A program made the translations under genes and the position numbers. From the NCBI GenBank assembly GCA_030704615.1, contig CM060734.1:42594001-42658000 (forward strand): a stretch of DNA of 64,000 nucleotides, read 5' to 3'. Below are positions 1-64,000 of this stretch, piece after piece (position 1 is the stretch's first letter; the number at the start of each line of letters is the position of its first letter). Origin of the DNA: Takakia lepidozioides (lineage: Eukaryota > Plantae > Bryophyta). The notes under the pieces are model-generated. The model did no database searches. It saw only the letters and a program-made list of their open reading frames with translations, and had not been told where the DNA came from.

Positions 1-3000
1 CAATCTTATCATTGCTGTTCTCCTTGAGAACACGGAGCTCACAGATGATCAAAAGAAGCAAATTCAAAAGGTACATCTAACTCAAATTAATTAAGTGTAC
101 TCAACATATGCATCAGAAGTAGGTAGACCAATGACGGTTGGGAGTTAGTGTCGGGTGCATAATCCAAGTGATCTAGGATTCAAAGTGTCCACAAAAGTAG
201 ACGTGAGGATGAAGAGACACCATAACTTACTCTTCCTTTAGGAGTCATCTTTCCTTCCTACTCGTACATTACTATCCAAGTAAGGTATTAATGTAAAATA
301 TTTCTTTAAATATTTTATATGATATTAAGTAATTTTTATATGGGATTAGAAATCAATTTCTACTATAAAATAATTATGTTCAACCTCAAAACAAATGTTA
401 CTTCGTTGTATTCGACAGCAAAAACAGCTCAAAATTTTACAAGTACATCCAAGAAGGACCAAGTCTAGAAGAGGAGATTGGCTGATTGGAGCAGTAGAAG
501 GGACCCAAGTTAGAGTCAAAAAATTATCTAACAAATTGAACGCCAATAAAGATGTGAAACGTATTAATATTCCTACAAGTCAAAAATCTCAAGAGGCTCA
601 TGAAGGACAAACTGATGGTATTCCCAGCACACGAGTCCCTCGTGCTAATGCTACTTTGTTTACAACTCCTTCAAGTGCCACCAACCTTGAAATTCCAGGT
701 ATTACAAAAGGAGAATGTATATGTATTTATATAGAAAAGGGAACACAACACATATTATGTGTCAAAAGGTATCCATGAGATTTTTATTTCTCATTTCAAA
801 AAAGCTTCTAGCTGGACCGCACGACCGTTCTTTCAATTTTTTTTAAAATACAAAATGCATTGTTGGTTTGTTCAAGCAAAACATGTACCTCTTGGCTCAG
901 GATTCCTATAAGTCTAATATTAGACTCTCAAAACTGCACTTCATTGAATGTCATGCCACTTACTCTCTATATAATATATATTCTCCAGATCTAAATAAGC
1001 CACAAGATATGGAGGACGATATTAAACAATCCAAACCAAGATCACCAGCTGGAAAAAAAGATACAACTAAATCAACATCATATTCAGCCCAATCTGTTCA
1101 AAGAAAACATCGGATCTCATTTATATTATCTGATTATGAAGGGATAGAAACAACATACAAGGAATCGCCATGGTACTTGTCTGATTCAAAATCCCTATTC
1201 ATATTTTCTTCAAATAGCACCTTGAGGAAGGTGCTTGCGATTATTGCTGAAAACATTTGGTATAATCGTTTTATGATGTGTTGTGTACTGGTTGCTATTG
1301 TTGCATCCATGAGAATTGATTCTATGGGTTATATCACCCCTGAGGGTTTGGCAAAATTTGACAAATTTCTTCTAGCGGTAAGTATTTTAATTTAACACTA
1401 GAACAAAACACATTGCATATTATATAATATTATAAAACTATAACTAATTAGTAATCAACTAATAAATTAAAAAAATGTCAAATGTACTTCAATTAGGACA
1501 AAGCGGTTGTGGCCTATTTATTTTGGCATCTTTGCTGACCATATCATGTGGGTATGGGGTTTAGCATATATGCCTCATGGCTCACATTATTCTTTACCCT
1601 TAGAAAAGACAGAGTCCCTGAATTGTGAGGTGTCGCTCCCAGTGGCAGGTTTCATTTTCAAATTAAAATAAAGGTTTCCTATAATATATTAGGTAATAAC
1701 ACATTATTAAAATTTATTATATATTCCAAAACTAAAAAAATGTTGGCATGTGTTTGTTAATATGCAGGTTTTCACATATGATGTTATATCAAAATGCATA
1801 GCATATGGGGCTATTTTTACACCTGAAGCATACCTTGGTGATCCATATAATATTATTGACGTTCTTAATCTTATATTTCATTTTATGAGCTTGAAAAATA
1901 GTCCGGAAAAATATGCTCACAATGCACACATTGTAAATGCAATGCGGACTACACGAGTCATACACCGCATTGCAGGTTTACGATTATTGGTTTCTACTGT
2001 CATCCGGACAATTCCTACAATAATTTCTATATTTTTTTTCAATCTCGTAATTTATTTCATATTTGCTGTCATTGGTGTGCAACACTTTCGAGATCGGTTT
2101 GCTTCATGTACAGATTTGACAGTCAGAAATCGTGCTCAGTGCGTTGGCAATTATCTTAATCAGAATGGGATTAATTCGCCCCGTGTTTGGAAAAATCCAC
2201 CTTTTCATTTTGATGATTTTGGTAATGCAATGTTATCATTATTTGTTTGTTCGACAACCGATAGTTGGCTCAATTATTTCCTTCACACTTCGATGGATAT
2301 CCCAAATAAACTCTATGACAATCCACGAGAAAATCACAGCACTGCTAATTCATTATATTTTATAGTATTCATAATAATTGGGACATGGCTAGTAGTGCGT
2401 ATGATGGTAGGTATGTTTATTGATCAATTTAGCATTATGTCGGGTTCTAAGCTCTTAACGGAGCGACAAAAGCTTTGGCGTGATTTGAATCGGATTATAC
2501 AACATATAACACCACGGCATGCGCCGCGAATACCCAAAGATTATGTTAGGTTGCAATGTCACAACATTGTACACTCGCGCACATTTAAGCTGTTCATAGT
2601 TTTTCTTATTATTCTCAACTATGCATATATCGCTTCTCAAAAGTTTGATTTAAAAATATCAAAGGTTTCACAAAGCATTGAATGTGCCTTTGTGGCCGCA
2701 TACTTGGTTGAGATTGGGTTAAAATTGTTGGGTATTCAGGTAAATATATATTGATACGGATTTATTTTCATAATATTATGCAATGAATGCATAATTTATT
2801 AATATATATAAGTAAATACTTAAATGACTGAGAGATGATCGTGGATTAAGTTATTTAGCAAATGTGTTGACATGGAAATGAGAAAATAATATATATCTTT
2901 AGTATTCTGTCAATCAACTCACTATATATATATAATGTATTATTTATTATTTTTTAGTTAAAAGGGGAGGTAGCCCTTATAAAACTTTATATATTTCAGA

Positions 3001-6000
3001 TAGTGAGAATGTACAGCCTCCTAGGATAATTATTTATTTGCAATCTGAATGAATGATCTAATCCAATGCAGTTTCTTGAGTTCATAAGCAATTGCTGGAA
3101 TATAGCTGAGCTCATTCTTGTAGTTTCATCAGCAGCATGTTTGTTTCCGAAGCCCTATTCGTCAACACAAGGAGTTGGACACATATTTATTCTTCTTAGA
3201 ATATTTCGTATCATTCGATATATTCCAGCATTGAGAACATTAGTGCAGACAATACTTATAAGTTTGCCATCATTAATATATGTCTTGATGTTCCTTGCTA
3301 TTTTCCTAGTGGAGGATGCTATGATATTTTTCCAAACATTTGCAGTTGGAAATGGACGATCTGGTTTACAATGTGTCAACCACGACGTACTCTTTGTTGA
3401 TTTTCCTACATCATTTGTGGTGATTTTTCAGGTATAAAAATTTCTATTGTTTATTCAAAAATAAATGATCATAATTGCATCCATAAGATATATTTTTAGC
3501 TCAAGATAAAATGAATAGATGATCACTCGCATTTAATCAACCATTTACATTTTCAATATTAGTTCTGTAAGTAGAGATCAACATTATAAAGTGTTTTAGT
3601 AATATTTAGATTGGCTGGAAAAAGATTTATAACACCACCGATACACTGGAGTCAAATATATCATGATGTGATTTAATTTGCAGATGACCACACTTGACAA
3701 CTGGTCATGTGTAATGACCGACCTTATGTTGTCACAACCCTATTGTATAGCTTCAAAGGGTTACACTGGATCATGTGGAAATTTTACTGCAGCTATAATT
3801 TATTTCATTGCCATTGTATATATTAATACACGTATCATTACAAATCTATTTATTGCCCAAATTATGGACACAATTACATTTGGATTATTGAATGAAAATG
3901 CGATAATCACACCCGATCATTTGATAAATTATCAAAAGCTTTGGTCTACAGAGAAATTCGATCCAAAGTAATTATGATCTTTAGCCAAACCAATTTTGCT
4001 AATAACTAAGAAAGATGACATTGAACTGTGTAGTTGTTGCTAACTTATATGCATTTATATTTGATGATTCTATAGCTAATATGGAGCTACTTTATTATTT
4101 TTAATTATCCCTATGATAAATTTAAGACAATATCAACAATAGCTTTTTTGTATCCTCCCTTTCCTTGGATACAATTCAAATAATTCTACAGCCAAATTTC
4201 ACTTTGTGAAAACCATTAGATGGCTAACTTTCAAACATCACATATGTATGAGGCAGGCCTGTGCATTGGCATGTGTGTCTTGAGTTCAAACTAGCGTTGG
4301 GAGGTTTTTTGATTCAGCTACAAATTCGCCCCGGAGGTTATTGAAAAAGTTATATGGATATATAACTGCGGTTCTTAAAAAAGACAAAGAACCGACAAAG
4401 GCTCATAACCGCAGCTTATGTAGTTTTGAAACCAGCCTGAAAACCGTCAAAGAACTGCCAAAGACCCACCGGTTATTTGATCAAACCGCCGGTTCTTTGA
4501 GGTTCTTACAATTAACCGGAACTGGCGGTTCTTTCCATGAAAAAAATCTGAAAAAATTGGAACCAGAGGTTCTTTGATTTTAAGATTTTGTAAAAACCAG
4601 AACCGGAGTGAAAGAAAATAGTTTCCGCCCAACACTGGTACAAACCACTGTGAAGCTGCCTTAGGGCTCTATCCCCTGTGCGACTCTATGCTCAGAAAGG
4701 GGAGTAATTTTCCGCCTTCCTTGGGATAAAAATAAATGATTTTTTTGAAACTTTGTAAATAAGCGGCGATTGTTTTCACAATGATAATCATCATATAGAA
4801 GCTAAGTGTGTGGATTGCCAGCCTGATGTTTGCAGATGTACAGGATACATAGGATTACACAAATTGCATGATTTTGTAGATGCTTTGGGTGCGCCTTTGG
4901 GTCAACGTAAAAATGCCCCAACCGCGTGGTAAGATTATCATACTTTTACTAAGTACCTTAGCTCAATATTAATATCATCAAACTTACCATGATGCAATTA
5001 GTAAAAGTGTTTTCTGTTTTTTGTTTTTGGAAAGGGGGGTTTTTTGCCTCTTTCAAAAAAAAAAAAAGTTGCTGGGCAGCCTGTGTTTCCTTGGAAAAAA
5101 AAAGAAAAAGAAAAAGTTAAATAGAAAACCCAACACAAGTTGGATGATGGGTTTTGCATGCATGCACAGGTACACAGGTCTGCAGTACCAAGTTCTCAAC
5201 TTTCATATCCCAGGCAAGGGGATTCCTTTTCGAAGATTGCTCGAGGCACTTGTTTTGCATAGAATTGGATCCCAGGTACACTGGGAAAACGTGATCAGAT
5301 CCCATCAAGAAGCTTGGGTGATGAGTTGTGTTGAGCTGTTGTCTGTGATTTGGCTGGTATCGTGTGGTGATCTAGTGTTGGAGCAGCTGCAGTTTGAGTA
5401 CGCAGTTACAATATCTTGGAGGTGTGTGACCCCGCATGGTGTTGTGTTGCAGGGACTTGAGCTGGGCCTTCGAATAGAAAGGGAGAAAGAGATGAAAGAC
5501 ATTTGTAGGACTGCTGCTGCAATCAAAATTCAAGCTGCTATGAGACGATTTCTGAACAAGAAGAAAGTTATTTTTCAACGCTCCCAGCCCAAGCCCCAGC
5601 CCAAACCCCGGCCGAAACCCAAAGCTCCTGTGATTGTAGTTCCCGAGCCGCCGAAGAAAGTATGCTAGTCTTAACTTGGAATGACTTGTCATTAAGTATA
5701 ATGTGGCCGCATAATTCTTGCTGGATGTAGACAATGGCCCTGACAATGCGTATCGCTGAAAACTCGATACGTAAGACTGAACTAGCTAACTCAACTGTTC
5801 TCATGATCAGCCGAAGACTCAGTGGACTGCCGAAAGCCACAGAAGACCTCTCGAAAAATCAGCTGCATCGCCACCAGCAACGACCGACACAAAGAAATTG
5901 GTCCAAGAGAAGAAAGGAGAGGAACCACGGCCAGCATCAGCGACCGACACAAGATTAGTCGAAGAGAAGAAAAGAAGTGAACCACCACCATCAACGACCG

Positions 6001-6278
6001 ACATAACAGATACAAACAAGTCGGTCGAAGTGAAGACAGGACGTGAATCACCACCAACTACGATCGACACTGCCGATACAACCAAGCTGGTTGAAGAGGG
6101 GGAAGGACGGGAGCCACTACCATCGACGACCGATACTGCAGATACAACCAAGACGTTGGTCTTAGAGAAGACAGAACGTGAACCATCACCATCGACAACG
6201 GCCACAGAAGATACAACCAAGCCGGTCGACGAGAAGGAAGGACCCGAACCAGATGGCTCTCCAGCAGGAGAAAAATGA
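1..6278 (+). CDS. Four-domain voltage-gated-superfamily cation channel (NALCN/Cch1-like), 3' part from DII-S6 to the C-terminus; 5' end lies outside the window
   Basis: Frame-consistent GT-AG exons: 1-70, ~419-698, 989-1377, 1768-2739, 3072-3431, 3684-3967, 4836-4928, 5170-5275, 5453-5659, 5811-6278. Motifs: NLIIAVLLENTELTDDQKK (DII S6); KSLFIFSSNSTLRK; PRVWKNPPFHFDDFGNAMLSLFVCSTTDSW (DIII pore); LLTERQKLWRDL (III-IV linker); LRIFRIIRYIPALR (S4); MTTLDNW (DIV pore); IQAAMRRF (IQ motif). The last exon is the least certain. Confidence 0.9.
110..262 (+). mobile_element. Decayed SINE copy in a channel intron (same family as 61022-61205)
   Basis: GAAGAGACACCATAACTTACTCTTCCTTTAGGAGTCATC matches the reverse complement of 61028-61080; B-box-like GGATTCAAA upstream. 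Confidence 0.6.
4292..4637. mobile_element. Non-autonomous hAT-type element (MITE) in a channel intron
   Basis: Imperfect TIRs TAGCGTTGGGAGG and CCGCCCAACACTG; 8-bp TSD GTTCAAAC/GTACAAAC; internal AACCG/CGGTT motifs. Confidence 0.7.
5865..6240 (+). repeat. Coding tandem repeat of ~6 units (18-21 aa), consensus about PSTTDTADTTKLVEEKEGREP
   Basis: Recurring CGACCGA(C/T)AC...GTCGAAGAG units every 54-63 bp in ORF 5898-6278. Confidence 0.85.
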
Positions 6279-7671
6279 TCAGGAAACCAGAAAACCTCTG
6301 ATCACGAGAGTCCCATGATACGTGTAGCGTAGAGGTCACTCCCTCCTGCTTTATGATTACTGATAGTATGGACCTAGCCGGTTTTTATCGCAGCAAATGA
6401 AGGTAAAGAAAATTCTTGATGGGCTAGTGGGGAGTAGAAATCAGGCCCAGAAGTAGAGCGGCTGACTCTTCTCTCGCTGACATCAGGAAACGGGGAGAGC
6501 CCTCCGGCCGCTTTGGACTTTGGACATGGCTTGCCTTTTTGGATTTTGTATGCGAGGGAGGCTGAATGTTCTTTTGCGCGCTGGGTTTTCTTACAAGAAA
6601 GTGCATTGAACTGAGTAGCCATGTGAGTTCACAATGAAACCTTAAGGGGGCGAGTAGTGTCATGAAGCAAACGAGGGTGCCGATGATCAGCCCAGCAAAG
6701 TGATTCGTAGTAAGGATGTCGTCTAAAGAAGCGACATTGGAATCACATCTTTCAGTCTTTTCCTTTTGCCGAGGTCCAAGTTGACATTGACACCGCATCT
6801 GCATCCAAGAGAAAGAGAGAGGGCAGAAATTTTAGTCTCCGGTGTCAATGTCTTATGGTTGGCCACTTTGCTCGACAACTTGTAACAGTTGCTTCAGTCC
6901 TTGACTATTTGTGTGTAGGGCCTTGGCGCTTTTCGCAGCAAAAGCGGATGCAGTGTGCTTAAGTTATTTGAAACTTGACTGCCCTTCTGCAAGATCCCTT
7001 AATGCAATGGATACATTCTGTAAGACCATTCTAGTGTAGCCAGGTACTCGAGCCTTGGAATGTGGAACAACTATCCTCCCCAGTTTGAAGTGCTCAGCAA
7101 TTTTGGTATTTGAAAGTGTCACTTAGAAATGGTACTGGAGACAGTATCCATTGGGGTGTTCAAATGAGTGTAAAGAAAGAAGTGATAGACAACTAGACAG
7201 GAGTGTGATGTCTCCTTGGATGTAGGATATATAACATTGGTCCTCACATAGTCCTGGTATAACTAACGAGGATCTCTGTACAGTGGTAAGAATCTTAGCA
7301 TATCTCACCACCCATCTGGCAATAATCTTTCGCGTAGTGAGTGCATGTTAATTATAAATTCTGGTGCATTGTTGTGTTTGCCAACAGCCCAGACAGTGTC
7401 AACAGCGGCTGGGATGATTGGACAACTCAAGCAGACTCCTGCCAGCACATCTTTATGGAGTTCCCAGCTGGAGGCACTGGCCACAAATGGCCTGTCCAGT
7501 CTACGCCTCTCCAGTCTAGCCTATGCTGCAAAAAGGACACACAGTAACTTGCATCACTTGAATCCTTCATACTAATCTGCTTGGGTCTATCTTGGCCGAC
7601 TCGATTAGGGGCTACAACAAATCACTGATGAGAGAAGTCACCCAGTTTTTAGTTATGCTTGCTGAACAAAT

Positions 7672-10600
7672 TTAAGAGCCAAGCCAAAGGTCATAGATCT
7701 GGCCTATATTTTCTTGGCTGACTCGCTTCAACCCTTCAAAATGCCGCTTGCTGCCTAAAAACTCAGCACGCCTGACTGGGACGTACCCGAGTTCTTCAGC
7801 CTCCTTAGAAGCATACATGCTTCGAAGCCGGTCTGCATGCTTGGAGTCTGTGTTAAGGGCTACCTCGATCTCTTCAGTAGGTAAGTACTCCTGCAAGTCA
7901 CACTTCGTGGTTTTGTCAATACCACTCTAATTCTAATGTGGCCCTGCAGTGGGGACTCAAAGCCCCACATATTCAACCCATCCTGGATGAGTGATAATCT
8001 CAATACGAACTCGTAGCCAGCAGTTCTGTTTGAAAATTATGCTTCACTATGGCCAGCTGCTTAAACACATGCGATATCTAGTCATCGACTGTTCTACCAC
8101 CAGTTTCCTAATGACCAGGTTTTTGAGACTGAGCTTAAATCTGTCACAGCACTTCCATATGGCTGACAAACATCTGGCTACAGAGAATGGAGTGTTGATC
8201 AAAGGCAGATATTGACATCATGTGACAGAGGGTGATGTTCATTCCAGCATTGGTACATGGCCAACTTTACGCACATTGTGGCTGTGATGGCACTGCCAGT
8301 CAAAACTGAGTGTGAAAAGGGTCAAGGGAAAGGGAGAAGAAGAAATCTATCACATGATGCAACATGGAGATGTAATCATCCCCTTAGTCACAAACTCACC
8401 TACTCTCTGGTCCAATTAAACAAGAACTTGTACCTGATAGAACGAGTAGATGTGGCCAATAATTTGCTCACTTGTGAACCCTTCTTCACTGAAAAAGGTT
8501 CGAGAAGATGGACCCATCTCTGAAAACCGGTCGATGGGAAATAAGATAGTCAAAAAGGTGCCTCTGAAAATGATCTCCTGTTTCTCACTGCAGACATTCA
8601 GCAACTGTCAGATGATACACTTGAAAAGTGAAAACATCATGTGTCCAAAGTGTCACTTTTTTGCCTGTAAGCAAGACTCGGGCTTTTGTGGCATCCACCT
8701 TTCCTCGAGCAAACTCAGTGTCACAGGTCCCTCTGTGAGGAAACTATGAATTTGTTTTCTTGTATTTGCAAACCACAAAAATCACCAATAGACGGGGACT
8801 TGTATGTCCAACATAAACTAGAAAGCAACAATACCATTATCCCAGCATCCAACAGTCCACCTTCAAAACAGAAGGCAGCAGCCCTTCAGGGTGAACTGAC
8901 ACCATAAGTTACGCTTGCTTTGGCAAGAGTCTTCCTACCCTCATCCCATGTTTTGATCTAGGCATAAAAGTCTGTCCAAATGATTCTCTCCTCCATCTTC
9001 TTAACAAAGATTGCAATACACCAAAGCCCTGGAACAGAAGTTGTTCCAACTCAGGCAATGAGCACCCAGCCTGACCTAGACCACTAAGCAGCATTGTGAT
9101 GAAGTATAAACTGGTAAGACAGCAGATGGGGCATATAGCTAGTACCTTTCTGTCATTGGCCTTGTGCATATCTCCCTCACAGACACCTCACTTTCGACAC
9201 CCCTACCATTGTTCCGAGAACAGACTATGCCTTGCTCACACGCTTCCATCTCTGGACCATTTTCAAGCATTGCCTCCTCTAAGGCATCGGTGTAGACCTG
9301 GGCAGCTAATGGCACGTCTGTAACCGACCAACATACTGTGTCCAAGAGGCTGACAGGTGTGATTGGACGAGGTAGCGTTCGGCAAGGCTGCAAGGATTTA
9401 GGCAGATGAACATTTATCAATCCAATTAGGACTAACTAGCATATAGCAAGAGGGAAAGGAGACAGAATAGATAAAATTACTCATGATGGAAACCTTCTGA
9501 AAATTAGAACTGTAAACAATCTAGCAACACTTTCAAACTGTACCTGCATACGGATGCCTCGCCTTCTTCGAACACCAGCCTTAGCAGCACTGGTCCTCGC
9601 CTGACGGTCCTGCAGTTGAGCCTCCCCTGTTCTCTCATTGCCAGGCTTGCAAAGCACCAGCAAACCATTCTGGTTACTAGCATTCTGGCCCACAACCAAC
9701 CACAACTTTGCTTCATTTGAACACCTAGTCTGCTATAGAAAAAGGACACAAATCATGTGGAATATGAAAGAGTCTGCTGCCTGGGGCTCTGTCTCTGCCT
9801 CTCTCAGGGAAGGAAATCAGTAGATATCCACAATTTGACTACCAGAAAATCCACAGCCACGTGTCAAATCTTTGTCAGGAGAGGTGTATTAGCATACTGA
9901 AAACAATATCATACTTTTCAGTATGGTGCAAATCCCAGACTTCAACTGGACACTAATCAACTATGCACAAATGTCTCTGCCTGGGTGTATGAATATGACA
10001 ATGCTTACCTAGTTTCAGATCCTGGTAGGTGAAAATGCTCAAGTGACTTCCAGAAGCATGCTATCTCATGGCAACTGTACCCTTGAGGTATGTAACAGTA
10101 CATCTCTCTCGCCTTCTCTTTACATCCCCTCTACTCCTAACTAACCGGAAAAAGGTAAAAGAAATGAGAATAACTCTAGAAAGAGTGAAATACCCCTGAG
10201 CAGCAATACACTAAACAAACATGGAGTCCTATTAATGTTCTTCAGAGTTCCCATGGCTATTCCATGTCTACAAATTGAGCACAGGGAAATAGTGGGTTCG
10301 GGAAGGAATTTAACACATACTGGGAAAGGGCGACTGCTGTTCCTCCCAGTGATCAAGAGATCTGCAAGGTTTCTTGCAAGATCTGCGGAATATTGCACAC
10401 TTCGTAATGGATGACCTTCCCGTGCAGACATTACCCACATTGGCTGCATGAGCCCACCTCATGCATGAGAAGCAATGTCGATCATAAACATGTAACCACT
10501 ACATGAATGTATGCATGTGACACAATCTATGGCTAAAATGAGGACACTTGACTGCCAACCTTAAGCCATCCCTTCCCATCATCTCTTCGAATGGCTGTGC

Positions 10601-13600
10601 AAGGGAAAACAGCAACCACTTCTCTGCGTACATCTTTCACAAGATTGTGCTACCACTAGCTTTTTATGTCCTAAGCCAGTAACATTTTAGCATAGGCGTG
10701 CCTTGAAGTGAAATCTAAGGTTGACAGTACCTAAAATATGCACTATCCTGAGACCTTGATTTTCAGCATTATGATGGGAAAATGTATGGGGACTCCAATT
10801 CACACCCAGTGAAAGTTTCCAACTAGAAGGTCTACTCACAGAAACAAGATTAATGTTGAGGCCAATATATTTGGCCAGGGAGTTCACTTCACAGACAACA
10901 TGGGTGGCATTGCTTCCCTTCGACCAGAACTCCACACAGGTGGCCCCCCATGTCTCAGCAGCTTCCTGCACCTGCATATTTCATGCAAGTGGAATAGGAT
11001 ATCTGAGAGGAGATTTGGTAACCAGTTTAAGGCACAACAAGGTGAGTATTTCTTGAACAAAGGTATCAAAATCCTAGAAATCAGACAAGTGGAGGTGCCA
11101 AGCAGACCCCGCATCTCTACTTTCATTGCTAAGCACCAGAGTCATCAACACTCTATACAGGCTTCTCAGATCTAGGGCTGTGCAGCAGGCCCTTACTCTA
11201 GAATGCGACATGAGGGAAGAAGCATCTCAGGCTTGAGCCTCACCTAATCGATATGCGTAAGCTTTGAGGACCCATGCAGTTTGTCCTAAGCCTGACAGCC
11301 AGAGGAGGAACATAATGACCAATGGAAAGACATTTCCTTAACTGAACCATGGTTGCAACACCCTTATTGCAGAGAAAAGAAAAGCACTTACAAGGACATG
11401 GGTGGGAAAAGATGAGGCAGAGAGAGGCAGACCAACTAACTGATTGATAGCCAACAAAGTTGAGTACTAAAACAGATTGTTACCTTTCCCTGCAACTCGC
11501 TTGACAGATCAGGATCTATATAGAAGCGTGCACCCGCAAGGACCGAGGTTGATGACTGCTTCACTGATCCATTAGCTTTTGGTGCTGACCTAAGACTTGG
11601 TTGCAGGCAGAGTGAACTGCCCACATCTCGGCCAGCTGGCAGGCATGAGTTCTGCCAGCTGCTTGTTGCAATAGCTTGGGAGAAATTCTCAACTGGCGTA
11701 GCTCCATTCACATGACTTCTCTGCACACTGTATAAGGACTCATCCAATCGCACTGCAAACCACCCAGACCACACCAAGAAATTCAGACCAGTGATATCAA
11801 AATTGGTACGAGCAACAGTACAAATTTAGGTTCGTGACCTGCTAGGTTGCAGGTTCTCTCTGCAACTCTCCCTACAAAAAGGGAAAAACTTCTGAACCGC
11901 ATGAAGCAGTCATTTTCTGTCCTTGTGAACAAAGAGAATACATGGAATTAATGATGATACATGAAGCAAAATTAATTCATCCCCCTCCCCTTCCCTTGGG
12001 CAGCCACACCGAAAGAACCCACCCATCTGGGATGCACAACAGGGCACCTTTGGAGTCTCTTGATTTGGATTTCTTGTTATTCTACTTCCCCATGGGCCCC
12101 TCTCTCACCATTATAGAGTTCCTCTCTCTAATCCCCCTTCCCCCTCACCCCCTCTCCTCCCGTTACCAAGAAGCTGTGAGAGCATCTAATATGCAAAGAG
12201 TAGATAGAAAGTGAAAAGTATGTGTAGTCTATCCCAGGGCCCCTGGGAAGGAAATGAGACCGTATTGCTTGGCAGAGTTGAGAAACCATGGGAGTGTGAC
12301 AACGAAGAGGCCTCTTCGCAATCCATGCTTTAAGGCATGTTCAAATTTCCGGCCACTACAGCTGTGCTGCAAGTCAAGGCATCACTCTTCTACATTACAT
12401 CTGGGCTTGTCACACAATGCTTTTACTAGTCCTGGAATATTGAAAAAACCACTGATTGAGAGTATTTTCCTGGTAGAGTAGAAACCTGTATAGAGGTCTG
12501 CGTATGAGAGAGTAATTAGATTGTCAATTAGCTTAGGGCCTAACCAAGCTTGTATTCAAACACAAAAATACCAGGAGCACCAAACGTTGAGTCTGGGGTT
12601 CCAGGAACGAGAGGCAATGTTAGTTGAGAGGCAGCCTTGGCATTTGAGTGCAAGCGATTCGAGGAATCACAAAAGGCTTCTGCATCAACCTGCCTTTCTC
12701 AAGTGGCCACTTCTTTCAGTTGATGAATCAATTCATGGATCTAATCTTACACCTGGCCCCAGAGCATTATCACACAACACCCTGGAAACTACCATATAGA
12801 TTTGCAGAAGGATTGTATACATTTTCAGACAGTTGAGATGGTAAATGACAGGCCCTTTGGTATGATGAGAATGTGACACATTGGCTTTCATTGTGGTTTG
12901 TACTGGATATTGGCTTCGTCAGCAAAGCAGGAAAGTTTGAAAAGATGACTGCAGTACGAGTATACTATCTGAATAGTATGCTCTCATTGTATTAAACAAA
13001 TGTGTAAACAATAGCAATGAGAGGATATTTGAACAACAAGATGGGTGCAATAAACATGGAGATCTGGGCTGTAGTGGCCCCCCATCCTCTCTGTCGTCAT
13101 CTGCACTTGCTTGCGGGCCTCTGCATCCAAGTAAAAGCCATAGACAGAAAGTTTGCAGAGACCCAGTGAGCTTCTCATTTGAGAGATACATACACATGCG
13201 ATCAGTCCAACCTCGTCCTTTGGTACTTCTTCAGAAAGCAAGCCCTTTTCTTATGTTGTGCTTGCATTGGTTGTAGGTTATGTGCATCTTCTTCAACAAC
13301 TCTTGTCAGTTGCCTACATGACATGTCAGATAGGAAGCTCTAGGATATTTGGCAGCGACAATTGAAATGTCCAAATCGTGAGGTTGGGATTGCACCAGAA
13401 CTCACGGCCAGGTGAATAATGTACAGCATCGGACAGAAACAATAGAGCAAAACAAAATACAGAAAGACAGACTGCTTGCTGAACAAAAGAGATATAGCCA
13501 ATACATCAAGTTCACATTCGCGTACCTTTAGAAAGACCGGTGACACAGATGACAAGCCCAGAAAATGGTTTTTCAGCACAATCCTCCGTCGACAGACGAG

Positions 13601-13682
13601 AGAGAGTCTGTAGAGCCAACGTGTGCTCACTGCTGGATATGGGGTCCAGTGACGCTGAAGGGGACGGTGAAGCCGTAAGCAT
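7672..13682 (-). CDS. Plant BRCT-domain-containing (DNA-repair-annotated) protein, multi-exon
   Basis: ATG at 13682 has an upstream in-frame TAG. Exons encode PFSGLVICVTGLSK|EARKQVQMTTERMGGHYSPDLHVYCTHLVVQ|SCSGRKFEHALKHG..VVTLPWF (BRCT1), then LAGARFYIDPDLS..ATHVVCE..PMWV (BRCT2), TILFPIDRFSEMGPSSRTFF and a final exon ending IYDLWLGS* at 7672. Confidence 0.85.
12364..13028 (-). other. U12-type (minor spliceosome) AT-AC intron
   Basis: 5' site CAA|ATATCCTC, branch-like TGCCTTGAC, 3' site GCAGCAC|AGC. Splicing restores the BRCT reading frame. Confidence 0.85.
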
Positions 13683-14652
13683 GGCGTTAGGCTACTACCA
13701 CGCAGCTGCTCGGAAACCCAAACTTTCGAGTCCCGGAACCTCATCTTTGTTCCAAACTAGTCCTTTCACCCCCGCTAATCTTGCCTGGAATTCTTGCCTC
13801 CCCCATTGATGCAGGCCCGTGTTTCAGTCTCTCCCTATGAACGTCTTCCAACCTTTTCTACCTCTATCTGGCACTTCAACATCTTCAGCGACTTCACCAT
13901 TTAATCTTACATTCCTTCCATTTCGATCCTTCCATTTTCTCCTGTGGCTCTAGATTTCACCCCCCCAAATCTGTCAGTTTCTGACCAGTCCCTCAGCTAC
14001 ACTGAATTCTTGCAACCCACAAAGACGAACATACCCGTATCCAACCATTCTAAGTCACGTGTATCCTCTCCGCAGCAACTTTGCAAGTAAAAAGAGTTTA
14101 CTCTCTCCCTCCCCCTCGCACACACTTACAAACCTCGTCATTATCTATCTGTCTGTCCACCACTTAACCACAATGTTTCCGAAGCTCACCCCAAAGAGGA
14201 AAGCAGACTCAGATTAAGCTTCCCCCTGCTCTTAATGCTCAGCGTTGGTTTATCTCTCTTGTGTTGCTCGGTATCGGCAATGCCTTGAGAGCCAGAATAC
14301 TTCGATTATCTTTGCAGAGCCAGTTCAAATTTGCTTCATGCTGAGATCAGCGCCATCTCAGAGCCAGAACGAACGAATCCCATCTTCTTCTTCTTACTTC
14401 GTTCGCAATCTCGTCGACGCCATGCGATCTTGCAGGGAGGGTGGAGCCAAGCAAGGCTCTTGTGCGTGGAGCCCACAGTCTCCTCGAGCAGCTGGGAGAT
14501 GACCATCTAACAAACGGTTCCGTTATAGATGATCGTTAACTAACATCTCGTTTACTAGCGGATTAACATATGGAGGAACAGGCCTTCTGCAAAGAAACGC
14601 CCACGCCCTGGCTCGTCGTGTTCTTCGCTGGCTGCCATCGAGGTTCGCAGCG
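13683..14652. promoter_or_regulatory. Divergent (possibly bidirectional) promoter/5'UTR region between the BRCT and importin genes
   Basis: Start codons are 970 bp apart in head-to-head orientation; the region is CpG-retaining with CT-rich tracts. Confidence 0.5.
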
Positions 14653-17600
14653 ATGGAGCAACTGGAGGTGTTGTTGATGCAGTTTCTGTTGCCAGAGAAC
14701 GATGCAAGAAAGCAGGCGGAAGAGCATATACGGAGACTGTCGAAGGATCCACAGCTGGTGCCGGCGTTGTTGCATCATCTCAGAAGCGCGCAGTCCCCGA
14801 ATGTCCGGCAGCTGGCAGGCGTGCTGCTAAGGAAGAAGATCACAGGCCACTGGACGCATCTCTCTATCCAAGTTAAGGACTCTGTGAAGTCGACTCTCTT
14901 GGAGAGCATCACGCTGGAGCAAAGGTATTGTGTCTTCTCTATGTGCCGATTGGTCTTCCTGTGTTTTATATTTGGCTCTCCTTCATCTTTCACTGTACCT
15001 CTACGGACAGATGACGTACGATCACAATACTTCACGTGAGTCCGGTTCTGCAGATGAAAAGGATTTTGCGGATTGATCTATACACAGACATCGTACATCT
15101 AAGCTTCAGTCCTACAGACATTAAGGAGCATCATGGTTTCTTTCGTTTAACGCTTGTGCTACTTATGGAGGATTTGGAAAATCTGCTTAATTTTTATGAA
15201 CTCTTTTCAAGTGCTCAAATGGGAGTAGGTGTCCTCAGCCTATTCTGGAAATCGTAATGTCCTTAGTACTGGGTAGCTGGATTTTTCACTATCGTGCTTG
15301 AAGATGGCTTGTGAAGTTGGTGTATGAAATTTTTGAGAGCACCTACTGCAAGAGGACTTTGTGTCAGCCACATGCACATTCAAGAATCTCAAATACAGTA
15401 GTTTCCTTGGAACGTGATCTGTAATGGTAGAGGGGTTGTATAGGTTCCCTTTTAAATCTCTCAGGGGTAGAAGTTTAGGTCATAAACCCTAACAGTTTCA
15501 CAGTCAAGAATCTCAAAATCAGTAGTTTCCCTGGATTGTGATCCTTAAGTGTAGAGGGTGTGCACAGGGTCTCCTTTACATCTCTCAGGGGTAGAGGTTT
15601 AGGTCATAAACCCTAAAGGTTAAACATCTTTTTAAGTAGAGATTTCACTAACTGTCTCGTCCGTCACCATTAATTAAGCCTGGGCAATGTACAAAAAGAG
15701 ACCCAGTATCTATATCTATATCTTGATGGTTGTGAGACCCTGAGCCTGGCAAGCACCATTCAAGGTGAATGACTAAGTTGGAAACATTACCTGAGGGCAC
15801 AATCTTTACATAAGAGTCCAGATAACTTTAAATAAATAACAAGAATATCACAATGTATTATCCTGGACCATGGGATTTTTGAGTTTCTAAGATGTATCTC
15901 ACTATGGGTTTCTATGCAACACATTGATTGCTACTCAGTCAACTAACAATTCATTGTCACCATGTACAATTCCTGCGAATTGTGTGGTAGCAAGGAAGCA
16001 TGATTCCTTGGATGCTGAGGCCACTTAATACATGACACTAGCCTTCCCCAGCTCCTTCGAGGAAGGAACTTAACTGTGCTTTCAGAGAAATCTCCAGCGA
16101 AGATGTGAACTTTGCTTTGGGAACTTGCATGGAAGCTCTGCCAGTTGTTTGGAAATACAAATGTCATCCATCCATCCACAACGGCCATGCTTCAAAGAGC
16201 CAAGTTTCTTCCTGGACACGCAATCAATACTGCCACATGTGGAGAGAGAGAGAGAGAGGAGCGGTAACCAAGATACTGTGGGCCTAAGACAATTGGAACA
16301 GAGATATCATGATGAGACTGGGGGGACTATGGGCAGCTTGTCATATTTGTTATCTCAGTAATGTTTGGCTGGGAGTCCATAAAGGAACAAACTGTACTGT
16401 CCATGTACTGAGTTGATATTTATGGTTGCCATGTGCAGTTCTCTGGTACGACGGGCAAGTGCAGATGTCGTGAGTGTGGTAGCCAAGCATGCAGTACCTG
16501 CAGGTCAGTGGCCAGAGTTGCTGCCATTTCTACATCAGTGCAGCCAAAGTGCACAAGAGGACCATCGAGAAGTGAGTGATCCTGTGCTCTCCTGTTGTGT
16601 CACCTTGTTTATGTGGAAGAGAGAGGGATAAAGAATGTACTCATAAGACTTTGTTTGCCGTCGACTTGTGGCCATCGACCCTGCGCCCAGTTTAGCTGGA
16701 AGCAGAGGGAATAGACACTACCTTCGTGAGGGGCTAGTGGGACTTACCTTGATGTAAACAATTAGTTCAGGCTTCTAGATATCCTCTAGAAAGCCCTTCA
16801 CACAAGCATCAATCTGCTGTGTGTGACCAGCCCAAAAGTTAGACCTCAACAGGGCCAGGGCTTTAGGCTAGCCTCGGGATTTTGATAGTTGGTGAACAGA
16901 GGTGCAGGAACCATGTCCTTGATGCTCCTGGGAAGGATAAATAGAGTCAGAGAGCTTGGGCTTCATACAGGGGTGAAATCAGCTGTATGTATCCGTCTGA
17001 CCCTCCCTTATGCCTGGTTTTTATGTCCTCTCAATCTTCTCATCCTCTCAATTTGTGCTCTGTTTGACTAGGTGTGGGGTCGATGGTCACAAGGATACAG
17101 CAATGTAGTGTAATGAGTACATCTTTACTTGGCTCAGAAGACAATTGAGGGAGAAGGCAAGAAAAAATCTGTACAATGTCTATGGATAGCCGAAAGAGTT
17201 TATGGTTTATGGGAAAGTATAACACACAGAGGGGAGGAGGTAGAATGAGGGGCCCAGTGGAAAATGTAGAATTACTAGAGAAAACCACAAGGAACATCAG
17301 AAGACCCCAAGCCTCACTCAGAGACAGAGTGCCTAATGCAGGTAAACTGCCAAGCACTTCTATTCCTGCTTCTGCTAAAGCTGGGGTATCTCTTAAGGGA
17401 CAGGGTACCTGTCACCGATGTTTGTGGGGCAAGATAAGAAGACATGGTACTCTCTTTCCTACTGCAAGGTTTGTATATATTGGACAGATCCTAGTCCAAT
17501 AAGGTATGTGAGCAAGACCCCAGCCTCAATCTGTAGTTTGTGAGACCGACTCAGAAGGTGTGCAAAGCCCTTGTGAGGGATAAGGGATGGTCACCCTTGT

Positions 17601-20600
17601 CATGGCTCCAGTTTCTGCATACAAGCTGTAAGACAGACCTGGTCAAAAAGAGAAAAATGAAATTAGACTTCGGTCTTTTGAACACAGGCCTGTTGGCAAA
17701 TAGGATAGCTCATTGCTGTGGGTTTGTACTGGAACCATGTAATCAGGTGGCATTGATTCTGTTCAGCTCATTGACAGAAACTATTGGTGACTTGCTTCGT
17801 CCTCATTTTGCGACTCTCCAAAGTGTGTTTGTGAGTGGTCTCAATGATCAACAAAGCAATCGCGTCCGTGTTGCTGCCCTCAAGTAAGTGATCTTGCACT
17901 TCAACACCAGTATTTTTCCCCTTACTGTGGTTAAAACCTCCATGGCATTAATGAGGTTTAGGATCTGAACTGCTCCTGAGGGTTATCCAGTTTGAAGAAT
18001 CTTTGTGTTAAGAAGTTCTTTGCCGTTATAAAGGCATGATCTGGAAAAATTGTGATGAAATTGTCTAGTCCAACTTCTCAATGTAACAATGTAAAATTTT
18101 TGGTGGTATGATTGGGTCAGCACTCCTTCATAGCTCTCAAACTGGCTGAGTCCTGAGGTGTCTTCCTCCTGTTGTCCATAACTCCAGGACTAATGGTCTA
18201 TTCGCACAGAGTGTTAGAGCACAAAAGTAGAGTTAAGTTAAGTACATGTTAAGTTAGGTGACATCAACTTCAACTTAACATTATGCACATGGTTATAAAA
18301 TGTTGGTTACCTTTAACTTCTCAGTTGAATTTCACGCTGTTTTAGGTTAATGGTAAATTATTTTGACTGTGAAATCTTAATGCCCACTAGTCATTTGCCT
18401 CATGTCATAGCTCAAACCATATGTTGTAAACAGCCGGTAATGTGCTCTTTGTCCAGCGCTTAAGCACGGGTCTCCTCTGTTAAATTTAAATAATAACTTC
18501 TATGTACGGTAAATGTTAAGATGACTCATGCTATCCCCATGGGTTAACTTCAAAACACAAAGGATTCCTAACATTGGCTAACATTAGATGTTAAATTAAC
18601 AGGTGACTTCTAAAATTATGTCACCTAACATATAGTGAGAACTAACTTAACGTTATATGATAACTGAAATTGATTGTGCGAGTAGGCCATAAGAGTGGTT
18701 AGGAGTGTCAAGCAATTTTAAACTGCAATACAGAGAGAATGAGAACAAAAAAGCTTTATAACGGCTGGCGGAGCTGGTGTCCTTTCCCAGTAAGGGGTAC
18801 GACCCTCTTTAAAGAGTGAACAGGAGGGTGTGATGGAGATTCTTCTTCTCACCTCTATAATTCTGTGATACACAGGGCTGTTGGAGCTCTCGTGGGCTAT
18901 ATTCAGACTGAACAAGAAGTGGTAAGTTCTACTTCCATCGCCCACCTAATCTTTTCCTCTTCTCCATTGAAATTCTGGGGAATTCCTAACATCTTCATGG
19001 AGTTAATTTGTACTTCCATTGAAGCATGCTGCATCTGTATATTACTTCAAGCACGACTCCGTGATTTCCTCTACATGTCTCCGCATTCTCTGGAGAAATG
19101 TACACATATCCACACACATACTCATAGCAGGGTTTATCGTAGCTTACATCAGCTTCTAGTAAGTTTTGCAGATTTTCTCCATGTGGGGGCCACCGGGCTA
19201 ATGATCTGCCAATTGTGGTTTGCCAAATTGGTTCATGTCTTGTGATTCCATCTTGCTCATCTGATGAATATGTATCCTACCAATTGCAGCTGATGTTTCG
19301 GGAGTTGATACCACCCATCTTAAATGTGTCGCGGATGTGTCTGGCCAACGGGGATGAGGACATAGCAATTTTGGCATTTGAAATTTTTGATGAGCTGGTT
19401 GAGTCACCAGCTCCACTACTGGGCCCCACCATCCCTGTCATTGTGCACTTTGCACTGGAGGTTTCCTCCAACAAGATCCTTGAAGCCAACACTCGCCACC
19501 AGGTTTCACTTTTTCCTTCTGTGCCTGCCTTGGACCCCATTTCCTCTGAATTTGCTCTCTCGCAGACTACAATCTCGGTAAATGGTTAATGAGTACTTGT
19601 CTTCCATGAACACGCAGATTTGTTCATCTGAGGGTTGTATCAGGATTGTGCCATCAGCTGTCATGATGAGATAATGCCTGCCCACACATCAAACTGATGT
19701 TTGATAGCTTGTACTAGCACAGAGGTTGAGTGCAGTCAGGTCTGGGCCTGGGAGGGTTGCTAGTTTCAAGAGAACGGTAACCATCAGTGGCACACACACT
19801 CTCTGAGCACTATAAGCCACCTTTACATGTACTTTTTCCCTCTTTGTGTTGTGTGGTAGGTAATCATCGATGGAAGTATGGGGTTCGGTTTGTCAAATAA
19901 AGGAGAGTTGTTTGAGCACTGTCTTTGGAGCTGTTCTTACAGGCAATCCAGATCATATCATGGCTATCGAAATACAAGCCCAAGACTCTGGTAAAACACA
20001 AACTGGTTGAACCAATCCTGGCAGTTATGTGCCCTATTTTGGCAGAGCCCGACACACGGGCACATGAAGATGATGTGGCAGCTGAGCGAGCGGCAGCTGA
20101 AGTTCTGGACACTATGGCCATGAGTCTCCCCAAAAAACATGTGTTCCCACCGGTCTTACACTTTTCAATCTCCAACTTTCAGAACCCAGATCCACATTAC
20201 CGAGATGCTGCAGTAATGGCATTGGGTGTGATCTCGGAGGGTTGTTTTGAAGTAATGAAGGCACGGCTGGAGGACATTCTGACACTGGTGTTGGAAGCAC
20301 TTAAGGATAAAGAGCAGGTACCCCAAAAATAGCCATTTTGGAGGGATGCAAGGCTGTGATTATCCTGGGAGGGTATGACTGTAGCACTAGAGATCTGTAT
20401 GTGATTGCATCAGTATCAGGGCTCTGTGCCTTCTTTTGAGGGGAGTCAAAAAGTGATTGTTGCGGTTACTGACCATTGTAAGTTGGAGTGCACAAGATTT
20501 CTCATATGTCTCTGATGCTGGAAAAACTGTTTGAAGGTGGTACGTGGGGCTGCAAGCTTTGCGCTGGGTCAATTTGCCGAGCATTTACTGCCTGAAATAA

Positions 20601-23600
20601 CTGAGCATTATGAGCGGATTTTGCCATGCATTTTTACAGTGCTTAGTGATTCCGTACCTGATGTCCAGGTACAGTTCTCCCCTGGTCAATGCTCTTCTCT
20701 CTAAGGCATTGGATGTCTTTAATTTCATGTGGCCCTCATCATAACCCGTCTATAGACTTGTAAGTCCTGTGGCAAAGGCTAAAAACATCGGACATTGTGA
20801 TAGAGAAGATTACGCAGCAGAAATGCTGAGCAACTTGAAAGCGTACATGTGCACTTTGTCCATGTTTGTGTCTGTTTGTAAATTTCCGAGCGGTTGTTTT
20901 TTGTAGGAGAAATCATACTATGCGTTGGCAGCATTTTGTGAGAATTTGAAAGAGGAGATATTGCCATATCTAGGGCCACTGATGGAGAAGTTGCTGGAAG
21001 CGCTGCAAAGCAGTCGCCGGGACCTACAGGAGACTTGCATGGTACCTAACTGACAACCCTGCCTTTTGCATGCGTGTATTGCAACATGTAACTTTGAGCA
21101 CGCCGGGATTCCCCATGCGTTCCAAAGAATGTAGCTACGTTGAAATGATCCTAGACTTGAAGAGCGTCGTTGAATCTCCAGTATATTCCTTGAGTGACTG
21201 AGGATGCCTTTTCTCACAATACCAATGGCTGTAGTCTGCAATCGGCTCAGCTGCTGCAGCGGCGGAGGCAGCATTTGTACCCTACACCCACAGCGTTTTG
21301 CACCTAATGCAAACCTTCATGGTTCTGACCAAAGATGAAGACTTGCCAGTTCGCGCGCGCGCCACGGAACTTGTAGGTATCATTGGCATGGCTGTGGGAC
21401 GCAGTGTCATTGAGCCAGCTCTTCCGGGCTTCATTGAAGCTGCACTTGAGGTTAATAGCTTACACTTCAACACTGTAGAAACTTCTCCATCTTCGGGCTA
21501 TGTTTGTTGTATTTAATGTGGATCTTGTTCTCTGTCTTTTTCTTTTGCCCCCTCGGCGGTCCCTGTGGATGTTATAGAGTTTCTTTCTGTTGTTCCCTTA
21601 ACTAGCTGCAAGTTTTGAAGGTAAAAGGATGTAGTTCATAACTCAAAAATTGCTACATTTCACCTAATCTGATGCTTATCTTTATGCTGCATTGTCCTGA
21701 AATGGTTCGGTTCTATGGAAAGCTTGGGGAAAGAAGATAGGGTCCAGCTAGATTTATAGGTCGCTGTCTTTGATGTATGACGTGGCTGTGCACATGCAGG
21801 GGTTTACGTTAGACTTCAGTGAGCTGCGGGAGTATACTCATGGATTCTTCAGTAACGTGGCAGAAATTTTGGAGGAAGGCTTGACTCCGGTATATTGACT
21901 TTTCTGTTCTTCCATCTCTCACTAGCAATGACATGAGGAAGCTGTATGTTTTTCCGTAGTTCCCTCACAACCTAGAGCGCTGTCACAGTGACATGGTTCT
22001 TTGTCTCTTAGCCTTCTTCTGTAGGCCTACATTGCAGAAATCCATTCTGTGCGGGTGGGAGGTTTGCACAAATATGGAGTTTTGCATGCATGAGCATATT
22101 ACATTGAACTTGAGACCTTGAAAGGTTGATAGTTCTCTCTTCCTCTGAATACTACTGATATCATCTTTGTTATGTGGATTGTGAAGTATCTACCACGCTT
22201 AGTGCCATTAGCATTGGCATCTTGCAATCTGGACGATGGGACGTCGTTTGACTTTGCCGATTCAGATGGTGACAACAACCTGGTCAATGGAATTGGGGGC
22301 TTCTCCTCTGATGAGGACGAGGACACAGACAACAAACGAGTTCGTAATTTCAGTGTACGGACAGGTGTCCTGGATGAGAAGGCAGCTGCAACACAAGCCC
22401 TTGGCTTGTATGCCCTCCACACCAAGAATTCTTTTATGCCGTATCATTTTTCAGGCATCTTAATATAATCATATGCCTTAAGTCAAGATTAGGTCGTTGA
22501 TTTCGTGAGCTCGATGAGACGTGTCTCTCTTCATACATTTTCACATAAAGGGAATAAATTCTCCTGGATGCAAGCCTTCGCAGGGACCCTTGCATAGCTG
22601 GATGCAGGTTTGTTAGTATGCCTTGAGAAGACTTACGCATGGTACCAAGCATTAGCCTCTTAGGCCCCATCCTTGTATCCTGGTTTCATCTTTAGGAGTA
22701 TGATTCTGAAGGTTTCAATGGATAGCTCAATTTTCCAGCACTATGGTCACTCTCTAGGTGGTCCTGGGTTTGAACCGAATTGCACCTTTGTGGAGGGTAT
22801 ATCTCACCTTAGTGTCTATGACATCTAACAACATACCTAGCTTTAGCGGTCGCTAAGGACTTGGCACAAGTTGTTATGGTGTCCAAAGTGGCAGCCATAA
22901 AGTGCCCACTTCCTTACAGGAGCAGGAGCTGTGCCGGTGCAAGGACCCACTCAATTTTAGTTTGTGCCAGTGTTAATTTCTGTGTTTACAATTTATGTTG
23001 TCGTACAACTTGAATGTCACCCGACAGATCTGAGAGGACACTGTTTTACATTCCATTATTCTTTCAGATTGTTTCTTAACAGCAAGCAGTTATTTGGAAG
23101 AGACATTGAAGGTGCTGATGCAGCATGTGGGCTACTTTCATGAGGATGTGCGACTCCAAGCTGTCATTGCCTTTCAGCGTACGCTTTCCCAGAACACACT
23201 TTTTGTAGTGTGACTTTTGAAACTTGCAGCCTGCAAACAACCATGGAAATCGGCTTAGATTGGCTGAAGTCTGGGAAATAGCCTCATCAGCGATCCTGTT
23301 TTTGGCACCAAGTTTTTTACTTCAACGGCAGCCATTATCACTTTCACTCACATGCAAACGTTGACCATGCAAGTGTGTGCACCAGTGCATGAATTTTCCT
23401 TATGCTTTGTATTGTACTGTTCTGGGCTTAGTAAAGAAAGGGATCTAGATCTCAGTCGGTTTCATACTTGGCAGGTAAATCTGGGATTAATTGCTGAGAA
23501 ATGAACTTTGTGATTAGTTTTGGTTGGAGGATGGTACGTGGTACTGCTTTGAGACTGATAAGCATTATGTGCTCCTTCTACAGATGTATTTACAGCAACA

Positions 23601-26600
23601 CAGGCAGCGTTTCCCAGTAGCAATAATGTGAGGCATACTGTTCATGTATTGTCATTACTTTTGTTGTTGATCTCTCTCTCTCTGTGGACCTTAGAAGTTT
23701 GTTCCTTTCTTTTGATTCATACACAGTCTGGTCCACCTTTGTTTTACTAACATCCTTCACATTCTTCTCGCTCTTTACCGTTCCCATAGGCCATGTGGTC
23801 CCCTTGTGGACATAACAAATTTCCTTTCTTTTTTCTGTCGTCTCTCTGCACCAAAAGTTTGCTTCTCCTAATCATCATTTCACAGTTGTGGATATTGTTA
23901 TGAAGGAAAAATCTGTTCTTTATTGGTGCTGAAGGTTTTAATTGAACCATTGGGGTGTTTTTGCAGCACCTCTCTCCAGAAGCGAAGCATGTCTTAGGTG
24001 AGCGACATTTGCTTTCTGTCATGATCAACTCAAGGGGGAGTTTGTTTGGATATTTTCGTATACAGTATGATGCTCTAACTTCTCTAACTTGCCCCCCTTC
24101 TCTTCTCATTGTCACATTGGTTTAGCGTAGTTGTGGTTAAGTAACCTTGAAGAGGCCAGAGTTTGCCATATTTACCCATCACCAGTTTTTGACATGCAAC
24201 TGCATTGCACAATCTCTTAGATGAAATTCTGTGCTGTGTTCAGGTTATGGCAACTCTACGTTTGCTTCCCAACTAAGAGAAGTTCTTGCTCTGCAGACCT
24301 ATGGGTGATAGTCTATGTGATCTGTCTATTAGCAAAGCATTATGCAAATGAGCACATCTGTCTCTCCACAATGTAGGTTTGACTTAAAGTTTGGAAAAAT
24401 TTCTGTTGGAAGTTTCTTATAGCCTTTCGTTTCCCTAGCTTTTCACTGACACCATAGTGGGTGTCCTGGGACAGATTCGATGATGGAGCAGTACATAAAA
24501 CTCATGAATGAGGATGATGACAAAGATACGGTATCCCAAGTTTGCTCATGTCTAGTGGATGTTATCAAGCTTGTTGGCTATGAGGCAGCTGATAAGTGTG
24601 AGTCTTTGACTTCTTCCTGTGTTTCTCTGTTCTTACATTTTGTCCCATAAGCTCTATGAGCTTTCCGCTGACGTTATAAAGCACCATTCCATTCCATTCT
24701 GTTCCGGAAGTTAGCTTTTACAAGTAAAAGCTCACCTGACAATTTTAGGCAGGGTCTGCAGTATTGAAGTGATACCATCAGTGTTTAAGAAGGAAAACGA
24801 TGGCTGGAGTTGGGGTTAATCATGGTGACTTCTTGCTGCTGAAGCAGCAGTTGACAAGTTTTTGTACTTTGATAATGTGGAAAGTAAGCTTTTCTATCTA
24901 GATGCACATGTGCAGATTTCCCTCTGTTGTGTGAGGCCACATTGAAGCTGCTGCGCCAGGACGCAGTATGTCAACAGACGGATGACACAGACAGTGATGG
25001 TGAGGAAGATGACATAGAGCACGATGAGCTTCTGATAGATGCTGTCACAGACCTTCTGCCCGCCATGGGGGAATGCATGGGCCCGGCATTCGAGCCTCTC
25101 TTTCGTCAGTTCTACGAGCCACTGATGAAATTTGCGGTATTGACTTGCACCTTTCCTTCTTTTTTTTCTCCTCCTGATGAGTTCATTCTTGATGCTAAGA
25201 AGTTTTCATTTTTGTGGCTACAGAAACCGACACGCCCACCTAATGATCGCACAATGGCTGTAGCCTGTGTTGCTGAAGTGGCGAAGGAAATCGGCAATGC
25301 TATAAGCCCCTATGTCGAGGTATGCCCATACTATCTGCAGTAACCTCTCCCTGCAACTCTTAGTTTGCTCTATAATACTCTAGTTTGTTTGTTGGTCCAC
25401 AAAGAAATAATAGTTTCCCAGGGTTCATCACGGATGAAACTTTCTAGGGCTTCTCCCTCCTTGGCTAGTGAAGTAGCCTTGGCTTTCAAGTTGAATTGAC
25501 CCATTAAACTTGACACGGATATTTTTGTGTTCAAAGCTATTCTACTGTGTCATGAAATAATTATTTTTGTGATTATTTTTGTTTCTGTGATCACCCAGTG
25601 TAGATACTGGGATGGCACCTCTCAGATCGGGCTGGTTACTGCATTGTATAGATCGCTGTGTAATCAACAAACAGTGTTCATTTAAGGAAAATATGTTTGA
25701 TGTGCAGTCAGCAATGCCCATTGCAATCAAGGAGTTAGCATCGCCCCAACCTACAAACCGTCGGAATGCTGCTTACTGTGTGGGGGAACTCTGTAAAAAT
25801 GGTGGGGATAAAGCTCTGCAGTATCCCAACATCATAGTAGAAAGTACGGAGGTCGCTGAATGTCATTGACGGTGTGATGTGGAAGAGGTTGGAACACCTG
25901 ATTTGTGAGTATAGGCTAGACTTGGAGGAAAGATGCTTGTACGTTTCCAGAATTTTACTGATACCCCAGGGGTCCAGAACTCACAGCCATAGTCAGCAGC
26001 TGGACAGGGAGAGACAGAAATGAAGACAGATTTTTCTAACATTCAGGGTGCCCCTCTAGTCAAGCTACATCAAAAGACTACAACCTTCCCTTGGAGAAAG
26101 TGCCTCATGCAGATAAGCTGCTAAGGATCTCTGGTCTGTAGAGCTGAAACCCTCTGCCAAAGCTGGGGAGTTGTAGAGAGAGACAGACCAATAGAGGACG
26201 CTCATGTGCACTCCTGACATACATGGACATTCGAGTTACCGTAGCTGAAAGAACCCAGATAAGTGTTTTCTGGTGTTCCAACTTAATCTCCCAAAAATCA
26301 GGTATTACAGCAGTATATTGGTGGCATTGCACCCTCTATTTGGAGCTGGGGAGGTAGACAATGGGGTGAAAGATAATGCAGCAGGTGCAGTTGCTCGAAT
26401 GATTAGTGTACAGCCCCACGTGCTCCCATTGAATCAGGTACCCTCTCCAAGCTTTACACTTAGTAAAGTGCTGCTTCTACCTTAAGCAGCATTAATTTTA
26501 ACTGAAGGGTTTGGTTCATGCTTGATCATACCAGTGCTTCAACTGTCTGTACTCATCACGTCTGAAATTCAGTTGAGCTGAATATGCTAGATGAGTGACT

Positions 26601-27239
26601 GATAAATTCTTGAAGGTGATCACAGGTCTTCATGGGAGAAGATGGCCTGGCGACAGTTTACTAGGAAATGACTAGATTATGGGTTTGGCTTACTTTGGAC
26701 TCTTTGCAGGTCCTACCAGTTTTCATCTCTGCTTTACCGCTGAAGGAAGACCTTGACGAGTCAGAGACAGTTTATGGCTGCTTATGCAGCCTCATCTTGG
26801 CATCCCATCCTGAGGTATACTGGTAGCCTTTGCCTGTGTCCTTGATCTTTTGGATGAAATCATTCAGTACCTCAACTGCAATAGTACCATTCACACACAA
26901 AAGCTTCAATTTTGTGCCCTTATTCCTCAGCCTTGTCCTGTATTTGCAAGTGTCTTGTGGGGGGATTGCTGACTTAATCAAAAGCAGAATTTAAATATGC
27001 TTGTGCCTCTTGACTATCTCTTTTTTTTTTTGTTACAGATCATTCCTCTTGTACCCCAACTGGTGCCTGTATTTGCTCAAGTCGCTGAGTCAAAAGAAGT
27101 GACCGACGAGGTGAAAAACGGCATAGGGAGAGCAATGATGCAGTTGTGTGCACAATACAGGGATCAGATGCAGTCCCTTCTAAGCAGCCTGCCTCCCGAT
27201 GAGGCTAGTGCCTTGGGCTCTGTAATGAACCATAGTTAA
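14653..27239 (+). CDS. IPO4: Importin-4 / Kap123-like karyopherin beta (HEAT repeats), about 20 exons
   Basis: IBN_N-like start MEQLEVLLMQFLLPENDARKQAEE..VRQLAGVLLRKKITGHW, plus RDAAVMALGVISEGC, VRTGVLDEKAAATQALG, NRRNAAYCVGELC, VKDNAAGAVARMI and PLKEDLDE in frame-consistent exons; TAA at 27237-27239. Confidence 0.92.
15381..15616. repeat. Diverged ~124-bp tandem duplication in importin intron 1, each unit ending in AAACCCTAA
   Basis: CAAGAATCTCAAA...TCTCTCAGGGGTAGA.GTTTAGGTCATAAACCCTAA occurs twice. Confidence 0.8.
16665..17092. repeat. Dispersed repeat / MITE-like element with ~28-bp inverted ends; related copy at 46085-46163
   Basis: CTTGTGGCCATCGACCCTGCGCCCAGTT versus the reverse complement of GACTAGGTGTGGGGTCGATGGTCACAAG. 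The left ~75 bp recurs inverted at 46085-46163. Confidence 0.55.
18194..18689. mobile_element. Tourist/PIF-Harbinger-like MITE in an importin intron
   Basis: TIRs TGGTCTATTCGCACA and TGTGCGAGTAGGCCA; TAA TSD on both sides; subterminal inverted GTTAGGTGACAT/ATGTCACCTAAC; AT-rich interior. Confidence 0.8.
22441..23089 (+). other. U12-type GT-AG intron in importin-4
   Basis: 5' site GTATCATTT; branch TTCTTAAC ending 9 nt before the 3' splice junction with no pyrimidine tract; splice gives FMP/YLEETLK. Confidence 0.75.
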
Positions 27240-27823
27240 GTCTGGTATGAAAAGAATGACCAGTTTTATAATAGTCACCCCTGTATTTGGATAGGATTCT
27301 TACTCAATATTCACCTAGCATCAATTTTTTCAAAGTGTAGTATCTTATTCTTCCTCATTATGAACATGTCTTCTCAGATCTGTCTGATCTTGACCTGTTG
27401 GCTCCCATAAGTAGGTAGTATTCCTTGTTCCTCTCACAGGAAGGGGGTAATACTGTAGGTATGACATGAAGCAAATTGGCGCATTAAAGCTACGTGATCC
27501 AGCTGAAAGGTATGGATCAGGCTGAGAAGCGAGTCAAATAACAACAAATTGGTGTTAAGTTTGCTCTACAGGAACGATGAACCAGTGCAATCACCAATCC
27601 CACCCGCCCTTCTCCATCATACCATCTGGATTGTCTGCAGACTTATCATCAAATGCCATTTCCATTGTCTGCGCATTGTCGTCAAATGCCATTTCCACCG
27701 TGTCCTGATTGCACCATCCGATTTCTGCAGATCCTCTGTGGTACACCAAGAGCATAGAAGCTTGGTAACAATGCAAAACAAACATGAAATGAGGTATATT
27801 GTATCTTGACTCCAGCAAACTCT

Positions 27824-27951
27824 AAACCCTAAACTTCCTACACATATGCAGTCAGCATCTTATTAGTAGGATTTGCTGACGCGGTCTCAATGCCATGTTC
27901 ACAGCGAGGATCTGTGAGCAAAGAGGCAATATGTAAACTAGGGTTTAGGGT
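27824..27951. promoter_or_regulatory. Telo-box motifs upstream of the oxidoreductase gene
   Basis: AAACCCTAA at 27824 and TAGGGTTTAGGGT at 27939. Confidence 0.35.
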
Positions 27952-28145
27952 ATCTTGCTGGCCATCGATAAGGGATTGAGAAGCTGGCTCCCATGAGCAG
28001 GATTCCATCTGATGATCGTCGGTACTAGTGATTGCTATGCCAATTCCGTTTCTTCAGATGCTCGCTGTGCTCTGCCGTCATCTCATTCACATTATCAGTA
28101 GCTTGGCTTGAAAATCGTTTACAGATTACTCTCCGTCATCAGGCT

Positions 28146-31100
28146 ATGAATGCAACCTTCAGCATCTGTGATTTTGGAAAACTCGTGGCCTTTGGGAAAG
28201 TTCTGTCTGCTGACGGGTTACAAATGAAGATGGCGGGTGGGAATGCCCACGTAGTTCTATCCCCTTCAAAAGCAAGACCTGCAAACCATATGTGTAGGGC
28301 AGGTGGCAACTCGAAACCGTCACGATCGCGGGCATTCCAGAGGAGCGGTATAGAAGGAGGGTTTCTGGAGTTCGATGTTGTTGTAGTTGGGGCTGGAATT
28401 ATTGGCTTGGCCATCGCTAATCGCATTCTGACAGATACGAAGTTGTCAGTGGCCATTGTTGATGCTGCGCAGCCTGGTGCTGCGACTGGGGCTGGTAATA
28501 ATAATGTCTTTTTTTGTTTCCATCTCTAGAACCTGTGCCTCTCCTCACAATTGCTCATGTGGTTTCTCAAGGATGATCGGTATGCCAAGAAAATTTAATC
28601 GTCCAAGTGTGAGCGTATGAAGTTGTGCTCGTTTGCTACCATCCAAGATTCCCGTCCTGTCCTTGGCCGTCTCTCACATGGGGATTCTGCAGAATTCTAG
28701 CAAGAAAATAGGATTAACAAATAGGCATAAACCTCAAGCAATATCTGTACATTGAAAATCTGGACGACCAAAAAGGAGAAAAGTATGCCCCGGGACCATT
28801 GGAATGAAGCGGGTTGCTTTAAGTGGGATTCTGCGATTGTTTCTTACACTACAGTCAAATGGTGGTGGTATTCAAAACCAAGATGATTTAACTTAACACC
28901 ACTGTTGGAATGACCACCATTTGTGACCACTAGATGTCAAAGAAGGTAGGTCCAAGTTCCACGTTTGGTTTAGGCCTTAAGGTGTATCTTGGAGTTCAAT
29001 TTTTTGTTAATTCGAAAGTCTTGGGTGAGATGGAAGGTGTCTGTGTACGCTAGTTGATAGCTGATATGCAGAAATGGCCTAGTTACAGTTTTACTAGGAG
29101 GTATTAGTGCAATTGTGTTATTGGATTGCCAATGGTTTCAAAGGTGTAGGCTTTGGAAATATAGTCGTAGCAACCACCTTGTCAGCAAAAAAGAGAGAAA
29201 TAATGAAGGGGGAAACTACTCTGATGCCTTTGATTGTCAATGGGATGGTCTATGCAAAATGTGTGGGGAAAACGAAGGGCAGGGATACATATGGATGGGA
29301 CACCAGCAGCCAGGCAGCTGGGGATGGGCTCTTGCTAGCCGCAGCAAGCATCTGTGGGAACAACTTGTTACTGGCCTCCGCTTATCGGGAACAGATCCTT
29401 TCACTGCAATTGGCTGGCAAAATACTGGTGGGCTACTATTTGGATCCGTCCAATTGAGTAAGAGTAGATTGGAGTGGTCGGTAGTTGACTGCATCTTTAG
29501 ACCATTGCATCCACATCAGCAAGGTTTCATACACTTAACTCTTTCAGGGCTTCTACGACGTTAAGTCTCGTCTTGATTGCGTACAGTGTGCTAGGAAGCC
29601 TTCTCCTCATTGCTATCAAATTTTGGGAAGATTAATTTTTCAATGCTGAGTGAGGTATCATCCTTTGAGTTCTGTCTGTGAACCTGCCAAAATAAACAAT
29701 TGAATCTTTGACGTTCTCTTACTGCCCTGCTCCTTAGGACCAAGTGTCATATACTTGAACTTCCACCATTTTGCTCAGAGGGGGATATGCTTGGAAGTGT
29801 TCTGTCTTCGCTTATTGGAATCTCTTGAAAGGGCTCCTGGGTTAGATAGTGTTGGTGGTGTACTCAGATGGACATGAAAGCATACCCATTATTCCTTCTC
29901 TCCAGGAACTCCCTTAAATTCTTTCTGTGATATATATTTTCTACTATGTCTTTTGTGACTACTTTGCCATGTGAACTGGCTTGTTACAATGTCCTTGCTC
30001 AGGAGCGCCCCTTCATATTTAGTGTATTTTAAGTGTAAGCTGTAAGTTCAAGCATTAGTGCACTATTTGGACTTTGTAAAGACATCCTGTCACATATTTT
30101 ATGAGACTGAACAAAATTACACTGTTAAGCTGTCTGCTTTTTAGAAAGTGAGACCTCACTATTATGGTTGATCTGTTATGGTGTATGCTAGGGAGCATGC
30201 TGGTGGCGTGTTCACCAGAGGAAGCCCAGGGGCTACAGATACGAGTGGAAAAGCTTAATGCTGCTGGGGTGGATGCTGAGTATCTATCTGCGTCGGCCAT
30301 TCACATGGCTGAGCCCGCGCTTGCTGTGGGAGATGAGGGAGGAGCTGTTTGTGTGTTTGGAGATAGCCAGATTGATGCTGCATTGGCTGTGGCTTTACTG
30401 CGGCAGGTGATTCCCATGGTGTTTGTCAGCAACTGGTTAGGTGCATAGACAATGTGCATGACCATCCCAATTGGATACCACTGACAGTGGGGAACGGCCA
30501 TAGCTCTTCACAGCCAAACACATCTCATTTGAGAATATCAGTGGCTACTCCTCCTTGGCCACTCTGAGGCAAACAACTGAGGGGGTCGCAGCACAATGGC
30601 TGCCAGGGCAATTATAAGTGACCAGAAGCTTAATAGAAGACACCGATATTTCTAGTTGTTTATCAAAAGCCTGTCTGTACAAATCTGCAAAAATTGGCTG
30701 GCCTGTGCATATTCTAGCCTCTTAGAACTATGCCTGATTGTTTTCCAAGCAATTTGTCTGGTTTTATCTGCACAAATGTAGGCTGAATGACAGCTTTTGT
30801 TGCAGAGAAACAGTGCTTATAGTATGCCAGGCCGGTTCAAGGAACTTTTCCAGGATCCTGTCCTACAAATTTTATGGTGAGTGTTTTCTTTTGTCAGGGA
30901 CTTAGTATGGATTGTAAACCAAACCCTCCTCAACTGTTTCATGAACGATCAGAGACAAAAGTGGATGCTTTGGAACAGCTAGATTGCAGGAAAATGCAAG
31001 GTGTCATGCCCATCTGCAGAAATTCCCTGCTGATGCCCTGACCAATGTTGTCCCAGTGTGATGCCAAAGATTTGGCATGGCTTCTGGTCAAATATCAGTA

Positions 31101-32757
31101 GCCTTTCTTTCTGAGTTCAGGTTGGATTGTGGTGCTGTGGAACTTGCTTGGTCCTTGGTTACCTTAGGAAGTTGCCTTTGTGGGTTCTGAAGTATTCTTC
31201 CTTGCCACATTTTGGGTTGATGTTGTGTGAAGGTCACCTTTGGATGGCCGGATATCAGTGGTCCAGACTTCTAGGCATAGCATTTATTGCGGAGAAGCAG
31301 TAATTATAGCTGCTGGTGCTTGGAGTGCAAGCCTAATGTCAACTCTGTTTGAGGATTCAGAAATCCCATATATTCCACCTGTCAGGCCTCGTAAGGTGCA
31401 CAGACAATCTCCCTCTTTTTGGTCGCAAATGATTGTCTGCACCAAGAAGACATGGAAACGGAAACCTTCCTTGATGTGGGCATGGTGATGAGTTGATGCT
31501 GTTGTGTGGTTAAGGTGAAGCTGAGCTCTCTTGACAAACTATATTTTTTGCACAATATAGCCAGCTTCTGCCTGTATGATACTGAGACTTCTGTGGACTT
31601 CAATAGAGGCCAACCAGTGGTGCCTTGAGGTATGCAGCAAGAAGAGGATAAATTCTTATGTATAGTTATTCTTGGATTGGTTTTGCATTCACAAGCCTCA
31701 CTTGTTAAAGTTTCTCACATACAGTGAACAAGAAACCACAGGGTTGACTGACTAATAGTTTATATTAATGACTGACTGACTGACTGACTAATAATGACTG
31801 ACTTACATTAACCTTGTATTTGCTTTTGGCCCCTGCTATGTTCCCCTCTGATTGTCACAGGTTACATATGTGGCTCTGGTTGCACTGCCAATCACACCAC
31901 AGGGAATGACATCTGGTACAATTGTTGGTGATGTCACCATGGACCTCTTTGCCCTTTTCCAGGGCTGCCAGGCTCGCATACACATTGCAAACGCAAACAA
32001 AGGTGACCCAGTTGGGCGTCACCCTTTACCGCATCATTTGCTCACAGGTGTCCAAAGCCGCCATCATGCTGGGCATATCCTGCAATCATCGGTTTCCAGC
32101 ACACCAAATCTCTTTCAGCCTTATTGCCTTTGCATCTTCGATGCGGCTGAATGGGTCCACGAGGGCAGTGTTCAGAATGACATCTGGTACAATTTACTTT
32201 ATGATTGTACCATGGACCTGTTTCCCCTTTTCCAAGGCTGCCAGGTTTGCACATGCATTGCAAACGCAAGCAAACGTGACCTGGTTGGGCTTTACCCCTT
32301 CCTGTAGCATTTGTTCATTTGTCTCCAAGGCATTCTTACCACCCATGCTTGGTAAATGCTGCCATCATTATATTCCATGTGATCAAAATCCGTTCTGGCA
32401 TTTTGTTGAACATGAATCCGCTTTCGATAAGGTGAGGGTACACCTGCTTTCCCACATTTGATCTTGATGCACTTCTGCAAAAGACAGACAGAAGTATCTG
32501 AATCTCCTGAAATGCTCCTTGGTTCAAAATTTGTGGAGCCTATTTCAGTTGCCCTACCTCATAGCTTCGCGCCACTGGCTTTCAACCAAGTGCAATGACC
32601 AGTTATGTGAATCAACGGTTCCTCTCGTATTAAGTTGGATTACTATGGCGGCGGCATGGTGCATCAGTAGGGTAAAAGTAATCTATCTCACGACGGTCTA
32701 AACCCAGCTCACGTTGCCTATTGGTGGGTGAACATTCCAACACTGAATGCTGCTTCC

Positions 32758-32790
<33 letters not shown>

Positions 32791-35700
32791 GAAGCAACGG
32801 CACTATGAACGCTTGATGCCACGAGCCAGTTATCGCTATGGTAACTTTTCTGACACCTCTAGCTTCAAGTCTGAAAAACTAAAGGATTCAATAGGCCAAG
32901 CTTTCACAGTTTGTATTTGTACTGATATTCAGAATCAAATGAGCTTTTTTTGCACATCAGAGCTCTGTTTTGGTTGAGCTCATCGATCACCTGCGTTATC
33001 TTTTAACAGATGTGCCACCCCAGCCAACTCCCCACCTGACAATGGCTTCCACCTGGATCGGCATGCCTTGGCTCGCCTTAAGACCAGAAGCAGGGACAAA
33101 GCCCCACCTCCACCTCATGTTAGAAGTAAAATAATGACAAGTAGTATTTAACTTGCGCCAGAGGTTCCCACTTATTCTACACCTATTAAGTCATTTCACA
33201 AAGTCAGACTAGAGTCAAAGCTCAACAGGCTCTTCTTTCACTGCTGATTCTTCCAAGCCCGTTACTAAGATGATGATGCGTTTGGCTACCCAAAGAGAGT
33301 CATAGTTACTCCCGCTGTTTCCTGCGCTTGGTTGAATTTCCTTACTCTGACATTCAGAGCACTGAAGTGTTGCGTTAACATCCATCGGGACCATCGCAAT
33401 GCTTTGTTTCATTTAAACAGTCGGAATCCCCTTGTCCGTACCAGTTCTGAGTTGGCTGTTCACTACCTAGGGAGAACCCCCCACAAGAGGGGACGTTCTA
33501 CTCGGCCCGCAGTGGTCCGCCTTCGCCACACAAGCAGCTTGGGCAGACTGCCGACAGCCTAAAGGGTCAAGCCGCAGACCCTAGGCCCAGCCCTCAGAGC
33601 CAATCCTTTTCCCGAAGTTACGGAATCTGTTTTGCTGACTTCCCTTACCTACATTGTTCGACCTGACACCACCAGATGTGCGGTGATTTACCAGCCACTG
33701 GACCGTATCTCTGGGTGCCAGAAGTGGTCTTGTGGACCCTCAGCTCCTCTTTCGGAAGCTGTGGTCATGGTGGGGGTGCCTGATTTTATCAGCTGTGCCA
33801 CTTGACCACCTATCCATGCAGGTTTCTTTAAGCTGTCAACCTTCAGGGATTGTAGGTACTCTTGTGCTTGAAATTTTACGAAACTGGATGCACACTCCAT
33901 CCATGCCTCAGCAGCAGTAATGGATAGATCTTGCCCTCGCTGCTAGCAGCTGACAATGACAGCCTAAATTTGTTCTAGCTAACAGCCTAACCCTACTCAT
34001 CTCCTATGCTGAATTGCTCCCAAGACTTTGAAAGACTTTTGGGGAGAGAGAGAGAGTGACAATTTGCAAGAGCTTTGCGATGCATCTTATTGTCTGCTTC
34101 TATCTGTGACTTAACAGACATTGGCCTTTTCGCCTCATTGTCTCACCATTGACCGGGGTCCGAGAAATATTCCTTCCAAAGCTTCTCCTCATCTCTGTTT
34201 CCTGTTTGTGGATACTTGCGTATTGCCACATTGGCAGCAACATGAACCACGCCAAACCACCATAGATCCACCCAACAAGCTAACTTGCAGAATTCAACTT
34301 CAAAGTTTTAGGGGCAATTCTGATAAGAGGAAAAACAGGCCGAAATGTGTTGAAGAAGGTACCCTCTCCATGTTGTCCTTGACCTTGTGGATGAAAGCAG
34401 TGAGATTTTCTTTCGCCCAAGGAGTCAACCAACCATTAACCGAAAGGACCTGTTCTGTGCGCAGCTTGTGTGTGCAGTCAGGTAACCTGGATTGGTCTGT
34501 GAGAATCACCATGGTGCAACTGAGCAGCCGTAGATATAAACATGGCCTGCTGACCCTCCGAAGTACCTTGTAAACACAAGGAAAAAGATCAAATCGTGAT
34601 ACTGACAGGAAGAGCCCACTTTTGCAGAACAGACAAACTTCTTCACATTGTACATGAAAAGCCAGACCTTGCCATTGTGGTTGTCCACCATTATGAAGGA
34701 TCTCTTAAGAAATTCATGCCAGTGTTGCTCCACGGTAGACCTCCGTGCCCAAAACTTCGATAACATGAACACTTTGACAGGTACTAGGGGGAGTGCTAGT
34801 GTACCTTTCAACCACATTCATGCAAGCTGTGACTTGTCATTACTGCTATTACCCCACTATGACGTGTCACCACTGTAATTGGAATGTTACTATGAGTAGA
34901 CTCCATTACATGATGAGGAACATGTCCAGACTTACACAGATGCTTAACAAGCTTGTGCGTGCATGACAAGGCTGCCCCTCTAATCAGGTCACTGTGAGTC
35001 ATACTCACTTTCATCTGCAAGTTTCAAGGGAGCTCCACCATCCACACCAGAAACAGAAACTCTGCTATCTTTCCACCATCACCAGACTGTTCTCGATCTT
35101 GTGGCATGGTACTTAGTTTTCCTTTCACCCAAGGAACCCTCAATCCATAAGACCTCTGGTGTGTGCTGATTATGTCTATAGTCTGGAGATTTGGATCAAC
35201 ATCACAGATTACTTTTTGCCTTGAAGAGCAAGATCAGCAACTCTTTGGATTCCAGGGAATTGACCATTGTATACATATATTTATGTTTCAATTGACCATG
35301 TCAGGGGCATTTGCTTGTGCTGGAGGGTTTTCCTCATTTGAAGCTCAAACACGGACTGATGGAATTCGAATACATGGCCAAGCGTAGTACAGTGCTGGGT
35401 TTACACTCCTCACGGCCTGTAGATGGTGAGTCATCATGCCAGCCAGATCTGGAGTCAGCATCATCATCAACATCAGATATGGCATTTGGAGTTGCAATGA
35501 CGGCCACTATGGACCCATTAGGACGTCTTCTGTTGGGTATGTGGCTTTTGCACTACACAGTGCACTGGAAATCAAACTACGTTGAAAAGTTCCCTTTCTT
35601 GCTCCCTCTCAGGTTCTTATTGCATGCTTGGGCGAGCACTGGCAAAATGAAAGGACTCCAGCTATGTTTCCTCAGTGGTTTTGGCAGCACTTGCAGTTTC

Positions 35701-37232
35701 TGTGTTATGCTCACCTCCCATTGGTAACTTTGCATGGCTTGCTTAAGATGTTTGGTAAAACACCCCCACATCCATTTGTCGAGATGTTATGTGGTGCATT
35801 GTATTGAGTCACTGGGCCATAAATTTGGTTGGGTCTCAGCTGAGGTTTTGTTGTCACAACTTTTGTTGTCTTTTTACCTGCGTGCGGAATGTAATCGAGT
35901 TCCCTCAGCAGTTCTGATCCTTTTTCCTCAAAGAGACATGCAGGGAGCAGTCGGGAGTTTACAGGGTTTGATATTAGTCCTCAAGATACAGTTCTGGATT
36001 GCATCCTGGCACGTGCTTCCAAGTTCTTACCAGCGTTGGCTGATGTATCTTTCCGGCAAGCTCTGCAGATGGGTGGGGTGAGGACCGGCCTTCGCCCATA
36101 TGGTTCGCTCAAGACCCCTTTCATTTACTATGTCCCTACCTGGTATGTTTATAATATCTGGTTCTTCTGGAACTTTATAGAACCTCAACGTAAAGCCCAT
36201 GAGCAATGCGTAGTCTCTGATGTGACAGAAATAGCTTCAGTGAATCTCTTAGGACAGTAAATCCTGAAATTGCCATAGCCCCTTTGACCACCAATGTTGA
36301 TCCAGTTAATGGGACTGTTTGGTTCCAGCACTGCTATCAGCCCTGCAGATTTGACATACCTAGTCCCGCTCATTGCACGAAAGGCATGCAAAACGGAGAG
36401 TTTCCAGGACCAGAGGCACTTGACTTCCAAGTTCTGATGAGATTTGGTATAGTAGCCTTGGTATGGGTTAATGAAGAAAGAAACGATGGCAACAGGCTTT
36501 GCATGCAACAAATAGACAAACACGGCTTCATCCAACCCGAGATTGTCGGGTGTGGATGGTCTTTGGTACAGGATGATCACTCCTGCCTGTTTTACCCTTG
36601 GCAGCGACACTGATGATTGTGAGGTATTGTCTGCAGCTTCAGATGGAAGGCCTCTTATAGGGCCAGTGCCAGGCTTGCCAGGTCTCCTTTTGGCTACTGG
36701 TCATGAAGGCTCCGGTCTTTGCATGGTATTGTGTACTTGATACTTCACCCTGTATCTCTTTAGTGATTTCATAGCTTTGGATTCGCCTGAAGAACGGCTG
36801 CTTATTCCTTGATGTCTTGCTTGCAGCAGGATTTCTAATCCAGCCTTTGACCGAATGAACAACTTTTTAAATGTTCTTTTTGAAGTGCTCGTTATTGTTT
36901 TTATGACAAATGACTGTCTTCCTTTTGTCCTTTTTGGTGGTGCCCATATACGTGATCAACTGTTGGTGGCATCCCTCTCCACCATCTTTGCAGTCCATGC
37001 CAGTGGTTAGTTTTCAGAGGAGGCTACTTGTCATATGTTTTTGGTGCATGAAGCATAGCTGGCTTTATTTTCTGCTTTTGGTCTTCTGGTGTAATTGTGG
37101 ATTTTCCCTTTGATGCAGGCTCTTGGCACAGCAGAGATGGTGGTTAGCATGATATTAGGAGTGGATGGACCTCTTGATTGTTCACCATACTCACCAGCAG
37201 GCCGCTTGAGCTGCTACAAAGCCTTCAACTAG
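28146..37232 (+). CDS. FAD-dependent oxidoreductase (DAO/glycine-oxidase ThiO-like family) with a probable N-terminal organelle transit peptide
   Basis: Rossmann motif DVVVVGAGIIGLAIA, then GAATGA|GQGYIWM, AVIIAAGAWS, VRPRK|GHLLVLE, VRTGLRPY, DGRPLIGPVPG..LLLATGHEGSGL and a last exon ALGTAEMV...FN*. Start could be 28146 or a nearby downstream ATG. Confidence 0.88.
31745..31803. repeat. (GACT)n microsatellite-like tract
   Basis: Interrupted TGACTGACTGACTGACT runs. Confidence 0.6.
31860..32500 (-). pseudogene. PLS-class PPR gene fragment (stops and frameshifts), intronic and antisense to the host gene
   Basis: FNKMPERILITWNIMMAAFTKHG, two copies of an ASLAALEKGKxVH-like motif, and VTPNWVTFV. 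Confidence 0.75.
32560..33660 (-). pseudogene. Decayed fragment of nuclear LSU (25S/26S) rRNA, 3' domains
   Basis: Reverse-complement LSU signatures TCTCACGACGGTCTAAACCCAGCTCACGTT, ATAGGAAGAGCCGACATCGAAGGATCAA, GGTAACTTTTCTGACACCTCTAGC, GACTAGAGTCAAAGCTCAACAGG and AGAGCCAATCCTTTTCCCGAAGTTACGGA, with many substitutions and small deletions. Confidence 0.93.
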
Positions 37233-38263
37233 CTCAGACCCCGTGCACAAGATGGGAAGAAAAGCTGAAAGGGGGGCAAAAGATGACTCAGGGAAAGAGT
37301 AGGAACAAGAAATGAAGTTTCACATCCAGCAACATACAGAGTCTCCTGCTCTAGGCACATCCCATCAAAGGGTCCAATGGATACATGTAGATAGTAGAAA
37401 ATGGGACAAATCTGGTATCTAAGAGACTACCTAGCATTGATGCCAGTTGTGGAGAACTAGCAGCCATGCTGCAGATGTGGATAATTACGCTAATAGGCCT
37501 CCCAGTAAGAAGCCCTAATTGCTCCGCAGTGGCTCTTCATTTCTCCCACCCTCATCCGTGGGAAAGGGCCGAACCCTAATGACCCAAGCTGTTGCTCTAC
37601 AGACCACGCTAGAACCGGCTTCTTCAGAGTTGAGTTGAATTTATGGTTGGCAAGTATGTTTGCTAGATCACCCTGAAGAGCAAACCAAAAGTCCACTTGC
37701 TCTATCACAAGCACGAGTGATCACGAGGAATTGGCTTCCTATCTGCAGATTGGATCAGGAACCAAGACCAATGCTCAAGCGGTTGTCGCACACTAATATC
37801 CTTGCATCTTTTCCCTGGTGCATATTATAATCCTAACGTCCCATGCAATCTATGAGAACCGTGTGGGAAGGGGAGATTCGAGAGAGGTATGGAGCCTCCC
37901 ACCCACAGATTGAGGTTTTCGTGCTGCATTCAAGACACGGCCTGGTAGAGTGTCGTGCACGATGATGAGCTTGTGTTCTCAGCCCGGACCTGACAGTGAA
38001 CTCTTACAAGCGACAACCTGCCACGACTCTCACACACCAAGCGACTCCCTGTCCCGTGGGACATGTTTGCAGCACAATCCTGATTTCTATTTTGGTAGAT
38101 TGGATGGAGATCATGCAAAACAGGGCAGCATCTTCTCAACTGTAACAACAAACCGAACTGCTGGTCTACAGCCAAGAAGAAGCTCCCACAGACAGGGGAC
38201 ATCCGACAGACCTAATGCAACACATTTGTACGTATGTATTCTATCGATTCATATCATATGTAC

Positions 38264-39496
38264 CAGTATTGATCTCGTATCCGCAGCTTTAAATGCATTG
38301 TTGGACTGGTATATAGGGTCAGGCCGGGTATCAACTAGGGTATTAAAGAACCGATCCTGCTGGTATCTAGTATCTACTTTTGTGTTACTAGGGTTAAGAA
38401 CCGGAACCCTGGTATTGGCACTTGCCACACCTAGGTCAATACCCAGGCTAGGTTGAAGGTAATATCCGAGCAATACGTGTATTAGGGGTAGAAAGGGGTA
38501 AGAAGGGGTGTTGTACTGGTATCAGTTTCAGGACATACCAGACTGGTCCTGGTACCAGATGTATAGCAAAACTTTCATACCAGTCTGGTCTATATAATAA
38601 TAAATGTATTTTTTCCAGATACTAGTATGAGTATGAGTATCATGACCACAATACCAGCTGGTATGAGACATCAATTCTGGTATCATTCCAAAAGCCATCA
38701 TTGAATAACAAGTATCAAGTGAAAAAATACAATACAGTAGAGAAATAAATATACTGGTATATGACCAAGTATTCTCCCAATGATACCAGACTGGTCTGGT
38801 ATCTGATACCAGTGCATATACCTGTGCACATACCAGGCAATACTATACCAGTACAACACTGGTAAAACAAGGACGATGCACACGGTATTAGTATAGGATG
38901 TGTGTGCATTTTGGGTTTAGGGACTGGCGGTATGAGTCCGTGGTTAGGATGTAATATAAGAGAAGTGATGAAGAGATGGTTAAGTATGAGGAGATTGTCC
39001 AATTGTTGGCAAGTTAGCTCTGCACACCAAATTTCATGTGTGGTTTTACTTGAATATCTCGTTCTATTTATTGATGGCGTTTTTGGAGCCATTTTGAGTC
39101 TTACAGCGTGTACCAGATGTGGACTATGAAGGGGCTGGTAGTAGACTTCTCGCATGATCGAGTTCATATCAAGTGAACAAACATCACTGCAATATTCATG
39201 CCGGAATGTGGTATCTGTAAATTTGAAGATTTTGAGTACTCATCCCAGCTGGTATCACAAAATTGTTACAAGTGTGATATGACTACCTCAAAAGAAATAA
39301 TAATTATAATAATTATAATAAATTCGGAGTGGAACCTCTTTACTCAGCCTTCATGGCAATTGTAAGGTTATTTTTTCCTTACCTATCAAAACATTTCCAG
39401 GGCTACAATCCCCTTGTTGATTTTTTAATAATAATAATAATAATAAAATATCGACTCGTATGAGTGAATGCGCAAGTAAATTCCAGACCAACACTG
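38264..39496. mobile_element. Non-autonomous hAT-like element rich in ATACCAG/CTGGTAT motifs (possibly nested)
   Basis: Ends CAGTATTGATCTCG and CCAGACCAACACTG; flanks ATATGTAC/GTATATAC (degenerate 8-bp TSD); a second CAACACTG end at ~38861. Confidence 0.55.
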
Positions 39497-41399
39497 GTAT
39501 ATACATATATACTATGTACCTGGTTGAGGGTCTTTTGTACGCAGGTATGTATGCTGGGAGGAATACACGGCACGTTGGGACAGAGGGTGAATTTTGTCCG
39601 GGTGCGGTAGGGCAGCGGGTAGTGAAAAGATACTTGTCCTGCCCCTCCGTTTGGCGGGCCACCCGCCTTCTCGCTCCTCGTGTTCTTCATTCCTGGTTTC
39701 TTGTAGTGTGCATCGGCGTAGCACACAAGTCGCGATGGCGTGCGAGATGGCTTCTTCTCTGCTCATTGCCACTGCTTTGGACCAACATGCAGGCACTGTT
39801 TCTTTAATTTCCTGCACTGGTGGTGTGTAGCTTGCGTGCCGCCATCTTTCTTTTTTCCTCCTGTTCGTGAAGGCTTTATGGCTCTTTTCCTCTCCCGTTG
39901 AGTGTCCGGTGGCGGATTACAGACCGAATGGTTAGGTGGACGGTACGAAGCTGCAGGATGATAGTAATGGCACTACTGTGACGCACTCAAAAGAGGAGTT
40001 GACGAGCTTTCTGGAACATCTCAGTCGAGAACAGCAGCTGATCACTCTTCTTGCTGATGCGTGAGTCACATAATCCTTGAGCGTTTCCGAAAATGTGCAT
40101 CTCTTTCCTTACCCATGTATCTTCTGTTTGGCTTGTGAGGACGCTGACGGGAGAGCAATTGATCATTTGATACACAATAGAAGAAGCGCGGACGTTCCCT
40201 GTTCATCTGGAACTTTCTTAGTAGCAACATTACTAGCCAGTTTATCCATAGCAAGTGGCTGATGTGGGAACCTACTTTGAGTCTCCTCTGAATTCTTCTC
40301 GTTATAGACGAGTCCCTAAAATAGAAGGCGGGAAAGAAATTTTGTAAGTCATCATGCAGCATTTTGATGAGGGCCCTTAGTAAAATTCTCGGGAGAAAAT
40401 AGAATATTATCAAATTTCTTGCTCAACTGGTGCTCCAAGGTGGGAAGTGCTCATCATGCCTCTTGCAGCGATGCCATCCGTGCAGCCCATGTCTATATCA
40501 TCGCAAGAGAATCCCCTGTTGTCAGGTTTAGAGTCGTTCTTCAAATGTTGTAGGCCATTCTGTACGGTGTCGCTGGATGACAGTTCATCGTGTTAGCTTA
40601 TTGCCAAGGTGTACGTTTTCCTTGTTTTCCTGGCGTCCATCTCTTGAAGAGGGTTGCAGAACTTGGAGTGCCAGTGATTGTGATATTGCTCACAGGCAAT
40701 ATTTCGTGCTGATATCATCGCGCTAGAGTGGTTACTCTGTGGTTTGTTGCCTGAGGTTTGTTTTAGTGCTCTGCCGCCATATGTCTGCTGTGTCGGTCTC
40801 GGGTCTCTGGACTCTTTCAAAGAGTCAGACTCCTTGTCAATTGCGGTTTGCGACCTATCATAAAATGTTTGAAGTCCAGAGAGATGGATGGTAGAAGGTG
40901 GAGAAATGAGACAGAAAATCTTGGCAGTGTACGCAGCTCTATACAAACAAGGCTGTGAGGTTAAGCTGCATCTGACATTACTGTTAAAATGCAGTAAACA
41001 CAGCAACAGTGTGGCAGAAGACAAGACAGTTTAAATGGAGAAGAGGAAAAAGCGTGAAAAGTCTGCAAATGGATCAGCTTCCATTGAACCTGATGGTGCA
41101 ACTCTGCAGGTAGTGTTGCATTCTTGACTGCAGAAGCATTCTCCTTATTGTAATGGTCTGTTGATTGGGTCATGTTTCTGTCAAGATCTGTGTCTTTCTT
41201 TTTTTGTGAACCATACAGCTGCTACCCTCAATGCTGAGGGACATGACATATTTAATGGAACTAAATTTCTCTGCCATGCAAAGCAAATTCTTGTTGGACT
41301 GGCTGCATGTCTCGATGAGGACTTCCCAGCAGAGCCCTAGTTTCCAGAACCAGAAATGTTACTGCATGGCAGGCTGTCTGTTTGGACACTTAAGTGGAG

Positions 41400-42380
41400 C
41401 TTCTTGATGGGAGCTATGTCACTTGACTTATATGATCTGCCTTGTTTCCCAATCAACCCCATTAGTCTTGAGCTAGTCAAGTCGGGGATGTCCCCATCCC
41501 TCCTCCTCTTGCAGCCTTTTGTTGATTGTTTTCTTCAAGGGCTTTCCACACATCCTATTAGTACATCCTGCAAGCTTCACCTCTAGAGACACTACCCACA
41601 AAGCATGTCTTTTGCAATGGTGGAGTGAGGCTATCTTTCATGCTAGTGCTTGCTACCATCCTCCTCTAACCTCTTCAATGTTGCGCTTTACATGTTGACT
41701 GGCTGATTGAAGTGGTGAGTTATCTCATGATCCCAGATTTACACAAGTCTTTGATCATAATTTGGAGCCTTTGACTGCAGCCCATGGCTTTTGGCATGGC
41801 TTTGCAAGTCTACAACCCTGTGCTCTGCTTCTAGCAAGAGCAAGCTGTGTCAGTGGTAGAGACTTGGTGTTCTCATTTCTCCTTCGGTTTGAAGAAACAG
41901 TTGGTAATGGCTTGGCAGTTATGTCATCTTGAGTGTGCACAGGGTAAGGAAAAGGCCCAAGCCTACCTGTTTGACTGTCAGGATAGGATGCTGCAGGAAA
42001 GCAAGTGGGCAGCCATTGTTGTAAAAATTCAGCAAACATCAACCGTGGTTTGTGGAAGAGGTGTTTGAACAGACATGGCTTTGGTTCTGCCCCAAAGTCT
42101 ACTGGACTCATACGCCTCCTGTGCCACATCATAAGACATCGCCTCAACTTTTGTTGGGATGTTAGCCGCCACTGGAGTAGGGCACAGTGATCTACTTTGT
42201 GAATACTTCTGGTTAACTGAGTCATTACTCCCTGCCCCCACCCCCCGCAGCACACTCCAATCATATGGAAAATTAATCCAAGTGCTCTCTGCCACATTTG
42301 CCACAAGTTCAAGGCAATTGCTGTTGGCGATGAAGTTAATCCTGTTCCATCAGCTAGGTTAGTGTTGAGGTATTGGGTGG
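41400..42380 (+). mobile_element. Highly decayed LINE reverse-transcriptase remnant (tentative)
   Basis: With frameshifts, 41475-41527 reads VKRGCP.S.LL.SLFVD, resembling the non-LTR RT motif GxxQGCPLSPLLF. Nothing else is clearly alignable. Confidence 0.3.
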
Positions 42381-42490
42381 TACATCTGTTCATTTTGTGG
42401 AGGTACTAGTTTGAAACACTAATTCAAAATGAATTCAAGAGTGACCAACTATGTGTTATATTGGTCCGTTTCAAGGTTTCCACCTTCCAA

Positions 42491-45400
42491 ATGGAAGGCA
42501 GAAGCCCCTTCAGGCCGAAGAGACGCCATAATGTACAGTTGCTTCACAGGATTCCACCTTTTTCTTTACATTTGTGTGTCAGCCGACGAGAGGGGGGGAG
42601 GGGGATATGATTTTGTTGTCTTGATTTCAGGGAGAATTCTTGAAGCGACAGAAAGAAGCAGAGCAGCAAGTAGTCGGGACACCGCCAAAGAAGCTTGCGA
42701 TATCAGGAGGCCTCAATGCCATGGCACCTGACAATCCCCAGCAGCCATATCCCCCATGGAATTTGGCTCCTCCTCAGCAACTGCAGCAGCCCCCCAATCA
42801 GGCGCCACAACAGCCTCAGCTTTCACAGTCCCCTCAGCCATCCTCTCAACCCCAGACGCCATCTCAGCCAAGTCAGCAAGGACAGCAAGGTGGTGGCCAG
42901 CAAGTGCAAGTGCCTGGCCAACCTGGCCAGGGGCAGGCCACCAAGTATTATGGTGGGTCTGAATTTGCAGGCCACCCAGCACCTGGACAGTACTTTCCAT
43001 ACTCACTGGGCTCTACTGATCCAAACTGGCAAGCATCAGTGTATGGCAGTGCACAGATAACAGGCAGCAATTCGCCATTTGCTTTTCCAGGTGGCTATGG
43101 CTACCCGGCTGCCGCTGGTCAGACAGGCTACCCAGGTGAAAACTGCTCTTGGGTTGTTCCTGGTTGCACCTTTATCATTAGCAGGGTCGAAAACTTATAA
43201 CACTGTTGGAGAGCATGTGAATGCATTCAAAAGCACATCCTATACATGTTAGTCAACTAACAGATATTGCATGGTCTGATGTAGTGCTTAGCCAATGGAT
43301 TTCAGCTCAGTCAGTCGTGTTCAGAGTGTCAAGGTAGTGAGTGTGCTCTTGTGGAGAGTATACACAAAAGTAGAAAGACTGGATTTTCATAATGTCCATC
43401 CATGAAAATCTCAAGGACCTGAGGGCTGGTATTGGTTAACTTGCTGCATGAAGCTGGATTGCCTTGTGAGAGAGAAAGAACTGACTTTTTAACATCCATG
43501 GTGATCCCGAACGAAGAGAGCATTTTGGAAGGAGAACTAAAGAACTGACTTACAGGTGGTAAAGGGAAACAAGTGAACATAGGAAAGATTGACCAAGCTG
43601 TTGGACTATGCGATAGGTAGAATGGGTCGATAACCTTTCCTCTTTCAGAACCAAAGAAGCTGATTGGTAGGGGCAGTGGACTATTGCAGACATGCACATC
43701 ATTGGATTGCCAGAGATCCTACACAGATACGATGGGGAGGGTGCTGTCAGTGTGTAGGCATGGCCTTCAGCTTTATCAGCATCCATTATTAATTGAAAGG
43801 GTAGTATCTGATAGATTTTGAAATCTCGATTGCAGGTTTGTGGGATCAGCAATCATGGTGGGGAGCCAACCAACTACAGCAACAAGCTGCGTATGCAGCA
43901 TGTTATGGGGCTCCATACCCAGGGTATGCATATGGGTATGGCACATCCGGGGCCCCGGTTGGTGCTCCAGTTGGTCCTTTTCAGAGAGGGCTCATCAAGG
44001 CTCCGCCAGGGCTCTCACAAAAGCATCAACGGCTTTGGGAAGCTCAGGTGTGATAACCTGTAATTGCTCCTCAGTTTAGCATCCCTGTTGCTTCATGAAT
44101 TTGCCCTGCTGCCTCATCTTGTTTTTTGTCCTATTCCTCAGCTACAAGTGAGCACAAATGTGGCACATAAGGTTTCCTCTGGTGCTGAATATGTCAGTTT
44201 CCTATTGTGCTTGAGTTCGGCGTAGGAGGTGAGGTCAATGTCCATGCATTTGAGCCAGTTTCTGTAAGAGGTTGCTGTTGTGGTTCTCAGTACACTCCTC
44301 TCAAAATGTTGTGCAGTCATGTTCACTACTACTTTGGATATGAAGGTTTGTTGTTGTTCATCTGTTGTCGGGGCTGTTGGATTCTTAGATATCAAGTGTT
44401 GTGCACACAGATGCACAGATAGGACACAGCGAACACTACAGGTTTTCCTTGGGCACAGACTGAGCAGTGTAATATAGGGACTCTAACGGTGTCAGTGGGC
44501 CTTTTCCCACTGAAGAGATCATTGTAGTTGGTTGGCTTATTATTTCATGTCAATAGGTTGCTGATTTAGCACCTTTGATTTAATATTTGTGAAGTCATGA
44601 AATTCATTAACAACCTCAACAATTCTAGTTTTGAAGAAGACTGCTGATATGTTCATCTGGATAACTGGCAGTCAGCAGAGAACCTTGCCATGTGGGCCGC
44701 CTTTGCCAGGTGTGAGGCTGAGATATCAGCACACCGAATGAAAATTTTGCAACTGGAAGCAGAATTACGTGCTGTCAAGGGTCAACACGATGTACTGCAG
44801 GAGGCTGCTGCCCAACCCCAACCACAATCTAAAAGGGGTCGACATAAAAAAGCTGCAGGCTTACTTACCCCAAAAGTTGTTCCTCCGAAGCCCCGGGGAC
44901 GGAAACCAGCGAGTGAGAAGATGCCTGTGGCAGGGAGTAAAACTGACACAGAGAAAACTGAATTGAAAGAGATGGAAACGGGGGTAAAGAGGGGAGCACA
45001 GAAACTTGAAGGCCAGAACGGTGTGCCTGTGGGCAGACCCAGTTCTGTGAATACCACACACCAACAATTTGGAGCTCCAGCTGGTCACACAGTTCGCACT
45101 GATAGCACAGGATATGAGGGAGCAGCTGGCAGTGCGGAGTTAGATGGTGCTGGTGCCAACTATGGTGGAGGGTTCAACTCTGGATTCGAGTTGGAGGCTG
45201 CACAGGTAAATGGGATCTGTTTCTCTAAATTGGATTAAAATGGTTGGTTGGTCATTTGTCTCATCCTCTATATTGGAAGGTCTAATGGTCAGGCTCTTTA
45301 TGAGTCCATCATCTACAGTTTGTATGGACTCCAGAGTGATAGACCTGGATTTCAGTTTACTTGTCTGCAGTGCATCTTTGGCCTTTGTTTGATCATCCAC

Positions 45401-46710
45401 AAATGTGTGAGCTGGCTTCTTCCTCCGAGTGGGATCCAGATAGAAGACTTTCAGAATTTCCTCATTGATGTTTGAAACTCCAGTAAGTGGTGGTGGAGTA
45501 TCAAAGCAAGCTGGAGGTGCAACATCATCCATGCCTGAACCAGCCATTAGGGTGACCCTTTCCTTGGAATCGCAGATTAGGGACTTAGTTACTCCCGAAA
45601 GCCATACACGTGAAAAATGGAACAATCTACAACATTCGGGTACAAGCCCACTTTAACTAGTCTTGTCGTCTGCATTTGACCTTTAAGTTTGTTGTGTTTG
45701 TATTCAATTTTTCCTTCCCCGCAGAGGCAGAGCCACATGCAGTGAGCAGGCTTCTGCCCTTGTATCCAGTTTATATACACCCCCCCCCTCTGTTCACCTT
45801 GTCCACACCCTTCACCCTTTGCACCTTAGTATTAAGTGGTCATGCTTCGGCAAGAGTACATTTTTTATTTTTGTTTTTGTTTTTATTAAGCGGTCCATGA
45901 ACATTGTTTCCGCACCTCTGTTCACTGACTTTGAAAATCTTGAGGCTGAGCCTAAAGCCCAGGCCCTGTTGGGGTCTAATTGCTGGGCAGCTCACACACA
46001 GCAAGTTGATGCTGTGTGAAGGGCTTTCTAGAAGACATCTGGAAATCCCTAACTAATTGTCTTTATCATGGTAAGTCACACTACCGGAGTGAGCCCCTAA
46101 CAAAGGTAGTATATGTTCCCTTCTGTTCCACCCAAACTGGGCGCAGGGTCTAGAGCCACAAGGTTATGTAAAACAGTATCTTATGAGTACATGTAAAGTG
46201 GTCCATGACTGGTGGGTATCAGAAGAAGTTGAGCTTTGCAACATGATCATGCAGGTTAATGGGGCTCATGAAAACGGAAACATACTTGAGGACAATGGGA
46301 ATGTTGCAGCGACTCCCCCAAGCTATGTGCATTATGATGTGAAGTCAGGAGCTGGGCTGGAGTCACACAGTGGGGCTCCTGACCCTAACGTTTCTGGGGG
46401 GGATGAATGGTCTGCTGTAGCGATTGATGATGTCACGAGAAGTGATGCATTTGACCCAAGGTTGCTCTATGCAAGTGCTGGGGTAGAAGGCCAACCGACC
46501 AAGCCAGTCATTCCAAATTGGGGACAATATACAGGAGAGGATGCTTCTGAAGATCAAGATGGGGATGATGTTGCTCCATCTGGACAAGAGGATGAGGATG
46601 ATGCAGAGGAGGACGAGGATTCCACGGTGGAGAATATGGGAGGTGTAAAGATAGAGAATTTGGTGGACTTGGGCTCATCGAAAGGGATATCACAGCTTAA
46701 CAGTTGGTGA
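42491..46710 (+). CDS. Uncharacterised protein: Q/P-rich N-terminus, coiled coil, basic AT-hook-like segment, acidic C-terminus
   Basis: Frame-consistent exons 42491-42532, 42631-43135, 43836-44047, 44672-45205, 46255-46710. Core FQRGLIKAPPGLSQKHQRLWEAQ|SAENLAMWAAFARCEAEI..LEAELR; KPRGRKP motif. Confidence 0.75.
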
Positions 46711-48128
46711 AAAAGAGAATTTATTATCTAAGAGGACAGCCACCTGGCATTGATCAACCAATGAGGGTGGTCGCCATCAATGCCGCTGATTCTTGCTTAC
46801 TTGTACATTGTCCATGATATTGCCATCCCTTCCCTTCATCATTTGGTAAAAAGTGCTGGGATACATGGGACCAATTTGATCCTATCACTTTCTCCCACAA
46901 GAGTTTCAGTTATTTGGGAGCATATCTCTTGTAATGCAGGTAAGTCTTCCTAAGCTCTGGTTTTAAGTTGGATTGAATAGTAGAATGCTAGTTGATGAGA
47001 CTTTGTCTTTTCCCCCACCCTCCGCAACAAATGGAGAGTATTGCAAGCATGTCAGGTTGGGGTCTGTGTGGTTCTTGGTGGGTTTCTTGTGGTGCAATCC
47101 TCTCATATTCTAGTTTAAACTGTGGTACTGTTGCTGGCAGCTTGCAGAAGAGGAAGAATGATTGGGAACCTGATTACCTCATAGTAACTTTTTTGAGTAT
47201 TGTATGACCTTGTGTTAGGAGGTGGGCAAGCTGCAAACTGCGAATTAAATTGACCCATACAGTTTTGTTGCCTGATTCTTCTTCAAAGGGACTTACGTTT
47301 AGAATGTATGGAGCTTCAGATTTGCCTGAAGATTACATTCTCATGGGACTGCAATTTTTCACATCTCCATAGATTTCTTAACTTCGCTCGTGGAATTGTT
47401 TTTCTAGTTTATTCCATGCGATGAAATCTTTGACATTGTAATCAATTATCCTATTACTACTTGCCATAGGGAGATTCGTGGAACACATTCCTGTCCCTTC
47501 GATGAGATATCATCTAGGGTTCATGTGGAGCCAGCTAGGCAGATGGGTGGAACCACATGAGCAGATTTTTATGCGGTGGAATGTTCCTGCCGAGTTTCTG
47601 CCAGAGGACTTACACTGTTTAAGGCCCACAAACAGCTGAAAGTCCTCTGCCAGGAACTTTTCTGCTATATGGAACCTGCCTATAGCCAACGCAGTGGTGA
47701 TGGGTGATGGATCTTTTATGGTTTCACATCGGTCATTTCAAAGTTACGTTATGAGCATTTGCCTGTTCTTTGTATTTTCTTAGAACCATTGTTAAGTGAC
47801 ATATCCACATAATCTTCTTGATAACCTCCCGTTTCGTAGCCCGAGTCCCAAAAGCGCATCAGAAATTAGTTTAGTATCAACGCCACTACGGAAGGCGCAT
47901 CTAGGGTCCAATGTCCCATTCCAGGCGGCCCTGGGGTCGCCACATTGCTTGCTAGGCCATGTGACCAGGTTGGCTTCCATGTACCTTGCTTCCTATTTCT
48001 AAATTTTGTGTCTTAGTTATCTTTGGAATGGGACTCGAGTCGACTTGTTCTTAGCCATTGTCAATGTTGTTAGTTGACATCTGTATTTCTTAGCTTGGGC
48101 AGGATTGAAAAATCTTGGGTCTTACTAT

Positions 48129-48319
48129 GTACATTGTAGTGGTAAGCTTAACCTCTTAGTACTTTTGTTCGAGTCATCTGTCCTCTCGTGCCTATATGGT
48201 GCTTATTGTATGATGGTAGTAAGTGTACATTGTAGTGGTAAGCTTAACCTCTTAGTACTTTTGTTCGAGTCATCTGTCCTCTCGTGCCTATATGGTGCTT
48301 ATTGTATGATGGTAGTAAG
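48129..48319. repeat. Perfect tandem duplication with a 96-bp period
   Basis: GTACATTGTAGTGGTAAGCTT...GATGGTAGTAAG is present twice and identical by eye. Confidence 0.9.
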
Positions 48320-48369
48320 ATTGTCTCTCATGGAATTCCAAGTAATTGTGGCGAGTTCATGTTTCTAGA

Positions 48370-48665
48370 AGCAACCCTGACCCGGGTGCTATAGATATAG
48401 CTTTACAAGCTGCTAAGTGTGAGATGGCAAAGCTCGTACCAACATCATCTTGCACTCTGGAGACCATCATATCCAGTGGGTAAGAGTTGTTATCATTGCA
48501 AAGGTGGTATGGTATAAGCTCAAGGCAACCTACCAACATACAAATTATAATGCTTCTCGAGTCGCAATACTAAAGCGAACCATAAATTTAACCCTCTTCA
48601 AATCACGGTCTGTCAGTGAGTTTTTGGAAAATTGGCAAGGCACACTTGATGAGGCTGCCATGACA
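48370..48665 (+). mobile_element. Ty1/copia gag fragment
   Basis: GDHHIQWVRVVIIAKVVWYKLK...SVSEFLENWQGTLDEAA is similar to the gag at 56269-56604. Confidence 0.7.
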
Positions 48666-49368
48666 TTGTCTCTTCAACTACTAAATAGTCATTTTACCCT
48701 GAAGTTTGTAACTCTTCATATAGACATGTCCATTCTATATGGATATTAATCATAGGGCCCACCTCTTAAAGGGGGTAGTAGCCCGCAAAGCGAAATGGCT
48801 CTTAGTTACGCCGGCTTTGGCCGGAGTCTCTCTCTCTCTCTGGATATTAATCTAAATGTTGAAATTACATCCAACATTTCCCCTTAATGAAAACACACGA
48901 GAGTCTATATTATGATGACCCTGTTTTTGTCCAGTAATGCTATTAATGCATATTCACATAATTTTAATCTTAGATATATCGAGTTGTTGGCATTCGCCAA
49001 TGTCTTCTAACATGTGCTCCCTATCAAACTGATATTTCGTTCACATCATAGTGGAAGTCGTTGTTGTGGCCATCTTGCTATAAAATTAAAGACAACCTGA
49101 TTTTCAAATGGAAGTTCTCGTTAGAGAAACTGTTCATTTGAAATTAAAATGCACCAATAGTGGTGTTGTGGGGATGACACATTAGATATCTTCGTTAAGT
49201 TGATGTCGCATGTGCCATGGCATAACTCTATGAAGTTTCTGAAACGAGTTTGTTGGAACTCTAAGCATCATTAACAACATAAATTGTTACATGCTTGAAT
49301 GACACTTTAAAAATGTTTGAAATGACCATTAGACTCAATTGTCTCCATAACTTATTTGCATTTTATTT

Positions 49369-52020
49369 TCACCATGGATATTCATTCGTGGGCTTCTTTG
49401 TTAACTGAATCTGAAGATCTCCACAATGGAGAATCAACTCATAGTGTGCCTTAGAGTCTTTTATCTTCCAAGCAGCTTGAAGTACAACATCAGCCACAGC
49501 GGAGTCCGGGTCGATACTGTTAGCCACTCCCCAAAATTCAGATCCCATTAAATGTGTTTCCAGCTTAATGCACCAAATGGAATAATTAGTATCACTCAAA
49601 TGATCAATTTGATACGCCCTTGCTGCAGGAAAAGAGGGAGTAGCCATGGAGAATTTGTGTCATTGGACCAGACCTAGCCAATGGCAGGGCGTTGGCTCTT
49701 GCCCTTCTAATCACTAGCAGCAAATTTCATATAAATTGAGCAAGTACACGATCCGAGGTCGTAAGATGCAACCTTTGGTGACCATTTAAGATAAACAATC
49801 TCGTACCACCCTCTCATACCATGTTAATCATGTCATTCATAGTCATAGGCTCATTGAAGCAATGCAAAGGAGAGAAAGTAGATTCTCTACATGTTGACAA
49901 TTGAAAAAATGAACAGACACAACCGTCCAACTACCACCAATTTGAATACATTGTCTAGAATCTCATGAACAAGTGCAATGCTTGGTGATGATGAATGAGG
50001 TTGTTAGAGGATGTTGATGAAATCTTTCCAACACTCCCCCTTCAGCAGTATCCGAAGATTTGTTGTTGTTAACCCTCATTCATGTTCTTCAAGACTCTTC
50101 CTTCATCAAGAATCCAATAACTTAGATGATGCTGAGGATAATCCAAAGGTGTGTGTGCATCATAATGCTTGTCCTTGGGAAGAGGTTTAGTGAAGATATT
50201 TAGCGCACACTAGATCAGTGGGTGTATAAATGAGCTGAATGACTTTAGCCTCAACTTCCTCGCGTAGGAAATGATAACGTAGCTCTATATGCTTAGAGCG
50301 ATAATGAAATCTAGGATTTTTGGATGAAACGATACATGACTGATAATCGCAGTATAGTGTAGTAGCGTCAAATGGTGAAAACCCAACTTCCTAAAAACAT
50401 TGGCGGAGTCAATGTAACTTCTTAACTGCTGATGCTACAACAATATATTCGGATTCAATAGAAGATAATGCGACAATACGTTGCTTGCGGCTTTGCCAAG
50501 AGACAAGGCAGCCGTCTAGCAAAAATACATAACCGGAGGTGGAGCGTCGGGTATCAGGGTCATCAGTCCATTGAGAGTTTGTCCAACCTTGCAAAAAAGA
50601 TGGAGATGTTAGAGTGGAGGATACTCCACCATACTTAAGGCCCATTGTGGCTGTAGCTTGAAGATAGCGGAAGACACACTTAATAGCTGCCCAATGAAGT
50701 TGGCCTGGGTTGTACATTATAAAGTGAGCCAAATGACCAACAATATAGGCTAGATGAGGTTGAGTATGAGTTACAAGATACATCAAACTGCCTATAGCTT
50801 GAGAATAAGGAACAAAGGTCATAGTTTCTTACTCCAAAAGTGTGGTAGGCATCATGGCCTTAGATAGATAATCAGCACCAACTTGAAGAGGAGTGTTAAT
50901 GGATCTACAATCGCTCTGCATATTGAACTTCTTTAAGACGTCAAGGATGTATTTATTATGAGACGATGAGAGCTCATGGATAGCAGGATTCATTCACTGC
51001 TAGATGCCTAGGCAATAGGCAATAGTACCTGCATTGTTTGTCATAGAAAGTTCTTGGGCCATCATAGCTTTAGACTCATTCAAGAAATTGAGGTTATTGG
51101 ATACCAAAATTAGGTCATTGACATAGAGACCAATGGCCACAAAGAAGGCTTTGTATGACTTTTTAAATAAACATTGGAATTGGAAAGCACTGCTTGTAAC
51201 CAGTGCAGAGAAGATGAGTGGTAAAACGCTTATATCATACGCGGGGAGCTTGTTTCAGCCCATAAAAAGAGTTGAGCAAACGACAAACCTTATGCTCTTC
51301 CCCGGGTTTGATAAAACCTTCTGGTTGAGCAAATAAATTTCTTCAGCCAAATAGCCATGTAAGAAGGCTGTAGTGACATCCATTTGATAAATATGATGAT
51401 CAAAAGTGCAGCAAAGGACAATAGAACCCGAAGAGAAGTCATTCTGACTACGGGAGAGAAGGTCTTATGGTAATCAATACTTGCTTCTTGGGTAAATCCT
51501 CGAGCTACAAGCTTGGCTTTGTAGCGAGCCACAGTGCCATGAGAGTTATATTTGTGGCGAAAAATCCATTTGTTGTTGACCACCGAACGGTTGGATGGGA
51601 GTTCAATAAAGTGCCATGTGCACCTATTGTGCATTAAAGAGGTAAATTTCGCAGTCATGGCATCTTGCCAATGAACATCATGTAGACTGGCTAAGGCTTC
51701 TTTCACAGAGGAAGGATGATCAGCAACTTGAACCATGCAAACATACTCAAAGAGGCTTTCATCGTGAAACTTGCTTGATTGTCATGTGCCTTTGGTAGAC
51801 CGTGCAGAAATGTGGGTAGGACGCGTTACAGGTGGTGAACTAGAAGGTGTGGAAGAATGAGAAGTAGAATTGGTAGTAGTACCACATGGCCTGTTTATAG
51901 GAGGCCGTACTTGGGAAACAGAAGGTGGGACTGTTAAAATGGGTGTGGAGGGAGCACTAGGAGATGACAAGGCAGGAATAGAAGCAAGACCAAGTGCTGG
52001 AATTGGTGAATGTATAACAC
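49369..52020 (-). mobile_element. Decayed Ty1/copia segment: RT, RNase H, PPT, LTR (49822-50033), PBS, start of a downstream gag
   Basis: YKAKLVARGFTQ, VPYSQAIGSLMYL, RRSTSGY..VSWQSRKQ..ALSSIESEY; PPT GAAGGGGGAG abuts TGTTGG; PBS-like TGGTATGAGAG; gag start MATPSFP. Confidence 0.88.
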
Positions 52021-52149
52021 TTTTGTTAAAAAGTCCTACCCCAAATAGGCTAGAATTGTTTTATTAGAAATTTTAGTATTTAATTCTGAAAAAATAGAAA
52101 ACCATTTTTTATTTCTAATAATTAGAGATTTTTGAATTTGGCACCTCTA

Positions 52150-52318
52150 GATTATGGGTTTACAAAGCCTTCTTTGTGGCTATTGGTCTCTATGTCGATA
52201 ACCTAATTTTGGTGTCTGGAATAACCTCAAGTTCTTGAATGAGTCTAAAGCTATGATGGCCCAAGAAGTTTCTATGATAGATAATGGTAATATTGCCTAT
52301 TTCCTCGGCATCCAGCTG
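52150..52318 (+). mobile_element. Inverted copia RT fragment
   Basis: Reverse complement of ~51000-51160 (GLYVD.LILVS motif). Confidence 0.7.
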
Positions 52319-52832
52319 CGAAGGAATCTTGCTACTCAGGGGTAGTTGCAGGTTATGGTGGACCAAAAATTGTATAACATGGCAGTTTCTGCAGTGACCT
52401 CCATTCATGGTGCCTTTTCTAGTAAAATCACAACTCAATTTCATACAAGTTTATACGGTCTAAGATTTGTAACTACAGTAGAGACATACTCCAATTTTAT
52501 TATTATTAAAAGGATCATCTATGAAAGAGCTATGGACTCTTAAAGTTGAATCTTATGGACTGCAGTGTTACACATGAAAAACCATATGGACTAAAAAAAA
52601 AATTGTTTGATGGGAGGAAGTGGTCAAATTTATGATTTGTTTCTAGTATCTGACCAAGCTTGTTAGCATTTACATAGCAAAAAAGAAAACACATTAGGGG
52701 TGTCATTTTTGAAAGCTACCCAAATGCACTTTTATATGGACTAAAAACATCAAGTGAGAGGTATGGACTAATTTATACTAAACACTAGGCCCAAACTCAG
52801 GACCTATTTTTCCTAATGTACATTATCCTCAT
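52319..52832. mobile_element. MITE of the ATGGACT-motif family (right end uncertain)
   Basis: Left end GGGGTAGTTGCAGG resembles the TIRs at 54937 and 56716; repeated ATGGACT. Confidence 0.5.
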
Positions 52833-54936
52833 TTAGAGACTTTTGGGATATCATCATTAGTAAAAAACAAATAAACATTGATTGTAACCAGTAGAGAGAA
52901 GATGAGTGGTAAAACGCTCATACCAGACGCGAGGAGCTTGTTTCAGCCCATAAAGAGATGTGAGCAAATGACAAACCTTATGCTCTTCTCCGGGTTTGAT
53001 AAAACCTTCTGGTTGAGCAAGATAAATTTCTTCAGGAAGATCTAAGCCATGTAAGAAGGCTATAGTGACATCCATTTGATGAATAGGATAGTTGTAAAGT
53101 GCAACAAGGGAAAGTGGAACCCGAAGAGAAGTCATCTTGACAACAGGAGAGAAGGTCTCCTGGTACTCAATGCCTGCTTCTTGGGTAGATCCCCGAGCTA
53201 CTAGCCTTGATATGTAGCGAGCCACAGTGCCATCAGAGTTATATTTGCGCCGGCGGAAAATTCACTTGTTGCTGACCACCGAACGATTGGGTGGGAGCTG
53301 ATCAACAAGTTGTCAGGTGCGATTGTGCATTAAAGAGTGATATTCCGCAGTCATGGCATCTTGCCAATGAGCAGCATGTGGACTGGCTAAGGCTTGTTTT
53401 ATAGAAGAAGGATCATCAACAACTTGAACCATGCAAACATACTCAAAGAGGCTCTCATCGCGAAACTTGCTTGAGTGCCAGGTGCCTTTGGTAGACTGTG
53501 CAGATATGCGGGTAGGGCGTGCTGCAGGTGGTAAACTAGATGGACTTGTGGAAGAAAGAGAAGTAGAACTAGTAGTAGTACGACAAAGCCTGTATATAGG
53601 GAGTTGTACTTTAGAAACAGAAGGTGAGATTGACAAAATGGGTGCAGAGGGAACAATAGGAGATGGTAAGGCAGGAATAGGAGCAGGACCAAGTGTTGGA
53701 TTAGGTAATTGTACAGCAGGGACGACATCAGGCATGGGATAGAAAAGATCATATAGATCAGTATCTGATGGCGTTGGTGGGGAATCTTCATGAAAGATAA
53801 CGCTGCGACTAACAGAGAGTTTGTGTGTGATATGATCATAAAGACGATAGCCTTTTATGCCTACACTTTCTCCATAGCCAATAAAAATACACTTAGTAGC
53901 TTTGGGATCAAGTTTCCTTTTGGTCTCATCTGGAATGTGCTCATAGGCAGGACAACCAAAGACACGAAGGTGGTGGATGTCGGGTTTAGTACCTGTCCAA
54001 GCTTCATAGGGGGTCAAACCTAAAACGGAGGAAGTATAGGAGATGTTTTGAAGATAATATGTTGTAGAAACAGCTTCAGCCCAAAAAATATAGGGTAACC
54101 GGGTTGATTGCAACATGCTCCTAGCAGACTCCACCAATGTTCGATTCTTACTCTCCGATACACCATTCTGACTTTGGTTGTAGGGAATAGCAAACTGGGC
54201 CTTAATCCCATGTGTTGCACAAAATGTGTGGAATTCCGTGAAGTTGTACTCGCAACCATTGTCAGATCGAAGGACTTTAAGATGTCGACCAGTTTGATTC
54301 TCCACCAGTGTCTTGTATGTTGAAATTTGGAGAAGACTTCAGATTTTTTCTTAAGAAAATACACCATAGTATATCTGGAGTTATCATCCACAAAGATCAA
54401 GAAATAGCAGGCACCACCAAGAGAGGGTGTTTGCATAGGACCACACAAGTCAGAGTGCACCATCTCTAATGGAGCAGTGGCTCGAACCACTTTATGAGTA
54501 GGGAAGCTGAACTTGTGATGTTTCCCCAAGATACAACCCTCACAGAAAGGTAGTGGAGAGGACAGAGGTGGAAGGCCAGTGACCATGGTAGTGGTAGACA
54601 TATGTTGAAGAGCATTGAAATCTATATGTCCCAGTCTATGGTGCCATTCAATTGTGTCTACCTCAAAAAAAAAAAAGTGTGACGGAAGTGGAAGGTAGTC
54701 CGATGCCTATAGGAGAAAGTCTCCCCGCTTGTGGACAATAAAAAAATATTACCTTACCAGTAGGAGTAGAGGCTGTGATAGTGCAGTGACCAGAAGAAAA
54801 TCGCACCATACTATTTCCTTTACTTGTAAGCTGACCCACATAAAGCTGATTCTTGGCCATCATCTATAATGATCACTTGACCAGTAGACACCTTGACAGA
54901 AACAGTGCCAATGCTTATAGCTTGATGCTGACCATC

Positions 54937-55599
54937 GGGTAATTGCAAAGTAGAGTGGACCAAAACCGGCAAATCGTGAGTACATAAAGAGTACATAAAT
55001 GAGGATGTGACGAATCCTCAACCATCGATCTTGACCGTCTATTATTGACTGTTAAAACCAAGATTTTCAAATTGCGATAATATCAATTCACAAATATTTT
55101 TTGAAATTTGATCATACTCAACTGTGCATTTATGGTGAATGCGTCTATTGAAAAAAGTTTTGTTATTTCAAAAGAATTTAGTCATGAAGGACTCTATGAA
55201 AATAGCTATTTTTTAGGCTAAAAATAGTACATAATTTTTTTTAACTTCCTATTTTGAATGATAGTTTTCATTCCAGATTCCTCATTCTCCAAAGCAAGTT
55301 TGAGAGAGTCCCTTTTCTTGACTTTGTTCTAATTCATATAAAATGGTCCATAACGTCTTTTTTTTACGGACAGTGACAATTTTTTATGGATTTTTTAAAA
55401 GTCCATAGCATCTAGAGATTCTGGTTTTTGATAATTAGATTTAAAAGTGTGAAAGTATATGTAGATGAGCCTCTATATGTTAGTCCCTTTTTATTGATGG
55501 CATTGTTATGTAGGAGTATGATAATTTACCACTATTCTATGTCTGGAAAAAAAAGTGTTGTGACAGCAAAAAATGGACACTGTAGGCTACAATCACCCC
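54937..55599. mobile_element. PIF/Harbinger-like MITE inserted in the copia protease region
   Basis: Ends GGGTAATTGCAAAG and GGCTACAATCACCCC; 3-bp TSD ATC. Removing it restores MGDDGQHQAI on the minus strand. Confidence 0.7.
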
Positions 55600-56715
55600 A
55601 TCATCACCCATTTATATAGTACGAGGGTTGATTAATGACTCATAGACTTGAAACCACTCTTGTCTAAGGGTCATATGTTGGGTGGCTCCTAAATCTAAGT
55701 ACCAAGTCTCACAAAAGTCTTGACTATTGTCAAAGACTGTGGTAAAGAGATGCAATGGTTCTGGATCAGAGGTAGCAGTATTGGCTTGTGGTCGATGTGT
55801 TCACACCATTCGCTCTATTTTTCAACCGTTTCCGGCATTTAGGGTCTTATGGTCCTGTATGCCGCAATAATGGCAAACCACTGTTGTTTTGCCCCAAGAT
55901 TGGGAAGACCTATTGCCAGGAGTTTTGGGAAGAGAGCTTGAGCCTTCAGCGGATGAGGTCGTGGAGACAGGCCGTCGTCCCTGGAGGGGCTTATTTTTAA
56001 AATAAAAGGTAGCTGATTTAGGATCAGTATCAGCTTTGATCATCCCTTCTTCTTGGAGCATGTTAACAACTAGGTCTGCCAAGGTTAAATTTGATAAATT
56101 ACCGTGACTTGAAACAAATGAGCGCCAAGAAGATGGAAGTGTTCCAAGCAAAAACATAATTTGCTAGTCTTCAGTAATTTGTAGACCTGCAATGGCAGCA
56201 TCATCAAGTGTGCTAAGTGCCAATCTTCTAGAACTCGGTGACAGACCGTGATTTGGAGAGGGTTAAATTTATAATTCGCTTATGAATTGCGATTTGAGAA
56301 GCTTTATTCGTATGTTGAGCTTATCCCATACCGCCTTTGCAGTGGTAAGAACTCTCACCCACTGGATTTGACGGTCTCCACAGTGCAAGATGATGTCGGC
56401 ACGAGCCTTACCATCTCGTACTTTCCAAGCGGCTTGTAAAGCTGCATCTGCAGCATTCGCGTCAAGGTCGCTTCCAGGAACAACTTGCCACAATTCGGAT
56501 CGCATTAATAGCATCTCCAACTTAATGCTCCAAACTGAGTAGTTGACACTAGTCAACTTCTCAATTTGATAAGCCCGTGGAGTAGAACTTGAGGAAGCAG
56601 CCATTCAAGAGACCTTCTGGTCTATGGCAGAGCGTAAGCCCTTGCTTATGCAGTTTCAGTTGCTATGGATTAGTTGAGCACTAGAGGCTCTGATACCATG
56701 TGGAAATATGTCACA

Positions 56716-57474
56716 GGGTAGATGCAGACTACACTGGCTCAGTTTGGACTGCAATTTGCAGTTTTCGACTGACTGCTTGTCATATTATTCTTCACCCTAT
56801 ACACATAAGTATATATTCATAGAAAATGGACTTAGAATGGATTAGCCACTTACTATATGCATATGTGGGTATAATTTTTTTGGAATTTGGATGAAATCTC
56901 ATGAAGCTATGGACTTTTGCAGTGAATTTCCATGGACTGTCACAGTCCCTCTATTGTCCCAAATGTCATCTGAAAAACCTATTTGTGCAAACCAATTCAT
57001 TATATGGACTTTACAACTAGATACACAATGTTTGAATAGACACAAATATAAATTTGTGAACAATTCCATCCATCCATCAAGACACTATGGATTTTTTTGT
57101 ACCAAAAAAACCCCCAAAATGACGATTTGTCCATAGCATTTTGAAAAATTCATATTTGGGTGGAGATCTTTGCTAATAATATATATATTGTTATTGTCTC
57201 TAGGAGCTTGTTGTTATATGGACAAATTTCATAGACTACAAGATAATAATAAATAGCTATTATCTCTAAATAAGAGAAAAATATTTAATAAAACATATCT
57301 CAAATATTTGGGATGAGACCATTTTACTAAATATGATTAGTATACCATTACCTATGAAGATAAAAATATATTTGAACAAATATCCTTAATTAAAATTTAA
57401 TTAATTTTTTCTCATGGGCTTTCAGTGGAGGGCATATCTGCCGCTTTTGAGCCAGTGTAGTCTACACTTACCCC
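56716..57474. mobile_element. PIF/Harbinger-like MITE inserted in the copia 5' LTR
   Basis: ~25-bp TIRs GGGTAGATGCAGACTACACTGGCTC and GAGCCAGTGTAGTCTACACTTACCCC; flanks ACA/ATA. Removing it restores the LTR seen at 59016-59276. Confidence 0.8.
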
Positions 57475-57741
57475 ATATGATCAATATTTGAGCAATATTA
57501 CAAGAGATAGAGATTGAATTCTCTACATGTTGATGTATTAAAATGTCAGAGCGAGAGAGAACACTTAAAGGTTCTACCTAAAGGCATAGTGTGAACAGTC
57601 ATAACCCTAAGTACTAGCACAACTGTCTAACTACCTGCACCAATTGAATACACTTTAGAGTATCATGAATATATATGTGCAATGCTTGGTGATGATGAAT
57701 GAGGAACTTTATTACATGATGTTGATGAAATCTCTCCAACA

Positions 57742-59276
57742 AAAGCTACTAAGTGTATTTTTATTGGATCTGGAGAAAGTGTGGCATGAAAGGCTATCGT
57801 CTTTATATGCCTCTATCACACAAACACTCTTTGTAAGTTACAATGTTATCTTTCATGAAGATTATTCTCTTCGAGGGGGAGCACCACCATCACATATATA
57901 CCCACCATCACATATTGATCTATATGATCCCTTCTATCCCATAGTGTCATATCTATCATCTAAAATTAAATATTTGGATAAATTCCTCAATTTGAGGTAT
58001 CTATATAGACTTTCATGGAGGAAAAATCTGCCTCTTTTGGTCCACCGTACCCTGCAACTGCTGCTGCTCAGTCATCCCCCCCCTCATGAGCTCACTTTGT
58101 CTCAAGATAAGTACATCTTTGACATCTTAAAGAAGTTTAATATGAGTGATTGCAGACCTATTAGTACTCCTCTTCAAGCTGGTGCACACCTATCAAAGGC
58201 CATGATGTCAACCACACCTTTGGAGCAAGAAGCTATGACGTCTATTCTTTACTCTCAAGCTATAGGCAGTCTTATGTATCTTATAACATGTACTGGACCT
58301 GACCTCGCCTATACAGTTGGTCATCTGGTTCAATTTATGTCCAACCCAGGCCAACTTCATTGGGCGGCTGTTAAGCGTGTCTTCCGATATCTTCAGCTAC
58401 TGCCACAATGGGCCTCAAGTATGGTGGAGTATCCTCCACTCTCACCTCTCCATCTTTCTTGCAAGGTTGGACAGATTCTGACTGGGCTGGTGACCCTGAT
58501 ACCCGACGCTCCACTTCTGGTTATGTGTTTTTGCTAGATGGCTGCCTTATCGCTTGGCAAAGCTGCAAGCAACGTATTGTCGCATTATCTTCTATTGAGT
58601 CTGAATATATTGTTGCAATATCAGGAGCTAAGGAGTTGCTTTGGCTCCGTCAATTCTTTCAGGAAGTAGGGTTTTCACCATCTGGCGCGCAACTACATTG
58701 TACTGTGATAATCGCCTTAATAAAAAATCCTAGGTTTCATGATCGTTCTAAGCATATCGAGCTACGTTATCATTTCCTACGCGAGAAGGTCGAGGTTAAA
58801 GTTATTCAGCTCCTTTATACCTCCACTGATCAAATGTGGGCTGATATTCTCACTAAAGCTCTTCCCAAGGACAAGCATTTATTATGCACAGAAGTTCTTA
58901 GGTTATCCTCACCATCATCTCCGGTCTTGGATTCTTGCTGAAGGGGGAGTCTTAAAGAATGTGAATGAGAATGAGGGTCAGCAACAACAAGTCTTAGGAT
59001 GCTGCTGAAATGGAGTGTTGGAGAGATTTCATCAACATCCTCTAATAAAGTTCCTCATTCATCATCACCAAGCATTGCACCTATTCATGATACTCTAAAG
59101 TGTATTCAATTGGTGCAGGTAGTTAGACAGTTGTGCCTGTACTTAGGGTTATGACTGTTCACACTAGGCAGAACCAGCTTTAAGTGTTCTCTCTCTCACA
59201 TTTTAATACATCAACATGTAAAGAATTCAACTCTATCTCTTGTATTGCTTAAATGATCCTATGATATATTTCCACA
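57742..59276 (+). mobile_element. Copia 3' half: post-integrase region, RT end, RNase H, PPT, 3' LTR (59016-59276)
   Basis: KATKCIFIG, GWTDSDWAGDPDTRRSTSGY, RSKHIELRYHFLRE, ADILTKAL; LTR TGTTGG...TTCCACA. Confidence 0.92.
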
Positions 59277-59870
59277 GCGATCAAGTTTCTTTCTTGTCTC
59301 ATCTAGCTGAATATACTCATAGGCAGGACAACCAAAGATACGAAGGTGGTGGATGTCAGGTGTAGTACCTATCCAAGCTTCATAGGGATGTCAACCTGGA
59401 ACAGAGAAAGTGTAGGAGATGTTTGAAGGTAACATGTTGTACAAACAGCTTCAGCCCAAAAAATATGGGGCAACCACATGCTCCTAGCAGACTCCACCGA
59501 TGTGTGATTCTTACGCTCCGATACACCATTCTGACTTTGGTTGTAGGGAATAGCGAACTGACATTTGATCCCATGTGTTGCATAAAACGTGTGGAATTTC
59601 GTGGAGATATACTCGCCACCAAGGACTTTAAGATATCGACCAGTTTGATTCTCCACCACGGTCTTATATGTTTGAAATTTGGAGAAGACTTCAGATTTCT
59701 TCTTAAGAAAATACACCATATAGTATATGTGGAGTAATCATCCACAAATATCAAGAAATAGCAGGCACTACCAAGAGAGGTGTCTGCATAGGCCCACACA
59801 AGTCAGAGTGCACCAACTGTAATGGAACAATGGTTCGAACCCCTTTATCAATATGGAAACTGGACTTGTG
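59277..59870 (-). mobile_element. Copia integrase fragment
   Basis: VHSDLCGP, YFLIFVDDYS, QNGVSERKNHT, FWAEAV. Confidence 0.88.
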
Positions 59871-61580
59871 GTACTATTGCCTATTGCCTAGGCGAATCCT
59901 GCTACCCATGAGCTCTCATTGTCTCAAGCTAAGTACATCTTTGACGTCTTAAAGAAGTTCAATATGAGCGATTGTAGACCCATTAGCACTCCTCATCAAG
60001 CTAGTGCTCATGACCTATCTAAGGCCATGATGCCTACCTACCACACTTTTTGGAGCAAGAAAATATGTCATATGTTCCTTATTCTCAAGCTATAGGCAAT
60101 TTGATGTATCTTGTAACTTGTACTCAACCTGATCTAGCCTATACTAGGTTGTTTATAAGTGTGTCTTCCGCTATCTTCAAGCTATGCCACAATGGGCCTC
60201 AAATATGGTGGAGTATCCTCCACTCTAACATCTCCATCTTTCTTGCAAGGTTGGACAAACTGTGACTCGGCTGATGATCGTAATACCCGACGCTCCACCT
60301 TTGGTTATGTAGTTTTGCTAGACGGCTGCCTTGTCTCTTGGCAAAGCTGCAAGCAACATTCTGTCGCGTTATCTTCTACCGAATCCGAATATATTGTTGC
60401 AGCATCAGCAGCTGAGGAGTTACTTTGGCTTCGCCAATTTCTTCAAGAAGTTGGGTTTCCACCGTCTGGTGTTGCTACCAAAAATCCTAGATTTCATGAT
60501 CGCTATAAGCACATAGAGCTATGTTATCATGATTTCCTACGCGAGAAAGTTGAGGCTAAAGTCATTCAACTCATTTATACCCCTACTGATCTAATGGGCG
60601 TTGATATCATCACTAAACCTCTTCCCAAGGACAAACATCTATGATGCGTACACACCCTTGGATTATCCTCAGCATCATTTAAGTTATTAGATTCTTGCTG
60701 AAGGGGGAGTCTTGAAGAACATGTCGAATAAGGGTCAGTAACAACAAATCTTCGGATGCTGCTGAAGAGGGAGTGTTGGAGAGATTTCATCAACATCCTC
60801 TAACAAACCTCATTCATCATCACCAAACATTGTACCTGTTCATGATATTCTAGACAATGTATTCGATTGGTGGTAGTTGACGGTTGTGTCTAGATTAAGG
60901 TTATGACGAATCACTATTGTGCATTTAATGTTCTTTCACTATCTCATTTTTGCATATATCAACATGTAGAGAATTTACTCTCTCTCTTTTGCACTGTTTC
61001 AATGAGCCTATGACATAATTAAAGTAAAGTAAAGTATGATGCCTCCTGAAGAAAACGTAACTTATGGTGTCTCTTCACCCTGAAGGGCTATTGCCTTCCT
61101 GTAGGAAGGTGGACCCCTTTGTGACACCAATCGGTGGATTGAATCCACAACCACTTCCGAGGTGGTATGTGCCCATTACTAGAGTTAGGCTATAACTTGG
61201 TTGTCGACATAATTAGCATGGCGTCAGAGGGTGACCTACGAGATTGTTTATCTTAAATGGTCACCAGAGGTCACATCTCGCGACCTCAGACTATGATATA
61301 CTCAATTTATATGGAATTCGCTGGTAATGATTAGAAGGGCAAGAGCCAATGTTCTGCCATTGGCTAGGTCTGGTCCAACGACACATTTAATTGTCCATAG
61401 CTGCTATACCCTCTTTTCCTACAGCAAGGGCGTATCAAATTAATCACTTGAGTAGTTACACTAATTATATCCATTTGGTCCATTAGAATGGAAATGCGTT
61501 TAATGAGATCTGAATTTTGGGGAGTGGTTAACTGTATGGACCCTGATCCCGCTGTGGCTGAGGGCTTGAAGCTTGGATTC
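59871..61580 (+). mobile_element. Copia RT end, RNase H, PPT, LTR (60774-61218), PBS and gag start; inverted counterpart of 49369-51030
   Basis: VPYSQAIGNLMYL, ALSSTESEY, ITKPLPK; LTR TGTTGG..ATTAGCA; PBS-like TGGCGTCAGAG; leader matches the reverse complement of 49650-49805. Confidence 0.88.
61022..61205 (-). mobile_element. tRNA-derived SINE inserted in a copia LTR
   Basis: 10-bp TSD GACATAATTA. On the minus strand: A-box-like TAGCCTAACTCTAG, B-box-like GGATTCAATCC and a (TACTT)n tail. Confidence 0.75.
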
Positions 61581-61613
61581 AACTTCTTTTTCATCTCAAC
61601 TGAGCTTCAACTT

Positions 61614-61658
61614 TGTTAGAATCTAATCATTCTATAGTCTTAGTGTGTAAAGCATACA

Positions 61659-61708
<50 letters not shown>

Positions 61709-62830
61709 GAGACAGAATAGAAGCGTTGTATTAAAGTCTTTGAATGTAACTTTACATCTCCTCAGAAGTGTCTCTAGTCTATGAGATATGAAAGGTTACT
61801 TACTACTTGACTTACTAATCTACATACCCTTAATACTCCCACTTAGGTAGTGAGTCATGTTCTAGAGTTAAGCTGAATGCTACCCTCTAGTTTCTACTAT
61901 GTAACCTAAAGCTAGCACTTCGCACAAGGTGGCCAGTCTTGAAACAAAAACAAATCTTGGTTGATCAGCTGTAAAAAAAAACCAATATAGAGCAGCTTCA
62001 ACTGTAGAGAACAAGTAGCAATAAGACCAAGTCGAAGAGCACAATATTCATGCTTGAACTTGGTAAGAGATTTAGTAAATATATCTGCAACATTCTCATC
62101 AGTGTTGCAGTATTCCAGCTTCACCATAGTCAATCCTCTCATACCACGCACATGAAGCTTGTTTATGACCATATAGACTTCAAAGGAGGCAATCGACTTA
62201 GTATTCATGGCTTGCCTTTACAAAGCCTTCAAGTTGACGCATGTAGATCTCCTCTTTGAGGTGGCCATGTAAGAATGTCGTTTTGACATCCATTTGGTCA
62301 ACCTCCCAATTGTTAATTGCTCCAGTACTGCCAAAAGAACACAAATGGATGTGATCTTGACCACATGAGAAAAAATATCAGTGTAGTCAAGACCTGCAAC
62401 TTGCGAGTACCCTTTGGCGACAAGTCGAGCTTTATAGCTCTAAACCGTCCCATCAAGATTCAACTTGAGTTTAAAAATCCACTTGCAGGCATCGGCTTAC
62501 GGCCCGCTGGGAGATCAGCTAACGCCTACGTATTGTAACTCTTCATTAAGGACTGAAACTCAGAGCAATGGTAGCTTGCCAATGTTGAGCATCAAGCCTT
62601 GTCGGAGCTTCATGGTAAGACGAGGGTTTTGTCATAAGACTAGACTTAGATGGACGCTCGTGAAAATGAAGATTTTTGGGATTATATTTTGACTCGACGA
62701 CCACACCTGGTAAGTTGTGGTTGGGTACCAAATGTGAAACCAGAGAGTGCAAGAAAGAGAGACCAGTGATAGACGGAAGTTCATTTGGGATAAAGGGGCT
62801 GAAGCTCAGCAATAGGTAGTGTGTCATCAA
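61614..62830 (-). mobile_element. Second copia family: LTR-like segment plus deleted RNase H/RT remnants
   Basis: LEYCNTDENVADIFTKSL; WEVDQMDVKT-like and KARLVAK motifs; purine tract AAGTGGGAG next to the LTR-like segment. Confidence 0.7.
61665..61706. repeat. (GA)n microsatellite
   Basis: About 20 AG units. Confidence 0.95.
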
Positions 62831-63499
62831 CTATCAAACCTGGAAGATTAGATTAATATCATACATTTTAAAAAAGAACTTAAACTGTGGGATTTAGTCA
62901 TAGGTACTGAAATCAAACCTAGCACAAGTACCTCACCCGGTGGAACAATAACAAATCCATTGGGGAGTACTAGTGTAGGTTCCATAGACGTAAACCGAGA
63001 AGATAGAGATAGGACAACACAATTGTTAATAATATATAGTGTTAAAAATACTTGTCTCGATCATGCGATCTCTGCACTCATAGCAAGTGGGAATTGGGTA
63101 GCATTATAAAGAGTTTATCAAACAAATGACTTGATGAATAACTGTCATCTTAGAAAACAATATGTAAATTACAGTTTGAGATAAGGGAGTGATATTAAAA
63201 TTCATATTCATGAATTTAGACTTCTTTTAGAACAACGAGGGTCGATGGGGGTCATATATTCAGATGAAGACAACGTAGAAACGCTCTTAAGTAGTCTTCT
63301 AGAGTCATATGAGCCCATGATTATGACCTTGAGTAATCAACTTGGTTTAACCCTTCAGGATGTTGCAGCCAAATTATTGACTGGCGACATTCGCAGAAGG
63401 AAGAATGGTGACTTATTTGCAACAGATGGAGTCATAACATTCTGGGCTGGCAGGAAGCCAAACCAGAAAAGGCAGATAAGTGGATCTCAAGTAATCTGA
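62831..63499 (+). mobile_element. Copia-type gag remnant
   Basis: DEDNVETLLSSLLESYEPMIMTL..LTLQDVAAKLL is UBN2-gag-like. Confidence 0.6.
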
Positions 63500-63779
63500 T
63501 CACCTAGTTATCTTGTCATTTTTCAATAGTTATGCATAACCGGCCCCCCTAAAACTTGTTTACTCGGATTGTGTTTATCTTGCACCCGGTGCATTCGGTT
63601 AGCGGAGGGTGAATGCAGGAATGACTAGACCAAAATGGACGTTACCGGCACAGTTTAAGATGACTACAATTGATGATGTCATCAATTGCAGTCATCATTT
63701 TTTTTTAAAATTAACTCATTAAAACCAGCAAATATATATGTAATTGGATTCTTAGCTTCAATGCACACCCATAACAACC

Positions 63780-64000
63780 CTCCAATCATAAATCCGATAA
63801 GAAATGACAAAGTTATGGACTTTTGAAGACCATACAGTGGACTTGTTTCCGCCGTGAATGGAATTACAATGGACTAAAGAAGTCCTATGTGCCATTGGTC
63901 AATTCCATTGAAATTTGGACATAAGGTGACCATTTTGGTCCACATCATAGATATGAATTTGAAGTGGCAAAATCCCTCTGCATTTGACTCCTATGGACTA
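63780..64000. repeat. Further ATGGACT-motif element, cut by the window edge
   Basis: Repeated ATGGACT/GTGGACT motifs as in 52319-52832 and 56716-57474. Confidence 0.45.

What the first reader, a model, noticed from the sequence alone, without database searches (positions are those of the whole stretch)
1..6278. Apparently intact NALCN/Cch1-like four-domain cation channel in a land-plant gene neighbourhood
Seen: a cleanly spliced, stop-free 4x6TM channel 3' half, contiguous with typical plant genes. Established: angiosperms lack four-domain Nav/Cav/NALCN channels, while green algae such as Chlamydomonas keep them and use one in the flagellum. Inference: several segments resemble NALCN/fungal Cch1 more than canonical Cav/Nav, from my recollection of those proteins: IAVLLENTELTDDQKK after DII-S6, PRVWKNPPFHFDDFGNAMLSLF, the III-IV linker GSKLLTERQKLWRDL, and QPYC..SCGNFTAAIIYF. 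This may be a little-characterised excitability or Ca2+ entry system retained in plants with swimming sperm. Homologues may already be annotated in seed-free plants; I cannot check this.
Basis: partly seen in the sequence, partly recalled or inferred. Interest (0 to 1): 0.9.

Follow-up and report, generated by a model that had tools for sequence, protein, structure and literature searches.

The report
Moss four-domain Cch1/NALCN-related calcium channel
This moss gene encodes an animal-style four-domain calcium channel, of a kind often said to be missing from land plants, which I found only in plant groups that still have swimming sperm, so it is a testable candidate for how plant sperm let calcium in.

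Summary
Window 1-5668 is the cleanly spliced, stop-free 3' half (end of domain II to IQ tail) of a four-domain channel in a moss genome. Its introns match Sphagnum and depth is even, so it is not a chimera. Corrections: one extra intron (5276-5452); exon 5811-6278 has no homologue support; domains I-II lie outside the window.

Orthologues occur in Sphagnum, Physcomitrium, Marchantia (Mp2g23520), Riccia, lycophytes, ferns and Ginkgo; none were found in conifers or angiosperms. My tree places the clade with Chloropicon/Pycnococcus channels inside the broad NALCN/Cch1-containing clade (100/100) but outside NALCN+Cch1 proper; grouping with Cav1/2, Cav3 or Nav is rejected. A published 2025 tree agrees.

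The family filter is EEDD, S4 charges are reduced, and a published search found no plant FAM155/UNC79/UNC80. Best reading: a weakly voltage-dependent, calmodulin-modulated Ca2+-entry channel of the male germline or sperm (about 55%). The Marchantia orthologue is near-silent in thallus and rises with germline genes.

The family is already in databases and in that tree, but I found no functional paper. The scan had noted only this same stretch before.

The parts
1..70 (+). Exon (5' end outside window): end of DII-S6 and the clade-A signature helix
   Evidence: (65-83% identity to land-plant homologues)
419..698 (+). Exon: II-III linker, proximal conserved part
989..1377 (+). Exon: distal II-III linker and DIII S1-S2
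1768..2739 (+). Exon: DIII S2-S6 (S4 with two Arg; filter Asp in STTDSW), III-IV linker, DIV S1-S2
3072..3431 (+). Exon: DIV S3-S5 (S4 with three Arg) and turret
3684..3967 (+). Exon: DIV P-loop (filter Asp in TTLDNW), Cys loop, S6, start of C-terminal domain
4143..4608 (.). High-copy host repeats inside intron 6, at the GC step
   Evidence: depth up to about 6500 vs about 39
4836..4928 (+). Exon: EF-hand-like part of the C-terminal domain
   Evidence: EF-hand-like label by resemblance to Cav/Nav tails (own knowledge)
5170..5275 (+). Exon: pre-IQ region
5276..5452 (+). In-frame, stop-free 177-nt intron hidden in the long ORF
   Evidence: same intron in Sphagnum L004 and in L003
5453..5668 (+). 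Exon: IQ motif and Pro/Lys-rich tail; donor at 5660 or stop at 5666-5668
5811..6278 (+). Possible last exon: open, in-phase Thr/Glu/Pro-rich tandem-repeat tail; no homologue, uncertain

Best explanation
This is the moss orthologue of a green-lineage family of four-domain cation channels (Marchantia Mp2g23520, Physcomitrium XP_024366358), inherited vertically from green algae. It belongs to the broad 'clade A' that also holds NALCN and Cch1, but outside NALCN/Cch1 proper. SHOWN: pore domains III and IV, Asp at both visible filter positions, few S4 charges, no Nav-type insert in the III-IV linker, an IQ tail, long-term purifying selection, and the phylogenetic position. INFERRED from orthologues: domains I-II with Glu/Glu, giving EEDD. 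INFERRED from channel biophysics: an all-acidic ring makes it Ca2+-permeable; 11-14 S4 charges in the family (5 in this gene's DIII+DIV, against 9-11 in Cav/Nav) make gating weakly voltage-dependent, as in NALCN/Cch1; Ca2+-calmodulin on the IQ motif gives feedback. INFERRED function: it is switched on in the male germline and supplies Ca2+ influx across the sperm or flagellar membrane for swimming control and chemotactic turning, apparently without FAM155/UNC79/UNC80, and it was lost together with motile sperm.
For: Splicing and domains. Orthologues in Sphagnum (58%), Marchantia (46%), Riccia, Diphasiastrum, Selaginella, Ceratopteris, Adiantum and Ginkgo. No conifer or angiosperm hit; Arabidopsis and Amborella were screened in PMC12412391 and are absent from its channel tree. 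Tree (PMSF LG+C10): exon 4 + Sphagnum 99.3/100, land plants 100/100, plus green algae 100/100, broad clade with NALCN/Cch1 100/100. AU test rejects grouping with Cav3 (p 3.5e-9), Cav1/2 (0.002) and Nav (1.5e-6). Published tree agrees. Filters. S4 charges. dN about 0.35 with saturated dS, and no excess change at conserved columns. Marchantia Mp2g23520 is 0-0.01 TPM in wild-type thallus and rises (log2FC 4.8 and 9.8) in a mutant that ectopically expresses MpBNB, MpGLID, MpDUO1 and MpPKAR (PMC13190419).
Against: There are no direct antheridium or sperm expression data and no RNA run for this genome. The Marchantia signal is low (about 1 TPM) and comes from one mutant with a non-clonal background. 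The channel was not found in the Cycas revoluta sperm supplementary tables nor among my hits for cycads, hornworts or Chara; absence calls rest on word-limited searches. The closest algal relatives include coccoid algae (Chloropicon, Pycnococcus, Prasinoderma; little or no flagellate stage, own knowledge). Unchecked scan notes say several flagellar genes in this genome are decaying while this half-gene is intact. Ion selectivity and gating are inferred from sequence only.
Confidence: 0.55

Rival explanations
1. It works like fungal Cch1: a general stress or low-Ca2+ entry channel, or a contributor to excitability in vegetative cells or spores, with the match to motile sperm coincidental or secondary.
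For: Clade-A affinity, and Cch1 scores best of the opisthokont groups on exons 1, 4 and 6. The algal sister group includes coccoid species. Selaginella has several paralogues. The 3' half is intact although flagellar genes are reported decaying in this genome (unchecked).
Against: The Marchantia orthologue is near zero in vegetative thallus. No angiosperm or conifer orthologue was found. No plant Mid1/FAM155 partner appears in the published search.
Confidence: 0.2
2. In this genome the gene is a recently relaxed or dying copy whose lesion lies in domains I-II, outside the window.
For: The 5' half is unseen. Scan notes of decaying DNAH1, CFAP70, dynein-2, CYB5D1 and CFAP298 (unchecked). A few odd residues, such as an Asp in DIV-S5 and Gly to Ser at the end of DIII-S6. 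No RNA evidence.
Against: About 2.8 kb of coding sequence and eight introns are intact. The terminal branch is not long (0.33 vs 0.30 for Sphagnum). Departures at conserved columns are no more frequent than in Sphagnum (9 vs 9 of 84).
Confidence: 0.15
3. It is a steeply voltage-gated T-type (Cav3)-like or Chlamydomonas CAV2-like channel, as RefSeq names and the EEDD filter suggest.
For: The EEDD filter equals that of Cav3. Best PDB sequence and fold hits are Cav1 and other Cav/Nav chains rather than NALCN. IQ motif.
Against: AU tests reject Cav3 and Cav1/2 grouping. S4 charges are 11-14 vs 19-20. The long NALCN branch depresses raw scores. No Chlamydomonas channel is in the land-plant clade.
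Confidence: 0.08
4. Contaminant or chimeric contig.
For: GC step from 0.33 to 0.45 at 4-5 kb.
Against: Equal depth on both sides, host repeats in the intron, intron positions shared with Sphagnum, moss placement. The Sphagnum gene is also AT-rich.
Confidence: 0.02

Closest known systems
Land-plant four-domain channels: Physcomitrium XP_024366358, Marchantia Mp2g23520/MARPO_0069s0001 and MARPO_0016s0197, Selaginella XP_024521493 and paralogues, Sphagnum, Ceratopteris KP509_11G019800, Ginkgo Gb_09885
   Same: Orthologous: 41-58% identity in exon 4, same intron positions as Sphagnum, same D/D filter, IQ tail. They form a 100/100/1 clade with Prasinoderma in the PMC12412391 tree.
   Different: Automatically named 'T-/L-/R-type Cav', 'Nav' or 'hypothetical'. 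I found no paper describing their function in the library. I recall conference-level work on Marchantia sperm voltage-gated channels ('MpVICSRF'); this is memory only and was not found. Mosses and Marchantia Mp2g23520 keep fewer gating charges in DIII-S4 than most lycophyte, fern and Ginkgo copies.
Fungal Cch1 and animal NALCN
   Same: Same broad clade (100/100); shared post-DII-S6 helix, PRVWxNP turret, III-IV linker style and reduced S4 charge.
   Different: Outside the NALCN+Cch1 clade (98.6/100), and the sister position is only weakly supported (88.7/77). Filter EEDD vs EEEE (jellyfish NALCN used here), EEKE (vertebrate, own knowledge) or NEEE/QDEE. No FAM155/Mid1, UNC79 or UNC80 reported for plants.
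Chloropicon, Pycnococcus and Prasinoderma four-domain channels (UniRef name 'Calcium-channel protein CCH1')
   Same: Sister group of the land-plant clade (100/100); best non-plant score on every exon.
   Different: Filter EEDE and more S4 charges, 14-16.
Animal Cav3 (T-type) and Chlamydomonas CAV2
   Same: EEDD filter (Cav3); CAV2 is the functional precedent for flagellar Ca2+ entry in green cells (PMC8318260).
   Different: Cav3 grouping rejected; Cav3 has about 20 S4 charges; no Chlamydomonas channel lies in the land-plant clade of the published tree.

Membership tests
Four-domain (4x6TM) Cav/Nav/NALCN superfamily | Tandem 6TM Ion_trans repeats with P-loops in one chain (DIII, DIV, end of DII) | tested here: met
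Four-domain (4x6TM) Cav/Nav/NALCN superfamily | Domains I and II present and intact in this gene | not testable with these tools
   Upstream of the window; look-ups found nothing. Orthologues have four domains.
Land-plant clade of four-domain channels | Phylogenetic placement, shared intron positions, D/D filter in DIII/DIV | tested here: met
Clade A (broad NALCN/Cch1-containing clade, PMC12412391) | Groups with NALCN/Cch1 to the exclusion of Cav1/2, Cav3 and Nav | tested here: met
   100/100; alternatives rejected
NALCN/Cch1 sensu stricto | Nested within or orthologous to NALCN+Cch1 | tested here: not met
   NALCN+Cch1 form a clade without plants, 98.6/100. AU rejects plants+NALCN (p 0.025) but not plants+Cch1 (p 0.12). 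Only one NALCN row was available.
NALCN/Cch1 sensu stricto | Filter EEKE/EEEE/EKEE (NALCN) or N/Q-E/D-E-E (Cch1) | tested here: not met
   D and D at DIII/DIV here; EEDD in orthologues
NALCN/Cch1 sensu stricto | Reduced S4 gating charge | tested here: met
   DIII 2, DIV 3; family 11-14 vs NALCN/Cch1 10-12 and Cav/Nav 19-20
NALCN/Cch1 sensu stricto | Partners FAM155/Mid1 (and UNC79/UNC80) in the genome | not testable with these tools
   Genome not searchable. No Marchantia, Physcomitrium or Selaginella entry in the paper's partner files; the authors warn that divergent homologues can be missed.
NALCN/Cch1 sensu stricto | Leak-type, weakly voltage-dependent current | not testable with these tools
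   needs electrophysiology
Cav3 (T-type) | EEDD filter | tested here: met
   (DI/DII from orthologues)
Cav3 (T-type) | Monophyly with Cav3 and fully charged S4 segments | tested here: not met
   AU p 3.5e-9
Cav1/Cav2 (HVA) | EEEE filter and monophyly with Cav1/2 | tested here: not met
   AU p 0.002. An IQ motif is present.
Chlamydomonas CAV2-type flagellar channel | Orthology to CAV2 (Cre16.g665050) | not tested
   No CAV2 sequence was in hand. No Chlamydomonas protein lies in the land-plant/Prasinoderma/Rhodelphis clade of the published tree.

The most novel reading that the evidence does not exclude
All land plants with swimming sperm keep a dedicated, functionally undescribed NALCN/Cch1-related four-domain Ca2+ channel that works without FAM155/UNC79/UNC80 and is the main Ca2+ gate for sperm steering: a plant counterpart of CatSper drawn from a different branch of the superfamily, lost together with flagella.
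Probability: 0.35. Interest if true: 0.8.

Novelty: new member of a known kind. Interest (0 to 1): 0.52.

Why it matters
Several papers state that embryophytes lack four-domain channels (PMC5824947, PMC6259924, PMC4030171). This gene and its orthologues from mosses to Ginkgo show that the loss happened only within seed plants. The mechanism of Ca2+ signalling in land-plant sperm chemotaxis is described as largely unexplored (10.1101/2025.04.26.650577), and the family gives one- or two-gene knock-out targets in Physcomitrium and Marchantia. A clade-A pore that may work without FAM155/UNC79/UNC80 would also be a useful comparator for NALCN/Cch1 gating. The score is tempered because the orthologues are already annotated and placed in a 2025 tree, this copy adds little beyond them, and Marchantia work may already exist.

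Tried and rejected
Exon DNA was pooled once, for base-composition counts only.

Fetching the upstream half through exact-protein look-ups failed. No RNA run holds the locus. The treekit C20 mixture run did not finish on one CPU and was replaced by IQ-TREE PMSF C10 on 37 rows x 826 columns; 43 rows of the 80-row set were left out (near-duplicates, fragments, long branches). Support labels printed are shifted by re-rooting; one search has the correct ones. The constrained trees for the AU test used a fast search.

Raw similarity (PDB phmmer and Foldseek favour Cav1) was rejected as a guide to ancestry because NALCN is a long branch. The AlphaFold model of exon 4 (pTM 0.50) only confirms the fold. 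The chimera/contaminant reading was rejected. CpG depletion as a cause of the low GC was not seen (CpG o/e 0.73 in exons 1-6 vs about 0.4 in neighbours).

Paper searches for the gene ids, 'VICSRF' and related terms found nothing. Edel 2017, Verret 2010 and Meyberg 2020 are not held. Supplements of the Koshimizu, DUO1 and Cycas papers lacked the gene.
Full report
Observation. The window opens inside a coding exon. Nine exons (<1-70, 419-698, 989-1377, 1768-2739, 3072-3431, 3684-3967, 4836-4928, 5170-5275, 5453-5659) are GT-AG bounded, in phase and stop-free. They encode the end of DII-S6, the II-III linker, DIII, DIV, an EF-hand-like C-terminal domain and an IQ motif. The long ORF at 5021-5668 hides a 177-nt in-frame intron; the same intron, and all others, occur at the same positions in the Sphagnum gene. 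Domains I-II are upstream and could not be retrieved.

Not an artefact. GC rises from about 0.33 to 0.45 across intron 6. However, depth is the same on both sides in two source runs, the intron carries high-copy host repeats, exons on both sides map collinearly to single plant proteins, and the Sphagnum orthologue also lies in AT-rich DNA. The neighbours are a BRCT-type gene, an importin-beta-like gene, an FAD oxidoreductase and copia elements. The genome is a moss: exon 4 groups with Sphagnum at 99.3/100. About 5,085 windows of 64 kb give roughly 325 Mb, which matches my memory of the Takakia lepidozioides assembly; that identification is an untested inference.

Distribution. Exon 4 finds relatives in Sphagnum (58%), Marchantia (two genes, 46%), Riccia, Diphasiastrum, Selaginella, Ceratopteris, Adiantum and Ginkgo (41%), then Chloropicon and Pycnococcus. 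No conifer, gnetophyte or angiosperm protein appeared in three name-bearing searches covering about 400-3300 aa; these searches are word-limited, so the absence is suggestive only. Independently, PMC12412391 screened Arabidopsis and Amborella and neither is in its four-domain tree, whereas Physcomitrium, Marchantia and Selaginella are. Cycads, hornworts and charophytes with sperm were not seen among my hits either, so the match to motile sperm is incomplete. A contiguous, intron-free Logan contig of a fern-like homologue (L002) is probably a transcript, which suggests the family is expressed.

Phylogeny. Raw scores favour Cav1 over NALCN (E 3e-55 vs 7e-21), but NALCN is a long branch. With a jellyfish NALCN and fungal Cch1s included, an LG+G4 tree of 80 rows and a PMSF LG+C10 tree of 37 rows agree. 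In the PMSF tree: land plants 100/100; land plants plus green algae 100/100; these plus NALCN/Cch1 plus three protist or unnamed channels 100/100; NALCN+Cch1 without plants 98.6/100; green clade as direct sister of NALCN/Cch1 only 88.7/77. AU tests reject grouping with Cav3, Cav1/2, Nav or NALCN alone, but not with Cch1 alone. The published tree puts the same plant proteins with Prasinoderma (100/100/1) and Rhodelphis inside its 'clade A', outside NALCN/Cch1 proper, with no Chlamydomonas member in that subclade. Majority residues of the green clade are shared exclusively with NALCN/Cch1 at 18 of 293 conserved columns, against 16/798 for Nav, 11/621 for Cav1/2 and 4/695 for Cav3.

Functional anatomy. 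The filter is Asp in DIII and Asp in DIV; full-length land-plant orthologues are EEDD (EDDD in Ceratopteris), algal relatives EEDE, Cch1 NEEE or QDEE. By established pore chemistry an all-acidic ring implies Ca2+ permeation, and the match to Cav3 is convergent given. Canonical S4 positions carry 2 charges in DIII and 3 in DIV here; whole-protein totals are 11-14 for land plants, 10-12 for NALCN/Cch1 and 19-20 for Cav/Nav, implying shallow voltage dependence. The III-IV linker lacks the Nav insert. The IQ exon is conserved in Sphagnum and Marchantia. Constraint is long-standing: dN about 0.35 with dS saturated, and no more departures at conserved columns than in Sphagnum. A few odd residues and very recent relaxation cannot be excluded.

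Biological role. Direct data are lacking. Indirect: in Marchantia, Mp2g23520 is at 0-0.01 TPM in wild-type thallus and is induced (log2FC 9.8 and 4.8, to about 1 TPM) in swi3a/b-oe males that ectopically express MpBNB, MpGLID, MpDUO1, MpPKAR and a radial-spoke gene (PMC13190419). With the distribution and the precedent of CAV2 in Chlamydomonas flagella, the best reading is a male-germline Ca2+-entry channel for sperm motility or chemotaxis (0.55). Rivals: a Cch1-like general Ca2+ entry role (0.2), helped by the coccoid algal relatives; a dying copy in this genome (0.15), prompted by unchecked scan notes of decaying flagellar genes; a steeply gated T-type-like channel (0.08); an artefact (0.02). 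If flagellar decay here is real and old, retention of this gene would argue for a non-sperm role; if recent, an intact 2.8 kb says little.

Prior knowledge and novelty. Channel reviews state that embryophytes lack these channels, yet orthologues carry automatic Cav/Nav names in RefSeq and sit undiscussed in a 2025 tree. That paper's FAM155, UNC79 and UNC80 files have no Marchantia, Physcomitrium or Selaginella entry. I found no functional paper in the library, though I recall, unverified, work on Marchantia sperm voltage-gated channels. Verdict: a real gene, a new member of a known but apparently uncharacterised family. It probably works like NALCN/Cch1 in gating but is not a member of NALCN/Cch1 proper. 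Interest 0.52.

Noticed in passing
window 1-4100 vs 4800-6300: The channel's 5' exons and introns are AT-rich (exon GC 0.36, GC3 about 0.3) with little CpG depletion (o/e 0.63-0.73), unlike neighbouring genes (GC about 0.45, CpG o/e about 0.4); the Sphagnum orthologue is also in an AT-rich island. Cause unexplained.
   Followed up: partly
window 5276-5452: A 177-nt intron that is in frame and stop-free; retention would insert 59 residues before the IQ exon.
   Followed up: partly
window 5870-6243: 57- and 66-nt tandem repeats coding a Thr/Glu/Pro-rich tail; the Marchantia orthologue also ends in unrelated Pro-rich repeats.
   Followed up: partly
window 4143-4608: High-copy repeats in intron 6 (depth up to about 6500 at 4143-4225); family not identified.
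   Followed up: no
window about 7700-13700, - strand: Multi-exon BRCT-domain gene convergent with the channel (read from the sequence; Pfam on two single ORFs gave no hit).
   Followed up: no
window about 19900-25400 and 28000-31000, + strand: Importin-beta-like HEAT-repeat gene and DAO-type FAD oxidoreductase gene.
   Followed up: partly
window 50400-60700: Several decayed Ty1/copia fragments (integrase, RT and RNase H-like ORFs).
   Followed up: no
L004:26642-32424: The Sphagnum troendelagicum annotation (P0177) stops at the end of exon 6, but the EF-hand-like, pre-IQ and IQ exons are present downstream; the database model is truncated.
   Followed up: yes
whole genome (scan notes s1-481832, s1-460860, s1-488835, s1-474586): Several flagellar genes are reported as decaying in this genome; if true, it is a natural test of which 'sperm' genes are dispensable.
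   Followed up: no
P0082, P0063, P0120, P0124: Unnamed protist or algal four-domain channels with unusual filters (AGRE, AGKD, AGKE); P0082 falls in the broad NALCN/Cch1-containing clade.
   Followed up: no
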